From assembly GCA_002104905.1 (NCBI GenBank), contig MCFE01000121.1, forward strand, positions 1 to 64,000: a DNA stretch of 64,000 nucleotides, given 5' to 3'. The position numbers and the translations under genes are program-made. Below, piece by piece: positions 1 through 64,000 of this stretch. The notes beneath the pieces were generated by a model. That model was not told the origin of the DNA and ran no database searches. It saw only the letters and a list, made by a program, of their open reading frames with translations. This DNA is from Basidiobolus meristosporus CBS 931.73. Its lineage: Eukaryota > Fungi > Basidiobolomycota. Positions within the stretch are counted from its first letter, which is position 1, and every line of letters starts with the position of its first letter.

Positions 1-1204
1 CACTATTTCAATTGCGCGATAATTAAGCACTGCTGCTTCCGTTCAATAAACCCTTCTTATAGCATGTATGTGGTTTGGTGCTCTCGAGAAAGACCTGCTT
101 TTGATAGTTGCGTGGATGATAAGCATCCTGTACTCTCGGCCAAGGTCTGGGCGCTGAGATCAAGGCCCATCGGAGATGTGAAGGCTCCACAAGTGTGCAT
201 CTCCAGTGTCCAGGTCAATCCCCAAGTCATATTGTTAGGTAAAGCTATTTCTGACAAGTAAACCTTCCATATGATCATTAGACTTGATCAGCCTTTGAGC
301 ATTACTCAACTGGCTCGCGTGACCCTTCGATCCTCCATGTACTAATCAAATGCTAGCTACATGGGCCTAACCAAGCAATCTCTATGCTCATTGGTTCAGC
401 TCAGAATGGGGCTTAGCACGTTTTTCTTCTTTTTTGATTTTTCCTGATTCATGATGCTATACTCTAAGAGAATTTTTTGCCAACCTATTGGCCAGGTTGT
501 ATAAGTGTTAATTGTTATTTGTTAAGCCGTACACACTCGGGTATTGCGAAGTTCTAGAGGAGCATGCATGAAGGTAGGATCTATTAGGGTAACTCAAATG
601 CCATTAGCGGTATGGTTAATCGATATTCCAAAGGTCTGAGTTATTGCTGAAATATGCAGTGAAAACACTAATGCTACTGCATTCTCGATACTGTTGACTA
701 TTTAGAGGTATGCCAAACCACATTGACATTCGGGAACAGCTGGGATTATAATTTAGCTGCGCCAAACTGTCTCACCAGGACATTGCATCCACTGTATAAT
801 TTCTCCTCGACACTTGGTGAAGGATACCGACTTTCCCTGACTGAAGCTGACAATTTGCCCCCAATGTTGTAGGCATCTGTATAGGCTCTTCTAAGCTGTA
901 AAGGAAGAGTCTTATGGATAAGCCACATTTGAAGGCCAGCGTGATCGTGATTCCGAACTCCTTGGAAGATAGTATTACGCTTTGGGTATTTTCTAGAAGC
1001 TGCAAGGATATCCAATGGTTACCATTTAGAATCCATGCATTCCACTACCTGAATTGCCACAATAGGTGAACTCAACCAGACGCTACTAAATTAGGTCGAA
1101 TTCTCGGCTTGCTATCATTGTTGGTAACGAAACGTGATCTCTATCCTGGGAAAATTGAACTACTTTAAAAGCACAGCTGAGGGCCGTGCTTTCGTCAAGA
1201 TATC

Positions 1205-2598
1205 ATGAAGCTTTCAGCCCTTTTCCTCTCGCTTACCTCGCTGTTCGCAGTCGAAGGTGCTTTCTCAGGCAATGCACAACTGGGCCAGCCTCCCCGATAA
1301 TGGGAGTAAATTCATTTCTTTCAAGACAGATGTCAAGTCTGTTCCTGAATTTAGTCCCAACCAAACTTACTGGGCAGCCATCGCCTGGAACAACGGATAC
1401 ATGGGAATGCAGACATGGGCCAACAAACGTGTATTCCTCTTCTCTCTCTGGGACAACAACAATGGAAAAGCAACCATAGTGGAAACATGCAAGGAATGCG
1501 TGACTAGTCGCTTTGGCAACGAAGGCACTGGATCCCATATGCAGTATTTCTATCCATGGCTTGATGGAGTGGATTACGGCTTTCGAATTGACTATGAAGA
1601 GGATGGTGATTATTTGGTCTACACTGCTCAGCTACGTATTGATGGCGAATGGATGCAATTTGGTAAATTGCGTGTTATCAACGACAACTTAAACAGCGGT
1701 CTTGGCTACTTCTACCAGTTTCTCGAAAATCCGCAAGGAATCAGCAATGGTGTACGGGTGGGCGTATGGAGTAAACAAGCTTACAGACGTGAAGGCAGCA
1801 AGTACTGGTACCCTGCACTGGGTGGCTCTATAACGTACACATATCCCGGGCCCGACGGCACATGGGGCTCTGGTCTAACAGAAAATCAGACGGCAATCTG
1901 GATGTCTATCAACGGTCCAGCTGGCTATCATGGATATAATAACAAGCCCGAACAGTGGCAGTGGTATCCCTATGATGCCGATAATCTGGGAATAGACATC
2001 GTTGTTGCAAATAAAACTGATAGACGTTGTGGCTGGTTCGGAGATGTGATGCATCAGTGCCAGCCTGGTTACTGCTGCTCCAGTTATGGCTACTGCGGTA
2101 CCACCGATGCTTACTGCAAAGGCTCATCTAAGCTGGAATATGACGCCCCCGTAACAAAGCACCGGCCTCAGGTTAGGAAGAACGCAAAGGCAGAAGGAGT
2201 AAAAACCAAGTCCCATATGCACTCCAGGGCCGGAGTTTTCTAAATTCAAACTTGCCAACAACGCCGGTAGCTGTACCTGCACTAGGGACTCAGCAGACAT
2301 ATACATCGATGATTTCTTGGTTGCTTACCAAAATCAAGGATATTTGTGGGATGAGGCTGCTTGGAGTTCGGGCTCGGCCCTGTTTGACTATAAGGGCAAG
2401 AGCGCTGCTGGTAAAGACTATGATTTGCATGTTGAAGTGCAAACTCAGAAGCCTATGAAGGAAGGTGAACAAATTGGTGGACCGCTCTATGAGTGTTTCC
2501 AGCAGTCGGAGAAGCAACCCAGCTGGAGCAACGTCCAAATCCCTAAAAAATGCATCCTGGATGTCGACTCAGTCTCTGTTATTGCCACCTTCAATTAA
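1205..2598 (+). CDS. Secreted DUF3472-family protein with CBM18 (hevein) chitin-binding module and unknown C-terminal domain; two +1 frameshifts (pseudogene or consensus error)
   Basis: ATG 1205 gives signal peptide MKLSALFLSLTSLFAVEGAFS; this frame stops at 1298-1300. The 1257-2243 ORF carries DUF3472-like motifs TYWAAIAWNNGYMGMQ, RVFLFSLWD, SRFGNEGTG and YQFLENP, then CGWFGDVMHQCQPGYCCSSYGYCGTTDAYC (2028-2117). A further open frame runs 2203-2598. No introns evident. Confidence 0.8.
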
Positions 2599-3299
2599 GC
2601 ACATCTACCTCTTCATCACTCTCATATCACTGCTATTAACCATGTGCAAGGTGAATACAGTGTCATCCAACAGTACAGCTGCAACGTGTTACACAAAAAT
2701 GCACCATTAAATATGAATTTTTTTCTTTGAGCGACGTTTTAATCGGTACTGGTTGGATCACATCTTCAGTCGATGTTTACACTCAAGGGTTTGATCACTA
2801 CCAAACATGGCTATTTTTCGTTGACTTTCTGGGACTTATTGTGTGCCGTACCAGCATGCTTTGATGGTCACAACTCCATGGAACCGACCAGGAAATCGTT
2901 TTCAACGGCCACCTAAAGTATGTGATCTCGTGGCCGTTTTTCCGGATTCGGCTTGATATAAATTTTGGTTGAGTTGGATGTTTTTGTATGGCGCGCTGTG
3001 TGAACGAGCCAGGTACCCGATGAAACTCCTATCAGCGCATTCCATTTTTGCTCAGCTTGGATTTCGATCATAAGCTCCCACGTATCACCCCTCGATTCGG
3101 TAACTAATTACCATATGCTATGCGTCAGACATCACGAGTACCAAATAATGGAAATGATTGGCCAGGACTATTACCATCGAAAGTTATCTCTGCACCTTTA
3201 GTGCCGACTAATTTGTGGATTGAAACACAGGTTGGTCGTCCGCGTTAGCGGTTTCTTCCAACAAATGATGATTGCGCGAGCAGTTTTCATCCGATATTT

Positions 3300-5400
3300 A
3301 ATTGCTTTCTACGTACATTCTTTCTAATCCTCATCTAAAAGTCTCTGCTGCGTGTTTCTTACTCCCATGGTCTCCTTGACTAAGAATAGTCACCATGATA
3401 AGATGAATGATTTCTTCTGTATTTACTATAGCACTTGACTAGCAAATATCAGGTATTTTGCAAAACTCCAGAGAGTATTTGGATGCAATCTGGAGAATAA
3501 GACAAATATATGGTACTCACCAGTTATCTTATTGTGCTCAAATATGGAAATGTTACTCTCAGAATAGCATTGTGAAGCTTATGATGGAAACACCTTAAGT
3601 GATATCTTTGTTAATGATATAAATATATGTAGGCTTTTGTAAGAATCACTCAAAATATATTAGTGAGGGACCTAACAGTGTGCTTACAAAGCTTTAGGGC
3701 TTTACACAATATTCGACTATTCTTATGTTCTAGGTGCTTTATATTTGATAAGTATGTTTGAGGTGACTACTAATAAAGAGTCTGAGCAGAAAATGTTGGG
3801 TCTTATTAGTTATGCGCTATAACTATCCTAATGATATAATCTTAATATGGGTATAGATGTGCAATACCTTCCTTCACTACAAGTTGGTATCATTATGGAC
3901 TGATCACTGCATATTCTCTTTCTTTCTCACATTAGATACATACCAGCCTCCTGTGCTCCTGTGTATTGTCTGGTTAAAGCCTCTGGTCAAAACTTCTTAC
4001 CAGCAGACTCTCCTCATGTTTTTACTTCTATCTATAGACTGATTTATTTCAATTAAGGCATTACAAGCAACATAGTATTAGTTGCTGATGACCAATATAT
4101 GTCACTTGCCATGTGTGTATGCCAGTCCCAAACTCATGTCATATCAGAAGCTCCCTTAAATTCATGAGTTAAAAGAGTCTTTTGCTTGATCTTTCCCTTT
4201 TACTGCTTTATTGGGAGCTGTGTAACCTCTATTATTTATCATATGATATATTCTAAACATCCTAGTCTTTTGACAATTGTATTTTCATTCTTTTGGTTGC
4301 CACTCTAAAGAGCTGCAGTTGCTTACCAATAAGCATGTTACAATAACGGAGTGAATTGTGGGCATTTCAGCATATTCAATGAGTCATCAAATTGCTTCCT
4401 TGATTACCAGCAGCTCTTCAACTCACCCAGAGAATAGCTGTTGTGTTGTAAGAACTATATCCTGACAACAAGGACTTACCTTGCCTTGTTCTGTAGCCCT
4501 TACATGAGTTTTCAGGCTTGAGTCTTATGTGTATTTCAGCTGGTGTTCTGGTTGTAGTGTTCATCAGTATTATGCTGTGTGAATACCTATTGAGTTATTG
4601 ACCTGGACTATCATTATGTGTAGACCAAGGATCACTCAGGCACAGTAACTTCTTGGGCATATGTCTACTTAATCTAAGAATGCTTCAAGGTTGAATACTA
4701 GCAGCTCTAGCCCTATAGATTGCATAGGCTTTTGAAGGTATTACACAAGCATTTTGCCATTTTCTGATCAAACATCTGGCAGGAATATGTGTATTAATGT
4801 AAGCTACAATTGATGCTGAGTAGATTTTATGGCTCATACTTAATAATTTATTCAATGGAAAAGCAGTGTTGATATTTTTAAATGGTCTTGGCCAGATAAG
4901 CACAAGAATATATGCCCAGAGAAGTCCCAAAAATGTGTGTACAAAGTTAGGGGGTGCTTGGATAACACTGAGAAATCTCATGCTCTGGGGACCTGATATT
5001 TTGGTGAAAATATTGTAGGTATATCCAAACAGGGAATTTAATCAAAACTCTCTAATATTTGTAAATAGTGGACTAGAAGATCAAGTTAGGTGGATGTCAT
5101 GGTGTAATCGCAAAATTTACAACACAACTGTAGAACAAGTCAGCATAGATTACCAAGCAGTCCCTAGTTTAAAGCAGTGTGAGTGTCTATTGGTAATATT
5201 TCTGACTCTCTTTTGAGAAATCCATACAGCCATTTCATAGCCTACTGTACAGGTTTTGCAAGGCTCTAGGTAGTATTGGAGGTAACTTGGGCAGCTAGAA
5301 GAAATTCACATTATTCGGTTGTTATTTTATTGAGTTAAAAAGTTACTGTTACTTTATGGAGAAACTTTATAAACTGATGATAAAAGTGTCTGAGGGAAGG
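3300..5400 (-). mobile_element. Highly decayed transposon remnant, possibly pogo/Fot1-like (Tc1/mariner)
   Basis: AT-rich, CpG-poor, many stops. Minus strand 5238-5209 reads MKWLYGFLKR, resembling the W-x2-3-FLKR motif of pogo/CENP-B HTH domains. No TIRs or intact DDE domain found. Confidence 0.3.
4787..5124 (-). repeat. Old diverged LTR related to copia family A
   Basis: Shares ATATTTTGGTGAAAATATT, TGTGTACAAAG/GTCCCAA-type blocks and the terminal TTTACAACA (5124) with family-A LTRs. Left boundary approximate. Confidence 0.7.
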
Positions 5401-5826
5401 CTCTGGTAACCTGCGTGCCAAGTCTGGGGGCTTTTGCGCAAGCTTGAGAATATCAAACACCTCTAGACGTTGACTAATTGTGAGAACTAACTAATATATG
5501 ACAAACTAAATATTAGTAAACAGTTCATAACTTGGCGGTAACATAAGTAGAATCAAATGTTATATGAGTGGCTTAGGCGTAAGCTAAATATTCGCAATAG
5601 CAGAAAGGTAAGTGTGATGTTGAATTTCTGTATTAGTGCCATACACGGCATAGGATTGCAATGAATATAGCAATCTGCATAAGAGTCATTATGGCCTTCA
5701 CGCTCCAGCCAAAGCTTTGCTACTGAGGCAGACATACAAATAATGGCTTGAAATACTCTTTCTAAAATATGAGTGGGGGACTTGTGTAAGCAATAAAACG
5801 ATAACTTTATTCATGAAGTGCAACAG

Positions 5827-6648
5827 TCAGGCATTAATTGCATGACTATATTCATCCATAGCGCAGTGATTGTAGTTAAGCCAAACATTTACCACATGAT
5901 TGCAATCCTCAGTCCCCAGTGGATTTCCGTCAAAGGCCAGATAGGTACCTTCTCCAGACGGGATTACACCGGCGCCCCAGCAAGGAATGCAGCAGGCTTG
6001 AGAGATGTAGCCGCCCCAATTGGGATAGCAAAAATCACTTCCTTCAATGCGATAGCACTGTCTGCTATAGATACCCTTTCGCGTTTGGTTAACAGTCCCA
6101 CCAAAATCCTCCAGGAACTGGTAGATTCCAGTGTCGGAATCGAGGCTATAATTGCCAAAGCCAATGCCTTTGATACTGGCAAAAAAGTGCCATTGATCAT
6201 TCACCCTAAACGAGGCGGTGAAGACGGTATCGTTGCCCACCCATTCGGCTTCGATTTTCACGCGGTATGTAACACCTGTTTGCCAATGATAGTTCATAAA
6301 GGCATGGGTACCCCAGCCCCCCATCTCATAGAAGGATGTGTGCCAGACATTCTCGCCCATCTTGATGACTTCGGTCGTGGTGTTCTTGAGATTCCATACG
6401 GAGAAGATAAGCACCCTGTCCTCGGAAGTATCCAACGTCTGAAACCCAAAATAGCCAGTTCCAAACCCTGCAGGGTTCCAGTAGGTGGTCGGAGGGGCCA
6501 TGCCGTCAGGGATCAATAGATCGGACTCAAAGCTCTTCACTGGCCCAACGTTCCAATTCGGAAAGTCAGGATCGTTGTACATTGCGGTACATCCTACAAG
6601 AAGCCCTAGCACTAGGACTAAGGTTAGAGTGCGGATTTTGCTAAACAT
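5827..6648 (-). CDS. Secreted DUF3472-family protein (273 aa, intact, intronless)
   Basis: Signal peptide MFSKIRTLTLVLVLGLLVGCTA; motifs TYWNPAGFGTGYFGFQ, RVLIFSVWN, YHWQTGVTY, YQFLEDFGG, RKGIYSRQ. Collinear with the 1257-2243 protein. Confidence 0.88.
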   Translation of the reverse strand: MFSKIRTLTLVLVLGLLVGCTAMYNDPDFPNWNVGPVKSFESDLLIPDGMAPPTTYWNPAGFGTGYFGFQTLDTSEDRVLIFSVWNLKNTTTEVIKMGENVWHTSFYEMGGWGTHAFMNYHWQTGVTYRVKIEAEWVGNDTVFTASFRVNDQWHFFASIKGIGFGNYSLDSDTGIYQFLEDFGGTVNQTRKGIYSRQCYRIEGSDFCYPNWGGYISQACCIPCWGAGVIPSGEGTYLAFDGNPLGTEDCNHVVNVWLNYNHCAMDEYSHAINA

Positions 6649-7131
6649 AATAATGTCTGACTGCCGAGACGACTACGGCTATTTATACATCAGTTTAATA
6701 GCTTTTTTCTCGCGCATTTCCATTTGCATTCTATCTACACCAATGCCATTGCTCAGTCTAAATTCAGCCACAACTTCCTTTGGCACGTCTCACTCAACAA
6801 GGCTGAAAATCCACGTGCTAGAGATCGTCTTCATACTTTGACTCCGTGGAGAAAGATATCGGTAAAAGCTTGCTACGGTGCCACAAAAGCCTTCAGTGGC
6901 TTGAATGAGGAGTCAGGCACTTACCAAATGGCATCTCTGCCTGAACAAGAGAAATCAGGCTTATCCCATGTGACTAGTCTGGCACTCTTCTTCGCGCAGT
7001 TGTCGCTTGAGATGTGATATGCTTCTTTCCAGAGAGTATTCCATGGATTCGTCACTTATTCTAGAACGTTTGTATACTCCCACAGAGCAGCAATATAAGA
7101 CGGCAATTCAGCGCATTCAGAATTCCTAACA

Positions 7132-7419
7132 ATGCTGTTTACTAATGCTTTCATAGCTACTGTGGCACTCTTCAGTGCTATCGAGGCTTTTCAACATCCA
7201 GGATCCGAGTCGAACGGTCAGTTGCCTGCTTCCGTGGATCCGCGTATTGGCAAATTACTTTCTCAAATTCATCAGGTGGAGCGGGAAAATCTACAGAGAA
7301 GAATTCAAATCAAACAACCTCATCGCGCAACAACCGATGCTTACTTACAGACCACCGATTGCGCAAGGCCTTCCTTGCCCCCGGTCTATACTCCACCCAA
7401 GGTCAACAAAAATAACTGA
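7132..7419 (+). CDS. Small secreted protein of unknown function (95 aa; possibly extends to 7492 across a +1 frameshift)
   Basis: Signal-peptide-like MLFTNAFIATVALFSAIEA; ACAATG start context; TATA-like AATATAA near 7092; transcribed divergently from the DUF3472 paralogue. Confidence 0.6.
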   Translation: MLFTNAFIATVALFSAIEAFQHPGSESNGQLPASVDPRIGKLLSQIHQVERENLQRRIQIKQPHRATTDAYLQTTDCARPSLPPVYTPPKVNKNN

Positions 7420-7581
7420 TGTTTCGGCCAGAAGGCACAATAAAGCAATTAAAATCCAAAGCGTTGCCCAAGATAAAAACATCACTTACTAATCAATATG
7501 CACGTGGTTATTAATTCAGTATAAAACGATCAGTTTCGTGAGGTACTTATGGTTAGGTCATGATCTGGTCCATCTGATCTT

Positions 7582-7638
7582 GGGAATCGTCTCGGGAATC
7601 GTTTCGGGAATCATCTTGGGAATCGTCTCGGGAATCGT
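7582..7638. repeat. 12-bp tandem repeat (GGGAATCGTCTC, ~4.75 copies)
   Basis: Read directly: gggaatcgtctc gggaatcgtttc gggaatcatctt gggaatcgtctc gggaatcgt. Confidence 0.95.
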
Positions 7639-9799
7639 AAATCAAGATTCTACACAAAATTGGATAATCAGTATCTCCTCATATTTAGCCTATCATCCAT
7701 GTATATACATTAGCGGGGTATCCGTGACTGGTCACGTTCTTGGTAAAGCCACTGATGTTGTAGCTACCAGAGCTTCAACATGGTGCAAACCAGATTGGCA
7801 ATTATTCAGCGATGCCAATCCTTTCAGCTATCAATATCAAAGCCCTCTGCAGCAAATAAAAATCCAATTGGGTGGGCCTCTTAGTTCAGGTGACCTTACT
7901 CAGCTTTGTGAGGATATTCCAGAATGCTGCTGTTAAAGACATCTAGGTTGGTCAATATGGTGGGACAGTCTCGAAAGAAAGTCGGTGACATATCAAGGTT
8001 GAAAGTGTTTCCAGTAGTCAACGCGCATTCAGCAAGGTAATATCACTATTATTAAATTAATAATCCAAATGCAGTTAATCACCCTGCAAAATATAAGTTG
8101 ATTGAGGAATTTTTACCGGGAATATGGAAAACTATTATTTGACAGTATTGGGAACAAACTCAGCTGCTTGTTGTGGCTTGATCGACGTATCTAGACCCAA
8201 GTGTGGAGTTGGATTTCTGCCTGCTTAGTCCTTATGAAGTGCGGCTTAATCATATGACTGGCATTACCGAACAATCATCCCGCGATTTAAACCCTTGAAT
8301 GACTTGCTTTCAAAGTGGCACTGTTATTATCACTGTCGCAGATCCTGGCATTAATACAGAAGCCAAAAGCTATTGGATATTGGCAATTTCTACATTGCTT
8401 CAACTACGCCATGAGGATACGGGGAGCAGCCTGGAGGCACTCTCACAAACTTCTGTATAGCGTAGAAGTGATGCTCTGAATAAACCTTTGAGCTGAATTC
8501 AACGCCTTAGCTGAGTCTTAGTTAAGCGTAATATAATATCTTGAATGGCATGAAGTTTGAGCATGAAGTATAGTTTATCTCAAAGCCGTCAATATATAGA
8601 ATTTCATCATAACATCCAATACTATTCTATTTGGTAAGTGATCCCAACCAGCATGGTCAAATCCAAGTCACCCTTGCTGATGACTCTCACACTTGGTACA
8701 TGTGAAACAATAAACAGGAACCAACTCACTACAACCCAGGAAGGAAAAAGAAAGAAGCCTATAAGATGTATTCAGCTTTGATGATATATTAGGACAAGTC
8801 ATTGTGTCAAAAAGACATTACAAAGAATTAGACAAATTTGCAAAACACTTGGAAAACAAAGTGCATATGTTACATTTGATCTTTGCAGGAAGCACTGAGC
8901 TTCTTTGCACAAGATAAATCAATGTTGCAAATAGTTATTGCATCAATGCTGAGCAAAACACCTGCAGCTTAACCCCAGGTAGTTGTTGTTGATAGAATAT
9001 TTACCACAGAGCAGGAGTTAAGCAGACCGCTGTATCCAAAAGAAAAGTGTAATAAAAATTCATAAATGGTCTCACTGACCAAAAGGGACAATTAAATGCA
9101 GAATCATAGAGCTGTCAAAGTATGACAGAAATATTGGCAGAATGGTTCTGGTCTAATATTTGTCTTGGATATAGCTGAATTTGGCTATAGAGGTGACGGA
9201 GTTGGTTTGCCATGCAGGCCAGGCTTGGTATCTGTGGGTGCTCTAGATATGCTAAGCTTTGGTAGAAGCTAGAACAGAATTGCTGAATTCTTAATTTTGT
9301 TGAGACACACACTAAGCCATAGGGTTCAGTAAGCTGCATTTAAGCATTTCTGATCAAGTTTGATTAGTAAGCACCAAGAGACTGGATTAATTGAAATCAA
9401 TATGATTGTTAATAGTAAGATGAGAAATATGATAATTGCATCTTCAATTGACAGATGTCTTGGCATATGCCCAATGATTTGATTGATCTCAGATGACTCA
9501 TCACCTGCCAAGGTGCAGTAGTTCAGCTAATAATGTAATGATCCCATGAAAATGGATCAGGTGTGATAGCTGTTGCAATATCCTGAGGAATACTGGAAGT
9601 GATGTGGAGAATTAGATGATTTACATGTTACTGACTTGTTGATTTAATGATCCAAAATATGGTGACCAATCTTCTGAAAAAGTAAGGCAAGCAAACATGT
9701 AGAGCTTGAAAAGACAGGTCTTAAGAATATGTGTGACAAGTCTGGAGGCTTTTGGACATCTTTGGGAAAGGTTGCAATTTGGGTACCTGATAATTTAGT

Positions 9800-10870
9800 G
9801 AGAATATTTCAAGTAATTCTCAACAAGAAGTCTGACCAAGACAGAATGCTAACAACAGAATAAGATCTTTGTGACTGAATTAGCATTGGTACTTAGGTGA
9901 CAACTAATAGTTACATCAATAGCTAAAGTAGATTCTGAGATTAGATAAAATAAATCATGACTGGAATTAATTATATTTGGGTTAGGGAAATCAGTGTGGG
10001 TACTAGATTTTCTACCTTTGCAAAATTGGCTAAGCTCAACCAGACTTGGCCAATTCTTGGAAGTCAGCTTTGATATTTAGCCAGTGGTATCCATTGCAGT
10101 GAAGCTTCTTCATTAGTGTGTTAGCTCCAAAGTGGCCAAGCTAATGACTCCTGGGTATCAAGGTTTTCCTTTCTTCTGCAGATGAGATTTTCCAGGTTGC
10201 TAAATCCAGTTGAGGAGCTATTTTGGAAGCTGTATTGAATGTACTGTTATATCAATAATCACATGTCCCTCTCAAGGTAAAGTTGGAAAGTGTCCTGAAA
10301 GATGGCTAGGCAGGATGAAGAGAATTGCTAGTCAATGCAAAACTGTATATTTCTAATCAAGTAGAATACCTAGCCAATAGGTTAGCTTTGGAGTTAAAGA
10401 TGTTAGGTTGCAGATACATACAAGGGCTTGGTGATCTATGCATAGTGTAAAAGGGATACCTCATAGATACTGGTGAAACCTCCTTAAGGCAAAGACTATT
10501 GCAAGTAGCTCCTTCTTGGTGGTAGTGTTGCTTCACTCAGCAGACTGTAGTGATCGTGCTTGGGAAGATATCCAGTCAGGTGAGTTTTGAAGCATCCAAT
10601 GGACACTATTCCTGCTAAAGACAGTCTTGTGCTGGTGATCCAGATAGATCTGAAATTGGTGATGTGCATCCTTTAAGTCCAGCTTGGAGGAAAATTTTGC
10701 CTCTGACTGTAAGGAAAAATAACCTGGATTCTTAAGATGTAAAACTTGGCATCTTGGAGAGGTTTGCTCACTGCTATGATGTTGCCAACAGGGGTCCACA
10801 TCAAGATTGTCAAAATGCAGTCAAGTTTCTTGTCATCTGAGGCAATTGCATATATTGGCCGGTTAGTTAT
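9800..10870 (-). mobile_element. Decayed Ty3/gypsy pol remnant (RT, RNase H)
   Basis: RT motif SKLDLKDAHHQF in ORF 10533-10799; downstream on the minus strand TTTKKELLAIVFALRRFHQYL*GIPFTLCIDHQAL (RNase H). Boundaries approximate. Confidence 0.75.
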
Positions 10871-11129
10871 ATTAACAAAATGCAGACTGCATTAAGACTA
10901 CAAGTAGCATGCAAGTCCTGCTAAATATCCTTCAGAGCACTGTCAAGTTTATTACTTAGTTTAGCAGTAAAACCATTGTAGTCCTATGATCAGATTGTGG
11001 AGAGGGTAAAGAATCCTAAGCTGCCAGCATTATTACAGCCTCATCATGAGATCTTTATAGCTGATCTAGATTAGATCCTCCTATAAAACTGAATGATTCT
11101 TCATACTAATCCTGTTCATGTTGATGAGC

Positions 11130-11877
11130 ATCAGGCAATACCAGAGGCCCTTGGTAGCTTTCAGACAAAACTCTGGTAATTGGCAATGACTAAGGGATAT
11201 TACATCCTGATGGAAAATAAAATGTGAAGCCTGGGCAATATACCAATCAACTGCATATCAATTGGATGCAGGTGGGTCTTCATTACAAGATACAAGGTTT
11301 ATGCTACAGCTAAAAGACACAAAGCAAGCCTTGCAGCTAAGCAAGACTCTAAGATAGTAGAGCTGGATCACACAGACACCTTGGCACAGGTAGCAAAACT
11401 CACATCTGACATACAATATTTGCAGTTGCAGCCAAGTACAGACACTTGCCTCATTATATAGACTTGGAAACTCTATGTCTGAGTGGTAAGCCTGCTATGG
11501 GCAAGTATATAGATCAGCATGATTGACTTATTATTATGACAACCCCCATCTGGCTTGCAAGCTCAAAAAATATTTATACAGTTGCAGGCAATAGCAAGAG
11601 CTTGGAATTAAAGTATAGACACTTATATAGAGTTCCTGAATTTCCAAAGATATACAGCTTACCATAATATCTATTATGTTGCAGGTGAAGTTATTGCAGC
11701 TCTATTAGCTTTTTGCATGAGTGATCTGATTGTAGCCACCATCAACCTTAAAAAGACTAAAGCATATCTCTATAATTCAGATGTCTGATCTAGGTGAGCC
11801 AATTTCCTACTAAAGAATACCATTCCCCATATATAAAGCAGCCAAAACCATCCCCTTAAGCCAGTCCAAGTATTTTC
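11130..11877 (+). mobile_element. Decayed copia family A RT fragment (host of the nested cluster)
   Basis: Nucleotide similarity to 17820-18590 (e.g. atcaattggatgcaggtgggtcttc, agccagtccaagtat); cut at ~11878 by an LTR end. Confidence 0.75.
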
Positions 11878-12009
11878 TATTGTAAAAGTCTTGGAGATAT
11901 TGGAAGTGATTGGGAGAACAAGTAGATTGTAAGGTTTTCAGTTAATGATTTATTGCATGTAAAAATAATATTTATACTTTTACATGGGCTTGGCAAACAA
12001 ACATGTGAG
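11878..12009 (-). repeat. 3' part (~132 bp) of a family-A LTR, antisense
   Basis: tattgtaaaagtcttggagatattggaagtgattggg... matches the LTR 3' end; truncated at 12009 by the start of another LTR. Confidence 0.85.
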
Positions 12010-15000
12010 TGTTGTAAGAATTTGTAATTCCACCTAAATATTTACCTAACTTGGTCACTTGGACTATTACCTACATATCCTATAGAATACTGACCAAATT
12101 CCTTGTTGGGATTTGCTTAGAATATTTTCACCAAAATATCTGGTGCCCAGAACATGAAAATTCTCAAAGTTGTCCAAACAGCCCCATACTTTGCACCCAT
12201 GTTCTTGGGACCTTCCTAAGCTTATTTTTGTATTTGCTATACCACGACTAGGTAAAAGTATAAATACCATGCTAAAATTCTATCAATCATTAAGTGATAG
12301 CCACATAAGCTACTTGTTCTCCCAATCACTTCCAATGTCTCCAAGGCTTTTACAACAGGCTATGAGCCCTGAGCTGTTACTCACTGAAATGTCTACCACT
12401 GCTATTACTGCAACCTTCCCTCTCCTGAAAATTGGGATGGATCTAACTATCAAGTGTGGAAGGTGACAGTAAGATGCTGCTACAAGAAATAGGCCTTTAG
12501 ATATTGCCATGGGAGAAGAATGCCCTTCTAAGAAAGTAGGAGAGGCAGCCTTAATGTATTAGAAGAAAGAACACAGTGCTTTTAGCTGCATTTGCCTTAA
12601 TGTTAAAGACAAAATGCTAATTCTATGCTCAACAGCAAAACATCAAAGAATGCCTGGAAGGGACTAGAAGTCACATACCAGTCATGTTCAGCTGCTAAGA
12701 GAATGTATCTTAGACAAATATTCTTCACTACAAAGATGCTGCCAGAAGAAGATATGAAAAATCAAATTAACAGAATTACCAAGCTTGTGGACGAGATGGA
12801 ATCTGGGGGCATAATAACTACTGATGAGGATGTGATAGTCACCAAACTGAATTACCTTACCAACAAGATTCAATGCCTTGTATCAGTTGTAGAGTCCAGA
12901 ATTGAAGAGTTGACATTAAATTGCATATATTGAAGGCTCCTGCATGAAAATTAAAGAAAATCAAATGCCAACAAGATGGAAGAAGAAAATGCTCCAATAA
13001 GCAATGAAAACCAGCAGAGGAGGTACCCAAGACCCTTTAAAGGCAATAGCCGCCTGTTTTGCAACTACTGCAAAAGGAAAGGGCACACATCAGACCAGTG
13101 CATTAATAGAAAGCTAGTCAGCAGAAAAAGCCTGTATATGGAAATGCTGCAGCAACTGAAGATAGACTTGATATATACACTAAGTATGATCACAAACAAG
13201 AATTCTCAGTTATGGTATATTGACTCTGGAGCATCTCAACACTTTACAAACCAAAAAATACTTTTTACTCAACATCAAGAAATTCCAGTTAGGAGCAAAT
13301 TCACGGGTAACAATTGAACACTTTATGCAGTAGCAGAAGGATTTATTCAAGTAAACCTTGCAGTGAAGGAGAAAACACATTTACCTTCAAAAAATACTCT
13401 ATGTACCAGAAATAGCCAAGAGCCTACTATTTCTCAGCAAGGCCACTGCAGAAGGACTCAGTTTCAGCTTTGATAATCTGGATGCAGGATCACTGCTGAA
13501 AATGGTGCCTATGTTGCTTTGGGTTTCAGAAATCAGAATCTATAGAAGTTGACTTATATTTCATCATATCAGGAATCCAATATTAGTGGCTTAAAAGCAA
13601 ATACACCAAAGCTTTGGCACAGGAGATTTGGACACATTAAATTTGATTATTTGCACAAAATGATCTAGGATTAGTTAACTTCAAGAGTCAAAATTGATCT
13701 CCCAACTAGTTTGGAGCACTGTGAAGCATGCATATATGGGGAACAAGCCAGAAAACCAATTAAGAGCTCTGATATAATCAAAACTAAGAATAAATTATAT
13801 CTAATTTACTCAGATCTATGTGGACCTATGCGTGAATTATACTTAGGCAGAATGAAGTATTTAAGCACTTTTACTGAAGATGAAACAAGAGGCACAGGGG
13901 TCTACTTCATGGAGAGAAAGGAAGAAGCTCTGTCTAAGCTTAGGGAGTTTAGAGCCCTGGTGGTGAGAGAAAATGTTTAAAAAATCAAGTATATGATCCA
14001 TGATCAAACATCATCCTATGATTTTTGGGCAGAATTGGTTGCCACAGCTGTATACCTTAAAAATAGGAGTTACAACAGAATACTTTGTGAATCTGCCCCA
14101 TTTGAACCATGGTATCAATACAGACTTATGTTTGACAAATATTCAAAATATACACAAAAAATGGTATCAGATTATGACAAAAATCTGATCTCAAATCTAC
14201 CAGTAGTCAGGATTCAATTGGAACAAAACTATGAGATTTCTTTTCACTCTAGAGGACTCAACAACCATAGATCAGCTCTAGTCAGTGCCCAGGTATATTT
14301 CAGAAGTAATCATTTCAGTATCACAAGCCAGGAGATCCAATGGACCAGATATAACCCAAATTACCATAGCAATAAGGGTACAAGCTTAGCCTATGCCTAT
14401 TTAGTCCATATTGCTGAACCCCAGACTGTAAAAGAGGCCCTAAGTTGCCCTCAGATAAAGTTTTGGAGATCTGCAAGGACTGAGGAGTATCAGGCCCTGA
14501 TGGAAAGTAAAACTTGGGATTTAGTTAAATTACCAATCATCTGGAAATCAATTGGATGTAAATCAGTCTTCAAGACAAAATATAAGGCTGATGTTACAAT
14601 TCAACAATACAAAGTAAGACTTGTGGCCAAAGAATACTCTCAAATAAAAGGACCTGACTTTACTGAGATCTTTGCAACAGTAGCCAAGTTTAATTCCATC
14701 AAATTAATATTGGCTATATCAGCCATATAAGAATTTCTTTTACTTCAAATGGATGAGAAACTGCATTTCTGTATGAGGAACTTGATGAAGACATGTACAT
14801 GAACCAGCCTGTTGGGTTTTCTGATCAGGATAACCCCCATTTGGTCAGCAAGCTTAAAAATTTCTATATGGTCTCAAATAATTACCAATAGCCTGGAATT
14901 GCAAGATAGATTCTTATTTGGAATCTTTCAGTTTCCAAAGGGGTACTGCTGACTATGACATATACTATAAGCCAGATAGAGCAAATCCACCTCTACTAGC

Positions 15001-15063
15001 TCTATATGTGGATGATCTTATTATAACTGCTGTTAACCAAGAAACATTAGAAGAGACTAAACT
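12010..15063 (+). mobile_element. Degenerate Ty1/copia family A element (5' LTR 12010-12357, PBS, gag, protease, integrase, partial RT)
   Basis: LTR TGTTGTA...TACAACA followed by GGCTATGAGCCC; broken ORFs with AKRMYLRQIFF, CNYCKRKGHTSDQC, WYIDSGASQHF, YSDLCGP, YKVRLVAK. Many stops and deletions. Confidence 0.9.
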
Positions 15064-18000
15064 TGCTGTAAAAATTTGTATTTCCACCTAAATATTCACC
15101 TAACTTAGTCACTTAGATAATCACCTTCAAATCCTAGAGAATACTGACCAAATTCCTTGTCGGGATTTACTTAGAATATTTTCACCAAAATACCAGGTAC
15201 CCAGAACATGAAAATTCTGAAAGTTGTCCAAACAGCCCCAAACTTTGCACACATGTTCTTGGGACCTTCCTTAACCTATTCTACATGTCTGTAATGCCAA
15301 GATCAGGTAAAAGTATAAATACTACTTTTACATTCAATAAATCATTAAGTGAAAACCACATAATCTACTTGTTCTCCCAATCACTTCCAATATCTCCAAG
15401 ACTCTTACAACAGGCTATGCGCCCAAGCTGTCACTCTCTGCAATGTCTACTACTGCTATTACTGGAATTTCTCCCTCTGCTGGAAAGTTGGATGGCTCTA
15501 ACTACCAAGTGTGGAAGGTGAAGATGAAGATGCTGCTGCAAGAAAGAAGCCTTTGGGATATTGTCATGGGAGAAGAATGCCCTCCTAAAAATGTGGGAGA
15601 GGAAGCCTTAAAGTACCAGAAGAAAGAACAAAGTGCCTTTAACTGCATTTGCCTTTATGTCAAGGACAAATTGCTAATTCAATGCTCAAGAGCAAAAACG
15701 GCAAAGAATGCCTGGAAAGCATTGGAAGACACCTACCAGTCATGTTCAGCTGCCAAGAAAATGTATCTGAGACAAAAATTCTTTACTACAAAGATGCTGC
15801 CAGGAGAAGAAATGAAAAATCTAATTAACAGAATTACCCTGCTGGTAGATGAGATGGAATCTGTGGGCATACCAACTACTGATGAGGATGTGATAGTTAC
15901 CATCCTGAATAGCCTGACAGATGAGTTTCAGGGCCTTGTATCAGCCCTAGAGTCCAGAACTGAAGATTTGACCTTAAATTACGTATATGGAAGGCTCCTG
16001 GATGAAGAATTAAGAATATCAAGCACCAATAAGAAGGAAGAAGAAAATGCTTTATTAAGCAATGATAACCAACAAAGGAGGTACCCAAGACCCTACAAAG
16101 GCAACAGCAACCTACTTTGCAACTACTGCAAAAGGAAAGGACACACACCAGACCGGTGACTCAAAAAGAAAGATAATCAGCAAAAGAAGCCTGAATATGG
16201 AAATGCTGCAACAACTGAAGGTAGACTATTCATATCTGCACTAAATATGACCACAAACAAGGATTCTCAGACATGGTATATTGACTCTGGAGCTTCTCAA
16301 CACTTTACACACCAAAAAGAACTTTTTACCAAATATCAGGAAATTCCAATTAAGAAGGTTTTCATGGGTGACAATAGAACACTTGATGCAGTGGGAGAAG
16401 GAACTATCCAAGTAAACCTTAGAAGCAGTGAAGGAAGCCATACACTGACCTTTAAAGAAGTACTCTATGTACCAGAAATAGCCAAGAACCTACTCTCTGT
16501 AAGCAAGGCCACAGCAGAAGGACTCAGTTTCAGTTTTGACAATTCTGGATGCAGGATCACTGATCAAAATGGTGCCCATATTGCTTTGGGCATCAGAGAT
16601 CAGAATCTATACAAGTTGACTTATATTCCATCATATCTGGAAGCCAATTTAAGTAACTTAAATGAAGAAACACAAATGCTTTGGCACAGGAGATTTGGAC
16701 ACATCAATTTTGATTATTTGCGCAAAATGATCAAAGATCAGCTAATTTCTGGAGTGAAAATTGATCCCCCAGCTAATTTGGAGCACTGTGAAGCCTGCAT
16801 ATATGGGAAACAAGCCAGACAACCATTCTAGAGCTCTGGGTTAATCAAAACTAAGAAAAATTAGATCCAACTCACTCAGATCTGTGTGGACCTATGCAAG
16901 ATTTATCCTTAGGCGGGATGAAGTATTTAATCACTTTTATTGATGATTATACAAGATACACATGGGTCTACTTCATGGAGAGAAAGGAAGAAGCTCTGTC
17001 TAAGTTCAGGGAGTTTAAAGCCATGGTGGAGAGAGAAACTGGTGAAAAAATCAAGAAAATACGCTCTGACAATGGTGGAGAATATACCTCAAAACTCTTC
17101 ATCCACTTCTGCAAAATTCATGGGATAAAGCAAGAGACTACTGTACCATACTCCCCACAGCAAAATGGAGTAGCAGAACAAGCTAACAGATCAATAATTG
17201 ATATGGCAAGATCTATGATCCATGATCAAAAATTATCCTATGATTTTTGGGCGGAATCAGTTGCCACTGCTGTATACCTTAAAAATAGGAGTTATAACAG
17301 AATACTTTGTAATTCTACTCCATTTGAAGCATGGTATAGATACAGACCAAGTGCCAAACATCTAAAAATATTTGGGTGCACAGCATATGCCAAAAAACTG
17401 GCCGGAAATCAGTCAAAATTTGAGCCAAAAAGTGTAAAATGCATATTTTTGGGCTACTGCAATGGGAGTAAGGCATACAGACTCTATAATACCAAAGCAA
17501 AGAAGCTGATCAAGTCCAGGGATGTGTTGTTTGATGAAAATTCAAAATTTTCACAAAAAATGACATCAGATGATGACAAAAATTTGATCTCAAGTCTACC
17601 AATTGTCAGGATTGAATCAGAGCAAAACAATGAAAATTCTTTCACTCCAGAGGATTCTACAACCATGGTTCAGCCAGAATCAGTGCCCAGGAATATCCCA
17701 GAAGTGATCATTCCAGTATCAAATTCCCAGAGATCAAATCGGACAAGAAATAGCCCAAATTACTATATCAATGAGGGTACAAACTTAGCCTATGCCTATT
17801 CAGTCCATATTGATGAGCCCCAGACTGTAAAAGAGGCCCTAAATAGACCTCAGACAAAGTTTTGGAGATCTGCAATGACTGAGGAATATCAGGCACTGAT
17901 GGAATATCAAACTTGGGACTTAGTCAAATTACCAATCAACCAAAAATCAATTGGATGCAGATGGGTCTTCAAGACAAAATACAAGGCTGATGGTACAATT

Positions 18001-19177
18001 GAAAGATACAAAGCAAGACTTGTAGCCAAAGGATACTCTCAAACAAAAGGACTTGACTATACTGAGACCTTTGCACCGGTAGCCAAGTTTAATTCCATCA
18101 GATTAATATTGGCTATTGCAGCCAAATATAAGTTTTTTATTCATCAAATGGATGTAAGAGCTGCATTTATGAATGGAGAACTTGATGAGGATGTGTATAT
18201 GGACCAGCCTGATGGGTTTGCTGACCAAGATAACCCCCATTTGGTCTGCAAGCTTAAAAAGTCACTATATGGTCTCAAACAATCACCGAGAGCCTGGAAT
18301 TGCAAGATAGATTCTTATTTGGAATCTTTGAGTTTCAAAAGGAGTAATGCTGACTATAGTATATATTATAAGCCAGATAGAGCAAATCCAGTTCTATTAG
18401 CTCTATATGTGGATGATCTTATTATACCTGCTAATAACCTAGAAACATTGAAAGAGACTAAATCCAGCCTATCTAAGGAGTTCAAGATGTCTGATTTAGG
18501 AGAACTTAGTTACTACTTAGGGATTAAGTTCTCCATAGACAGAAGTACCCAGACTATTACCCTAAGCCAATCCAAGTATATTCAAGATATGCTAAGGAAG
18601 TACCAAATGGAAGACTGTAAACCAGCAGCTACCCCAATGGAGACAAACCTTAACTTGGTCAAAACTCAGCCAATTCATGAGAGCTTGGTACCATCTGAAA
18701 GCCCTAACTTTTCTTATCAATCTATAGCTGGCAGTCTGATGTATATCATGCCTGGGAGACATCCTGATACCTTATACTCAGTGTGAGCTGTCAGCCAGCA
18801 TGACCAGATATATGGATCTGATCATTTTGCAGCAGTTAAATGGATCTTAAGATACCCAAAAGGAGCTGCTGATATCTGCTTAAGGTATACCTCTAAGGAT
18901 TTAGAGCAGGATCTTGTAGGGTACTCTGATGCTGATTGGGGACAAAATTTAGAAGACAGAAGATCCACCACAGGATACATCTGTCTGTACTGAAAAGGAG
19001 CAGTTTCATGGAATGCAAGAAAGGAACCAACTGTAGCACTTTCCACCTGAGAGGCAGAGTATATGGCAGCCTGTGAAGCAACAAAAGCGGTAATGTAGTT
19101 AGGAAAGCTATTAAAGATTTAGGCTTATGTCATAAAACACTTATTACTTTATTTCAAGATAATCAAGGATTTATATC
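15064..19177 (+). mobile_element. Ty1/copia family A element, least decayed copy, inactive (5' LTR 15064-15412, gag-PR-IN-RT-RH; no cognate 3' LTR)
   Basis: PBS GGCTATGCGCCC at 15413. Gag LDGSNYQVWKVKM and CNYCKRKGHTPDR(TGA); protease WYIDSGASQH; integrase RSDNGGEY and PQQNGVAE; RT YKARLVAKG and LALYVDDL; RNase H YSDADWG. Stops at 16157, 16829 and 18784, and a 1-nt loss in an A run near 16858. Confidence 0.95.
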
Positions 19178-19452
19178 TGTAGCTACCAGTTGACAGATAT
19201 CCTTATGGTACTTCTTAATTATATTCTGAATATGTTGTAATAACTTGTAAATCCTTCTAAGTACTCACTTAACTTGGTCACTTGAATTATTACCTGTAAG
19301 TCTCAGAGAATACTGACCAAACTACTTGTGAGGATTTACTCAGAATATTTTCACCAAAATATTTGGTATCCTGAACATGAAAATTAGACAAGTTGTCCAA
19401 ACAGCCTCAGACTTGGCACACATGTTCTTGGGGCATTCCTAAGCCTATTCTA
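19178..19452 (+). repeat. 5' part of a family-A LTR variant with a 55-bp 5' extension
   Basis: tgtagctaccagttgacag... precedes the usual LTR start TGTTGTA at 19233; ends at cctattcta. Confidence 0.8.
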
Positions 19453-19854
19453 TGCTCTAAGAGTCTTGGAGCCATTAGAAGTTATTGGGGGAGCAATTAG
19501 ATTATATGGTTTTTACTTAATGGTATATTGAATGTAAAAGTTGTATTTATACTTTACATGATCCTGGAATAGTAAGCACCAGAAACTGGCTTAGGAGTGT
19601 CCCAAGAACATGTGTGCAAAGTCTGAGGTGGTTTGGACAACTTGTCTAATTTTCATGCTCAGGGTACCAGATATTTTGGTGAAAATATTCTGAGTAAATC
19701 CTTACAAGTAATTTGGTCAGTATTCTCTAAGATTTACAGGTAATAAGAGAAGTGACCAAGTTTGGTGAATATTAGGAGGATATACAAATCTTAACAACGT
19801 ATTCAGGATATAACTAAGAAGTACCATAAGGATCACTGTGAGCTGGTAGCTTCC
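19453..19854 (-). repeat. Full family-A LTR variant (~402 bp), antisense
   Basis: Starts tgctctaagagtcttggag (LTR 3' end reversed); ends ...ataaggatcactgtgagctggtagcttcc, the reverse complement of the 19178 extension. Confidence 0.8.
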
Positions 19855-20770
19855 CCAATGGGCACTAACTCTAACTTGGTCAAACACAAACAAACCATGA
19901 GAGCTAGGTGCCAATTGAAAGTCTAGACAACCCTTATCAATCTAAGGTTGGCAGTTTGATGCATATCAAGCTGGGAAAATGACCAGATATCTGAAAATCA
20001 GCAGGAGTTTTCAGTCTGCATAATTAGAACTAGGATTGGATCTCATGGCAGCAGTTAAGCATTTATTTATATACATACAAGGAATTGTCAATATCTGCTT
20101 AAGATGCTCTGGTAAGGACTCAGAGAAGGTTCTTTTTGGATATACTGAGGAAGATTAAGGGCAAAATTCAAAGGGCAGAAGAACCACCACAGGATTTGTT
20201 GAAAGAGTCTTGGAGATATATTAGAAGTGACTGGGGGAACAAGTAGATTATGTGGTTTTCACTTAATGATTTATTCAATATAAAAGTAGTATTTTTACTT
20301 TTAATTGGACTTGGCATAATAGACACCTAGAATAGGCTTAGGAAGATGCCAAGAACATGTGTGCAAAGTTTGGGGCTGTTTGGACAATTTAACTAATTCT
20401 CATGTTTGGGGAACCTGCTATTTTGGTGAAAATATTCCAAGTAAGTCCCAACAAGAAGTTTGGTCAGTATTCTATAGGATATGTAGGTAACAATCTGAGT
20501 GACTAAGTTAGGTGAATATTTAGGCGGAACTCCAAATTATACAATGGGATTCACCTTTCTTGAGTGTAAAGGGGCAACCTCATGGTATTCAAGAGGTTAT
20601 TCAACCTTAGCACTTTTCACCACAGAGGCAGAATATTTGGCTGTCTGTGAGGCCACAAATGAAGTAACATGGCTAAGAAAGTTCCTTGAAGACTTGGATT
20701 GATGCCAAGAATGCTCTGCCCCTATATTTCAGGATAAACAAGGATATATGCAGTCATGTAGAAATCCAAC
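19855..20770 (+). mobile_element. Decayed copia RT C-terminus/RNase H fragment interrupted by a solo LTR
   Basis: Similar to 18630-19170; rejoined across the solo LTR it reads RTTTGFTFLECKGATSW...TTEAEYLAVCEAT. Confidence 0.8.
20197..20546 (-). repeat. Family-A solo LTR with 5-bp target-site duplication GGATT
   Basis: ggatt at 20192-20196 and 20547-20551 flank a 350-bp LTR copy. Confidence 0.92.
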
Positions 20771-21507
20771 AGCCACTTTACATAAAGCCTCCTTGTAGCT
20801 CAGCCATTGTATGCTAAGTGGTCAATGGTTGTCAAGTGGGATAGTCAGTTCATGGACACTCTGTCACCCATGGCTCAATGTAGCACTAAACAAAGCAATA
20901 AGTCTAATTTGTAGAGTATTTTACATTTATATGCCAATATCTAACTAAGCTAATATGATTACTCAGATATACCAGGCTTATAACATTCCCACCTAGTTAG
21001 TTACTCATTTTAATCAGGCCTGATTTTTATTTAAGATATTCTAGAGGAATGTATAGCCAGATATTAAGAAAGCACTGCTAGAAGAGGTCTATGTTTTTTA
21101 TTGACTCAGTGAAAATTGAAATGCCAATCTCATCAATGACAGCTTTTGACATGATATTTAGTGTCTCCAACTCTAGATATATTGGTGATAACAGACTTAC
21201 AGCAGCAGCTGTAACTTGCATATTTGAGTGGATGATGTGAAATAAATATGTATAGTGGTATTTTGTAGAAAACCATTAACTACCCCTATTTCACTCTTAA
21301 GTGATCAGCCAATTATAATCACACGAATAGTGTTAGTAGTGGCAGCAGAAACAATCACGGGAACAGGATGGCAGTCACTATCTTGTTGATTTTCACGTGA
21401 ATCATATCATTGGTTATGTAAAGATTAAATGAAGTCACCAGTACGAAATCCAGCCATTTACCATCCACACTGAACCCCTCTTACCATCTCCGATCCTAAA
21501 CCCTACC

Positions 21508-24091
21508 ATGCTAGAAGAAACCTCCCTGCTCGATTCAAAGCAAGGCCCGCTTGACCACGAAAACTCATTTTTCGGCTCGTTGAGCAGTATATTCAATGGG
21601 CTTTACGCTCAATGGACTCAGGTAACATCCCCATCATTGCCCCTGGCATTATAGAAAGGTTTTGTAAAGGCCATTATTTTCTGCGTAGAGCTTGCAACTT
21701 CCGACCAGCCAAAAGCGAGAGTCTGTGGCTTACTATGAGCATCTCCTGAACACTGCTACCTCCTACGATCAATGGGCGGCTGCCGCCTCCATGTTGGACC
21801 AAGTCACCGGTCTGTCTCTCAACGTAGCCTCAGTCCGTTAACCTTACTTACCAACCCCTACCGTTAGGAAAAGAGAAGTGGAAACACAAGGCAGCCTCAC
21901 CCCATTACGACTATGGACTCATCCAAACAAAACTTGAGCAATTAAAAGGGGCCAGAGAGTCGGGGGATTTGTCTATGATCATCTTCTTACTAAGGACTAG
22001 CCTCTCGAGAAATATCGGGGAGATTGGCAAATCTATGGTAAATTGACCCGTATCCCCTTGACCTGATCGCTAAGAGTATTCACACCCTCCCTTATCTAGC
22101 TGTACGGCTACACCCACATCGGCACCAAGAAGCTCATCGACAGCTACATCGAAGAAGTGGTGAAGACCTTAAATATGGTGTGCGACACAGAGTGTGAGGA
22201 TGTGTCAACCAAGATGAAATATGAATTCTTCACCAACACCCGACAATCTTTCGGACGAACGGCGTTGATGCTGAGTGGAGGCGCTTCTTTTGGTAAAGCA
22301 CAACCTATCCCCTCTTGTACCACATCATCTAACACCATCCCTCCCTTTTCTCTCTCACAGGGCTGAACCACGTCGGGGTTTTGAAATGCCTGTACGAGCA
22401 CAAGCTACTCCCAAGAATCATCTCGGGGGCATCGAGCGGGTCCATCATCGCGGCCATCATATGCACACACACCGAGGAAGAGTTTCTCATCAAGCTCAAC
22501 CCAGACAAAATCAACCTGGTACCCCTCTCTCTCACCACCAGCTCCTTTAACCTTTTTGACTGACTTGGCATTTCAGAATACCTTCGCGAGACCTGGCGAC
22601 GATAATTCTTACTTCAAGCGGTTCTCTCGGTTCTTGAAACACGGTAGGCTCTAGGGACATTATCAATGGAATAGGTTAGGGTTGCGGTTAGTGACCATCG
22701 AACTCTATTGGCAGGCGTGCTGTTCGACGTAGAGGTGCTGGTGGAGATGCTGCGAGAGAATATTGGTGATTACACTTTTCTGGTCGGTGGGATTGGATTA
22801 TATCTTGTCACGGGCTTCTATTCAATCGGATCTTCCAGGAAGCGTACAACCGAACCCGACGAATCCTGAACATTCCGGTCAGTTCCTCCACCGTGTACGA
22901 GATGCCCCGACTGCTAAATTATTTGACGGCACCTGATGTGGTAAGCCTCTTCTCAACAAACTTATGGATGGAGTATTGAGTCATTTGTTGTGTAGATCAT
23001 CTGGTCGGCAGTGTAAATATTCATCTACATTATTCAGCACCCCCCCCTTCTCCACGAAACAGAGCCTGACTTTTGCTCGAATAGAGCGGCTTCCTGTGCT
23101 GTCCCATGTATATACAAATCTGCGCCACTTCTCGCCAAGGATAAGGCGGGAAATACCGTTCCTTGGGCACCCACCGGTTTGACTCCACTCCAGCATCCTT
23201 GGCACGTTTCTTGACGTACTGACGAGCATTCTTCAGGACACAGATGCATCGATGGTTCCGTAGAAAAGTGAGTTGCTCTGCTCAGGCTCGCTTGACTCAC
23301 ATCTAACCCCCGATCCTCCTCCCTAGCGACCTGCCAATGAAGCGGCTTTCGGAGCTGTTCAACGTCAACCATTTCATTGTCTGTCAAGGTAGGGTTCGTT
23401 TATGACGCTTCTGTCGCGCTAGGACAATGAAGTCATCCCCTCCAGTGAATCCCCACGTGATTCCGTTTATGCATAGAAGTCTTACCCCGTCCCCAGCTCG
23501 TCGCTTCGTCAACTGGGTTCTCAACCTCGCCTGTTCGGAGATTCAGCACCGAATGAACCAGGTAGGCTCCATTGTGTTGCCCATGATGAACATCTACTGA
23601 GGCACCCCCCCATAGCTCTATGAATTAGGGATCATGCGAAGCCTCTTCTATCGGCTAGAGGCGATCATGTCACAAAGGTACTCGGGCGACATCACGATAG
23701 TCCCGGACATCAAGTATATGGAATTCCTGAACGTCATAGAAAACCCCACGCCCCAGAACTTCCTCGACGCCATCTTGAGAGGGGAAAGAGCCATCTGGCC
23801 AAGTATCCTTTTTCCAAGACTCAGTTGGTGGAGTGTATGAGTGTATGCTTCACTAGGTGTTTCCTTCACTTGGTTGCTTCTGTAGAGATCTCGATCATCA
23901 AGAACCACTGTCAGATCGAGCTGTGTATCGACGAGATGATTTACCAGCTTCGCTTGCAAATGCTTGAAGAGAGCACCACCAATCAGGCCAAAGAATCCAT
24001 CGAGACAAGGAAGACTCGCTCCTCGCTTCCTGGCGCCACCTATCGCTCCTGCTCAGACTTCAAATCAGGATACGGCATGACCCACTCGTGA
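21508..24091 (+). CDS. TGL4: Patatin-domain triacylglycerol lipase, TGL4/TGL5/SDP1 family (15 exons by manual splicing)
   Basis: Manual GT-AG splicing gives an uninterrupted protein with a DUF3336-type N-terminus (SYDQWAAAASMLD, RTSLSRNIG), ALMLSGGASFGLNHVGV, GASSG nucleophile elbow, and [31 protein letters not shown]. Confidence 0.93.
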
Positions 24092-24317
24092 TTTAGCTCG
24101 AACAATGCTATCAAGCAATGCTTCCCAGTTGTTTATCCATCTCGCTCCTAGAAAATCCGTGAATAAATCAGCATTTAAAACCGGATTTTTGGTTGGGGTT
24201 TTTCACTAGGTGAGGTGGGTGGGCAGGAGGGTGATCGTTCGTCATGTGATCCCCACCGCCGCTTGAAAAGGATGGATGGGTTCGTTGCTTCAAAAATTTC
24301 TTGCCGCCTATTGAACC

Positions 24318-25833
24318 ATGGTATTCGAACTCTATACTTGGGGACAAGGGTTTGAACTCCCTTCATTGGATCCCCTCTGTTTAACCATTGAGGTAGAGAA
24401 ATTTCCGCGTGTACTGTGGGGGTGGTTGGGGTTACCTGGAAATGGACAGGAAACGATACTCACTAGCCTTCTCCATATAGACCTACCTCAATTTGACCAA
24501 TGCCAGTTGGGTTGCCAATGAATGTAACAATCCCAGCGCATCACCCTCCGGTAAGTTTGCTTTCGGCCCCGCGCCTTCGGCCGCAACCCAGCTAAAATAT
24601 TCCACCCTTTCAGGCGAATTGCCCCTCCTAAGAGACGGCAAAGAGTACATTTGTGGCGTCAACAACATCCTCACCTATCTAAGCAAACAAGTAAGACATC
24701 ACCAACCTCGCCTCACGAGTGTGCGTACACAGTTGAGGAAAACTCGTTAACGTTGGGAATGTAGGGTCTGGATCTGAGCAAGTCCCTCAACGACCAGCAG
24801 AAGGCCGAAACTCTCGCGTGAGAACCGTTTTAGAGTCCAACCCAGTCTAGTGGAATATGTGCTGACCGCAAACACGCATTTTGTTTACTTAGTTACTCCG
24901 CCCTGGTCAACGATAGACTTATGGATGGTTTGGTAAGAGACGGGAAATGTCGGCTCGAACGCGCTGGATCCCACTGAACTCACCCTTCTCTTGGAATGTT
25001 AGTTGTACGCTTGGTATGGTGACCAGGAGAATTTCACCCAGATCACTCGACCCACCTACGCCAAACTTCTCCCACTCGCTCTACGCTACTACACCCCGGT
25101 CACTCTGAGGAAAACCGCCCTCACCAAGATTGAGAAGTACGGCTTCCCCAAAGAGGAGGGCAAGAAGCCCAAGAAGGAAGCGGTGGCTCCCGAAGTAAGC
25201 AACCATCTTGGCTCGATCCGTAGGAAATCCCATCGTTAACGACCGCTTGCCATTGTAGATATATGAGCTGGTAAGAGACCACTATCGGGTCCTGTCTAAG
25301 AAGCTCGGTGAACAGCAATTTTTCTTTGGCGACAGGTGAGCTTCGTTAACCTTCTGTTCTGTGGACCACGACTTACCTGAATTGGGATTTTCTGTAGCCC
25401 CACCACCCTTGATGCCGTCGTTTTTGGTCAGCTGGCCCTTCACTACTATCCCGAACTCCCTAACGCTCGCCTGGCCACTATGCTCAAGGAAGAATTCCCC
25501 AACTTGGGCCATTTCTGCGACAGAGTACGTGGCCTCGCGTTCAGCAAGCCGGTCGAGAAGTCGAGCTCCCTGGATACACCATCCCCTCTCAGCGGGCTTC
25601 TTGGATCCCCAGTCAGCTGGTTCAAGAACAACTTCCTGATTCGCTTCACAGGCACTAAAGAAGCGGCCCCCAAAACGCCCGAGCAAGAGGAATTCGAAAG
25701 AAAGAGATTCCTGTCGATCTTCGGGGCGGCGTGGTTCATGATCGCGTTCGTCGTTTACAACGGAATCATCTCGATCCAGACGGTTGAAGCCGAGGATGAG
25801 GACGACGACGAGGAATACTACGAATTGGATTAG
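24318..25833 (+). CDS. SAM37: Metaxin/Sam37-like mitochondrial outer-membrane SAM subunit (8 exons)
   Basis: N-terminus MVFELYTWGQGFELPSLDPLCL, SPSGELPLL, LYAWYGDQENF, KKLGEQQFFFGDSPTTLDAVVFGQL; C-terminal TM segment. All introns GT-AG and in frame. Confidence 0.88.
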
Positions 25834-26036
25834 CCATCCGCCTTATCAGCCATCACCCATTGAAAACCATTCCCATCATTCAACTCCCAATAAAATCGAA
25901 TTGCCCATCGTGCAAGCAGCATAGTTCAAGTTGGAATTTGGAGAAACCATTTATTAGATTAAGCGGTGGCCAGCATGATTAGATGTGTATAGATATAAAT
26001 GTTGTAGGATGGGGATTTACCGATCTGATACATTGT

Positions 26037-26698
26037 CTAGAGTGCCATGTAGGAGAGGGCAGCCAAAACGATGGCAGAAGATCCCCATCCAGCAGCGTTA
26101 ATGGAGCCAGCGTTAGGCTTGTTTCCTTGGGAGGTGCTGCCACTACCAGTCCCAGTTTGGGTAGATTGAGCACCGCTGGTAGATCCGGTGGCAGATCCGG
26201 TGGCAGCAGGAGCAGCAGCGGTGTAGAGAGGAGTAGCATTCACATCAGAGACGTTGAGGTATGAAGGAGGGCTGTTGGGGGTTTTGCATTGGAACTTGGT
26301 GGTACAGGCAGAGTAGCATTGGTTAACAGTGTTATCCTTAGGGCACTTGGCATTACAGTCTCCCAATTTGCCTTCGCATTCGGCAACGACGACGGGCCAC
26401 AAGTAAGCGATTTGGTCGGGAACCTTGGTCTTGCAACCGCATCCCCAGCCCATAGTCTTGGGGTTGCAGAAATTCATGGGGGCCTGGTCCACACCACCGC
26501 AGTTGATGGTACAGAAGGCAGTCTGTCTGTTACAGATTTCACTACGGGAGGCCTCAGGGATGTCAAGGACGGACCAGTCCGCACCTACAATCGAGTCAGC
26601 ATCAATCAACAAAAGGCATCTCCGTCGAGCTTCTTACCAATAACACTTTGGGTGAAGGAAAGGGCAACAGCGAGGGTAGAGAGGGAAAGGAACTTCAT
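26037..26698 (-). CDS. Secreted, probably GPI-anchored Cys-rich cell-surface protein (1 intron, 26637-26585)
   Basis: Signal MKFLSLSTLAVALSFTQSVI; Cys-rich domain (CNRQTAFCTINC...CGC...CEGKLGDCNAKC...CYSAC); Ser/Thr/Gly stalk; hydrophobic C-terminus SSAIVLAALSYMAL. Confidence 0.85.
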
Positions 26699-26920
26699 TT
26701 TGAGAAAGACACTGATGTTGGCCGGGTCGCTGGCGGCTTGTATTTAAAGCACTCGGCGATCACAAGAAAAACGCACGCTAATGGTACACCAATTAATGTG
26801 GGTGATACTGCATTGAGACACCATCCTCAAAATGAACCCTAACCCTAGATCAGCCCCAATGAGAGCGGCCGCACGACTAAGCTTACTATCTTTTGAGATT
26901 GAAACATTTCTGAAGAGAAT

Positions 26921-26953
26921 AAATCAATACGAAATCAATACGAAATCAATACG
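26921..26953. repeat. 11-bp tandem repeat AAATCAATACG x3
   Basis: Three perfect adjacent copies, read directly. Confidence 0.95.
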
Positions 26954-27182
26954 AAAATGAGCTAGGACTGGTATTTTCTGGACACGATCTTCACTACTCC
27001 AGAACCAGATTGGTCCATGGGAGAGGGGAAATTTGCGTACCTCCCGAAGGATGATTGAATGAATGCACCATGAGATGGGTTGTGTAGCCAACGTTTAGGT
27101 GTTGATCAAGTGAACTGTGTAGCCACCATCGAGGTGCTGATTAAGTAGGATATTTATTGTGAATACATCGTCTAGACATTGT

Positions 27183-28100
27183 TTAAGAGATTCCACGCAC
27201 CGCGGTTGGTTTGGAGTTACTGTGGATCGGTACGTTCTTCGCGCGCTCGATTTTTTCCTGGATATTCTGCAGAAACTCGGGGCATCTGGCCTGGAAGGTC
27301 AGTTTGGTGGCCGCAACGGCGGTCTTTCGATAGAGGGCGGTCAACGCGGTGTTGACGTCGTACTCGAATCGGAGTTGGTTGAGCGGGGCGGCCTTGCTAC
27401 GGACACTACAATGGTTAATCAGCTCGCGTAACAAGGGACTATCCTGCAGGAATTCCAGGCTCACGGGGAGCGTGATCTCTATGCGCGAGGTCGTCCGGGC
27501 GGGGAACGTTAGCTGTGTAGGGATGGTATTGGCGAAGTCGGGCATTGTGTTGATGCCTGGCTTGAGCTGAACTTTGGTCTGGTGGAGAGACTCTTAGCTT
27601 GGGCATATGAACCAACAAATTCTCAGCATCCAAGTTACCTTTACATACACCTCCTCAGCTTGTGCAGCCACCCAGTTAGGGTTGTCAACTGATACCGAGA
27701 GCTTTGTCTCGAATTTCAGCATCCTGGCTGCGCCCCTCACCTCCCATCGGACCGTACCATTCGGGCTCCGTAGATCGATCTGACTCACCTCGGCAGTGAT
27801 CGTTCTAGGGCACAGGAAGAATAGGGACAATCCGGCCGCCAACACCAAGAACAATACGATAGATAATATTATGGCTAATCTCCGAGTGAAATACAGCTGG
27901 GAGCAGCAGCTTGGCGGGCTTCGGTAATGGACAAAGGGCTTCGGTTGGGACTTGGGCCGATAGGGAACATAATCCAGGATTGCCCGCTCCTTGTCGTAGC
28001 CATCGTCCTCCAGGGGAAAGCCAAAGTCATGAGAGAAGGAGTCCATGTCCTTCTTGGAGAACTTTGAGGCTTTCGTGAATTTCCCGGTTAAATCCTTCAT
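27183..28100 (-). CDS. Single-pass membrane protein with LEA_2-like beta-sandwich domain (1 intron)
   Basis: TM LAIILSIVLFLVLAAGLSLFFLCPR followed by LSVSVDNPNWV; the intron gtaact...ccaccag joins in frame to ORF 27183-27545. Confidence 0.75.
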
Positions 28101-28933
28101 CTTTTCAAACGACCAATTCTTGGTGTCCCCTCAATTTCACACACAAAAACAACCAAATAAGCAGGGAAAATTGTCACAAGGGAGGCGATACCCCGTAGTT
28201 ATGGAACAAAAATCTCTACTGACAGCCGAATGAAACGGGTTGGGCGCGGACGGGCCAGAGAACCAGCGTTATGTTGGTCTTTCTCGTGGAGGCCCGGCTT
28301 TGCTTTATACTGGCATTCATGTGGAGCCAGACAATCAACAATATGCATCCGCACAATGGCCAAAAGCTTATTTTGTCCTTGCATTGTGTGATTGTGCGGC
28401 CTTTTATAGATATTATGACTGGTGGCCCACGGTGTATGCTAAGCTAGGCGCTCTCGGAGGATTAGCACCACCTTGTCAGTGCTCATTTCAATCCATGCGC
28501 TCAGGTGGCTCGAAGGAAAATCGAAATGGAACAGGCACGCGCGTGAAATTTCAATTTTAGATCATCTGACGCGCACCATCATTCAATGGATATTAATACA
28601 TTCACAAATTGCCAGGATCGAAAGCAAAATCGAAATGTTAAACTCGTACAACTAGGAAGTAGACATTCATTTGGATGAGCGGACAATAGATCCATTTGAC
28701 TAGGCTGGAAATTGATTCGCTCCAGGTGGCCGATTCCTTTGAGTAAATTAAACCAATCATAGTATTATCGCTCAATGCCACTCAATTCCATGATCACATA
28801 TAAATTGAAGGTGACTTGTAAATGCGGATCCACGAATCCATCTTTCTCTTTTGTTCTTATTCCGTATTTGCCGTAGGCACATCCACACCCACTCCCACAT
28901 CCACTTCCACCATTTGTAAGTATTGTAGTGAAT

Positions 28934-29647
28934 ATGGTAACCCCTCGTACTTCTCGTACCTCCAAGACTCCCGAAAAGAAGGCCCCCACCAGCCCTACCA
29001 AGCCTAAACAGGCTAAGGTGGTGAAGAAATCTCCCACCGCTGCCAAAAAATCCGCCAGTGGAAATCCCACTTACAAGGAAATGATCACTGCGGCAATCGT
29101 GAATCTGAAGGAGCGGAACGGCTCCTCGCGTCAAGCAATCAAGAAGTACATCCAAGCCAACTACAAAGTTAGCGAGACCTTTGACAGCTTATTCAACCTC
29201 GCTATCAAGCGCGGTGTTGTTTCTGAAGACTTCACTCAACCCAAGGGCCCCTCCGGCCCTGTGAAGTTGGCTAAGAAGCCCACAGAATCCAAGCCAAAGG
29301 TCAAGGAAGCAAAGCCCAAGGCCAAGCCTGTTGAGAAGAAGGAAGTGAAGGCAGCTGCCAAGCCCAAGAAGACTACCGCCACAAAGAAGGCCGCCAAGCC
29401 CAAGGAATCCAAGGCTAAGGAGTCTAAGCCTAAGGAAACCAAAGCCAAGGAGACCAAGTCTAAGGAGGTAAAGGCCAAGGAGACCAAAACCAAAGAGGCC
29501 AAGCCCAAGGACGCTGCCAAGTCAGCAAAGAAATCAGCCGCCAAGCCTGCAGCTACCAAGGCCAAGGCAGCCTCCACTGCCACAAAGAAGCGCGCCGCCC
29601 CTAAGAAGGCCCCATCCCCAGCTGCCAAGAAGGCCAAGAGTAAATAA
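28934..29647 (+). CDS. HHO1: Linker histone H1
   Basis: Globular H15 domain [29 protein letters not shown]...[11 protein letters not shown]; K/A/P-rich tails; ATG in strong context aatATGG. Exact N-terminus uncertain. Confidence 0.95.
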
Positions 29648-30143
29648 TCCAGTAGACTGTTGATTATCTGGCTCATAATCTCTTTGTTTCCAACAGTTGA
29701 TGTTAAACCTGAGTTATATTCCCTTAGTTTGTGTGTATATAATTTCTTCATATCCTTCTTTTGTCCTCATTCATTATTTTGTGGTAACCTTTTTCGCTTC
29801 TCGCTTATTAATAATAAATAAATTAAAGTGAAACTCTCTTGGATATCGCAATCCCCAGTTTGTGTTGAGTGCGCGAACGTCGCGAGTAGCCATCACCGGG
29901 ATGTCACGCGATCAACCGGTTTTAGTGCGCATACACACCATTGGTGAGCGATAGTTAATGAAGGTGCAGGGGGTGTCGGTAGCTGGAGCAGCAAGGGATA
30001 AATATGGCGCGCGTGGGATGGTCGTTGATTTACGCGGTGTTAGATGGCTGGTGCATAATCACTTTATTGATTGGTGGGTGTGGGGGGCTGATTTATACTA
30101 GACTACAAAACGGAGCAAAATAGAGTGGATTCTGGGAATCTTC

Positions 30144-31890
30144 CTAGAGGGCGAATCCAACACCAATGGATTTGATGATGCTATACTCATAGATCGACTC
30201 CACTCCCAGGTCTTTTCCAAATCCGCTGCATTTCATGCCGCCAAATGGCATGTAATATGGATTGAAGTTGTACGTATTATGCCACACTAGGCCAAATTGC
30301 ATTTCCCTATACATGCGCTCCGCGATTTTTTGTTCCTTGGTCCAGAACCCACAACCCAGTCCATATTCGGTGTTGTTCACTCCACGGAGAACCTCGTCGA
30401 TGCTCTCGAACCTGGCATGTGGATAAGTATTTTCCTTGTGCTGCATCAAAAATCGCCTTTCACTTACGGTTCCATAACACACAGGACTGGCCCAAAGATC
30501 TCCTCCTTGAAGAGCTTCGACGTTTCAGGCACGTTGATGAAGATGGTGGGTGGGATGAAGAATCCCTTGTTCTCCACCACTTTGCCACCAATCAGGGCCT
30601 CCAATTTCTCGACGTTGACCGCGTGCTCAAGGAATCCCTTGACTTTCTGGTACTGTCTGCGGAAGGCGACTGGGCCAAGCTTGACATCGGGGTCCTCGCA
30701 AGGGTTGCCGACCTTGAGGGTGGGCTCCTTAGCCTTGAGTTTTTCAAGGAAGGTCTTGTGGATGGACTTGTGCAGGTACAGTCGGGTAGCGGCGCAGCAA
30801 TTCTGCCCGACTGTGGCATAGGCACCGTTCCACACATCGTTCACCGCCTTGTCGATGTCCGCGTCCTCAAAAACCACCAGGGGCGACTTGCCGCCAAGTT
30901 CGAGTTTGACCTTTTTCAGGTTGGATTCCGAGGAAGCTTTCATGATGGCTCGCCCGGTGTTGGTTGACCCCGTGAAGGAGATTAAACTAACCTGCGGAAG
31001 TTGTTTAGCATTTTGACTAACCGGCTTCGTTTGGATGGCGTACCTCTTCATGTCTGGACAAGGCGTCGCCGGCAATGCTGCCCCAGCCAGAGATGATGTT
31101 CACCACCCCCGGGGGGAATCCAGCCTCTTTGATTAGGGATCCAAGGTGTAGACAGCTGAGGGGAGCTACCTCGGAGGGCTTAAGGACAATGCAGTTTCCG
31201 GCGGCGAGGGCTGGCGCAAGCTTCCAGACTGCCATCAAGAGAGGGTACTGGATACAAACAAGTTAGCCACTGCATTATAGCCTGGACATGCCATGGTATA
31301 CTCACGTTCCATGGCGTAATCAAGCCTACTACGCCAGCCGGATATATACGGGTTTGTGCGCTGACCATATGGTCATCAAAATTGGCGGGTGGGTATGTTT
31401 TGCCATAGATCTTGTCGGTGTAGCCTGAGAGAACCAATGGTGAGTAGACTTTCACTCACTACAACCACAGGCACAGACGAGTACCTGCGTAGAAACGGAA
31501 GCATCTGGCACTTTCCTCGACATCCTCCCTGGCCTCAGCTTGATGTTTACCAACGTTGATGGTCTCCATCTTTGCCAAGAGATCGGTATCCCGCTCCACT
31601 AAATCGGCCAGCTTCAGCAACAATTTGCTGCGGGTCTCAGTGTCGATTTTCCCCCAGCCATTTTTGTAGAATGCCGCTTTGGCGGCCTGGACCGCTTTAT
31701 CCACGTCTTCGGCTGAGGCGGCTGCGACATTGGCAATAAGCGTTTCGTCGGAGGGGTTGACCACGGCGATCAGGGGGTTGTCGGAGGATGGCTCCTCGGC
31801 AGCCTGGGACGATTGCTTTACCGAATCAACGAACTCGTTGTTGATAAAGAGCTGAGTATACTTGATATCGATAGGGGAGGTGCTAGGCAT
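30144..31890 (-). CDS. NAD(P)+-dependent aldehyde dehydrogenase, ALDH1/2-like (5 exons)
   Basis: [37 protein letters not shown], catalytic [28 protein letters not shown]; four GT-AG introns restore frame. Confidence 0.95.
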
Positions 31891-32264
31891 TTTATGAATT
31901 AGACTTTCAGCGGAGGCGAAGCTCAGTATATATATAGCCTCGATACTTGCCATATAGAGGCGATTGTCGTCAGTGAGAGTGCGCTTGATTGGTGTAGCTC
32001 AGGATTTCCAATACTCACGATAGAATTCGTCATTGCGTCTGAGGCAATCTGGCGTATGCCATTCCTGATTGCCCTTCCTGATTGCCTAACCCACCCTCAT
32101 CAATGCTACTTAAATCCGTGTAATACGCTCAGAATCAGGGCTAGGGTTAGGGCTGGGATTAGGATCGGAATGCCGCTGATCTCACCTAGCCCTAGAATTA
32201 AATCATTGAGTGGTCAAAATCGACGCATTTTAAGCAAGTCAAGGTGAAGTGAGAATACAAAATC

Positions 32265-32277
32265 TGACGTGACGTAA
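32265..32277 (+). promoter_or_regulatory. Tandem ATF/CREB-like sites (TGACGTGACGTAA) in the ALDH/SHP1 divergent promoter
   Basis: Two overlapping TGACGT cores ~115 bp upstream of the SHP1 ATG; function inferred only. Confidence 0.35.
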
Positions 32278-32391
32278 GGATAATGATATTGTGCGCTGAG
32301 AGGAGTTGACGCTTCCAAAAGATCCACCTGCGTTAGCTGACCTCTCATATATTTCTTTCCTTACCAGTATTATACATATATCTTAATAAGA

Positions 32392-33528
32392 ATGGCCGAT
32401 CAGGACCAACTTATCGCACAGTTCAACAGCATCACAGGAAGTGATGTGCAGAACGCCAAATTTTTCCTTGAAGCCAATAACTGGGACGTTAATGCGGCGG
32501 TCAGCAATTTCTTTGAATCAGGCGAACCAAATGTCGCCTCCAATTCCCCCAGTGAGCCTCCACAGCCACAGCCACAGACACAGCCCTCAGTGACTACCTC
32601 GCGACCAACCAGGGCTTCAGGCATCGCTACTTTCCACGATCTTGAAAAAGAGGATTCAGACGAGGAGAAGCAAAGCTACTTTACTGGTGGAGAGAAGTCC
32701 GGCATGTTGGTGCAGGATCCCAACTTGAAAAAAGAGAAATCAAACGCACTGGTCGATGACATCTTAAAAAAGGCTGCCGAGGGCGGAGAAAGTTACCCGC
32801 CTTGGGAGGAGGAGGAGGAGGCCCCAAGTCAACCACATTTCTTCACTGGTGCCGGTCGTTCTCTTGGTGGCCCGAGTGGTGATGCTTCCACAACTCAACC
32901 ATCCAGCTCACGACCCGCCAATTCCGCCACAGACAACACCCCTGTTGTGCGAAACTTGACCTTCTGGAGAAATGGGTTTAATATTGATGACGAGCCGCTC
33001 AGGAGCTACGACGAGCCAGAGAATCAAGAGTTCCTGCAAGCCATCAACCGTGGCCAGGCGCCTCTGTCGCATCTGAATGTTCGCCCTGGTCAACCAGTGG
33101 ATTTGCGGGTTGCCAAAAGACTGGACGAAGACTATATTCCTCCGCCAAAGGTGTTGAAGCCATTCAGTGGCTCTGGACAGAGGTTGGGCGGCGTTGCGCC
33201 TGCGATAACTTCCTACAAAACCCCAGGGGCATTCCCAGAGTCGGATCAGCCACCAGCTCAGGTAGAGGAAGAGGTTAAGGTGGACGAAAGCCAGCCTGTA
33301 ACTTCCATCCAGATTCGTTTGGCTGATGGAAGTCGACTTGTCGGCAAGTTCAACCACAGCCACACAGTTGGAGATATTCGTCGCTTCATCAACTCCTCCA
33401 GACCCTCCGACATTGGCCGCGATTACACTCTCCAGACCTCGTTCCCCGTGCAGCGTCTGACCGATGATTCCGCCACTTTGGAGCAAGCATCACTGCTTAA
33501 TTCAGTTGTTATGCAACGTTATGCCTAA
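32392..33528 (+). CDS. SHP1: Shp1/Ubx1/p47 Cdc48 cofactor (UBA-SEP-UBX), single exon
   Basis: UBA (LIAQFNSITG...FFLEANNWDV), YFTGGEKSG, SEP (LTFWRNGFNIDD), SHP box FSGSGQRLG, UBX (IQIRLADG...FNHSHTVGDI...TSFPV). Confidence 0.96.
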   Translation: MADQDQLIAQFNSITGSDVQNAKFFLEANNWDVNAAVSNFFESGEPNVASNSPSEPPQPQPQTQPSVTTSRPTRASGIATFHDLEKEDSDEEKQSYFTGGEKSGMLVQDPNLKKEKSNALVDDILKKAAEGGESYPPWEEEEEAPSQPHFFTGAGRSLGGPSGDASTTQPSSSRPANSATDNTPVVRNLTFWRNGFNIDDEPLRSYDEPENQEFLQAINRGQAPLSHLNVRPGQPVDLRVAKRLDEDYIPPPKVLKPFSGSGQRLGGVAPAITSYKTPGAFPESDQPPAQVEEEVKVDESQPVTSIQIRLADGSRLVGKFNHSHTVGDIRRFINSSRPSDIGRDYTLQTSFPVQRLTDDSATLEQASLLNSVVMQRYA

Positions 33529-33979
33529 ATCGATTCAATCAACAGAATAAAAATTTATCTACATTTACAAGGCGGATCATGTTCGCGGATATTTTCCCGT
33601 TATATTATCGTAATCGGACATATGGATGAAATATCTGGGATGATTGTTGGGCGTAATAGGATGGTAAAAGCCAAGCATTGTTCACCTACCAATTTGTGGC
33701 TAATTTACCCAACCAGCTATCATATCGACGAACATCCATATTACAGGCATTCTGCATTTGTGAATATTGTGGGTAACCGAAGTGGCGATTAATTGAAACG
33801 GCATAGCCTCACTAAATGAGATAACCCTTTCTAGCTCTTTGACTAGTCTATAATACAATACTCAGTAACCACTAGTACGTAAGTTTCTGACATCTAGTAT
33901 CGCACGCAACTCTGCGTACTTGGTTCTTTGCTGATCTTATCAACCGCATACACACACAGCTTCTCTTGGCTCTTCCACA

Positions 33980-36900
33980 ATGCCTGGGGATCCTTCCTCA
34001 CACTCCCCGAGATTGGTTTCATCAAGCATCAACAGCAATAAATCATATAGAAACTCTATGCAAAAGTCGTTCGCCGGTACGTTCACACACCATTTTACCA
34101 ACTGAGAGTCCCATAAGGAAACGCTCCAAGCTTATTCTCCTGAGCAACGCTTAGATGGGCCAACGTTTCCTTTGGCTTACCTCCATTCAGCCCCCCCACC
34201 AATCCTTCCCCTCGCCGCTGGATATCCACTTTGTTAACGCCTTTGCCAACGAAACCCCTAGGTTCACGTGCCCAACAGAATAGAGCTCGCCTTGAAACTT
34301 CAAAGATATCCGGTCCGAAACCTTTGAATTTACCAAGCCTTCGTCGTGAGCATGCAACCGCACCCACGGTTCTGTCGGGTAGTTCTTGGCGGACGACACA
34401 TAGCGATTACAACCGGCAGGATCCTTCCCCCAGGACGGCCCCTTCTAACGATCCGAAGCACAGCACTCCAGTCACGAACATAAGAGCCTGGTCGAGTATA
34501 GTTCAGGTTCCTAGCAACACTATAACCGACGACGACTCTAGCCAAACCGCTGCTTTCAAACCAGGTAATGGAGGGTTTTCTCGACGACATTCACGGTGCC
34601 TCCGTTGACTAACTTGGCTTGCCTTTGATTTGAACGGAAATAGGGGACTCGCATGAGAAGGTAAGGGCACTAGTTTGGATAGCCTTAGGACGCGGAGAAT
34701 ATTCCTAGTCGACTTTGAAGATTTTCAGCACCGGGACCTCACGCTAATCCCTTCTTTTGCGTAGGGAGATGGGCTGGCCAAGTCGGACGATGAGGATAAA
34801 GGAGAAGAAAGAAACTGGGACGAGGTAATCTCTATTGCGCGTTCAGCGCGGTGAAAATATTGACATGAGCTGATATTTTGTGGTCGAACTTAGATGTCAG
34901 ATGAGAGTATTGACTTTTCAGTGGACGTTTTAGAATTCGCCGATGGCACTGTCAAGATTGATAAGATGGGGGAGGACAAAGTACCCAGCGATCCTTGGAA
35001 GCGACCGGTTAGCTCAAACCTTCCTCTCGACAACAGTACACCTCCACCACCACCACCGCCGCTACCACCATCTAACACATCGGAGGCCAAATCAAGGCCC
35101 AAACCTTCTTCCCCCGCTGTACTTGAGCCTCTTTCACCATTTGCTACGGATGCCGCACCGGCGACGGATCCCCACGAGAGCATCAACAAATCGCCAAATG
35201 ATCCAGGCTCAAACCATCCTAAGGAAACTCTCGACCACAATCACAGCGCGCTACCCAACGGAACCACGAGGAACGACTGGGCAGAAAAAGCAATGGCTTG
35301 CGCGGAGGACGGGAGCAAGAATCCATCTAAAGAGCTCTCATGGCGACGCCGGGCCCCTGTAGACAAATGCCCAGTCAGCCCCGAGAAGTTCGAGAATCAG
35401 TATCCGCATCGGTCAATCCATCCAGGAGAACATCATGGTGGATTGGACTGGAGATCATCATACGCGAACGGGAAGTCACGAATTGCTGGGCAGAATGCAC
35501 GCGGCCGAGATGATTTTGATAGATCGGAGTGTGATTCCAAGCGGGATGACAGGTGGGCGCATCAGTCGGAGGAGAACGATCAGGACCTTGATAAACGAGA
35601 GAACTGCGAACCGAAGGACCGTATGAAGTATTTCCAGGGGGAGAATCGTCGCACACCGAGGTTCAACCCAACCTTCGAAAAGAAAGGCCCCAGCATCTCC
35701 GACATCGACAAGATCATGTCCTCCATAAAACGCGAGCTATCCGCCAAGGGGACCTCCATTGAAGAAATGAAGTCCCGAGGGCCAAATGCCTCCAGCGAAC
35801 CCAATGAAAAGGAGAGAAGGAATTCTCAGGAAGTGGGGGAGGATCGGGAGTTGAGCGAGAGGCAGGAGTTGCTGGACGGTGGAGAGCCCGCGCTTTCTCC
35901 AGACCGCAAAGACTCCTCCTATTCGAGCCCACTTGTTGCTCAGAAGCCTCCCTCTTCACTACACTCCAACTCCACCCACATATCGAAAGTGTCGAGTGCT
36001 GAGCAAGTTGCTACGGGATGCGTGAGTAATTCGCGATCAAGCCCACCCGAACCCTCTCAAGATAAGAGTCGCAGCTGGGATACCGACAAATTAGCCCCAA
36101 AGCCCTTCCATGAGAACGGCCCCAACACAAACACAAACTCCGTTCCAGAGGCAGCTTCTCTCCATTCACAGGACAAACCCAAGAGAACCACAAGCGCCGA
36201 TCTCTCCCCAGGGCAGGCGTACTCGAGCAGCAACCGTCCCCGCAACGAGTCCTCATTCTTTTCCGGGAAACACGGCGTTGACGAGACGCTCAGCTCGACA
36301 GACGAGCCGGTGGACCCGTCGCTACTGCACCGTAAGGACGCCGCGAAGAACTGGATAGGGAAGGAAAGGAAGCTGCAGTTCTATTCCAACCGGTCAGATT
36401 CCTCCATCGAGATCGATCACAGTGCCCCGTTTACGTTTGGGAAGAAATACCTGTTTTCAAGCTCCCAGGATGAAGAGGTGTTGGGAGGCAAGAGCAAAGG
36501 TGCGTAGTACATGCTTATTAGCTGCAGCCAGCGCGCTGACATTGGTGACATTTGTGTAGCCTCGAAGCCTAGTCCGATCGGGGAGAAGAGGGGGGTGCTC
36601 GCGTTTGGAATCGATCTTGCCGAAGGTATTTACCACCACGACTGCAAACATGCGCATCACCCATCTAACCATCCGGTTTAGGCAGATCCCCCATCGCGTT
36701 CTTGGAGAAAGGAGAAGATAAGCAGCCATCCAAAGGTTAGTCACCTCCCTTCCTTCCCGTTTAAGATGCCAACCATCTGGGTAGTTTGGTGGATCCGAAT
36801 TTAACCGTCCTCTGTGTTGCATTACAATCAGCGGGCAAGAAGCACAGCACCTTCAACCAGTCGTGCAACGTGTTTCCAAAGGAATTCGAATCGATTGCTG

Positions 36901-38246
36901 GCAAATTGGGAAGTGTCGGATTCATGGTAGCTAGTGAAATCATCGACGACGCCGAGAAGCGCCCGACCGGTGACAAGGAAGGCCCCGGCAGCCCAAATGG
37001 CCAACAGGCAACGAAGCCATCCGGTAAATCGGAGGTATGCCTGCATAGAAGCGATCCTACGGAGGGTTTTACTAACCATGCTTCCCACCACAGGCTCGCT
37101 CCACTGGTGGCCCATCCGAATCTCGAATCGCGAGTTGGTCTCGTCCATCGAAAAACGACCATAGAAAAGCCTCTGCCGGCGGCCCCCTGCAAGACACACC
37201 CAAGGCTGCCTGGACAAACGAAAAGCCCATTTCGCTGGAGAACTCGAATCACTCGGATGCTGTCAACACCGGCTCTGACGACCCCAACAACACCAAGTCC
37301 TCAAAAGCGTCCCCTCCCCTCAAGGGTCGAGGTAATTCCGGTCCATCCTAAGGTTTCCCCACCTGCACCCTAACCCCCTCATCCGCCAGATCTAGGATAC
37401 ACCGCCTTCTCAAAAGCACCTCCCGGGAAGTCGAACTTCATGTACACTCCTCTCCCGCAAGAAATGGGCTCTCCAACGCTGTGGGTGAAGCCACACCCAG
37501 GCCTCAGAATGGCTCAAGGGGAGCCAGGTAGTATGGGAATGTCTCAGGTCCCCATGCTCCCGCCGTTGATGGATCCCTCGCAGGCGATGCCCCCTAGATC
37601 CCCGCAACAGCCGGTCAACACACAATACGTCCAATTCGTACCTCTAGCCATGCCGCCCCACCAGTTCATGCCGCCCTACGCAAACATGCCTCTTGCGCCA
37701 TATCCACAAATGAACATGACCATGGACGAGATGAACCAGGCTGGTTGGGTGATGCAGCCGGCCCCCATGGGCCAGTATCACTCCATGCCCAACAACCCGA
37801 ACTACCAGTACTCCAAGAGGGGTCACCACCACCACCATGAACGTTCACCCCAACAATCATTCCAACGAACCCCGCCCTACCAGAACCAGAACCAAAACCA
37901 GCACCGACCGCCAGCCCAAAACTTCCCGTACTCCCAACAGCCCCCGTACTCATCGAAACTCTCCGACCCCATCAACGCTTCGCCCCGTCTACCCAACACG
38001 AATATCCCCCCGCAGTTCCAGCGCCAGGCTGGCCTGATGACCTCCAACGCCCCACCCAACTACTCAATGTACAAGGGCGAGATGGACGGGATCCCGAGAA
38101 ACCCAAACCAAAGCCACCCACGCCACCTGAACCAGCGGGGTCGTGGGGCGCACGCCTGGTCCGGGATGAACCAGCGGCCGGGCAACGCGAACTACCCCAC
38201 GGGATTCGTTTCCAGCCATCGAGGAAATAGTCGCAACATGTACTAG
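33980..38246 (+). CDS. Large low-complexity PRRC2/BAT2-like protein (multi-exon; some junctions unresolved)
   Basis: BAT2_N-like PKPLNLPSLRREH and WDEMSDESIDFSVDVLEFADG (resembles the PRRC2 W...EEVDY..KLKFSD motif); Pro/Gln/Met-rich C-terminus. The first intron acceptor could not be resolved cleanly. Confidence 0.65.
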
Positions 38247-39034
38247 TCAAGCAGACCCGTCTGGACTGATCCAGGGCTTCGACGGGAGCCTTCCCATCAC
38301 CATCACCATCACCACTACCACCACCACAACATCTTGCTTCGATCTGGCGGGAGAACCCCAGCTCCGTCGCGCTCCTTCCCTACCCCATCTTTGCAGGCAG
38401 ACCCACTCCGCCGCCGAATCGTATGAGCCTTCACTTTATTCTAGCTTCACTATGCTGCCATCATTTCCTGTATCTCCTTCGACCCTACACTGACGTCAAT
38501 CTAGTTAATCCATCCATATCCCACTCTCTTTAGTTCCAGTATATCCATCCCCGACCCATCCCCCATCCTATGTGTTTCCGTCCCAAAAACCCACTAAAAC
38601 CTGTGAGGGTGGCAATGAACGAGCATTCCTAGTAATATTCCAAGTGTCGAGTGGAAACGTGCATTCTAGGCAATATCCCAAGTGTTGAGGGGAGTTGATC
38701 CAGATCTAGATCCATACGAGTAATTCCCCCACTCCACCAACCATCTTCGGAAGAATACCGGAAAGAATTCGCCCTACGTCTGATCGGTTGGTGACTGTTA
38801 CATTCAACCATCCATATCTTGACATATGCAGGTAAGGAGGTACCAGCCAATGAGCGGGGAGGGGGTTAGGTTTGGTAATAACTCTATATTTCTGCCATTC
38901 TATAACTCCACCCGACGAGTCGCCAATGGAATGGTTGAATAGGCGAGCACAAATTGGTACTATTCAGCAGCGTTGGCTTTTCTGAACCTGTGCTCTTCTC
39001 TCCGAGGAGATAGCCAGTGCTGCTGCTTCACGAG

Positions 39035-40327
39035 ATGACCACCAGCCTCGACAAAGCTTCCTGGGATTATGATCCGGGGTATGACCTGCGCCTGTTGGAG
39101 GGCGCCCAGGTCATCCAAATCCTCAACATCTCCCTAAACTCCGCCTCCATCATTTGCGGCTCCCTGGTGCTCGTCGTATACTTCCTCATCCGCTCATACG
39201 AGCCCAAACTCATGGACCGGGTCTCCCTGCGTCTCACCGCGGTGATCTCGTTGGTCGACGTGCTGCGGGCTGCCACCTACATCGCCTTCACCTTCATAAC
39301 CTCCGCGGGCCCGGGGTGCAAGTTCTCGGCGTGGTAAACAGCGCGGAAGGAAAGTTCCCCCGAACAACACCTTGGACTAACCTCGCTTTTCCAATAGGGC
39401 CATCCTCTTCCTCACGAATTACTACGTGTTCCTCACCTGCATGATCGCCTTCAACCTCCAGTACGTCTTCTTGCACTACCAACCCTATCAGAACCGGTTG
39501 GAAAGGAAGTACTTCCTGGTATCCACCACCCTCTCCTTCGCCACCACCCTCCCCGCCTTGATCTGGGACCGGGTTGGCTGGGACGACAGCACGGGCGCTT
39601 GTTGGTGGAGACACTACTCGGCAATCAGGACCAAGATATGGGAGTGGGGCAGCTTCCTGATCTGGGTCATCCTCGGGACGATCTATTGCACGGTGGTGGT
39701 TGTGTTGGTGGTGATCAAGCTGCAGAGAAACAAGGCTCGGCTGAAGGTTCTGAACGAGGTCAGCCCGCCGGACGAGTTCGCCATCTGCCAGAGCGAGAGG
39801 ATGGAGTCTTACCGGACCGTCAACAGGCTCGTCACCCGAATCACCCTTTACATCCTCATCCCCATCGTGACCCAGGGCGGGTTCATCCTGATGGAGATCT
39901 GGCTGCAGTTCAAACACACCATGAACCCCGGCATCAACTACTGGTCGGTCATAGGAACCGACTTGTCTGGTCAAGAGTGCTACTTTCCTTGTCTTAGGGC
40001 CGACGTCTGACGCTTTGCTTCACAGGTATCCTGAACCTCTTCGCTTTCTTGCTGGACCCCGCGCTTCGCAACGCCATGACCACGGTGCGTGGCCAGTTGA
40101 TGGCACAGTACGGCTCCGGGGGGCCGTCCCGCGCGTTCGTCACCCCCTCCCGTCCGGTCTACCCGGTCAAACGGGACGACTGCACGACCAGATTCATGCG
40201 GTGGTTTGTTCGGAGATTTCTTGGCCCGGGCCTCGACGAGCCGGTCCCGTTGGATCCGCTCAACGTGGAGGGGCGGCCCAGTTGGGCTCGCGAGATGACC
40301 GGCAAACCTGGTCCAATCCCCGTATGA
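39035..40327 (+). CDS. 7-TM G-protein-coupled receptor, cAMP-receptor/Git3-like class (3 exons)
   Basis: Seven hydrophobic segments after splicing; DRVSLRL, GPGCKFSAW, LTCMIAFNLQYVF, GWDDSTGACWW, RITLYILIPIVTQ, GILNLFAFLLDP. Confidence 0.85.
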
Positions 40328-42045
40328 CATCCACCGCCGTGTCACGTGGCCGGCCGGCTAACCGTCATCTCCGACGGGGAGCACCGACCACCGTGGACAA
40401 TCCGTCGGTGATTCTCCATGGTTGGTCGGTCTTCCTAACCGGCTTGGCGTCGCCCCTGGATCCCATGCACGCCACACCATGCCAGCCCTCGGGAAAATTG
40501 GTCGAGATCTGCACAGTCGAGCCTGGCAATCGTGTACACCCTCACCTGTACCCTTCCGCGCACGTCAGCCGTCAGCTACCTGTCGACCTCTGCATCATCC
40601 CCGGTATCTTCCCGTGCGCTCCATCCGATTCCACGACAAGTTCTGTGGAATAGGGTTCCCAGACCTCCACGCTGCCTCGATACCCACCCGTCCATCCCCT
40701 GCCACCATCTCGGGAACTCCCCAAACCGAAGTTCTGAACGCGATCCTCTCCCCCCTCCACAGCACAACCCCAGTGATTGTAGGTCCATCGGACAATAAAT
40801 CCACCTGTGAATTTCAACCAGCATTTAGCCATGGCCACTCTGTGTCCAGCAACAATCGCATAGCATTCAACGATTGATTCCCCCAAGATCTCCCCTCCCC
40901 CCGCTGCAGTATTTCGGAGGGGCGGGGGTGAGAGCATTGCACACACCAAACTGGTGGTTGGATTCAGTACACCCAAATGTCGTATTGGAGATTTCCAATG
41001 ACCACCGTTCATGGGTTTAAACTTCCAACATGTGGATAAAATCTCCCATCTAATATATAGGCTGCCGTATGCATCATTTACATGCAAAGGACAAAGCTTT
41101 ACTACCACCTTTTCATAATGGTTGGGGTTAGAAGTAACATGGGGGATAAGCGGGTTGTTTTGTTTCACTGAATGGCTCACAGAGGGTGGAGGTGGTACTT
41201 GGTTTTTTGTGTGGTCATGGTAAAACAAGCATGTCAAATATGCTTAGGTAGGTTCCAAGAACATATGGGCTAGATTTGAAGGTCTTATTCAAGGTATTCC
41301 AGGAATATCCCATCAATGGATTTGGGCAAGACATCTCAAGACCCATATGGCTGCTTCAAATCACTAAGTGAGCAGACCATTCAGGCGTAATCACATAATT
41401 CACATCACAGATGAGCCTGGAGCCACCTTTGGTTGCTAGTATTGATTCATCCAAGGTGCCACCCCTCACTTCTCTGTCCAAGCCCCATGTGCATTTCAGT
41501 TGCTCCAGCAATAAGTCACATCAGAACTATACCCTATAAAAAATTTCAAATTTAGAATTCATCTGATTTCCAGCTGGTATAAAACTGTTATTCTAATGGT
41601 ATTCAGCTGGTATCCAGCGGTGTGATTTGTTCAAACATTCACTTTCAATTCTTGATGGAAGTAGAGGGCAGCTAATCACCAAATTTGGTATGAATTCAGG
41701 TTGGCCTAGTCTCCTCTTGAGAAATATGTCTGCTTGTCTGCCCAACTGCTAGTGCATGAGATGATCATAGTTGTCAAAATTGAGAAACTTGGGATTCAGC
41801 TGATTTTATGATGGTATTGCGCTGGCCTTTTCTTAATTTTCTCCCAATGTATAGCCTAGCAATATGAGTTTGCTGTAGGCCTATTAACTATTAGCATTTG
41901 TGTGCTTTAGAGAACCCTGCAAGTAGTGGGAGTAGTTGGAGGCTGGTAATCAGGTGATTTCCACTCAATTGTTAATGGTGCATTAAAGGAGCACCAACAG
42001 AGTCCTTAAGAAAGAGTTTAACCAAAGGCAAGTCTTATGAGAAAT

Positions 42046-42400
42046 AGTTGTGATGATCCCATCAAGAGACCATCACAAAATTCAAATCCTGTGACTAGAA
42101 GGTATGGATCCCATCAGGACACCATGCAAAGACCATAAAAAAAAATTGCACCTCAGATATCACAAAAAACTTGGTCAAAATATCTCATCACAACAATACA
42201 TAAGTGGCTATTGATTGGTTCTCTAACAGTTCCCTCACTTTCTGATCCCAGGAACTAAATCACCTCCTATATTTGTGTATGCTGATTGGCTATTGCCTCT
42301 TTGTCACACTCCCTACTTCCTGCCTCAACCAATGCTTATACTTTTCATGCTTACATATTGGTTTATTTCTGATGAAACATCAGTTGTTACTCATATGCCA
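42046..42400. repeat. Unclassified interspersed repeat (copy C; related to 58517-58880 and 60235-60312)
   Basis: Shared blocks gatccc..tcaggacac, atgcaaagac, tcatcacaaca, cacctcctat, gattggctattg, cactcc.tacttcctg, caaccaat. Confidence 0.8.
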
Positions 42401-42918
42401 ATTGCTTTGTAGGAATTTGAAATTCCACCTAAATATTCAGCTAACTTAGTCACTTTGATCCTTACCTTTAGGTCCTGAAGATTACTGACCAAAGTCCTTG
42501 TTGAGATTTACTCAGAATATTTTCACCAAAATATCATGTACCCAGAACATGAAAATTCTTAAAGCTGTCCAAACAGCCCCAAGCTTTGTGCACATGCTCT
42601 TGGCACCTTCTTAAGCCTATTCTACATGCTTGCTATGACAAAATCATGTAAAAGTATAAATACTACTTTTACATTCAATAAATCATTAAGTGAAAACTAC
42701 ATAATCTACTTGTTCTCCCAATCACTTCCAATATCTCCAAGACTCTTACAACAGGTCATGAGCCCCAAGCTGTCACTCTCTGCAATTTCTACTACTGCTA
42801 TTACTGGAATTTTTCCCTCTGCTGAGAAGTTGGATGGATCTAACTACCAAGTATGGAAGGTGAAGATGAAGATACTGCTACAAGAAAGAGGCCTTGGGAT
42901 ATTGTCATGGGAGAAAAA

Positions 42919-45900
42919 GTTGTAAGAGTCTTGGAGAAATTGGAAGTGATTAGGAGAACAAGTAGATTATGTAGTTTTCACTTAATGATTTATTGAATGT
43001 AAAAGTAGTATTTATACATTTAACTGGTCTTGGCATAGCAAACACATAGAATAGGCTAAGGAAGGTCCCAAGAACATGTGTGCAAAGTTTGGGGCTGTTT
43101 GGACAACTTATCTAATTTTCATGTTCTGGGTACCTGGTCTTTTGGTGAAAATATTCTAAGTAAATCCCAACAAGGAATTTGGTCAGTATTCACTAGGATA
43201 TGAAGGTAATGATATAAGTGACTAAGTTAGGTGAATATATAAGTGGAAATACAAATTTTTACAACAATCCCAATCAGCTAAATGTTCATACTGACTAGTC
43301 CTAACTTTGACCTAAGATATTCAAACTTGTCTCTAGCTAATGGTTTGGTAAATATGTCTGCAATCATTTCATTTGTAGGACAGTAAACTAAGCTAACTAA
43401 GGTATTTGCTATAGCTTCATGTATGAAATGATGTCTAATATCTATGTGCTTAGTTCTAGCATGAAAAGTTGGATTTCTACCTAATTGTATACATCCTTGA
43501 TTTTTTTGAAATAAAGTAATAGGCGTTTTTTGACATTGGCCTAAATCTGCAAGAAGTTTTCTTAACCACATTGCTTCTTTTGTAGCTTCACAGGCTGCCA
43601 TATACTTGGCCTCTGTGGTGGAAAGTGCCACAGTTGGTTGCTTTCTTGAATTCCATGAAATTGCTCCTTTACAGTAAAGAAAGGTGTATCCTGTGGTGGA
43701 TCTTCTGTCTTCTAAATTTCATCCCCAATCAGCATCAGAGTATCCCACAAGATCCTATTCTGAATCCTTATAAGTGTATCTTAAGCAGATATCAGCAGTT
43801 CCTTTTAGGTATCTCAAAATCCACTTAACTGCTGCAATATGATCAGATCCATAGTTCTGATTATGTTGGCTGACAACTCCTACTGAATTTGAGATATCTG
43901 GATGTGTTCCAAGCATGATATACATCAGACTGCTGACCATAGATTAATAAGGAAAGTCAGGGCTTTCAGATGGCACCAAGCTCTCTTGATTTGGTTGAGT
44001 TTTTGACCAAGTTAAGGTTTGTCTCCATTGGTGTAGCTGCTGGTTTACAGTCTTCCATTTGGTACTTCTTTAGTATATCTTGAATATACTTGGATTGGCT
44101 TAGGGTGATAGTCTGGGTACTTCTGTCTATGGAGAACTTAATCCATAAGTAGTAATTAAGTTCTCCTAGATCAGACATCCTGAACTCCTTAGATAGGCTG
44201 GATTTAGTCTCTTCCAATGTTGCTAGGTTATTGGCTTTTACATCCATTTGATGAATAAAAAACTTATATTTGGCTGCAATAGCCAATATTAATCTTATGG
44301 AATTAAACTTGGCTACCAGTGCAAAGTTCTCAGTATAGTCAAGTCCTTTTGTTTGAGAGTATCCTTTGGCTACAAGTCTTGCTTTGTATCTTTCAATTGT
44401 ACCATCAGCCTTGTATTTTGTCTTGAAGACCCATCTGCATCCAATTGATTTTTGGTTGATTGGTAATTTGACTAAGTCCCAAGTTTGATTTTCCATCAGT
44501 GCCTGATATTCATCAGTCATTGCAGATCTCCAAAACTTTGTCTGAGGGCTATTTAGGGCCTCTTTTACAGTCTGGGGTTCATCAATATGGACTGAATAGG
44601 CATAGGCCAAGTTTGTACCCTGATTGATATAGTAATTTAGGCTATTTCTTGTCCAATTGGAGCTCTGGGCATTTGATACTGGAATAATCACTTCTGGGAT
44701 ATTCCTGGGCACTGATTCTGGTGGAACCATGGTTGTAGAGTCCTCTGGAGTGAAAAAACTATCATTGTTTTGCTCTGATTCAATCCTGACAATTGGTGGA
44801 CTTGAGATCAAATTTTTGTCATCATCTGATGTCATTTTTTGTGAAAATTTTGAATTTTCATCAAACAACACATCCCTGGACTTGGTAAGCTTCTTTGCTT
44901 TGGTATTGTAGAGTTGGTATGCCTTACTCTCATTGCAGTAGCCCAAAAATATGCATTTTACACTTTTTGGCTCAAATTTTTACTGATTTCCGGCCAGTTT
45001 TTTGGTATATGCTGTACACCCAAATATTCTTAGATGTTCTGCACTTGGTCTGTATCCATACCATGCTTCAAATGGAGTAGAATCATGAAGTATTCTGTTA
45101 TAACTCCTATTTTTAAGATATACAGCAGTGGCAACTGATTCTGCCCAAATATCATAAGATAATTTTTGATCATGGATCATAGATCTTACCATATCAATTA
45201 TTGATTTGTTAGCACATTCTGCTACTCCATTTTGCCGTGGGGAGTATGGTACAGTAGTCTCTTGCTTTATCCCATGCGTTTTGCAGAAGTGGATCAAGAG
45301 TTTTGAGGTATATTCTCCACCATTGCCAGAGCGTATTTTCTTGATTTTTTCACCAGTTTCTCTCTCCACCATGGCTTTAAACTCCCTGAGCTTAGACAGA
45401 GCTTCTTCCTTTCTCTCCATGAAGTAGACCCATGCATATCTTGTATAATCATCAATTAAAGTGATTAAATTCTTCATCCCACCTAAGAATAAATTTTGCA
45501 TAGGTCCACACAGATCTGAGTGAATTAGATCTAATTTTTTCTTAGTTTTGATTAACCCAGAGCTCTTGTATGGTTGTCTGGCTTGTTTCCCATATATATG
45601 TAGGCTTCACAGTGCTCCAAATTAGCTTGGGGATCAATTTTCACTCCAGAAATTGGCTGATCTTTGATCATTTTACGCAAATAATCAAAATTGATGTGTC
45701 CAAATTTCCTGTGCCAAAGCATTGGTATTTCTTCATTTAAGTTACTTATATTGGCTTCCAGATATAATGGAATATAAGTCAACTTGCATAGATTCTGATC
45801 TCTGATGCCCAAAGCAATATGAGCACCATTTTGATCAGTGATCCTGCATCCAGAATTGTCAAAACTGAAACTGAGTCCTTCTGCTGTGGCCTTGCTTACA

Positions 45901-47545
45901 GAGAGTAGGTTCTTGGCTATTTCTGGTATATTGAGTACTTCTTTAAAGGTCAGTGTGTGGCTTCCTTCACTGCTTCTAAGGTTTACTTGGATAGTTCCTT
46001 CTCCCGCTGCATCAAGTGTTCTATAGTCACCCATGAAAGCCTTTAATTGGAATTTCTTGATATTGGGTAAAAGTTCTTTTTGGTGTGTAAAGTGTTGAGA
46101 TGCTCCAGAGTCAATGGACTTGTTCCATCATTCCAGCTGATCATAGTGCCAATAGTGCCATAGCATGCCAGATGGTGCCTGATCATGCCACAGAGTGTCA
46201 GATGGTGCCATACAGTGCCAATTTGGGATCAAAATTGACATGCATATGACCCTAAAATATCAAATTAACAACAAACTATACAGCACTTTCTGGCACTATG
46301 ATCAATGGCACAATGGAACAAGTCTAATATACCACATCTGAGAATCCTTGTTTGTGGTCATATTCAGTGCAGATATGAATAGTCTATCTTCAGTTGTTGC
46401 AGCATTTCCATATTCAGGCTTCTTTTGCTGATTATCTTTCTTTTTGAGACACCGGTCTGATGTGTGTCCTTTCCTTTTGCAGTAGCTACAAAACAGGTTG
46501 CTGTTGCCTTTGTAGGGTCTTGGGTACCTCCTTTGTTGGTTATCATTGCTTATTGAAGCATTTTCTTCTTCCTTCTTATTAGCGCTTGATTTTCTTAATT
46601 CTTCATCCAGGAGCCTTCCATATACGTAATTTAAGGTCAAATCCTCAGTTCTGGACTCTAGGGCTGATACAAGGCCCTGAAACTTGTCTGTCAGGCTATT
46701 CAGGATGGTAACTATCACATCCTCATCAGTAGCTGGTACACTTGCAGATTCCATCTCATCTACCAGCAGGGTAATTCTGTTAATTAGATTTTTCATTTCT
46801 TCTCCTGGCAGCATCTTTGTAGTAAAGAATTTTTGTCTCAAATACATTTTCTTGGCAGCTGAACATGACTGGTAGGTGTCTTCTAATGCTTTCCAGGCAT
46901 TCTTTGCCGTTTTTGCTCTTGAGCATTGAATTAGCAATTTGTCTTTGACATTAAGGCAAATGCAGTTAAAGGCACTTTGTTCTTTCTTCTGGTACTTTAA
47001 GGCTTCCTCTCCCACGTTTTTAGGAGGGCATTCTTCTCCCATGACAATATCCCAAAGGCCTCTTTCTTGTAGCAGCATCTTCATCTTCACCTTCCACACT
47101 TGGTAGTTAGAGCCATCCAACTTTTCAGCAGAGGGAAAAATTCAAGTAATAGCAGTGGTAGACATTACAGAGAGTGACAGCCTGGGGCTCATAACCTGTT
47201 GTAAGAGTCTTGGAGATATTGGAAGTGATTGGGAGAACAGGTAGATTATGTGGTTTTCACTTAATGATTTATTGAATGTAAAAGTAGTATTTATACTTTT
47301 ACCTGGTCTTGGCATAACAAACATGTAGAATAGATTAAGGAAGGTCCCAAGAGCATGTGTGCAAAGTTTGGGGCTGCTTGGACAACTTATCTAATTTTCA
47401 TGTTCTGGGTAACTGGTATTTTGGTAAAAATATTCTAAGTAAATCCCAACAAGGAATTTGGTCAGTATTCACCAGGATATGAAGGTAATGATTTAAGTGA
47501 CTAAGTTAGGTGCATATTTAGGTGGAAATACAAATTTTTACAACA
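42919..47545 (-). mobile_element. Two-LTR Ty1/copia family A element (5' LTR 47545-47197, 3' LTR 43266-42919), inactive
   Basis: PBS GGTTATGAGCCC at 47196-47185; gag-PR-IN-RT-RH ORF pieces ending KLGLVSMNI*; flanked by AAAAA (42914-42918, 47546-47550); about twenty substitutions between LTRs by manual count. Confidence 0.95.
46116..46325. mobile_element. 210-bp MITE with 13-bp TIRs and 3-bp TSD (AAT)
   Basis: caat|GGACTTGTTCCAT...ATGGAACAAGTCT|aat; removing it restores the copia protease WYIDSG; internal repeats of TAGTGCCA/ATGGTGCC. Confidence 0.92.
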
Positions 47546-48498
47546 AAAAATGCTCTCCTAAAGACATGGGAGAGGAATCCTTAAAGTACCAGGACAAAGA
47601 ACAAAGTGCCTTTAACTGCATTTGCCTTGATATTAAAGACATATTGCTAATTCATTGCTCAAGGGCAAAAGCAGCAAAGAATGCCTGGAAGGCATTAGAA
47701 GGCACCTACCAGTCATGTTCAGCTGCCAAGAAAATGTATCTGAGACAAAAGTTCTTTACTACAGAGATGCAGCCAGGAGAAGATATGAAAAGTTTAATTA
47801 ACAGAGTTACCCTGCTGGTGGACAAGATAGAGTTTGTAGGCATACCAACTACTAATGAGGATGTGATAGTAACCATCCTGAATAGCCTGACAGCTGAGCT
47901 TCAAGGCTTTGTGTCAGCTCTAGAGTCCAAACTGAAGATTGTACCTAAAATTACATGAATGGAAGGCTTCTGGATGAAGAATAAAGAAATTCAAGCGCCA
48001 ATAAGAAGGAAGAAGAAAATGCTTTAATAAGCAATGATAACCATCAAAGAGGATACTTACAGCCTTTTAGAGGCAATAGCAACCTGTTTTGCTACTACTG
48101 CAAAAGGAAAGGACACACATCAGACCAGTGCTTGAAAAAGAGCAATTGTCAGCAGAAAAAGCTTGAATATGGAAGTTCTGCAACAACTTAAGATAGAATA
48201 CTCATATCAGCACTAAATATGACCACACACAAGGATTCTCAGACATGGTACATTGACTCTGGAGCATCTCAACGCTTTACACACCAAAAGGAACTTTTTA
48301 CTCAATATCAAGAAATTCTAATTTAGAAGGTTTTCATGGGTTACAATAGAACACTTGATGCAGTGGGAGAAGGACCAATCCAAGTTAACCATAGAAGCAG
48401 TGAAGGAAGCCATACACTGACCTTTAAAGAAGTACTCTATGTACCAGAAATAGCCAAGAACCTACTATCTGCAAGCAAGGCCACAGCAGAAGGACTCA

Positions 48499-49490
48499 GT
48501 TAGGTATTAATTGGCAAGAACTGCAGCTCTTTTCTTGCAATTTCCTGTCTCTGGCTTGGGTAGACTTTTTCCCTGTGCCTTTTCCTTGATGACTGCCAGG
48601 TCTTTCTCTGCTACTTTGTTCAAGTGCTTCTTGTATTGAACTACATATTATTCTTGACAAATGCTGCACTGGTGCATCTATTTCTGCCTTTTTGTTCATT
48701 ACCAGCACTCTTCCCACAACCTCATACTTCTTTGCTGCTTGTTTGAGCTTTCAGCCCCAGTTGTGACGGGTTCCTGAGGAAGCCAATAGCTTTGCTACTG
48801 CCAGGTCCTTCACTACTACTTATATGAGTGCTTCATAAATGGAACTATAGTTTTTCATTGCTAGATGTTGTGCCGGTGCCCTTGTGTCTACCTGTTTATC
48901 CTCTACTAGCCCTTATCCAGCTGCCTGATGTTTCTTTGATGCTTGTTTAGAGTGTTTGGCTCTGCTTGTAAAGGGCTCTTGAGGAAGTCACTAGTCTTTA
49001 GCCATGGCACCCTTGCTCTTCTGTCTTTGAAAGTTTCTGCAGTTTCTGAGACACTTTCTTAGCATAAAAATGTTGGCCTAACACCTGTTTGCTTGCTTGA
49101 GTCCAGGATCATGGTCATGGAGCAGATGAAGCATATTTGGCCTGGTCTTGGTTCCCTGATGGTACCATGGTATGCTGGCTGTAAGGTGGCGGCATGCCAG
49201 ACTTCTTACAGCCTCTCAAATAGTAGGCCACTCTTTGTCATTGCACTCAATGAATTCATGGATTTCTAATGTCTTTTGACTTTGAGGCTATACCATAAAT
49301 GTCACAATTCCTCCTTCCCATGCTGTGATAGATTTTTGTGAGCTTTATATCTAGGCACTGTTGTTGTGCTTAAAAGACTATATGGTGTTCCTCTGCTGCC
49401 ACATTGGGAAGTTGCTCAATTCTTAGCTGTAACATTGAGCCACTTGAGTTCCTCCTTTGCAGCAAAGATATTGCGTTCTCTACCACAAAT
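48499..49490 (-). repeat. Unclassified pseudo-ORF repeat, copy 1
   Basis: Reverse complement aligns by eye with ~53880-54640 and 59400-60210. Confidence 0.75.
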
Positions 49491-49493
49491 ATT

Positions 49494-50490
49494 AGACTTG
49501 TTCCACTAGATAGTGGTACATAGTGCCAACCTGTTTATAGTGCTGGAAAGATCTGGCACTCTATGGCATTATCTGGCACTATAGTCTCTATCTTGATGCC
49601 AGTGTTAGGATACAGATACTGGTGATGATACTCAATCTTACTTATGTAGCTCAAAATAATACTTTTATTGCTTTATTTACTCTTCATAATGCTCTAGACA
49701 CATTTCTCTCAGTAGGTCACTACTTGTATAAATATACTGCATATTGATAAACATTGTAACTATTTTACCTATTCCGTTGTTTTCTCATATATATTACTTT
49801 CCTTTGTATTTACCTGCCAACATGTCAAATCTCTTTGGTTATCCAAATGTATGCACTGCTCTCACTCTGAAACAATAAATATTTCTTCTCAAGCTTCTGC
49901 TTCATGCTAAGCATGCAATTCCTTGGCTTCCTATAAGCTGCAATACATCTTAATCTCTGGCAATCCTCTCCTATAAAAGCTAAGTCAGCCATACATTTCT
50001 CCCCACTGCTGAATTCCAGATGATTTGCTACCCAAAGTGCTTTGTCATGCCTACTTCCAGCAAATGGCCCACTAAACCAGATGATGTTACCCTCAATGCT
50101 TATCAGTGCTTGAAACTTCACACAGCATGCCTTGTATTTGCAAGAATAAAAGTACCTCTGCCCTCTACAAGGTCTGTAAATCCTGACTAGGAAGGTATCC
50201 AAAATACTGCTGATTTGGAACCTGTTGCTGGACTCTGTGGGATATTGAAGATCACTGGAGTTTCTGAGCATAGCAGTCCAAGCTTGTTCTAAGTCATTCA
50301 TACTCTCTGCAAGATGGTTTGCCATTGCTGCCAACTGGAATTGAAAGCTTTCAGGACCTTTGTTGCCACAAATGGCGGGATGATACCTTGTAGGGCATAG
50401 TTCTTGTAATAGTATAGAAGCTTCACAAGGGATCTCCATGAATTGATTGCAGTTGATGGTCCACAGCACTTGCTAAAGATCTCTTCCAAT
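49494..50490 (-). mobile_element. DDE_Tnp_4 (PHIS: PIF/Harbinger-ISL2EU-like) transposon remnant with one TIR
   Basis: ORF 49825-50469: ILDTFLVRIYRP, QRYFYSCKYK, VKFQALIS, SGPFAGSRHD, MADLAFIG, AYRKPRN. Terminus att|AGACTTGTTCCA at 49494 with TAGTGCCA-type subterminal repeats. Confidence 0.85.
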
Positions 50491-52399
50491 ATGTTAAAGG
50501 AAACTCAGTGGTAGTGATGTGATTGGTGAGAAAGGACCATTCAAATGAGTAAGTCATATTAAGACTGGAAGATGATCAAGCCACAATGAATTGATTTGAT
50601 TCAGCACAATCAGCTTAATTTGTCTGATTTTTCATGCATTATAATTAAATCTCCATCAATTGCCATGTATACCATTCTTATCATCCTTGACCAATGACTT
50701 GGCAATTTGACTGATAATTTAATCACAGCTCTATAATGAAATTGGAAATCTGTAACTGATATGATCTGATCCATGTCAATGCAATCAAAGATGCATCATA
50801 CAGAATATATGGAAAACTCAACAATCACATTAGTATTCTAATATATTTCAAATAAGACCAGGTTGATCCCAGTATATTTCTGTATAAGTATCCAAATACT
50901 TTACTATGATTCCTATTCCATGTCTCAACTCATCTTCAATACCAACCATACAAAAACCATCTCCCAGCTCACAAGCATGGTCTAGACTAGAATTGTCAAT
51001 GTCTGATCTGTTCACATTCTTCCCAAATGACTTTAGTATGCTAAGTGTCTGTGATGAGCCTTTGTACAGATAGTTGGGCACTATTCACTAATCTAGCATA
51101 ACTGGATACCTCAGATAGTCAACAGAAATGGAAGAATCCAAGTAGAAAGCTGTGGCATGCATTCTATATCAAAATGCCAGCAGATATAAGTAAGAAGATA
51201 TTCATAACAAGATAAGTGTAAGAATCAAGAATGAGCTGAGATTGAGGGGATTTGATAAGGAAGCCATGTGCAAAGAGTTCTGGGTGTAATTTGCACAGTA
51301 CAGACCAGAAGCATATGTTTGTGCCTCAATTTTGGGAACCAAGGAGATTCTGAATGAGTTTTTACCTAATATAAGTAATGTACCACATGATATATTAGTA
51401 GAGCTAAGTGGCTTCTGAGAGCAATATACACAGGAATTATCAAGGCAACAATAGCAAAGTATTAGACAGAGGGTAAGTGAATACCTTGAGAAATCAGAAC
51501 ATGTGCTTCAAGAGGAAGCATTTTTCTGTTGTATTATACCTAGTTTGGGAGTTGATTTGCAATGCAGAGACTATTCAATTTTATATAACAACTACAAGTA
51601 TGCTAATAATGAAACAGTTTATTAGGAGCTTCATATACCAATAGAGATATAACTTCTGCTAATATCTTCAATCTTGGGGTCTGCATATACAATAGGCTGT
51701 GTAATTCACCTCTATAACAAAGGTCTGACCTTCTGTTGACTATTGGACTAAATTACTCTTAAAGTAGCATTTCTTTATTTGGAGGTCACTTTCATTCCAG
51801 AGGTAATAGTTCCTTATTTAGAAATTCTGTACACCCCTTCAACCTATATTGGTGTTGTAAAGAGGTGTCTGAAGGGATGATTTAGTGTAAAGGGGCTTCT
51901 TACTATGGTCTCTAAAGTGGACTTTACACTAAAGGGGTGCCTACAGGGGCTTATTTAGAGTGAAGGGGCCTTATAAAGGGGTCTCTAAAGGGGTATTTTT
52001 AGAGTAAGGGTAATTCAAAGAGGGGACTTTTCCAACAGAAAAATAGTAGTTTTCTTGTGGAACTAGCAACCAATTCTTGTGAGCTTTGCAGCCTCTTTAC
52101 CAATGTAGTACTAATCAAAGTCCAAATACATAATAGGGCAAGTAATGCAAGGGAAGTACTATAGCCTATAAACCTGTAGTTGTAGTGTGGAGATTCTGGA
52201 ACAAGAGGCTCCCTTTTGTTTTTCAGCCAGAAAAGTCATTTATATAAAAATTCTGCAGGATCAAAGTTTTCAAGTGATTATGCAAGCAAAACACATGATA
52301 CAAACCCAAAATATTGCAGTGGTGCAGATTTCACATAGGTGCAGCACCTGTGAAGTTGCATGTATTTTGATTGGCTGGTTTGAGAATTACAAGCAATCT

Positions 52400-53094
52400 A
52401 AATCATCATAGTATTCCTAGCAATTGAGGCCTACCCTATGAAAAATAACTTGGTCCTGCAGGTGAATCTGATCTGGATCTGCTATCAAGATCCTCTCAGG
52501 GGACCACTATAATACCAGCAGCTTGGAATTCATGAACATCTACATGATCTTATGATGTGATCACAACAGCATTTGGCCAATTTTAAATCCAAACAAAGTT
52601 AAAAACACAACAGTGTTTGTATAGTGTTTTGCCAAGGGTGGCATGATATTGTTGCAGTGTTAGTACTCTCTACAACTATTTCAGTCAATCTAACTGGCCA
52701 GTATATCCAATTGCCTTAGATGGCAAAAAACATAACAATGTTTTGACAGCATCATTGCAGGCCTCTGATGGTAGTATTATAGCAGTATGGAGGCCTACAG
52801 CTAGTTCTGTAAAATGCTACTGCACCAATATACCAAGGGGTATTTCCTTTTCCTACCTCCCCTTGTGCAACTCATATATTCTACTACAGAATAACCCCTC
52901 TTTATTTGCTTACCCTCTACTACCTTTGGTATGACACATATAGCTTAAATCAAAAAATACTATGGCGTCCTGCTTACTAACCTCTAAATACAAGCACACC
53001 TGTCACAATTGACATACTTGTATCACCTCCACTTTTTGGCTTTTAGAGCAATACTTACAAAGTTGCCATTTACTTTGTATTGCTGGCAACATAT
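52400..53094 (-). mobile_element. Fragment of the CACTA family seen at 63.2-63.9 kb
   Basis: Reverse complement matches ~63195-63870 (e.g. aagtatgtcaattgtg, gaggttagtaagcagga, ttccaagctgctggtatt). Confidence 0.85.
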
Positions 53095-56000
53095 GTGAGT
53101 ACTAAATGTAGTACCCACTCTTTGCCCAAGAGTTCTTCCCAGAGTCCTACCCAAAGTCCCCCAGCATCCTCCCTATGATTCCCCCATGCGTCCTCCTTCC
53201 TATTCCAGCCCTTATCTAGTCAGAGCACTTACCATAACAGGATGGTGTTCACACCCCTATTTTATAGCACATTGTCTATTATCTAAGCCCCCCTAGTGAT
53301 ATATATATATCCAATTGAACCAAATGAGAGAATAACAAGATTTGAATGGAATAAACACACGTCTTTATTACCTTGCTACCTTCTATTGGAAGCTATTCTG
53401 AACCAAGTGATACTAACTTGACATACAAGCTCTCCCACTCACCAAGTACAGTCAGTAGTAACCCACACATTTGGTGCTGTTTTGATAGAAATAAGCACAA
53501 GTGAGGTAATGACTACAACAATCAAACTAAAAACATACAAAGGAAAGAGAGAGCAAGCCCTTGAGTGGTTGGATAAGTTTGAGAGAGTTGCAGTTGATGC
53601 AGGATGGGACAACAATAAGACAGTAAGGAAGTTTGCAAGACATATGGAAGGGTCAGCATGGCAATGGCATTGTGAATTGCAAGACACAGTTAAGATGACT
53701 GGGATGCACTAGACCCTGGTCTACTGCCTATGTTACAAGACAGGTCCCTAGAAGGAATAGGCCTACTTGCCCAAGTATTCTCTAAGAACCAAGTATTTGG
53801 CCATATACCTGGGGTATAACACCAAATCCACCTTGCCAACAGATACCCCATCAAACAAAAAGCCTATAGAAACTTGAAAACTGACATGGACTATATTAAA
53901 GAGACAATTGAAACTTTACTAGGTTTAGTATGCCAATGCTTTAAGGATGGCATACCATGGGGTCATCAGGAACTCAAGGCCAGGCAAAATATGATATATC
54001 TGCTCCACAAGCATTATCCTAGATTCAAACAAGCAAACAGATTTTGGGCCAGCATTTTTATACCAAGAAAATGTCTAAAAATCTGAAGAAGCTATTAAAT
54101 GCAGAAGAACAAGGGTGCAATGGCTAAAAACCAGCGGCTTCCTCAAGAGCCCAGTACAGGCAAGGCTGGAAGTGTGAAAGAGGTGTCAAATAGATTTCAG
54201 GTAGCTGGAAGAGTGTAGATAATGGAAAAGCAAGCAGACACAGAGGCACCTGCATAACATCAACTAAGGAAAAAGCATAGTTCTACTCAAGAAGCACTTA
54301 ATAAAAGTAGCAGTCTAGGATCTAGCAGTGATCAAGCCAAGTAGCCACCTCAGGAGCCCATCACTGCATGCGCTGAGAGCACAAGACAAGCCAAAACAAA
54401 GCGTTAGGTTGCCTGCTGAATGCCAGCTAGGGACAAGCAGGCCAAAACAGATGCATCAGAGCAGCATTAATCAGGGAGAATATGTAGCTCAATACAAGAA
54501 GCACTCAGACAAAGTAGCAGTAAAAGATCTGGCAATAACAATGTAAAAGGTCAAAGGAGAAAGTCCACCCTAGCCAGAGACAGGAAAGCATGATAAAAAA
54601 GCTGCAGCTCTTGCCAATATAACACCTTAGCCTGGAACAGACTAAATCCCATCTTAGCCAAAAATAATTACCAACAAGAAAACAGCTGTCTAACCAGAGT
54701 TGGAAGCGTAGCCAGTTGAGCTACACTCCAGTGAGATAGACCAGTTTGCAGAGAAAGGCAACTTGTCTACAACAGCCTCCACATACTCCATTGTTGACAG
54801 GGCAAAGATTTCCTTATAAGACCTGTGAGCTATCACCTGCCAGACTGGATTTCAACTTGGTCAATTCCTGTGTGTGTGCAACAAGTGAACTTGTCAAGAC
54901 ACAGCTCTATAGAGCACTTAGAAAATGTACCCAGATATTGCTCATGGTGGTTTTACAGGAGGATTTCTCTACTCCTGCACCACAGAAGGTCTAGACTATT
55001 TTAAATGAATATTCAGAAGTGTTTCCAGAAGAGCTTGTAAGCCTACCACCAGTCAAAGACATGGCTAATGCCATTGACGCAAGAGATAGCCCTCCAGTCA
55101 GCAAGACACTTTACAGAATGAGTATATTTGAGTTGGAAGAGATGAAAAGAAAAATAGATCAGCTATTGGAGCAAGGATGTATCATACACAGCAAGTCACC
55201 TTGGGGAGCACCAGTACTTTGCGTGAAAAGGAAGGACGGAACACCCAGGATGTGCGTTGAATACAAAGCCCTCAACTCAGTAGCTGTGAAGAATAAGCAC
55301 CCCATACCTCAGATTGATGAGCTTTTGGACCAACTCAATGGAGTTACCCTATACAGCAAGATTAACCTCATGTCAGGATACCACCAGATTAGGGTGGAGC
55401 CAGAACACATCCTAAGACAGCATTCAAGACCAGAAACAGACACTATGAGTACCTAGTCATGAGTTGTGGCCTTACCAATGCACCTGTAACATTTATGCCC
55501 TTGATGCAAGCAGTCTTCCAGGAACACTTAGACAAGTTTGTGGAAATCTACCTAGATGACATATTGATATACAGCAAGACAGAAGAGAAACTCTTAGTGC
55601 ACATTGAAAAGGTCTTGAAGAAGTTAAGTGAGAACCAGCTGTATGGCAAGCTAGCAGAGTGTGAACTCTTGAAGGAACATGTTGAGTACCTTGGACACAT
55701 GGTGACTAGCATAGGAGTGACCTCAGACCCCAATATGGTTGAAGTCATCAAGAATTGAAAACAGCCCCATAGCATATCAGAACTCAGATCATTACTTGGA
55801 ATGGTTTCCTATTATTGGAGATATATCAAGTCCTTTGGAAATATTACAGCCCCTTTAACTGATATTCTCAAAAAAGACAACACCATGTATTACTGAGAAA
55901 CAACAACACAGAAGAAGTTTGAGCCACAATGAACAGGACCTTTCAAGATCATCAAAGAATGCCATTTGCAACTTACCAACTAGTGAACAAACAAGGTAAT

Positions 56001-56130
56001 ATCCAGGAAGACTTTGCTCTTAGGGACAGACTCAAGCTTGCAAGACTTGCTGACAATGCTTAACCATCAAGATATTGGTATCACAAGATAAGAGATTCAA
56101 GAGAACCCTCTCAGCTTTGGTAGTGGGGAA
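53095..56130 (+). mobile_element. Degenerate Ty3/gypsy element (putative 5' LTR 53095-53469, gag, RT, integrase tail)
   Basis: TGTG...CACA-bounded segment with TATA and AATAAA, then TGG at 53472; gag EWLDKFERVA...MEGSAWQW; RT SPWGAPVL, SGYHQIR, YLDDILIYS; KKFEP*TGPFKI tail; purine tract near 56120. No matching 3' LTR found. Confidence 0.8.
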
Positions 56131-56402
56131 GTTATGATCTACTGCTTAAATATTTAAGTTGGATCAGCTCTAAGTCAAATCAACTATTTTATGCTTAGCC
56201 TATCTGTTGAAATATTGGGCTATTTGGTATCATTCTGCAGCTAAAAGTTTACTTAACAATTCTGGACTAGTCTTGGTCACTCTGGGACTAATTTACAGCT
56301 CTGACTTTGCCACTTTCTTCAAATCTATGATCTTATAATTATTCCCCTATAGTCAGGATCAAATTAGCACTAATACTAGCTATTATGTACTAACCCTGAA
56401 AC

Positions 56403-57790
56403 TGTTGCAGAATGCTCCTGAAAATTGAGAAACCCTCCTTACTTAGTGTTACAGCTGTATTACTTCTACAAAGGTATAAATACTGAGCTTCTTTACTAAT
56501 AAACAACAGTTCAGCTATCATCACTATATCTTGATACGTTCCTTATATCCAAATCACTTCTTAAATTGCAACAGGTTATGAGCCCCATTTGCCTTAATCT
56601 ATTCTAAAGATGACTTCTACCAGCAAACAGAACAACACAAACATTGTCCCTGTTGAGGAGAGGTTTGATGGAAAGAACTACAGACTTTGGAGAATCAAGA
56701 TGCAGACCCACCTTGAGGAAAGGAGGCCTTGGAATATAGTAACTGGAAAAGAAGTTGAGCTCAAAGGAACAGCAGAAGAAGTGGAGAAGTTTCAAGAGAA
56801 GGAGAGAAAGGCCTTTAATGCCATATGTATCAATGTGCAAGATTCCTTCATTGGACAAATCCATGCCTCAAATACTGCCAAAGCAGCATGGGAATCTTTA
56901 AAGAAGATCTTTAGAGCAAAGTCAGTATCAAGCAAGCTTTATTTAATACAAAAGTTCTTCAATATGAGGAAGAAGCCAGATGATGACATGCTACAAGTCA
57001 TTACCAAAATGAAGACACTTGCAGAAGAACTTTACAGTATTAATGCTGGTGTAGATGATGAAGAAAAGATACTCTGTCTGTTTTGCAGCATACCAGACAA
57101 GTATGAGCCACTCATACTTTCTTTTGAAAGCAGAGATGACAATTTGACTCTAGACTATGTCAAAGGAATACTTCTCCATAAAGAACTCCAACATAATAAT
57201 CAAGCAGAGAAAATCAATGATAATGCTTTGTTCAGTTCAGAAGGTCACTCAGAAAAGAAGGGAAAGCAACAAAACCAAAGAAAACCTGGTTGCTGCAACT
57301 ATTGTAAAAAGCAAGGACACTGGGCAAGAGAATGCAAGAAGAAACAAGCAGATGAAAAATTGGAACTAGAGCAGGCAAACCATATAACTGCTGATGAACA
57401 GTTATTTGTAGCCGTACAAGAGAGTGCAAGTAACCAAAGTAATGAGTGGTATATTGACTCTGGAGCCTCACAGCATATTTGTGGTGTAAAAGAGAGATTC
57501 AGCAACTTAAAGACTATTCCGGTACAAAAGGTTTATCTGGGAGATAACTCTGCTCTGGATGCTACAACAAGTGAGTCTATACAATTAAATATGAGCAATA
57601 GCTCAGGGGCAACATCAGCAAGACTCACTGACATACTCTATATACCTGGAATGGCTAAGAACCTACTATCAGTCAGTAAAGCAACTGCTCAGGGACTGAA
57701 CTTTGTTTTTACTAAGATGAGCTGCTCAATGTTGAGTGAGAATGGACAAAAATTAGCTTTGGGAATCAGAGATCACAATATATAAAATTT
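56403..57790 (+). mobile_element. Ty1/copia family B 5' portion (171-bp LTR 56403-56573, PBS, gag-protease ORF 56610-57785)
   Basis: LTR TGTTGCA...TGCAACA followed by GGTTATGAGCCCCA; FDGKNYRLWRIKM, CNYCKKQGHWAREC, WYIDSGASQHI. Confidence 0.92.
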
Positions 57791-58516
57791 ACAGTGCAAG
57801 ATCAGTTTTTAGTCAAATCAATTAGCTATATGTTTAGGTTATCAGTATGTTAGTACATCAGTATTATCTATCAAATGAGTAGCATTAGTCAGCAAATGAA
57901 TCAGCAGATCCTCATCAGACAGAAATAGATATATTAAGTAGGATTTTATTGGGTGATGATGATGCAATCAAATGAGTCATCAGCAACAACCTACATTAGG
58001 AAATACAATTAGTCAGCTATAGATCTGGCAAAATGTACATAAGGAGCTGCTGGAGCCTCAATAAGGATCAGTTCAAGTTTTAGCAAGTACAATACAGGCC
58101 AAACTCCCAATTCCTCTACACCTCTTGTATCTAGATTTGTAATGCACAATTCCCTACCTCAGGCTTGGTTAGACTCTCTTTGCTTTACCTTTACCATAAT
58201 CATTGTCAGATCTTTTGCTATTACTTTAAATGAGTACCTCTTGTGTTGCAATATGCTTTGTCCTTCATAAGTGCTGCATGAGTGCATCCATTTTTGCCTG
58301 CTTGTCCCTTATCAGCAATCATCTGGCTACCTGACATGTCTTTGCTGATTTTTTTGAGCATTGAGTCCACTTATGAAAGGCTCCTGAAAAGCAGAAGGTC
58401 TTTACTAGTGCTAGGCTCTACACAGCTTTGATCAAGTGATTCATGTATCAAACTACTCTTTTTCCATGATAAACACCATACTGATGCAGCTGTTTCTCCC
58501 TGCCCCTACACAAGAT

Positions 58517-60312
58517 AATTGATATAATCCTGTCAAAAATGCCATCACAAGATCAAGGTCCAGTGGCCAAGAGGTATTGATCCTTTCAGGACACTATGCA
58601 AAGACTGTTGCACAATAATTGCACCCCAGATTTCACAAAAAAGCTTAGTCAAAATATTTCATCACAACAACACATAAGTGACATTTGACTGGTACACTGC
58701 TAATCTTGTCACTTTGTGGTCCCAGAGACTGAACCACCTCCTATGTTTGTATACATTGATTGGCTATTGCTGCTGATCTACACTCCTTACTTCCTGACTC
58801 AACCAATTCACTTATATCTCATGCATCCAATTGATTTATTTCCATTGACACTTCAGTTGTACCTCAATGGCCATTTGTATTGACCTAAAGTAGTCCCTTT
58901 ATTCTACACTAACATTGAGCCCAACCTCACACTCAACAAGTAACTCTGTTGAAATCCATCATTCAATTGGTATTTCTGCTGTAACCCTCTTTTGCAATAC
59001 TTTGGTAGGAACCCTACAGCTTTACATCACTGTTGATTCATGGGTTCCCATATATCCTGGTCTTCAGCCAGCACTGCATGGTCTAGCACCTTATCCGCTA
59101 GTCTTTGCAATAAATGCTTGCAATAATAAGGTGTGTTTCTTGAGCACTGCTCTTGAAAAAGTGCTGCCACCCCTTGGTGTGCCTATTGGTGTTCCAAAAT
59201 TCCACTACAGGTATACAATAGTCATTTAACTTCTTAAAATTGATGTTTTGTCTGTCAGTAGGATATTCACTCTGCCTACAATGGCAGATGCGGAGGCAGT
59301 GGTAGACAAATTGTATTACTCTGTAAACTCAATTACCTCACTGGAGTGTAGCTGAACTGGCTTTTTCTCACACCTCCCTTTGTCTAGCTTACATTGAGCT
59401 TTTTCTCTTCACCTTTATCTTGATCATAGCAAAGTCACCTACTGCTACTTTGATTGAGCTCTTGAAAGGTACTTTATTTTCTCCTTGGTGAATGTTACAC
59501 TAGTACATCGGTTTTGCAGGCTGGTCCCTTGCTAGTACTCAGAAATGTGTCTTTATCACTGTCAAATCCTTCACTGCTACTGTGAACTAATGCTTATTGT
59601 ATTGTACTATATTTTCTTCCTGCTGAATGCTGCACTGGTGCACCTGTTTTTGCTTATTGATCCATTACTGGCACTCCTCTGGCTATATGATGTGTCTTGG
59701 CCACTTGTTAGGAGCTTTTAGCCCTGCCAGTCTTCAACTGTTGCACCCTTATTCTTTGGCCTTTAATGGTTTCTGCTATTCTTGAGTCACTATCTAAGCA
59801 TACAAATGCTGGCTCATAATCTGTCTGCATGCTTGAGTCAAGGATAATGCTCATGGAGCAGGTCAAGTACATTCTACTTGGCTTTGAGTTCCTGATGATC
59901 CCATGGAATGCCAGCCTTGAGGTGATGCCATATTAGACTTCTTTCAGCATCTTGCATATTAGCCCACTCAGCATTATTGCACTCAACAGCATCATGGATA
60001 TACAGTGTCTTTTAACTTATAGGCTAGGATTCACTGTAGTCTCACCCACCCATGCTGTGATAGGCATTACAGGGGGCTTTATATGTGGGTGATGTTTATG
60101 TGCTTCAGCAATTGTATGGTGTTCTTTGGCTGTTACATTGGAAATGGCTCAATTCATGGCATTGATCTTGAGCTACTCAGGTTCCTTCTTTGCAGCAAAG
60201 ATATTGCATTCACCACCTGAGATCCCTCTGAAAAATTATTGAGATGATCCCATTAAAAGGCCAACTCAAAGTTAAAGTCCCAAGACTAAGAGGTACTGAT
60301 CCCTTCAGGACA
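58517..60312 (-). repeat. Unclassified element: pseudo-ORF copy 3 (59262-60230) between two related direct repeats
   Basis: Direct repeats 60235-60312 and 58517-58593 (the latter extends to ~58880, shared with 42122-42400). Confidence 0.6.
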
Positions 60313-63300
60313 CTGCTCAGGTTGTGACCCGTGGGTCCATTACTATAAAAATAGATGGGTGGTTCCTTTGCTTGCTACAGATCTTGTAACACATGAAGGC
60401 TTAGATTTTATCAAATGTTGTGGCAAAGGAAGGAATACATGGACATTGATATTTCAATCTACAGCTGCTTCATCAAGCACTGGTGGATGAAAATTTGGAA
60501 TATGTCCGGAGGACCTTTTTTGGATGTAGCCCTGCATGTGGCACTAAATGTTAAAGAGAGCTGTTGTCCAACCATTCTTCTGTTGCTGTCAGCGGTGGGG
60601 TTTGGTTAGGAACCAGACAACTTTGCTTTATTTTTGGTGGCATATATATGAAAGTGGGTCAAACTAAAGGTGAAATAGTGTTACATATACATATGTATGT
60701 GGTGCCACAACTTTATTTATAGTGCTTTCTATGGTGGGTCATCATTGAATCTCACATTCATATAGGTGCAATGACTCAAATACAAGACTGTCTTGAGTTC
60801 ACATGAGTATTGACAAAAAAGTGATATAATAGTGTTACATTGTTGATGGTCAAACTGTTTGCCCCATGGACAAGACTACTTTGACTCAATGTTGTAAGAC
60901 AAGAGAAAAAAGACCATGTGGCTATTGTGGCAATCCTCTCAGCCATGAAGCACACAGAGAGCATAGGTAGTTTAAAAGGATTACTGCTGGTGTTTTGCTA
61001 TGCAAGTCATATTTGACCATTAATTGGTCACTACTATACCAACATTGTCTTGCTGGCCAGTTGATACTTCTGTATTGGCACCTGGCCATCTTGGTCACCT
61101 TGCACAAACTGAGTCAGGTGAGTTTTTGACACCTTTGCGCTCACCTCAGCCTTCCAAATATGGCATGCAGAGTGCTAGCTCTGATGAATAAGGTTCACTG
61201 ATGGATTTTGAGCCTATCTCTTGTAACAACAGTACCATGTATGAGACCTGTCAAATCCCTATATGCAATGCAACAACCCCCATTAAAACAAATGCCAAAG
61301 ATACTTTATGGAGCCAAGTGAGCCTAGTATTACATCTACTGGTGAATGATGTAGTGTTGTGGCTAGAGAAGTGGCATGTCTCCACAATTATCAGTAATGG
61401 GGGCCTTGAGAGTTTATTACTACTTCTTGCCAAAATCATACTGGGATGGAGCTTACCATGAGCATTGTACAAGTGGACAACCATCATGCAGCTGGCAACA
61501 TATGATCCAGAGACTGTCCTGATTCCAGCATGTGTTACCAGTTGCCTGGCATTCACATCCAAAAATGCTACCATTGCAACATGTCTAAATTGTCAGGTAT
61601 CCACCACCATTAGGGGAAAACATTGTTCACACTCTGGATATATTCTGGTCATACCCTGTCTGAGGAAGCTGATGCAGTCCAACAAATATTGCAAAGCTAT
61701 ACAGTACTGGACTCTCATAAAACAAGTACTCTACCAGCAAATCTTGCTAGCCACTGATTCTCATCAATCTGAATCTGCCGCCCATCTTATAGTATCAAAC
61801 CAATAATCTGATGGTAGTCTCACTGGTATCTGGGCCGAAATTGCCATCCAACCTGCATAGCTACCTGTATTTGTTACTGTATTAACTTTGTAAGCTTTCC
61901 AGCAGGATAACAGTAAATGGGTGTCCTGTAAAAGTGCATATTATTATCTGCATTAGAGATACCCCTGCCATCAGCAAGATAGCAGGTTTTTCTGGGCACA
62001 ATGGACAGTATTGCTGTCAAATGTGTGAGATCCAGGGGATTTACTTCATAACTGACACACACTATTATTACCCAAATGCCAGCACTAAGAACATCAGCTT
62101 TCCACAGAGAGAACTTACAGAAGTTGGCATCCAATTGCTGCAAAGTTGGCTAGCTATAAGCTGGAATATGGAATCAATTGGAAACCAGCAATACTTAAGA
62201 TAGAGGGTATCTGTTGGAGCAAAAGCTTTCCATTGGGAACAATGCATTTGCTTTTCAACACTATCTCTATAATGATGACCAAGTTGCACATGGGCATTTC
62301 AAGCTAAATGAGCCCTTGAAGATATTACAGAGTATTTGCTACCCTAAGAACTTCTCACAGGCTCCAATTTATATTCATACACATATGCAACAATACAAAT
62401 GCAAAGACTGGATGAACTGGAGATGTATTTATTCAAGTGGTGTTCTGAAGCCATTCCTATCAAGTGTGCATTGGAAGCATTGGGAGTCATATATGGACAT
62501 TGTAGGAATATTTATCCTGAAGCAGATCACCAATGCCAACTTGATACATCTACAGCTGTTGTGTGAGGAGTTTGTGATGGAATTTAAGTAGCTATACTGG
62601 AAATATAAAGCTGAATGTGTAGATCTCTGCCACTACTGTATCCATTCTATATTCCATCTTGCATAGTGTGTGGAGAATATCGGGTTTTGCTTCACCTTTT
62701 GAGAGTTTCCTATGGAGCAGATGTGTGGGGAGATGGCAAGACAAGTCAAGTTGCAGGTACTACTATATCCCAATTACATCAACAATATTACCTTCAAGTC
62801 TGTCATGGATGTGATGAGTTGGCATATAGAGGACAGCCAGGAAGAGTTGGAAAGTACTGAGGATAAATGTGCACATGGAGACACCTATGCCTATGACATC
62901 AAGGAGCTAAGCAGCCCCAATGTGCAGGTAATCAGTTAAGTAATGCAATGTTGGGTTGGATACAAGAAGCAACTAGTTTTCATCAGGAAAATTCTATCAA
63001 GGTATGCTGGATTTCTCATGGTCACAAGCCAACTTCTACACCATTCAATATGGAATTCACACAAACAAAAGCCAGAGTGCACCTATAAGGGGGACTAGAG
63101 TCCAGCAGGGACAAGAAATATATTGGGTAAATACCAAGAAGTTCTTTGCAGATGTTCAGCAGGAATTGATGGCAGAGGTGGTGACAACCAAGCATATGTT
63201 TGCAGGATATATATGTAACCAGCAGTACATGGTATATGGCAAGTTTGCAAGTATCACACTAAAAAGCCGTAAAGTTGAGGTGTTAGAAGTATGTCAATTG

Positions 63301-64000
63301 TGGCAGGTATGCGCGTTTGTGGAGGTTAGTAAGCAGGAGGCCATGTTTTTTTGATTTGAACTATATGTGGAATACCCAAAGTAGTAGGGGGTAAGCAAAT
63401 AAAGAGGGATAATTCTGCAGTGGAATATATGAAGTGCACAATGGGGGTAGAAAAAGGAAATACCATTTTGTAAATTGGTACAATAGCATTATACAAAACC
63501 AGCTATAGGCCGTCATACTGCTAATAAAATGCCATCAGAGTCTTGCTGTGAGGCTGTCAAAATACCCCCAAGTTTCTTGCCATATAAGACAATTGGATGT
63601 CCTGGCCATTTGGATCCACTTAAAATAGTTATAGAGCGCTCAAAGACAGCAACAATACCATGCAGATATCATCACAGAACCACTTTAGTCTTGTCAAGTT
63701 TGATCCCTTCATTTGGTTGTAAAATTAGCAAAACACTATCACAATCCTTGGATAAGATTGTTAGGAGGGTCACTGTTTCCAAGCTGCTGGTATTGTGATG
63801 GTCTCTAAATGGGATCCTGATGGCTGATCTGGATCAGATCTACCTGCCGGACCAAATTATTTTTCATAGGGCAATATTGAATGCTTTACATGTATTATCT
63901 GTTCATTCTGCTTCTGAACTACTTCCTGAGGAAGAAGGCTCACTGCAGGATTGTAAGCCTATTTTCCCTAATAAGAGTACTATGCATGAGCCCAGCAAAA
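60311..64000 (+). mobile_element. Degenerate CACTA/EnSpm (Transposase_21-type) DNA transposon, running off the window end
   Basis: Broken ORFs: ACVTSCLAFT..CLNC, RDTPAISKIAGFSGHNGQYCCQMCEIQG, YKCKDWMNW...HWKHW...FVMEFK, RDNSAVEY. CACTG at 60311 coincides with loss of similarity to the flanking repeat (possible TIR, unverified). Confidence 0.8.

Follow-up and report, generated by a model that had tools for sequence, protein, structure and literature searches.

A CBM18-bearing DUF3472 protein of Basidiobolus meristosporus as a candidate di-glutamate O-glycoprotease, with a possibly non-catalytic paralogue

The first 64,000 nucleotides of contig MCFE01000121.1 from Basidiobolus meristosporus CBS 931.73, here called the window, carry two genes for proteins of the DUF3472 family (PF11958), whose present Pfam name (Pfam 38) is BPSS1860, after Burkholderia pseudomallei BPSS1860. 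On balance we consider that gene 1 encodes a Basidiobolus-expanded DUF3472 protein with a CBM18 module, most likely a di-glutamate O-glycoprotease, that gene 2 is likelier to be weakened or non-catalytic, and that the frame breaks in the window copy of gene 1 are recent or are assembly errors; we hold this combined reading with slightly better than even confidence.

An earlier note on this DNA had described a pair of diverged, convergently oriented DUF3472 genes with signal peptides in a transposon-rich compartment, and these features are borne out, the signal peptides as signal-peptide-like N-termini. In a Pfam profile search both genes match PF11958 above the Pfam cut-offs (curated gathering cut-off 24.8 bits), gene 1 through ORF 1257-2243 on the + strand (138.7 bits, E 3.8e-40) and gene 2 through ORF 5827-6648 on the - strand (101.5 bits, E 8.1e-29). 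The encoded proteins share 32 % identity (E 3e-31), and both begin with a hydrophobic, signal-peptide-like N-terminus, as read directly from the sequence rather than with a predictor. Copia-type LTR retrotransposon ORFs lie on the flanks of the pair (13993-18786, 43966-47120 and 56610-57785), the GC content of the flanks being 38-39 % as against 48 % in both DUF3472 genes.

Gene 1 is not the single ORF that had been supposed, as the ATG at 1205 is out of frame with the DUF3472 ORF. Pairwise alignment with an intact copy on another contig (L001:3745-5136, encoding the 463-aa protein P0001 and 98.9 % identical to the window copy) places one extra C at 1252 and another at 2224 (+ strand), each a frameshift, so that gene 1 lies in three frames. 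The first piece (1205-1252, +; 16 codons, translated as P0001 residues 1-16) supplies the start codon and signal-peptide-like N-terminus; the second (1254-2243, +) carries, by Pfam matches, the DUF3472/BPSS1860 domain and then the hevein module, is 100 % identical in protein to the same part of P0001 and is terminated by an out-of-frame stop at 2241-2243; and the third (2227-2598, +; P0001 residues 341-463) encodes an orphan 123-aa C-terminal domain and the stop codon. This third module, absent from the earlier note, extends the gene to 2598 and differs from the intact copy by four synonymous changes, with the protein unchanged. Neither the Pfam search nor a homologue search found a match to the 123-aa domain, for which the AF2 model has a pLDDT of 54. 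The description of the pair as intronless holds for the gene 2 ORF, but for gene 1 only as the single ORF of the intact twin, the window copy being split.

The window copy and its twin differ by six synonymous and no non-synonymous changes, where 13.7 non-synonymous changes would be expected under neutrality; against an expected range of 6.8-13.7, a count of zero has a P of about 1e-3 to 1e-6, which suggests that both copies have been held identical in protein by selection. As no non-synonymous change separates the copies, the breaks are very recent or are assembly errors. That the window copy is a genuine, recently dead pseudogene, and not the product of assembly indels, has in our estimate somewhat less than an even chance: the two frame-breaking insertions are independent, neither falls inside a long homopolymer, and the copy sits at the contig end beside retrotransposons, in a segmental duplication ending at 3165. 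Set against this are the missing non-synonymous changes and the fact that both breaks are the sole indels in the 1.6-kb alignment with the intact copy, in a genome that we take to be a long-read assembly; indels are the typical residual error in such assemblies.

Gene 2 (5827-6648, -) is an unbroken ORF without introns that encodes 273 aa: an N-terminus resembling a signal peptide, then the DUF3472 domain matched by Pfam, with eight Cys in its C-terminal third. Its public model, P0005, begins at the second Met and thereby omits the signal peptide. Identity with its orthologue in B. ranarum, P0006, is 54 %.

The activity proposed for gene 1 derives from its homology with HC7 of Bacillus cereus K8, the one member of the family to have been characterised biochemically. 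HC7 is described as a di-glutamate mucinase whose CBM5 extends activity to mucins bearing Tn and T O-glycans (PMC13003899, which cites Narimatsu et al. 2024, Nat Catal 7:386). The PDB molecule name of the HC7 chains (8PMU, 8PN3, 8PN5) is 'DUF3472 domain-containing protein'. A structure prediction (AF2) for P0001 has pLDDT above 90 across the DUF3472 part, and this model matches HC7 (8pn3) with Z 27.8 and rmsd 2.4 Å over 226 residues; the DUF3472 family profile matches the HC7 chains with E 7.5e-26. Identity between HC7 and the fungal domain is about 21 %, and HC7 is missed when the PDB is searched with gene 1 by phmmer alone. The best match to the fungal domain in both structure (Z 29.8) and sequence (family profile, E 1.8e-107) is BACCAC_02064 of Bacteroides caccae (PDB 4QHW), of a two-domain DUF5077 + DUF3472 type common in Bacteroidota and Planctomycetota; the N-terminal DUF5077 of these bacterial proteins is missing from all Basidiobolus members. 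Glutamic peptidases match the P0001 model with Z 12.9-15.2, and of these neprosin (G3) and scytalidoglutamic peptidase (G1) share the beta-sandwich fold and an acidic pair on the concave sheet, but with 7-8 % identity and other substrates this is resemblance and not membership.

Only two columns in an alignment of 122 sequences are near-invariant for Glu, and gene 1 keeps both. Glu106 (P0001 numbering; 1521-1523, +; codon checked, as for Glu174) lies in an FGNEGTG motif, its column being Glu in 119 of the 122 sequences, and Glu174 (1725-1727, +; Glu in 120 of 122) lies in a QFLEN motif that profile alignment to 8pmu and 8pn3 pairs with HC7 Glu200. HC7 Glu200, which is replaced in the E200A crystal structures, pairs with the Glu that is invariant in the F-L-E-N/D motif; judged from conservation, the second catalytic glutamate of the HC7 type would be that of FGxEGTG (HC7 residue 131 by count). 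Every near-invariant polar residue of the family is retained in the gene 1 subclade. Gene 2 has the Glu200 equivalent (Glu180, QFLED motif; 6109-6111, -; alignment and codon check), but its alignment columns at E108-M109-G110 (6319-6327, -) place Gly in the first-glutamate column, with a Glu two residues earlier. The same G-for-E replacement is present in P0006, and P0013 has lost both glutamates.

HC7 and gene 1 share the DUF3472 fold, both near-invariant glutamates and a layout of signal peptide, N-terminal DUF3472 domain and small chitin-type carbohydrate-binding module; they differ in that gene 1 has a fungal host, a CBM18 (hevein) in place of CBM5 and an extra orphan C-terminal domain, and gene 2 departs further from HC7 in having neither the first glutamate at the canonical column nor a CBM. 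Counted against a mucinase is the other studied family member, BPSS1860, a secreted or surface-located protein of the same Pfam family as the window genes, which is described as an adhesin: in B. pseudomallei it is a surface factor for host-cell attachment and virulence, with no enzymology reported, and its mutants lose attachment (PMC7998038). These two proteins overturn the earlier statement that the function of DUF3472 is unknown. An alternative that we regard as rather unlikely follows what has been proposed for BPSS1860, namely that the DUF3472 domain is a non-catalytic lectin or adhesin which binds glycoproteins or glycans; domain and CBM18 together would then link the chitin of the fungus to the surface of a host or of prey, as in adhesion of conidia or hyphae. 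The surface location of BPSS1860 and the non-attaching mutants (PMC7998038) are in keeping with such a role, as is the assignment of the fold to a concanavalin-like lectin/glucanase clan in the PMC11291939 supplement. Canonical glutamates are lost, moreover, in gene 2, P0006, P0012 and P0013, so that at least the gene 2 subclade fits a binding-only role. For the gene 1 subclade, however, retention of all near-invariant polar residues, including both glutamates, is hard to explain without catalysis, and the nearest solved homologue of known activity, HC7, is an enzyme. We favour di-glutamate catalysis for gene 1; gene 2 we consider likelier to be a paralogue that binds glycoproteins, with its catalysis weakened or lost.

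The presence of a six-Cys hevein/CBM18 module on one paralogue, as previously noted, is confirmed by a PF00187 (Chitin_bind_1) match in gene 1 (2022-2123, +; 33.7 bits against a cut-off of 27.8, E 4.2e-8). The CCSxxGxCG pattern is present as CCSSYGYCG with Ser and Tyr at the sugar-contact positions, and a search of the PDB with gene 1 gave matches to hevein and lectin chains over this module; in the AF2 model of P0001, confidence is low for CBM18 and for the C-terminal part. The ligands of hevein modules are GlcNAc oligomers, and the usual partners of CBM18 in fungi and plants are chitin-active enzymes. This association is one argument for a glycoside hydrolase or a lyase whose substrate is chitin or a different polysaccharide of the wall, with CBM18 as a classical substrate-targeting module, and 4qhw was indeed deposited as a 'putative two-domain sugar hydrolase', whilst GH16 lichenases and PL7 alginate lyases have the same fold (Z 9-14). 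We nevertheless find this very unlikely: GH16 enzymes fall far below the HC7 match (Z 13.7 against 27.8) at 4-6 % identity, their E-x-D-x-x-E strand motif is not seen in the family alignment, and glycopeptides are what is bound in the ligand complexes solved so far, which come from a single family member. As the DUF3472 member HC7 cuts mucins, the likely target of gene 1 is an O-glycoprotein (mucin) and not chitin; on this basis the earlier idea of a chitin-targeted effector gives way to one in which chitin is rather the anchor.

Under the mucinase reading, the gene 1 enzyme would cleave heavily O-glycosylated proteins in their peptide backbone, and CBM18 would hold or steer it on GlcNAc-rich surfaces. 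These would be either the chitin wall of the fungus itself or, in insects that have been eaten, the peritrophic matrix with its chitin and mucins. Activity might then be located in host gut mucus or at the insect gut lining; the life cycle of Basidiobolus alternates between insects and the guts of amphibians or reptiles. The suggested action on arthropod peritrophic matrix stays plausible as a role at chitin-plus-mucin surfaces, with mucin the likelier target. The wider picture, which we put forward tentatively and with well under even confidence, is that Basidiobolus expanded bacterial-type di-glutamate mucinases and re-tooled them with CBM18, one branch cutting gut or peritrophic mucins whilst tethered to chitin and the sister branch, that of gene 2, being an O-glycoprotein-binding pseudoenzyme. 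If this is true, it would be, as far as literature searches show, a mucinase family of a kind not described from any fungus before.

Both genes appear to be members of a Basidiobolus-specific DUF3472/BPSS1860 expansion. There are at least nine distinct DUF3472 proteins in B. meristosporus and more in B. ranarum, and in a maximum-likelihood tree nine Basidiobolus paralogues form one clade (support 99/97), within which the gene 1 and gene 2 subclades each have support of 100/99. The duplication claimed in the earlier note is thus upheld, as is the addition of a fungal chitin module, a eukaryote-type CBM18 having been gained in one lineage. The gene 1 subclade keeps the whole conserved family site, both glutamates included; gene 1 itself has gained the C-terminal hevein module and, within its own lineage alone, the orphan 123-aa tail. 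The gene 2 subclade is its sister, with Gly in the first glutamate column and related members short of one or both glutamates. Basidiobolus DUF3472 genes would on this scheme be secreted, disulfide-rich, intronless and resident in the genus since before the species split; P0001, P0002, P0004 and P0005 are intronless as judged from gene length, and the native genes of the genome have a median of two introns (PMC7466969).

A bacterial origin had been proposed for the domain. The family is overwhelmingly bacterial, much as stated: a search found 2294 clusters, and each of the 11 named samples from beyond the Basidiobolus group is a bacterium. Among the best 150 clusters the distribution is patchy; but in the tree the fungal clade is not nested in any bacterial clade, no donor emerges, and composition is that of the host (DUF3472 gene GC 47.8-48.7 %, mean gene GC 48.65 %, the latter from PMC7466969). 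An acquisition looks old, with no identifiable donor, and any transfer predates the split between B. meristosporus and B. ranarum. There are published parallels: DUF3472 proteins of centipede venom (PMC7864903) and of the chytrid Rhizoclosmatium (PMC11291939 supplement) are presented as bacterial-to-eukaryote transfers and are likewise eukaryotic, secreted and duplicated, although the recipients differ and the events were probably separate. Many centipede proteins retain DUF5077, and those published descriptions mention no CBM18 fusion in either group.

It seems to us improbable that the family, instead of being a bacterial acquisition of Basidiobolus, is an ancient eukaryotic one that came down by vertical descent, or moved from one eukaryote to another, and disappeared from most fungi. 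Such a history would account for the gene GC at the genome's mean and for the grouping of the Basidiobolus clade with eukaryote-like metagenome sequences, its nearest relatives, the combined group being set apart, in the unrooted tree, from the 45 rows presumed to be bacterial by a branch with 99/96 support and not nested among the sampled bacteria. It sits less well with intronless genes in a genome with two introns per native gene at the median, and with the separate bacterial transfers inferred for chytrid and centipede in the sources cited above. Nor, when the 150 best of the 2294 clusters are considered, does any named non-Basidiobolus fungus fall inside the clade or close to it; only Basidiobolus and metagenome sequences join it there. 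One of the eukaryote-like metagenome relatives comes from a contig of 76 kb on which DUF3472 genes stand in a tandem array next to a copine gene.

Both members of the gene pair at the start of the window, which begins at the end of contig MCFE01000121.1, are matched by the DUF3472 profile (PF11958) in Pfam: the middle ORF of gene 1 (1257-2243, + strand) with E 3.8e-40, together with a Chitin_bind_1 match of E 4.2e-8, and the gene 2 ORF (5827-6648, - strand) with E 8.1e-29. A search of NCBIfam gave no match. The two genes are convergently oriented, their proteins are 32 % identical, and the chitin-binding match corresponds to a hevein module at 2022-2123 (+) with six Cys and a CCSxxGxCG core, in which Ser and Tyr occupy the sugar-contact positions. 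GC content is 47.8 and 48.7 % in the genes and 38-39 % in the surrounding DNA, and the window contains three stretches of Copia-type LTR retrotransposon ORFs (13993-18786, 43966-47120 and 56610-57785; gag, integrase and RT (RVT_2), some of them fragmented). The core of an earlier note on this DNA, which had described a convergent DUF3472 pair, one member carrying a six-Cys hevein/CBM18 module, in transposon-rich surroundings, thus holds on the strength of the Pfam matches, layout, module, Copia ORFs and GC content; it needs correction in that the gene 1 copy is broken and a third module is present.

Public records list products of 437 aa for gene 1 and 251 aa for gene 2, the latter starting at the second Met. 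The 22 N-terminal residues that this gene 2 model drops (6583-6648, -) are signal-peptide-like, with a lipobox-like L-V-G-C at their end, and the B. ranarum orthologue has a signal peptide in its model; judging from these sequences, the public gene 2 model probably leaves it out. In gene 1, the signal-peptide-like stretch starts at the ATG at 1205, in a frame different from that of the DUF3472 ORF. A second contig, MCFE01001198.1 (L001), carries a 98.9 % identical copy of window positions 1-3165 only, in which the gene 1 twin (L001:3745-5136) is a single uninterrupted ORF of 463 codons (protein P0001). Aligned to this copy, the window has an extra C at 1252 and another at 2224, one base each, so that gene 1 lies here in three frames: piece 1 (1205-1252, +) encodes the signal-peptide-like stretch, piece 2 (1254-2243, +) DUF3472 and CBM18, and piece 3 (2227-2598, +) a further 123 residues, all three identical in protein sequence to the matching parts of P0001. 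The alternative of a short intron between 1205 and the DUF3472 frame was dismissed: candidate introns bounded by GT..AG would measure only 12 or 31 nt, and the twin differs by a plain single base. The description of gene 1 as intronless holds only through the intact twin, which is one ORF, the window copy lying in three frames.

Non-coding differences between the two copies amount to 22/1771 sites (1.24 %), and the coding differences comprise six synonymous substitutions (at 1628, 1895, 2304, 2346, 2358 and 2565) and no non-synonymous ones. Since 13.7 non-synonymous changes would be expected had both copies drifted (P ~1e-6), and 6.8 had only one done so (P ~1e-3), purifying selection has acted on both copies for nearly all of their separation. 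The breaks in gene 1 are either very young or residual assembly indel errors; the window copy was kept unrepaired, and for folding and searches its place was taken by the natural intact twin, P0001. The duplicated segment (window 1-3165 against L001:2542-5707) ends sharply at 3165, and past the shared 3.2 kb the genes that follow on L001 are those for uricase and ABC transporters instead of gene 2. By this comparison the contigs are no simple pair of haplotigs, and the shared stretch is a segmental duplication, not a matter of simple alleles.

All four differences from the twin within 2227-2598 are synonymous, indicating that the third piece of gene 1 is coding. The 123 residues have no Pfam match, match CBM-like features of the Atlas weakly (0.90, low recognition), and gave no homologue in a region search among proteins of 255-810 aa; a single-sequence AF2 model of this part reached a pLDDT of 54, and confidence here was also low in the full P0001 model. 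The 84 % identical paralogue P0002 ends directly after its hevein module, and the DNA downstream of it contains no counterpart. On these comparisons the C-terminal part is an orphan extension restricted to the gene 1 lineage.

A class of di-glutamate mucinases was reportedly first recognised in 2024, in bacteria. P0001 was modelled with AF2 from an alignment of 122 sequences; the model has high confidence for residues 20-260 and adopts the DUF3472 fold, superposing on the Bacteroides caccae DUF3472 structure 4qhw with Z 29.8 (rmsd 2.1 Å, 237 residues) and on the Bacillus cereus mucinase HC7 (8pn3, 8pn5, 8pmu) with Z 27-28 (rmsd 2.4 Å, 226 residues). The next tier lies far lower, with GH16 lichenases at Z 13.7 and, among glutamic peptidases, neprosin at Z 15 and scytalidoglutamic peptidase at Z 12.9. 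The HC7 chains are labelled 'DUF3472 domain-containing protein' in the PDB, and the family profile matches them at E 7.5e-26. HC7, from B. cereus K8, is described as a di-glutamate mucinase whose CBM5 broadens activity to Tn and T O-glycan mucins (PMC13003899). The earlier view of DUF3472 as a domain of unknown function has thus been overtaken by the HC7 work of 2024, and the label in fungal genomes need not mean that function is unknown. In Pfam 38, PF11958 takes its name from BPSS1860 of Burkholderia pseudomallei, a surface protein required for host-cell attachment and mouse virulence (PMC7998038); an assignment of the domain to clan CL0004 appears in supplementary material of PMC11291939.

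Comparison of wild-type and E200A chains identifies HC7 Glu200 as the Glu of the F-x-E-N/D motif. Only two Glu columns are near-invariant in the 122-sequence alignment, that of Glu200 (E in 120/122 sequences) and that of FGxEGTG (119/122), and we read these as the di-glutamate pair, although for the second column the assignment is our own, made from conservation. Both are present in gene 1 and throughout its subclade (P0001-P0004, P0158), along with the conserved positions H, Y, Q, S, W and R, and this branch consequently looks catalytic. In gene 2 and the orthologue from B. ranarum, the Glu200 equivalent is retained, whereas the other column holds Gly and a Glu lies one or two positions before it; P0012, from B. 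ranarum, has Asp at the Glu200-equivalent column, and P0013, from B. meristosporus (ORX91636.1), has lost both Glu and, in addition, the conserved Tyr and Gln. The gene-2 branch seems to be on the way to an altered role or to one of binding only, with P0012 and P0013 likely pseudoenzymes within this subclade.

Gene-1-type proteins are accordingly put forward as candidate secreted O-glycoproteases, in which the concave sheet would present the two Glu for hydrolysis of the peptide bond beside an O-glycosylated Ser/Thr, as in HC7, and the hevein module would serve to hold the enzyme on GlcNAc polymers or to orient it there. Fold, residues and architecture are what is observed; we infer the mechanistic steps from these and by analogy with HC7, whose chitin-type module is a CBM5, whereas that of gene 1 is a eukaryotic CBM18. 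Basidiobolus is ingested with insects and inhabits amphibian and reptile guts (PMC7466969 and general knowledge), making two substrates plausible: the mucus of the host gut, in which case the enzyme would be held on the fungus's own chitin wall, or the insect peritrophic matrix, composed of chitin and mucin. Mucin-cutting enzymes decide microbial entry into, and life in, mucus layers. A comparable attack on the peritrophic matrix is known from enhancin-type mucinases of bacteria and viruses. Were a fungal expansion of di-glutamate enzymes to prove true, it would offer a testable way for a gut-dwelling, occasionally pathogenic fungus to handle host mucus; the same route would cover the chitin-and-mucin lining of the insect gut, a eukaryotic chitin anchor would stand in place of the bacterial CBM5, and the paralogues would form a natural series, from fully conserved sites to Glu-less members, for the study of the change from enzyme to binding protein.

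An exhaustive profile search retrieved 2294 clusters at E <= 1e-3. In a first tree of the best 150 of these, the Basidiobolus proteins sit in a 15-member group, of which three further members are also Basidiobolus (B. meristosporus, B. ranarum) and the remaining six are metagenome or Logan sequences; within these best 150 clusters the clade is confined, as regards named fungi, to Basidiobolus. A careful IQ-TREE analysis of 62 rows, including 45 labelled presumed bacterial, supports Basidiobolus monophyly at 99/97 (98 % of the bootstrap trees contain it), a sister position for a Logan sequence whose contig has 36 % GC (99/95), the gene-1 and gene-2 subclades at 100/99 each, and a 99/96 branch setting all eukaryote-like rows apart from the 45. 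On this topology, all Basidiobolus paralogues derive from one ancestor older than the meristosporus/ranarum split. Sister to the Basidiobolus group are the DUF3472 genes of L003, a eukaryotic contig of 76 kb and 41 % GC from JGI metagenome 3300047123 that carries one of the six metagenome or Logan sequences above, and where at least six form a tandem array (L003:1101-17570) beside a copine-like C2 gene and several have C-terminal extensions of 140-180 aa with no Pfam match.

Outgroup taxonomy rests on 20 cluster look-ups, which gave names for 11; all 11 of these presumed-bacterial rows are bacteria (Planctomycetota, Chitinophaga, Ferruginibacter, Verrucomicrobiota, Armatimonadota), confirming the claim of a mainly bacterial domain, and the family is, by these look-ups, overwhelmingly bacterial. 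The interpretation in the earlier note proved, as a whole, partly right. Its proposal of acquisition from bacteria gains from the bacterial character of the family and from the intronless genes, in B. meristosporus, whose native genes carry two introns at the median, against none for HGT candidates (PMC7466969), but the genes have the composition of their host, and in the 62-row tree Basidiobolus is not nested inside any bacterial group, so that the tree gives neither donor nor direction. An old transfer followed by expansion within the genus is the best reading of these sequences, though not a proven one. Elsewhere, one or two transfers from bacteria have been proposed for centipede venom DUF3472 proteins (PMC7864903), and a chytrid DUF3472 cluster is scored as a bacterial transfer in supplementary material of PMC11291939; the accessible parts of the centipede-paper supplements (PMC7864903) carry no Basidiobolus or other fungal labels. 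The papers found make no mention of the Basidiobolus genes, of a CBM18 fusion or of Basidiobolus mucinases. The family itself is known, with a function since 2024; new are its expansion in a fungus, with CBM18 as anchor, and the Glu-losing subclade.

Elsewhere in the genome, a P0002-type inverted pair consists of two divergent 330-aa DUF3472-CBM18 genes whose products are one residue apart (L007, 1226-2218, -, and 6001-6993, +; same layout in L008). The arms are ~3.8 kb long and 94-95 % identical, and the whole structure occurs on two contigs, MCFE01000486.1 and MCFE01000226.1, at 98.1 % identity.

In the remainder of the window, an intact single-ORF p47/Shp1-like gene with UBA, SEP and UBX domains (32392-33528, +) sits in an island of 47-55 % GC at 22-42 kb; no Pfam family matches the adjoining ORFs at 34894-36507 (537 aa) and 37440-38246. 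A 324-bp repeat at 15064-15387, 42943-43266 and 47222-47545, found also at the start of L001, is probably an LTR.
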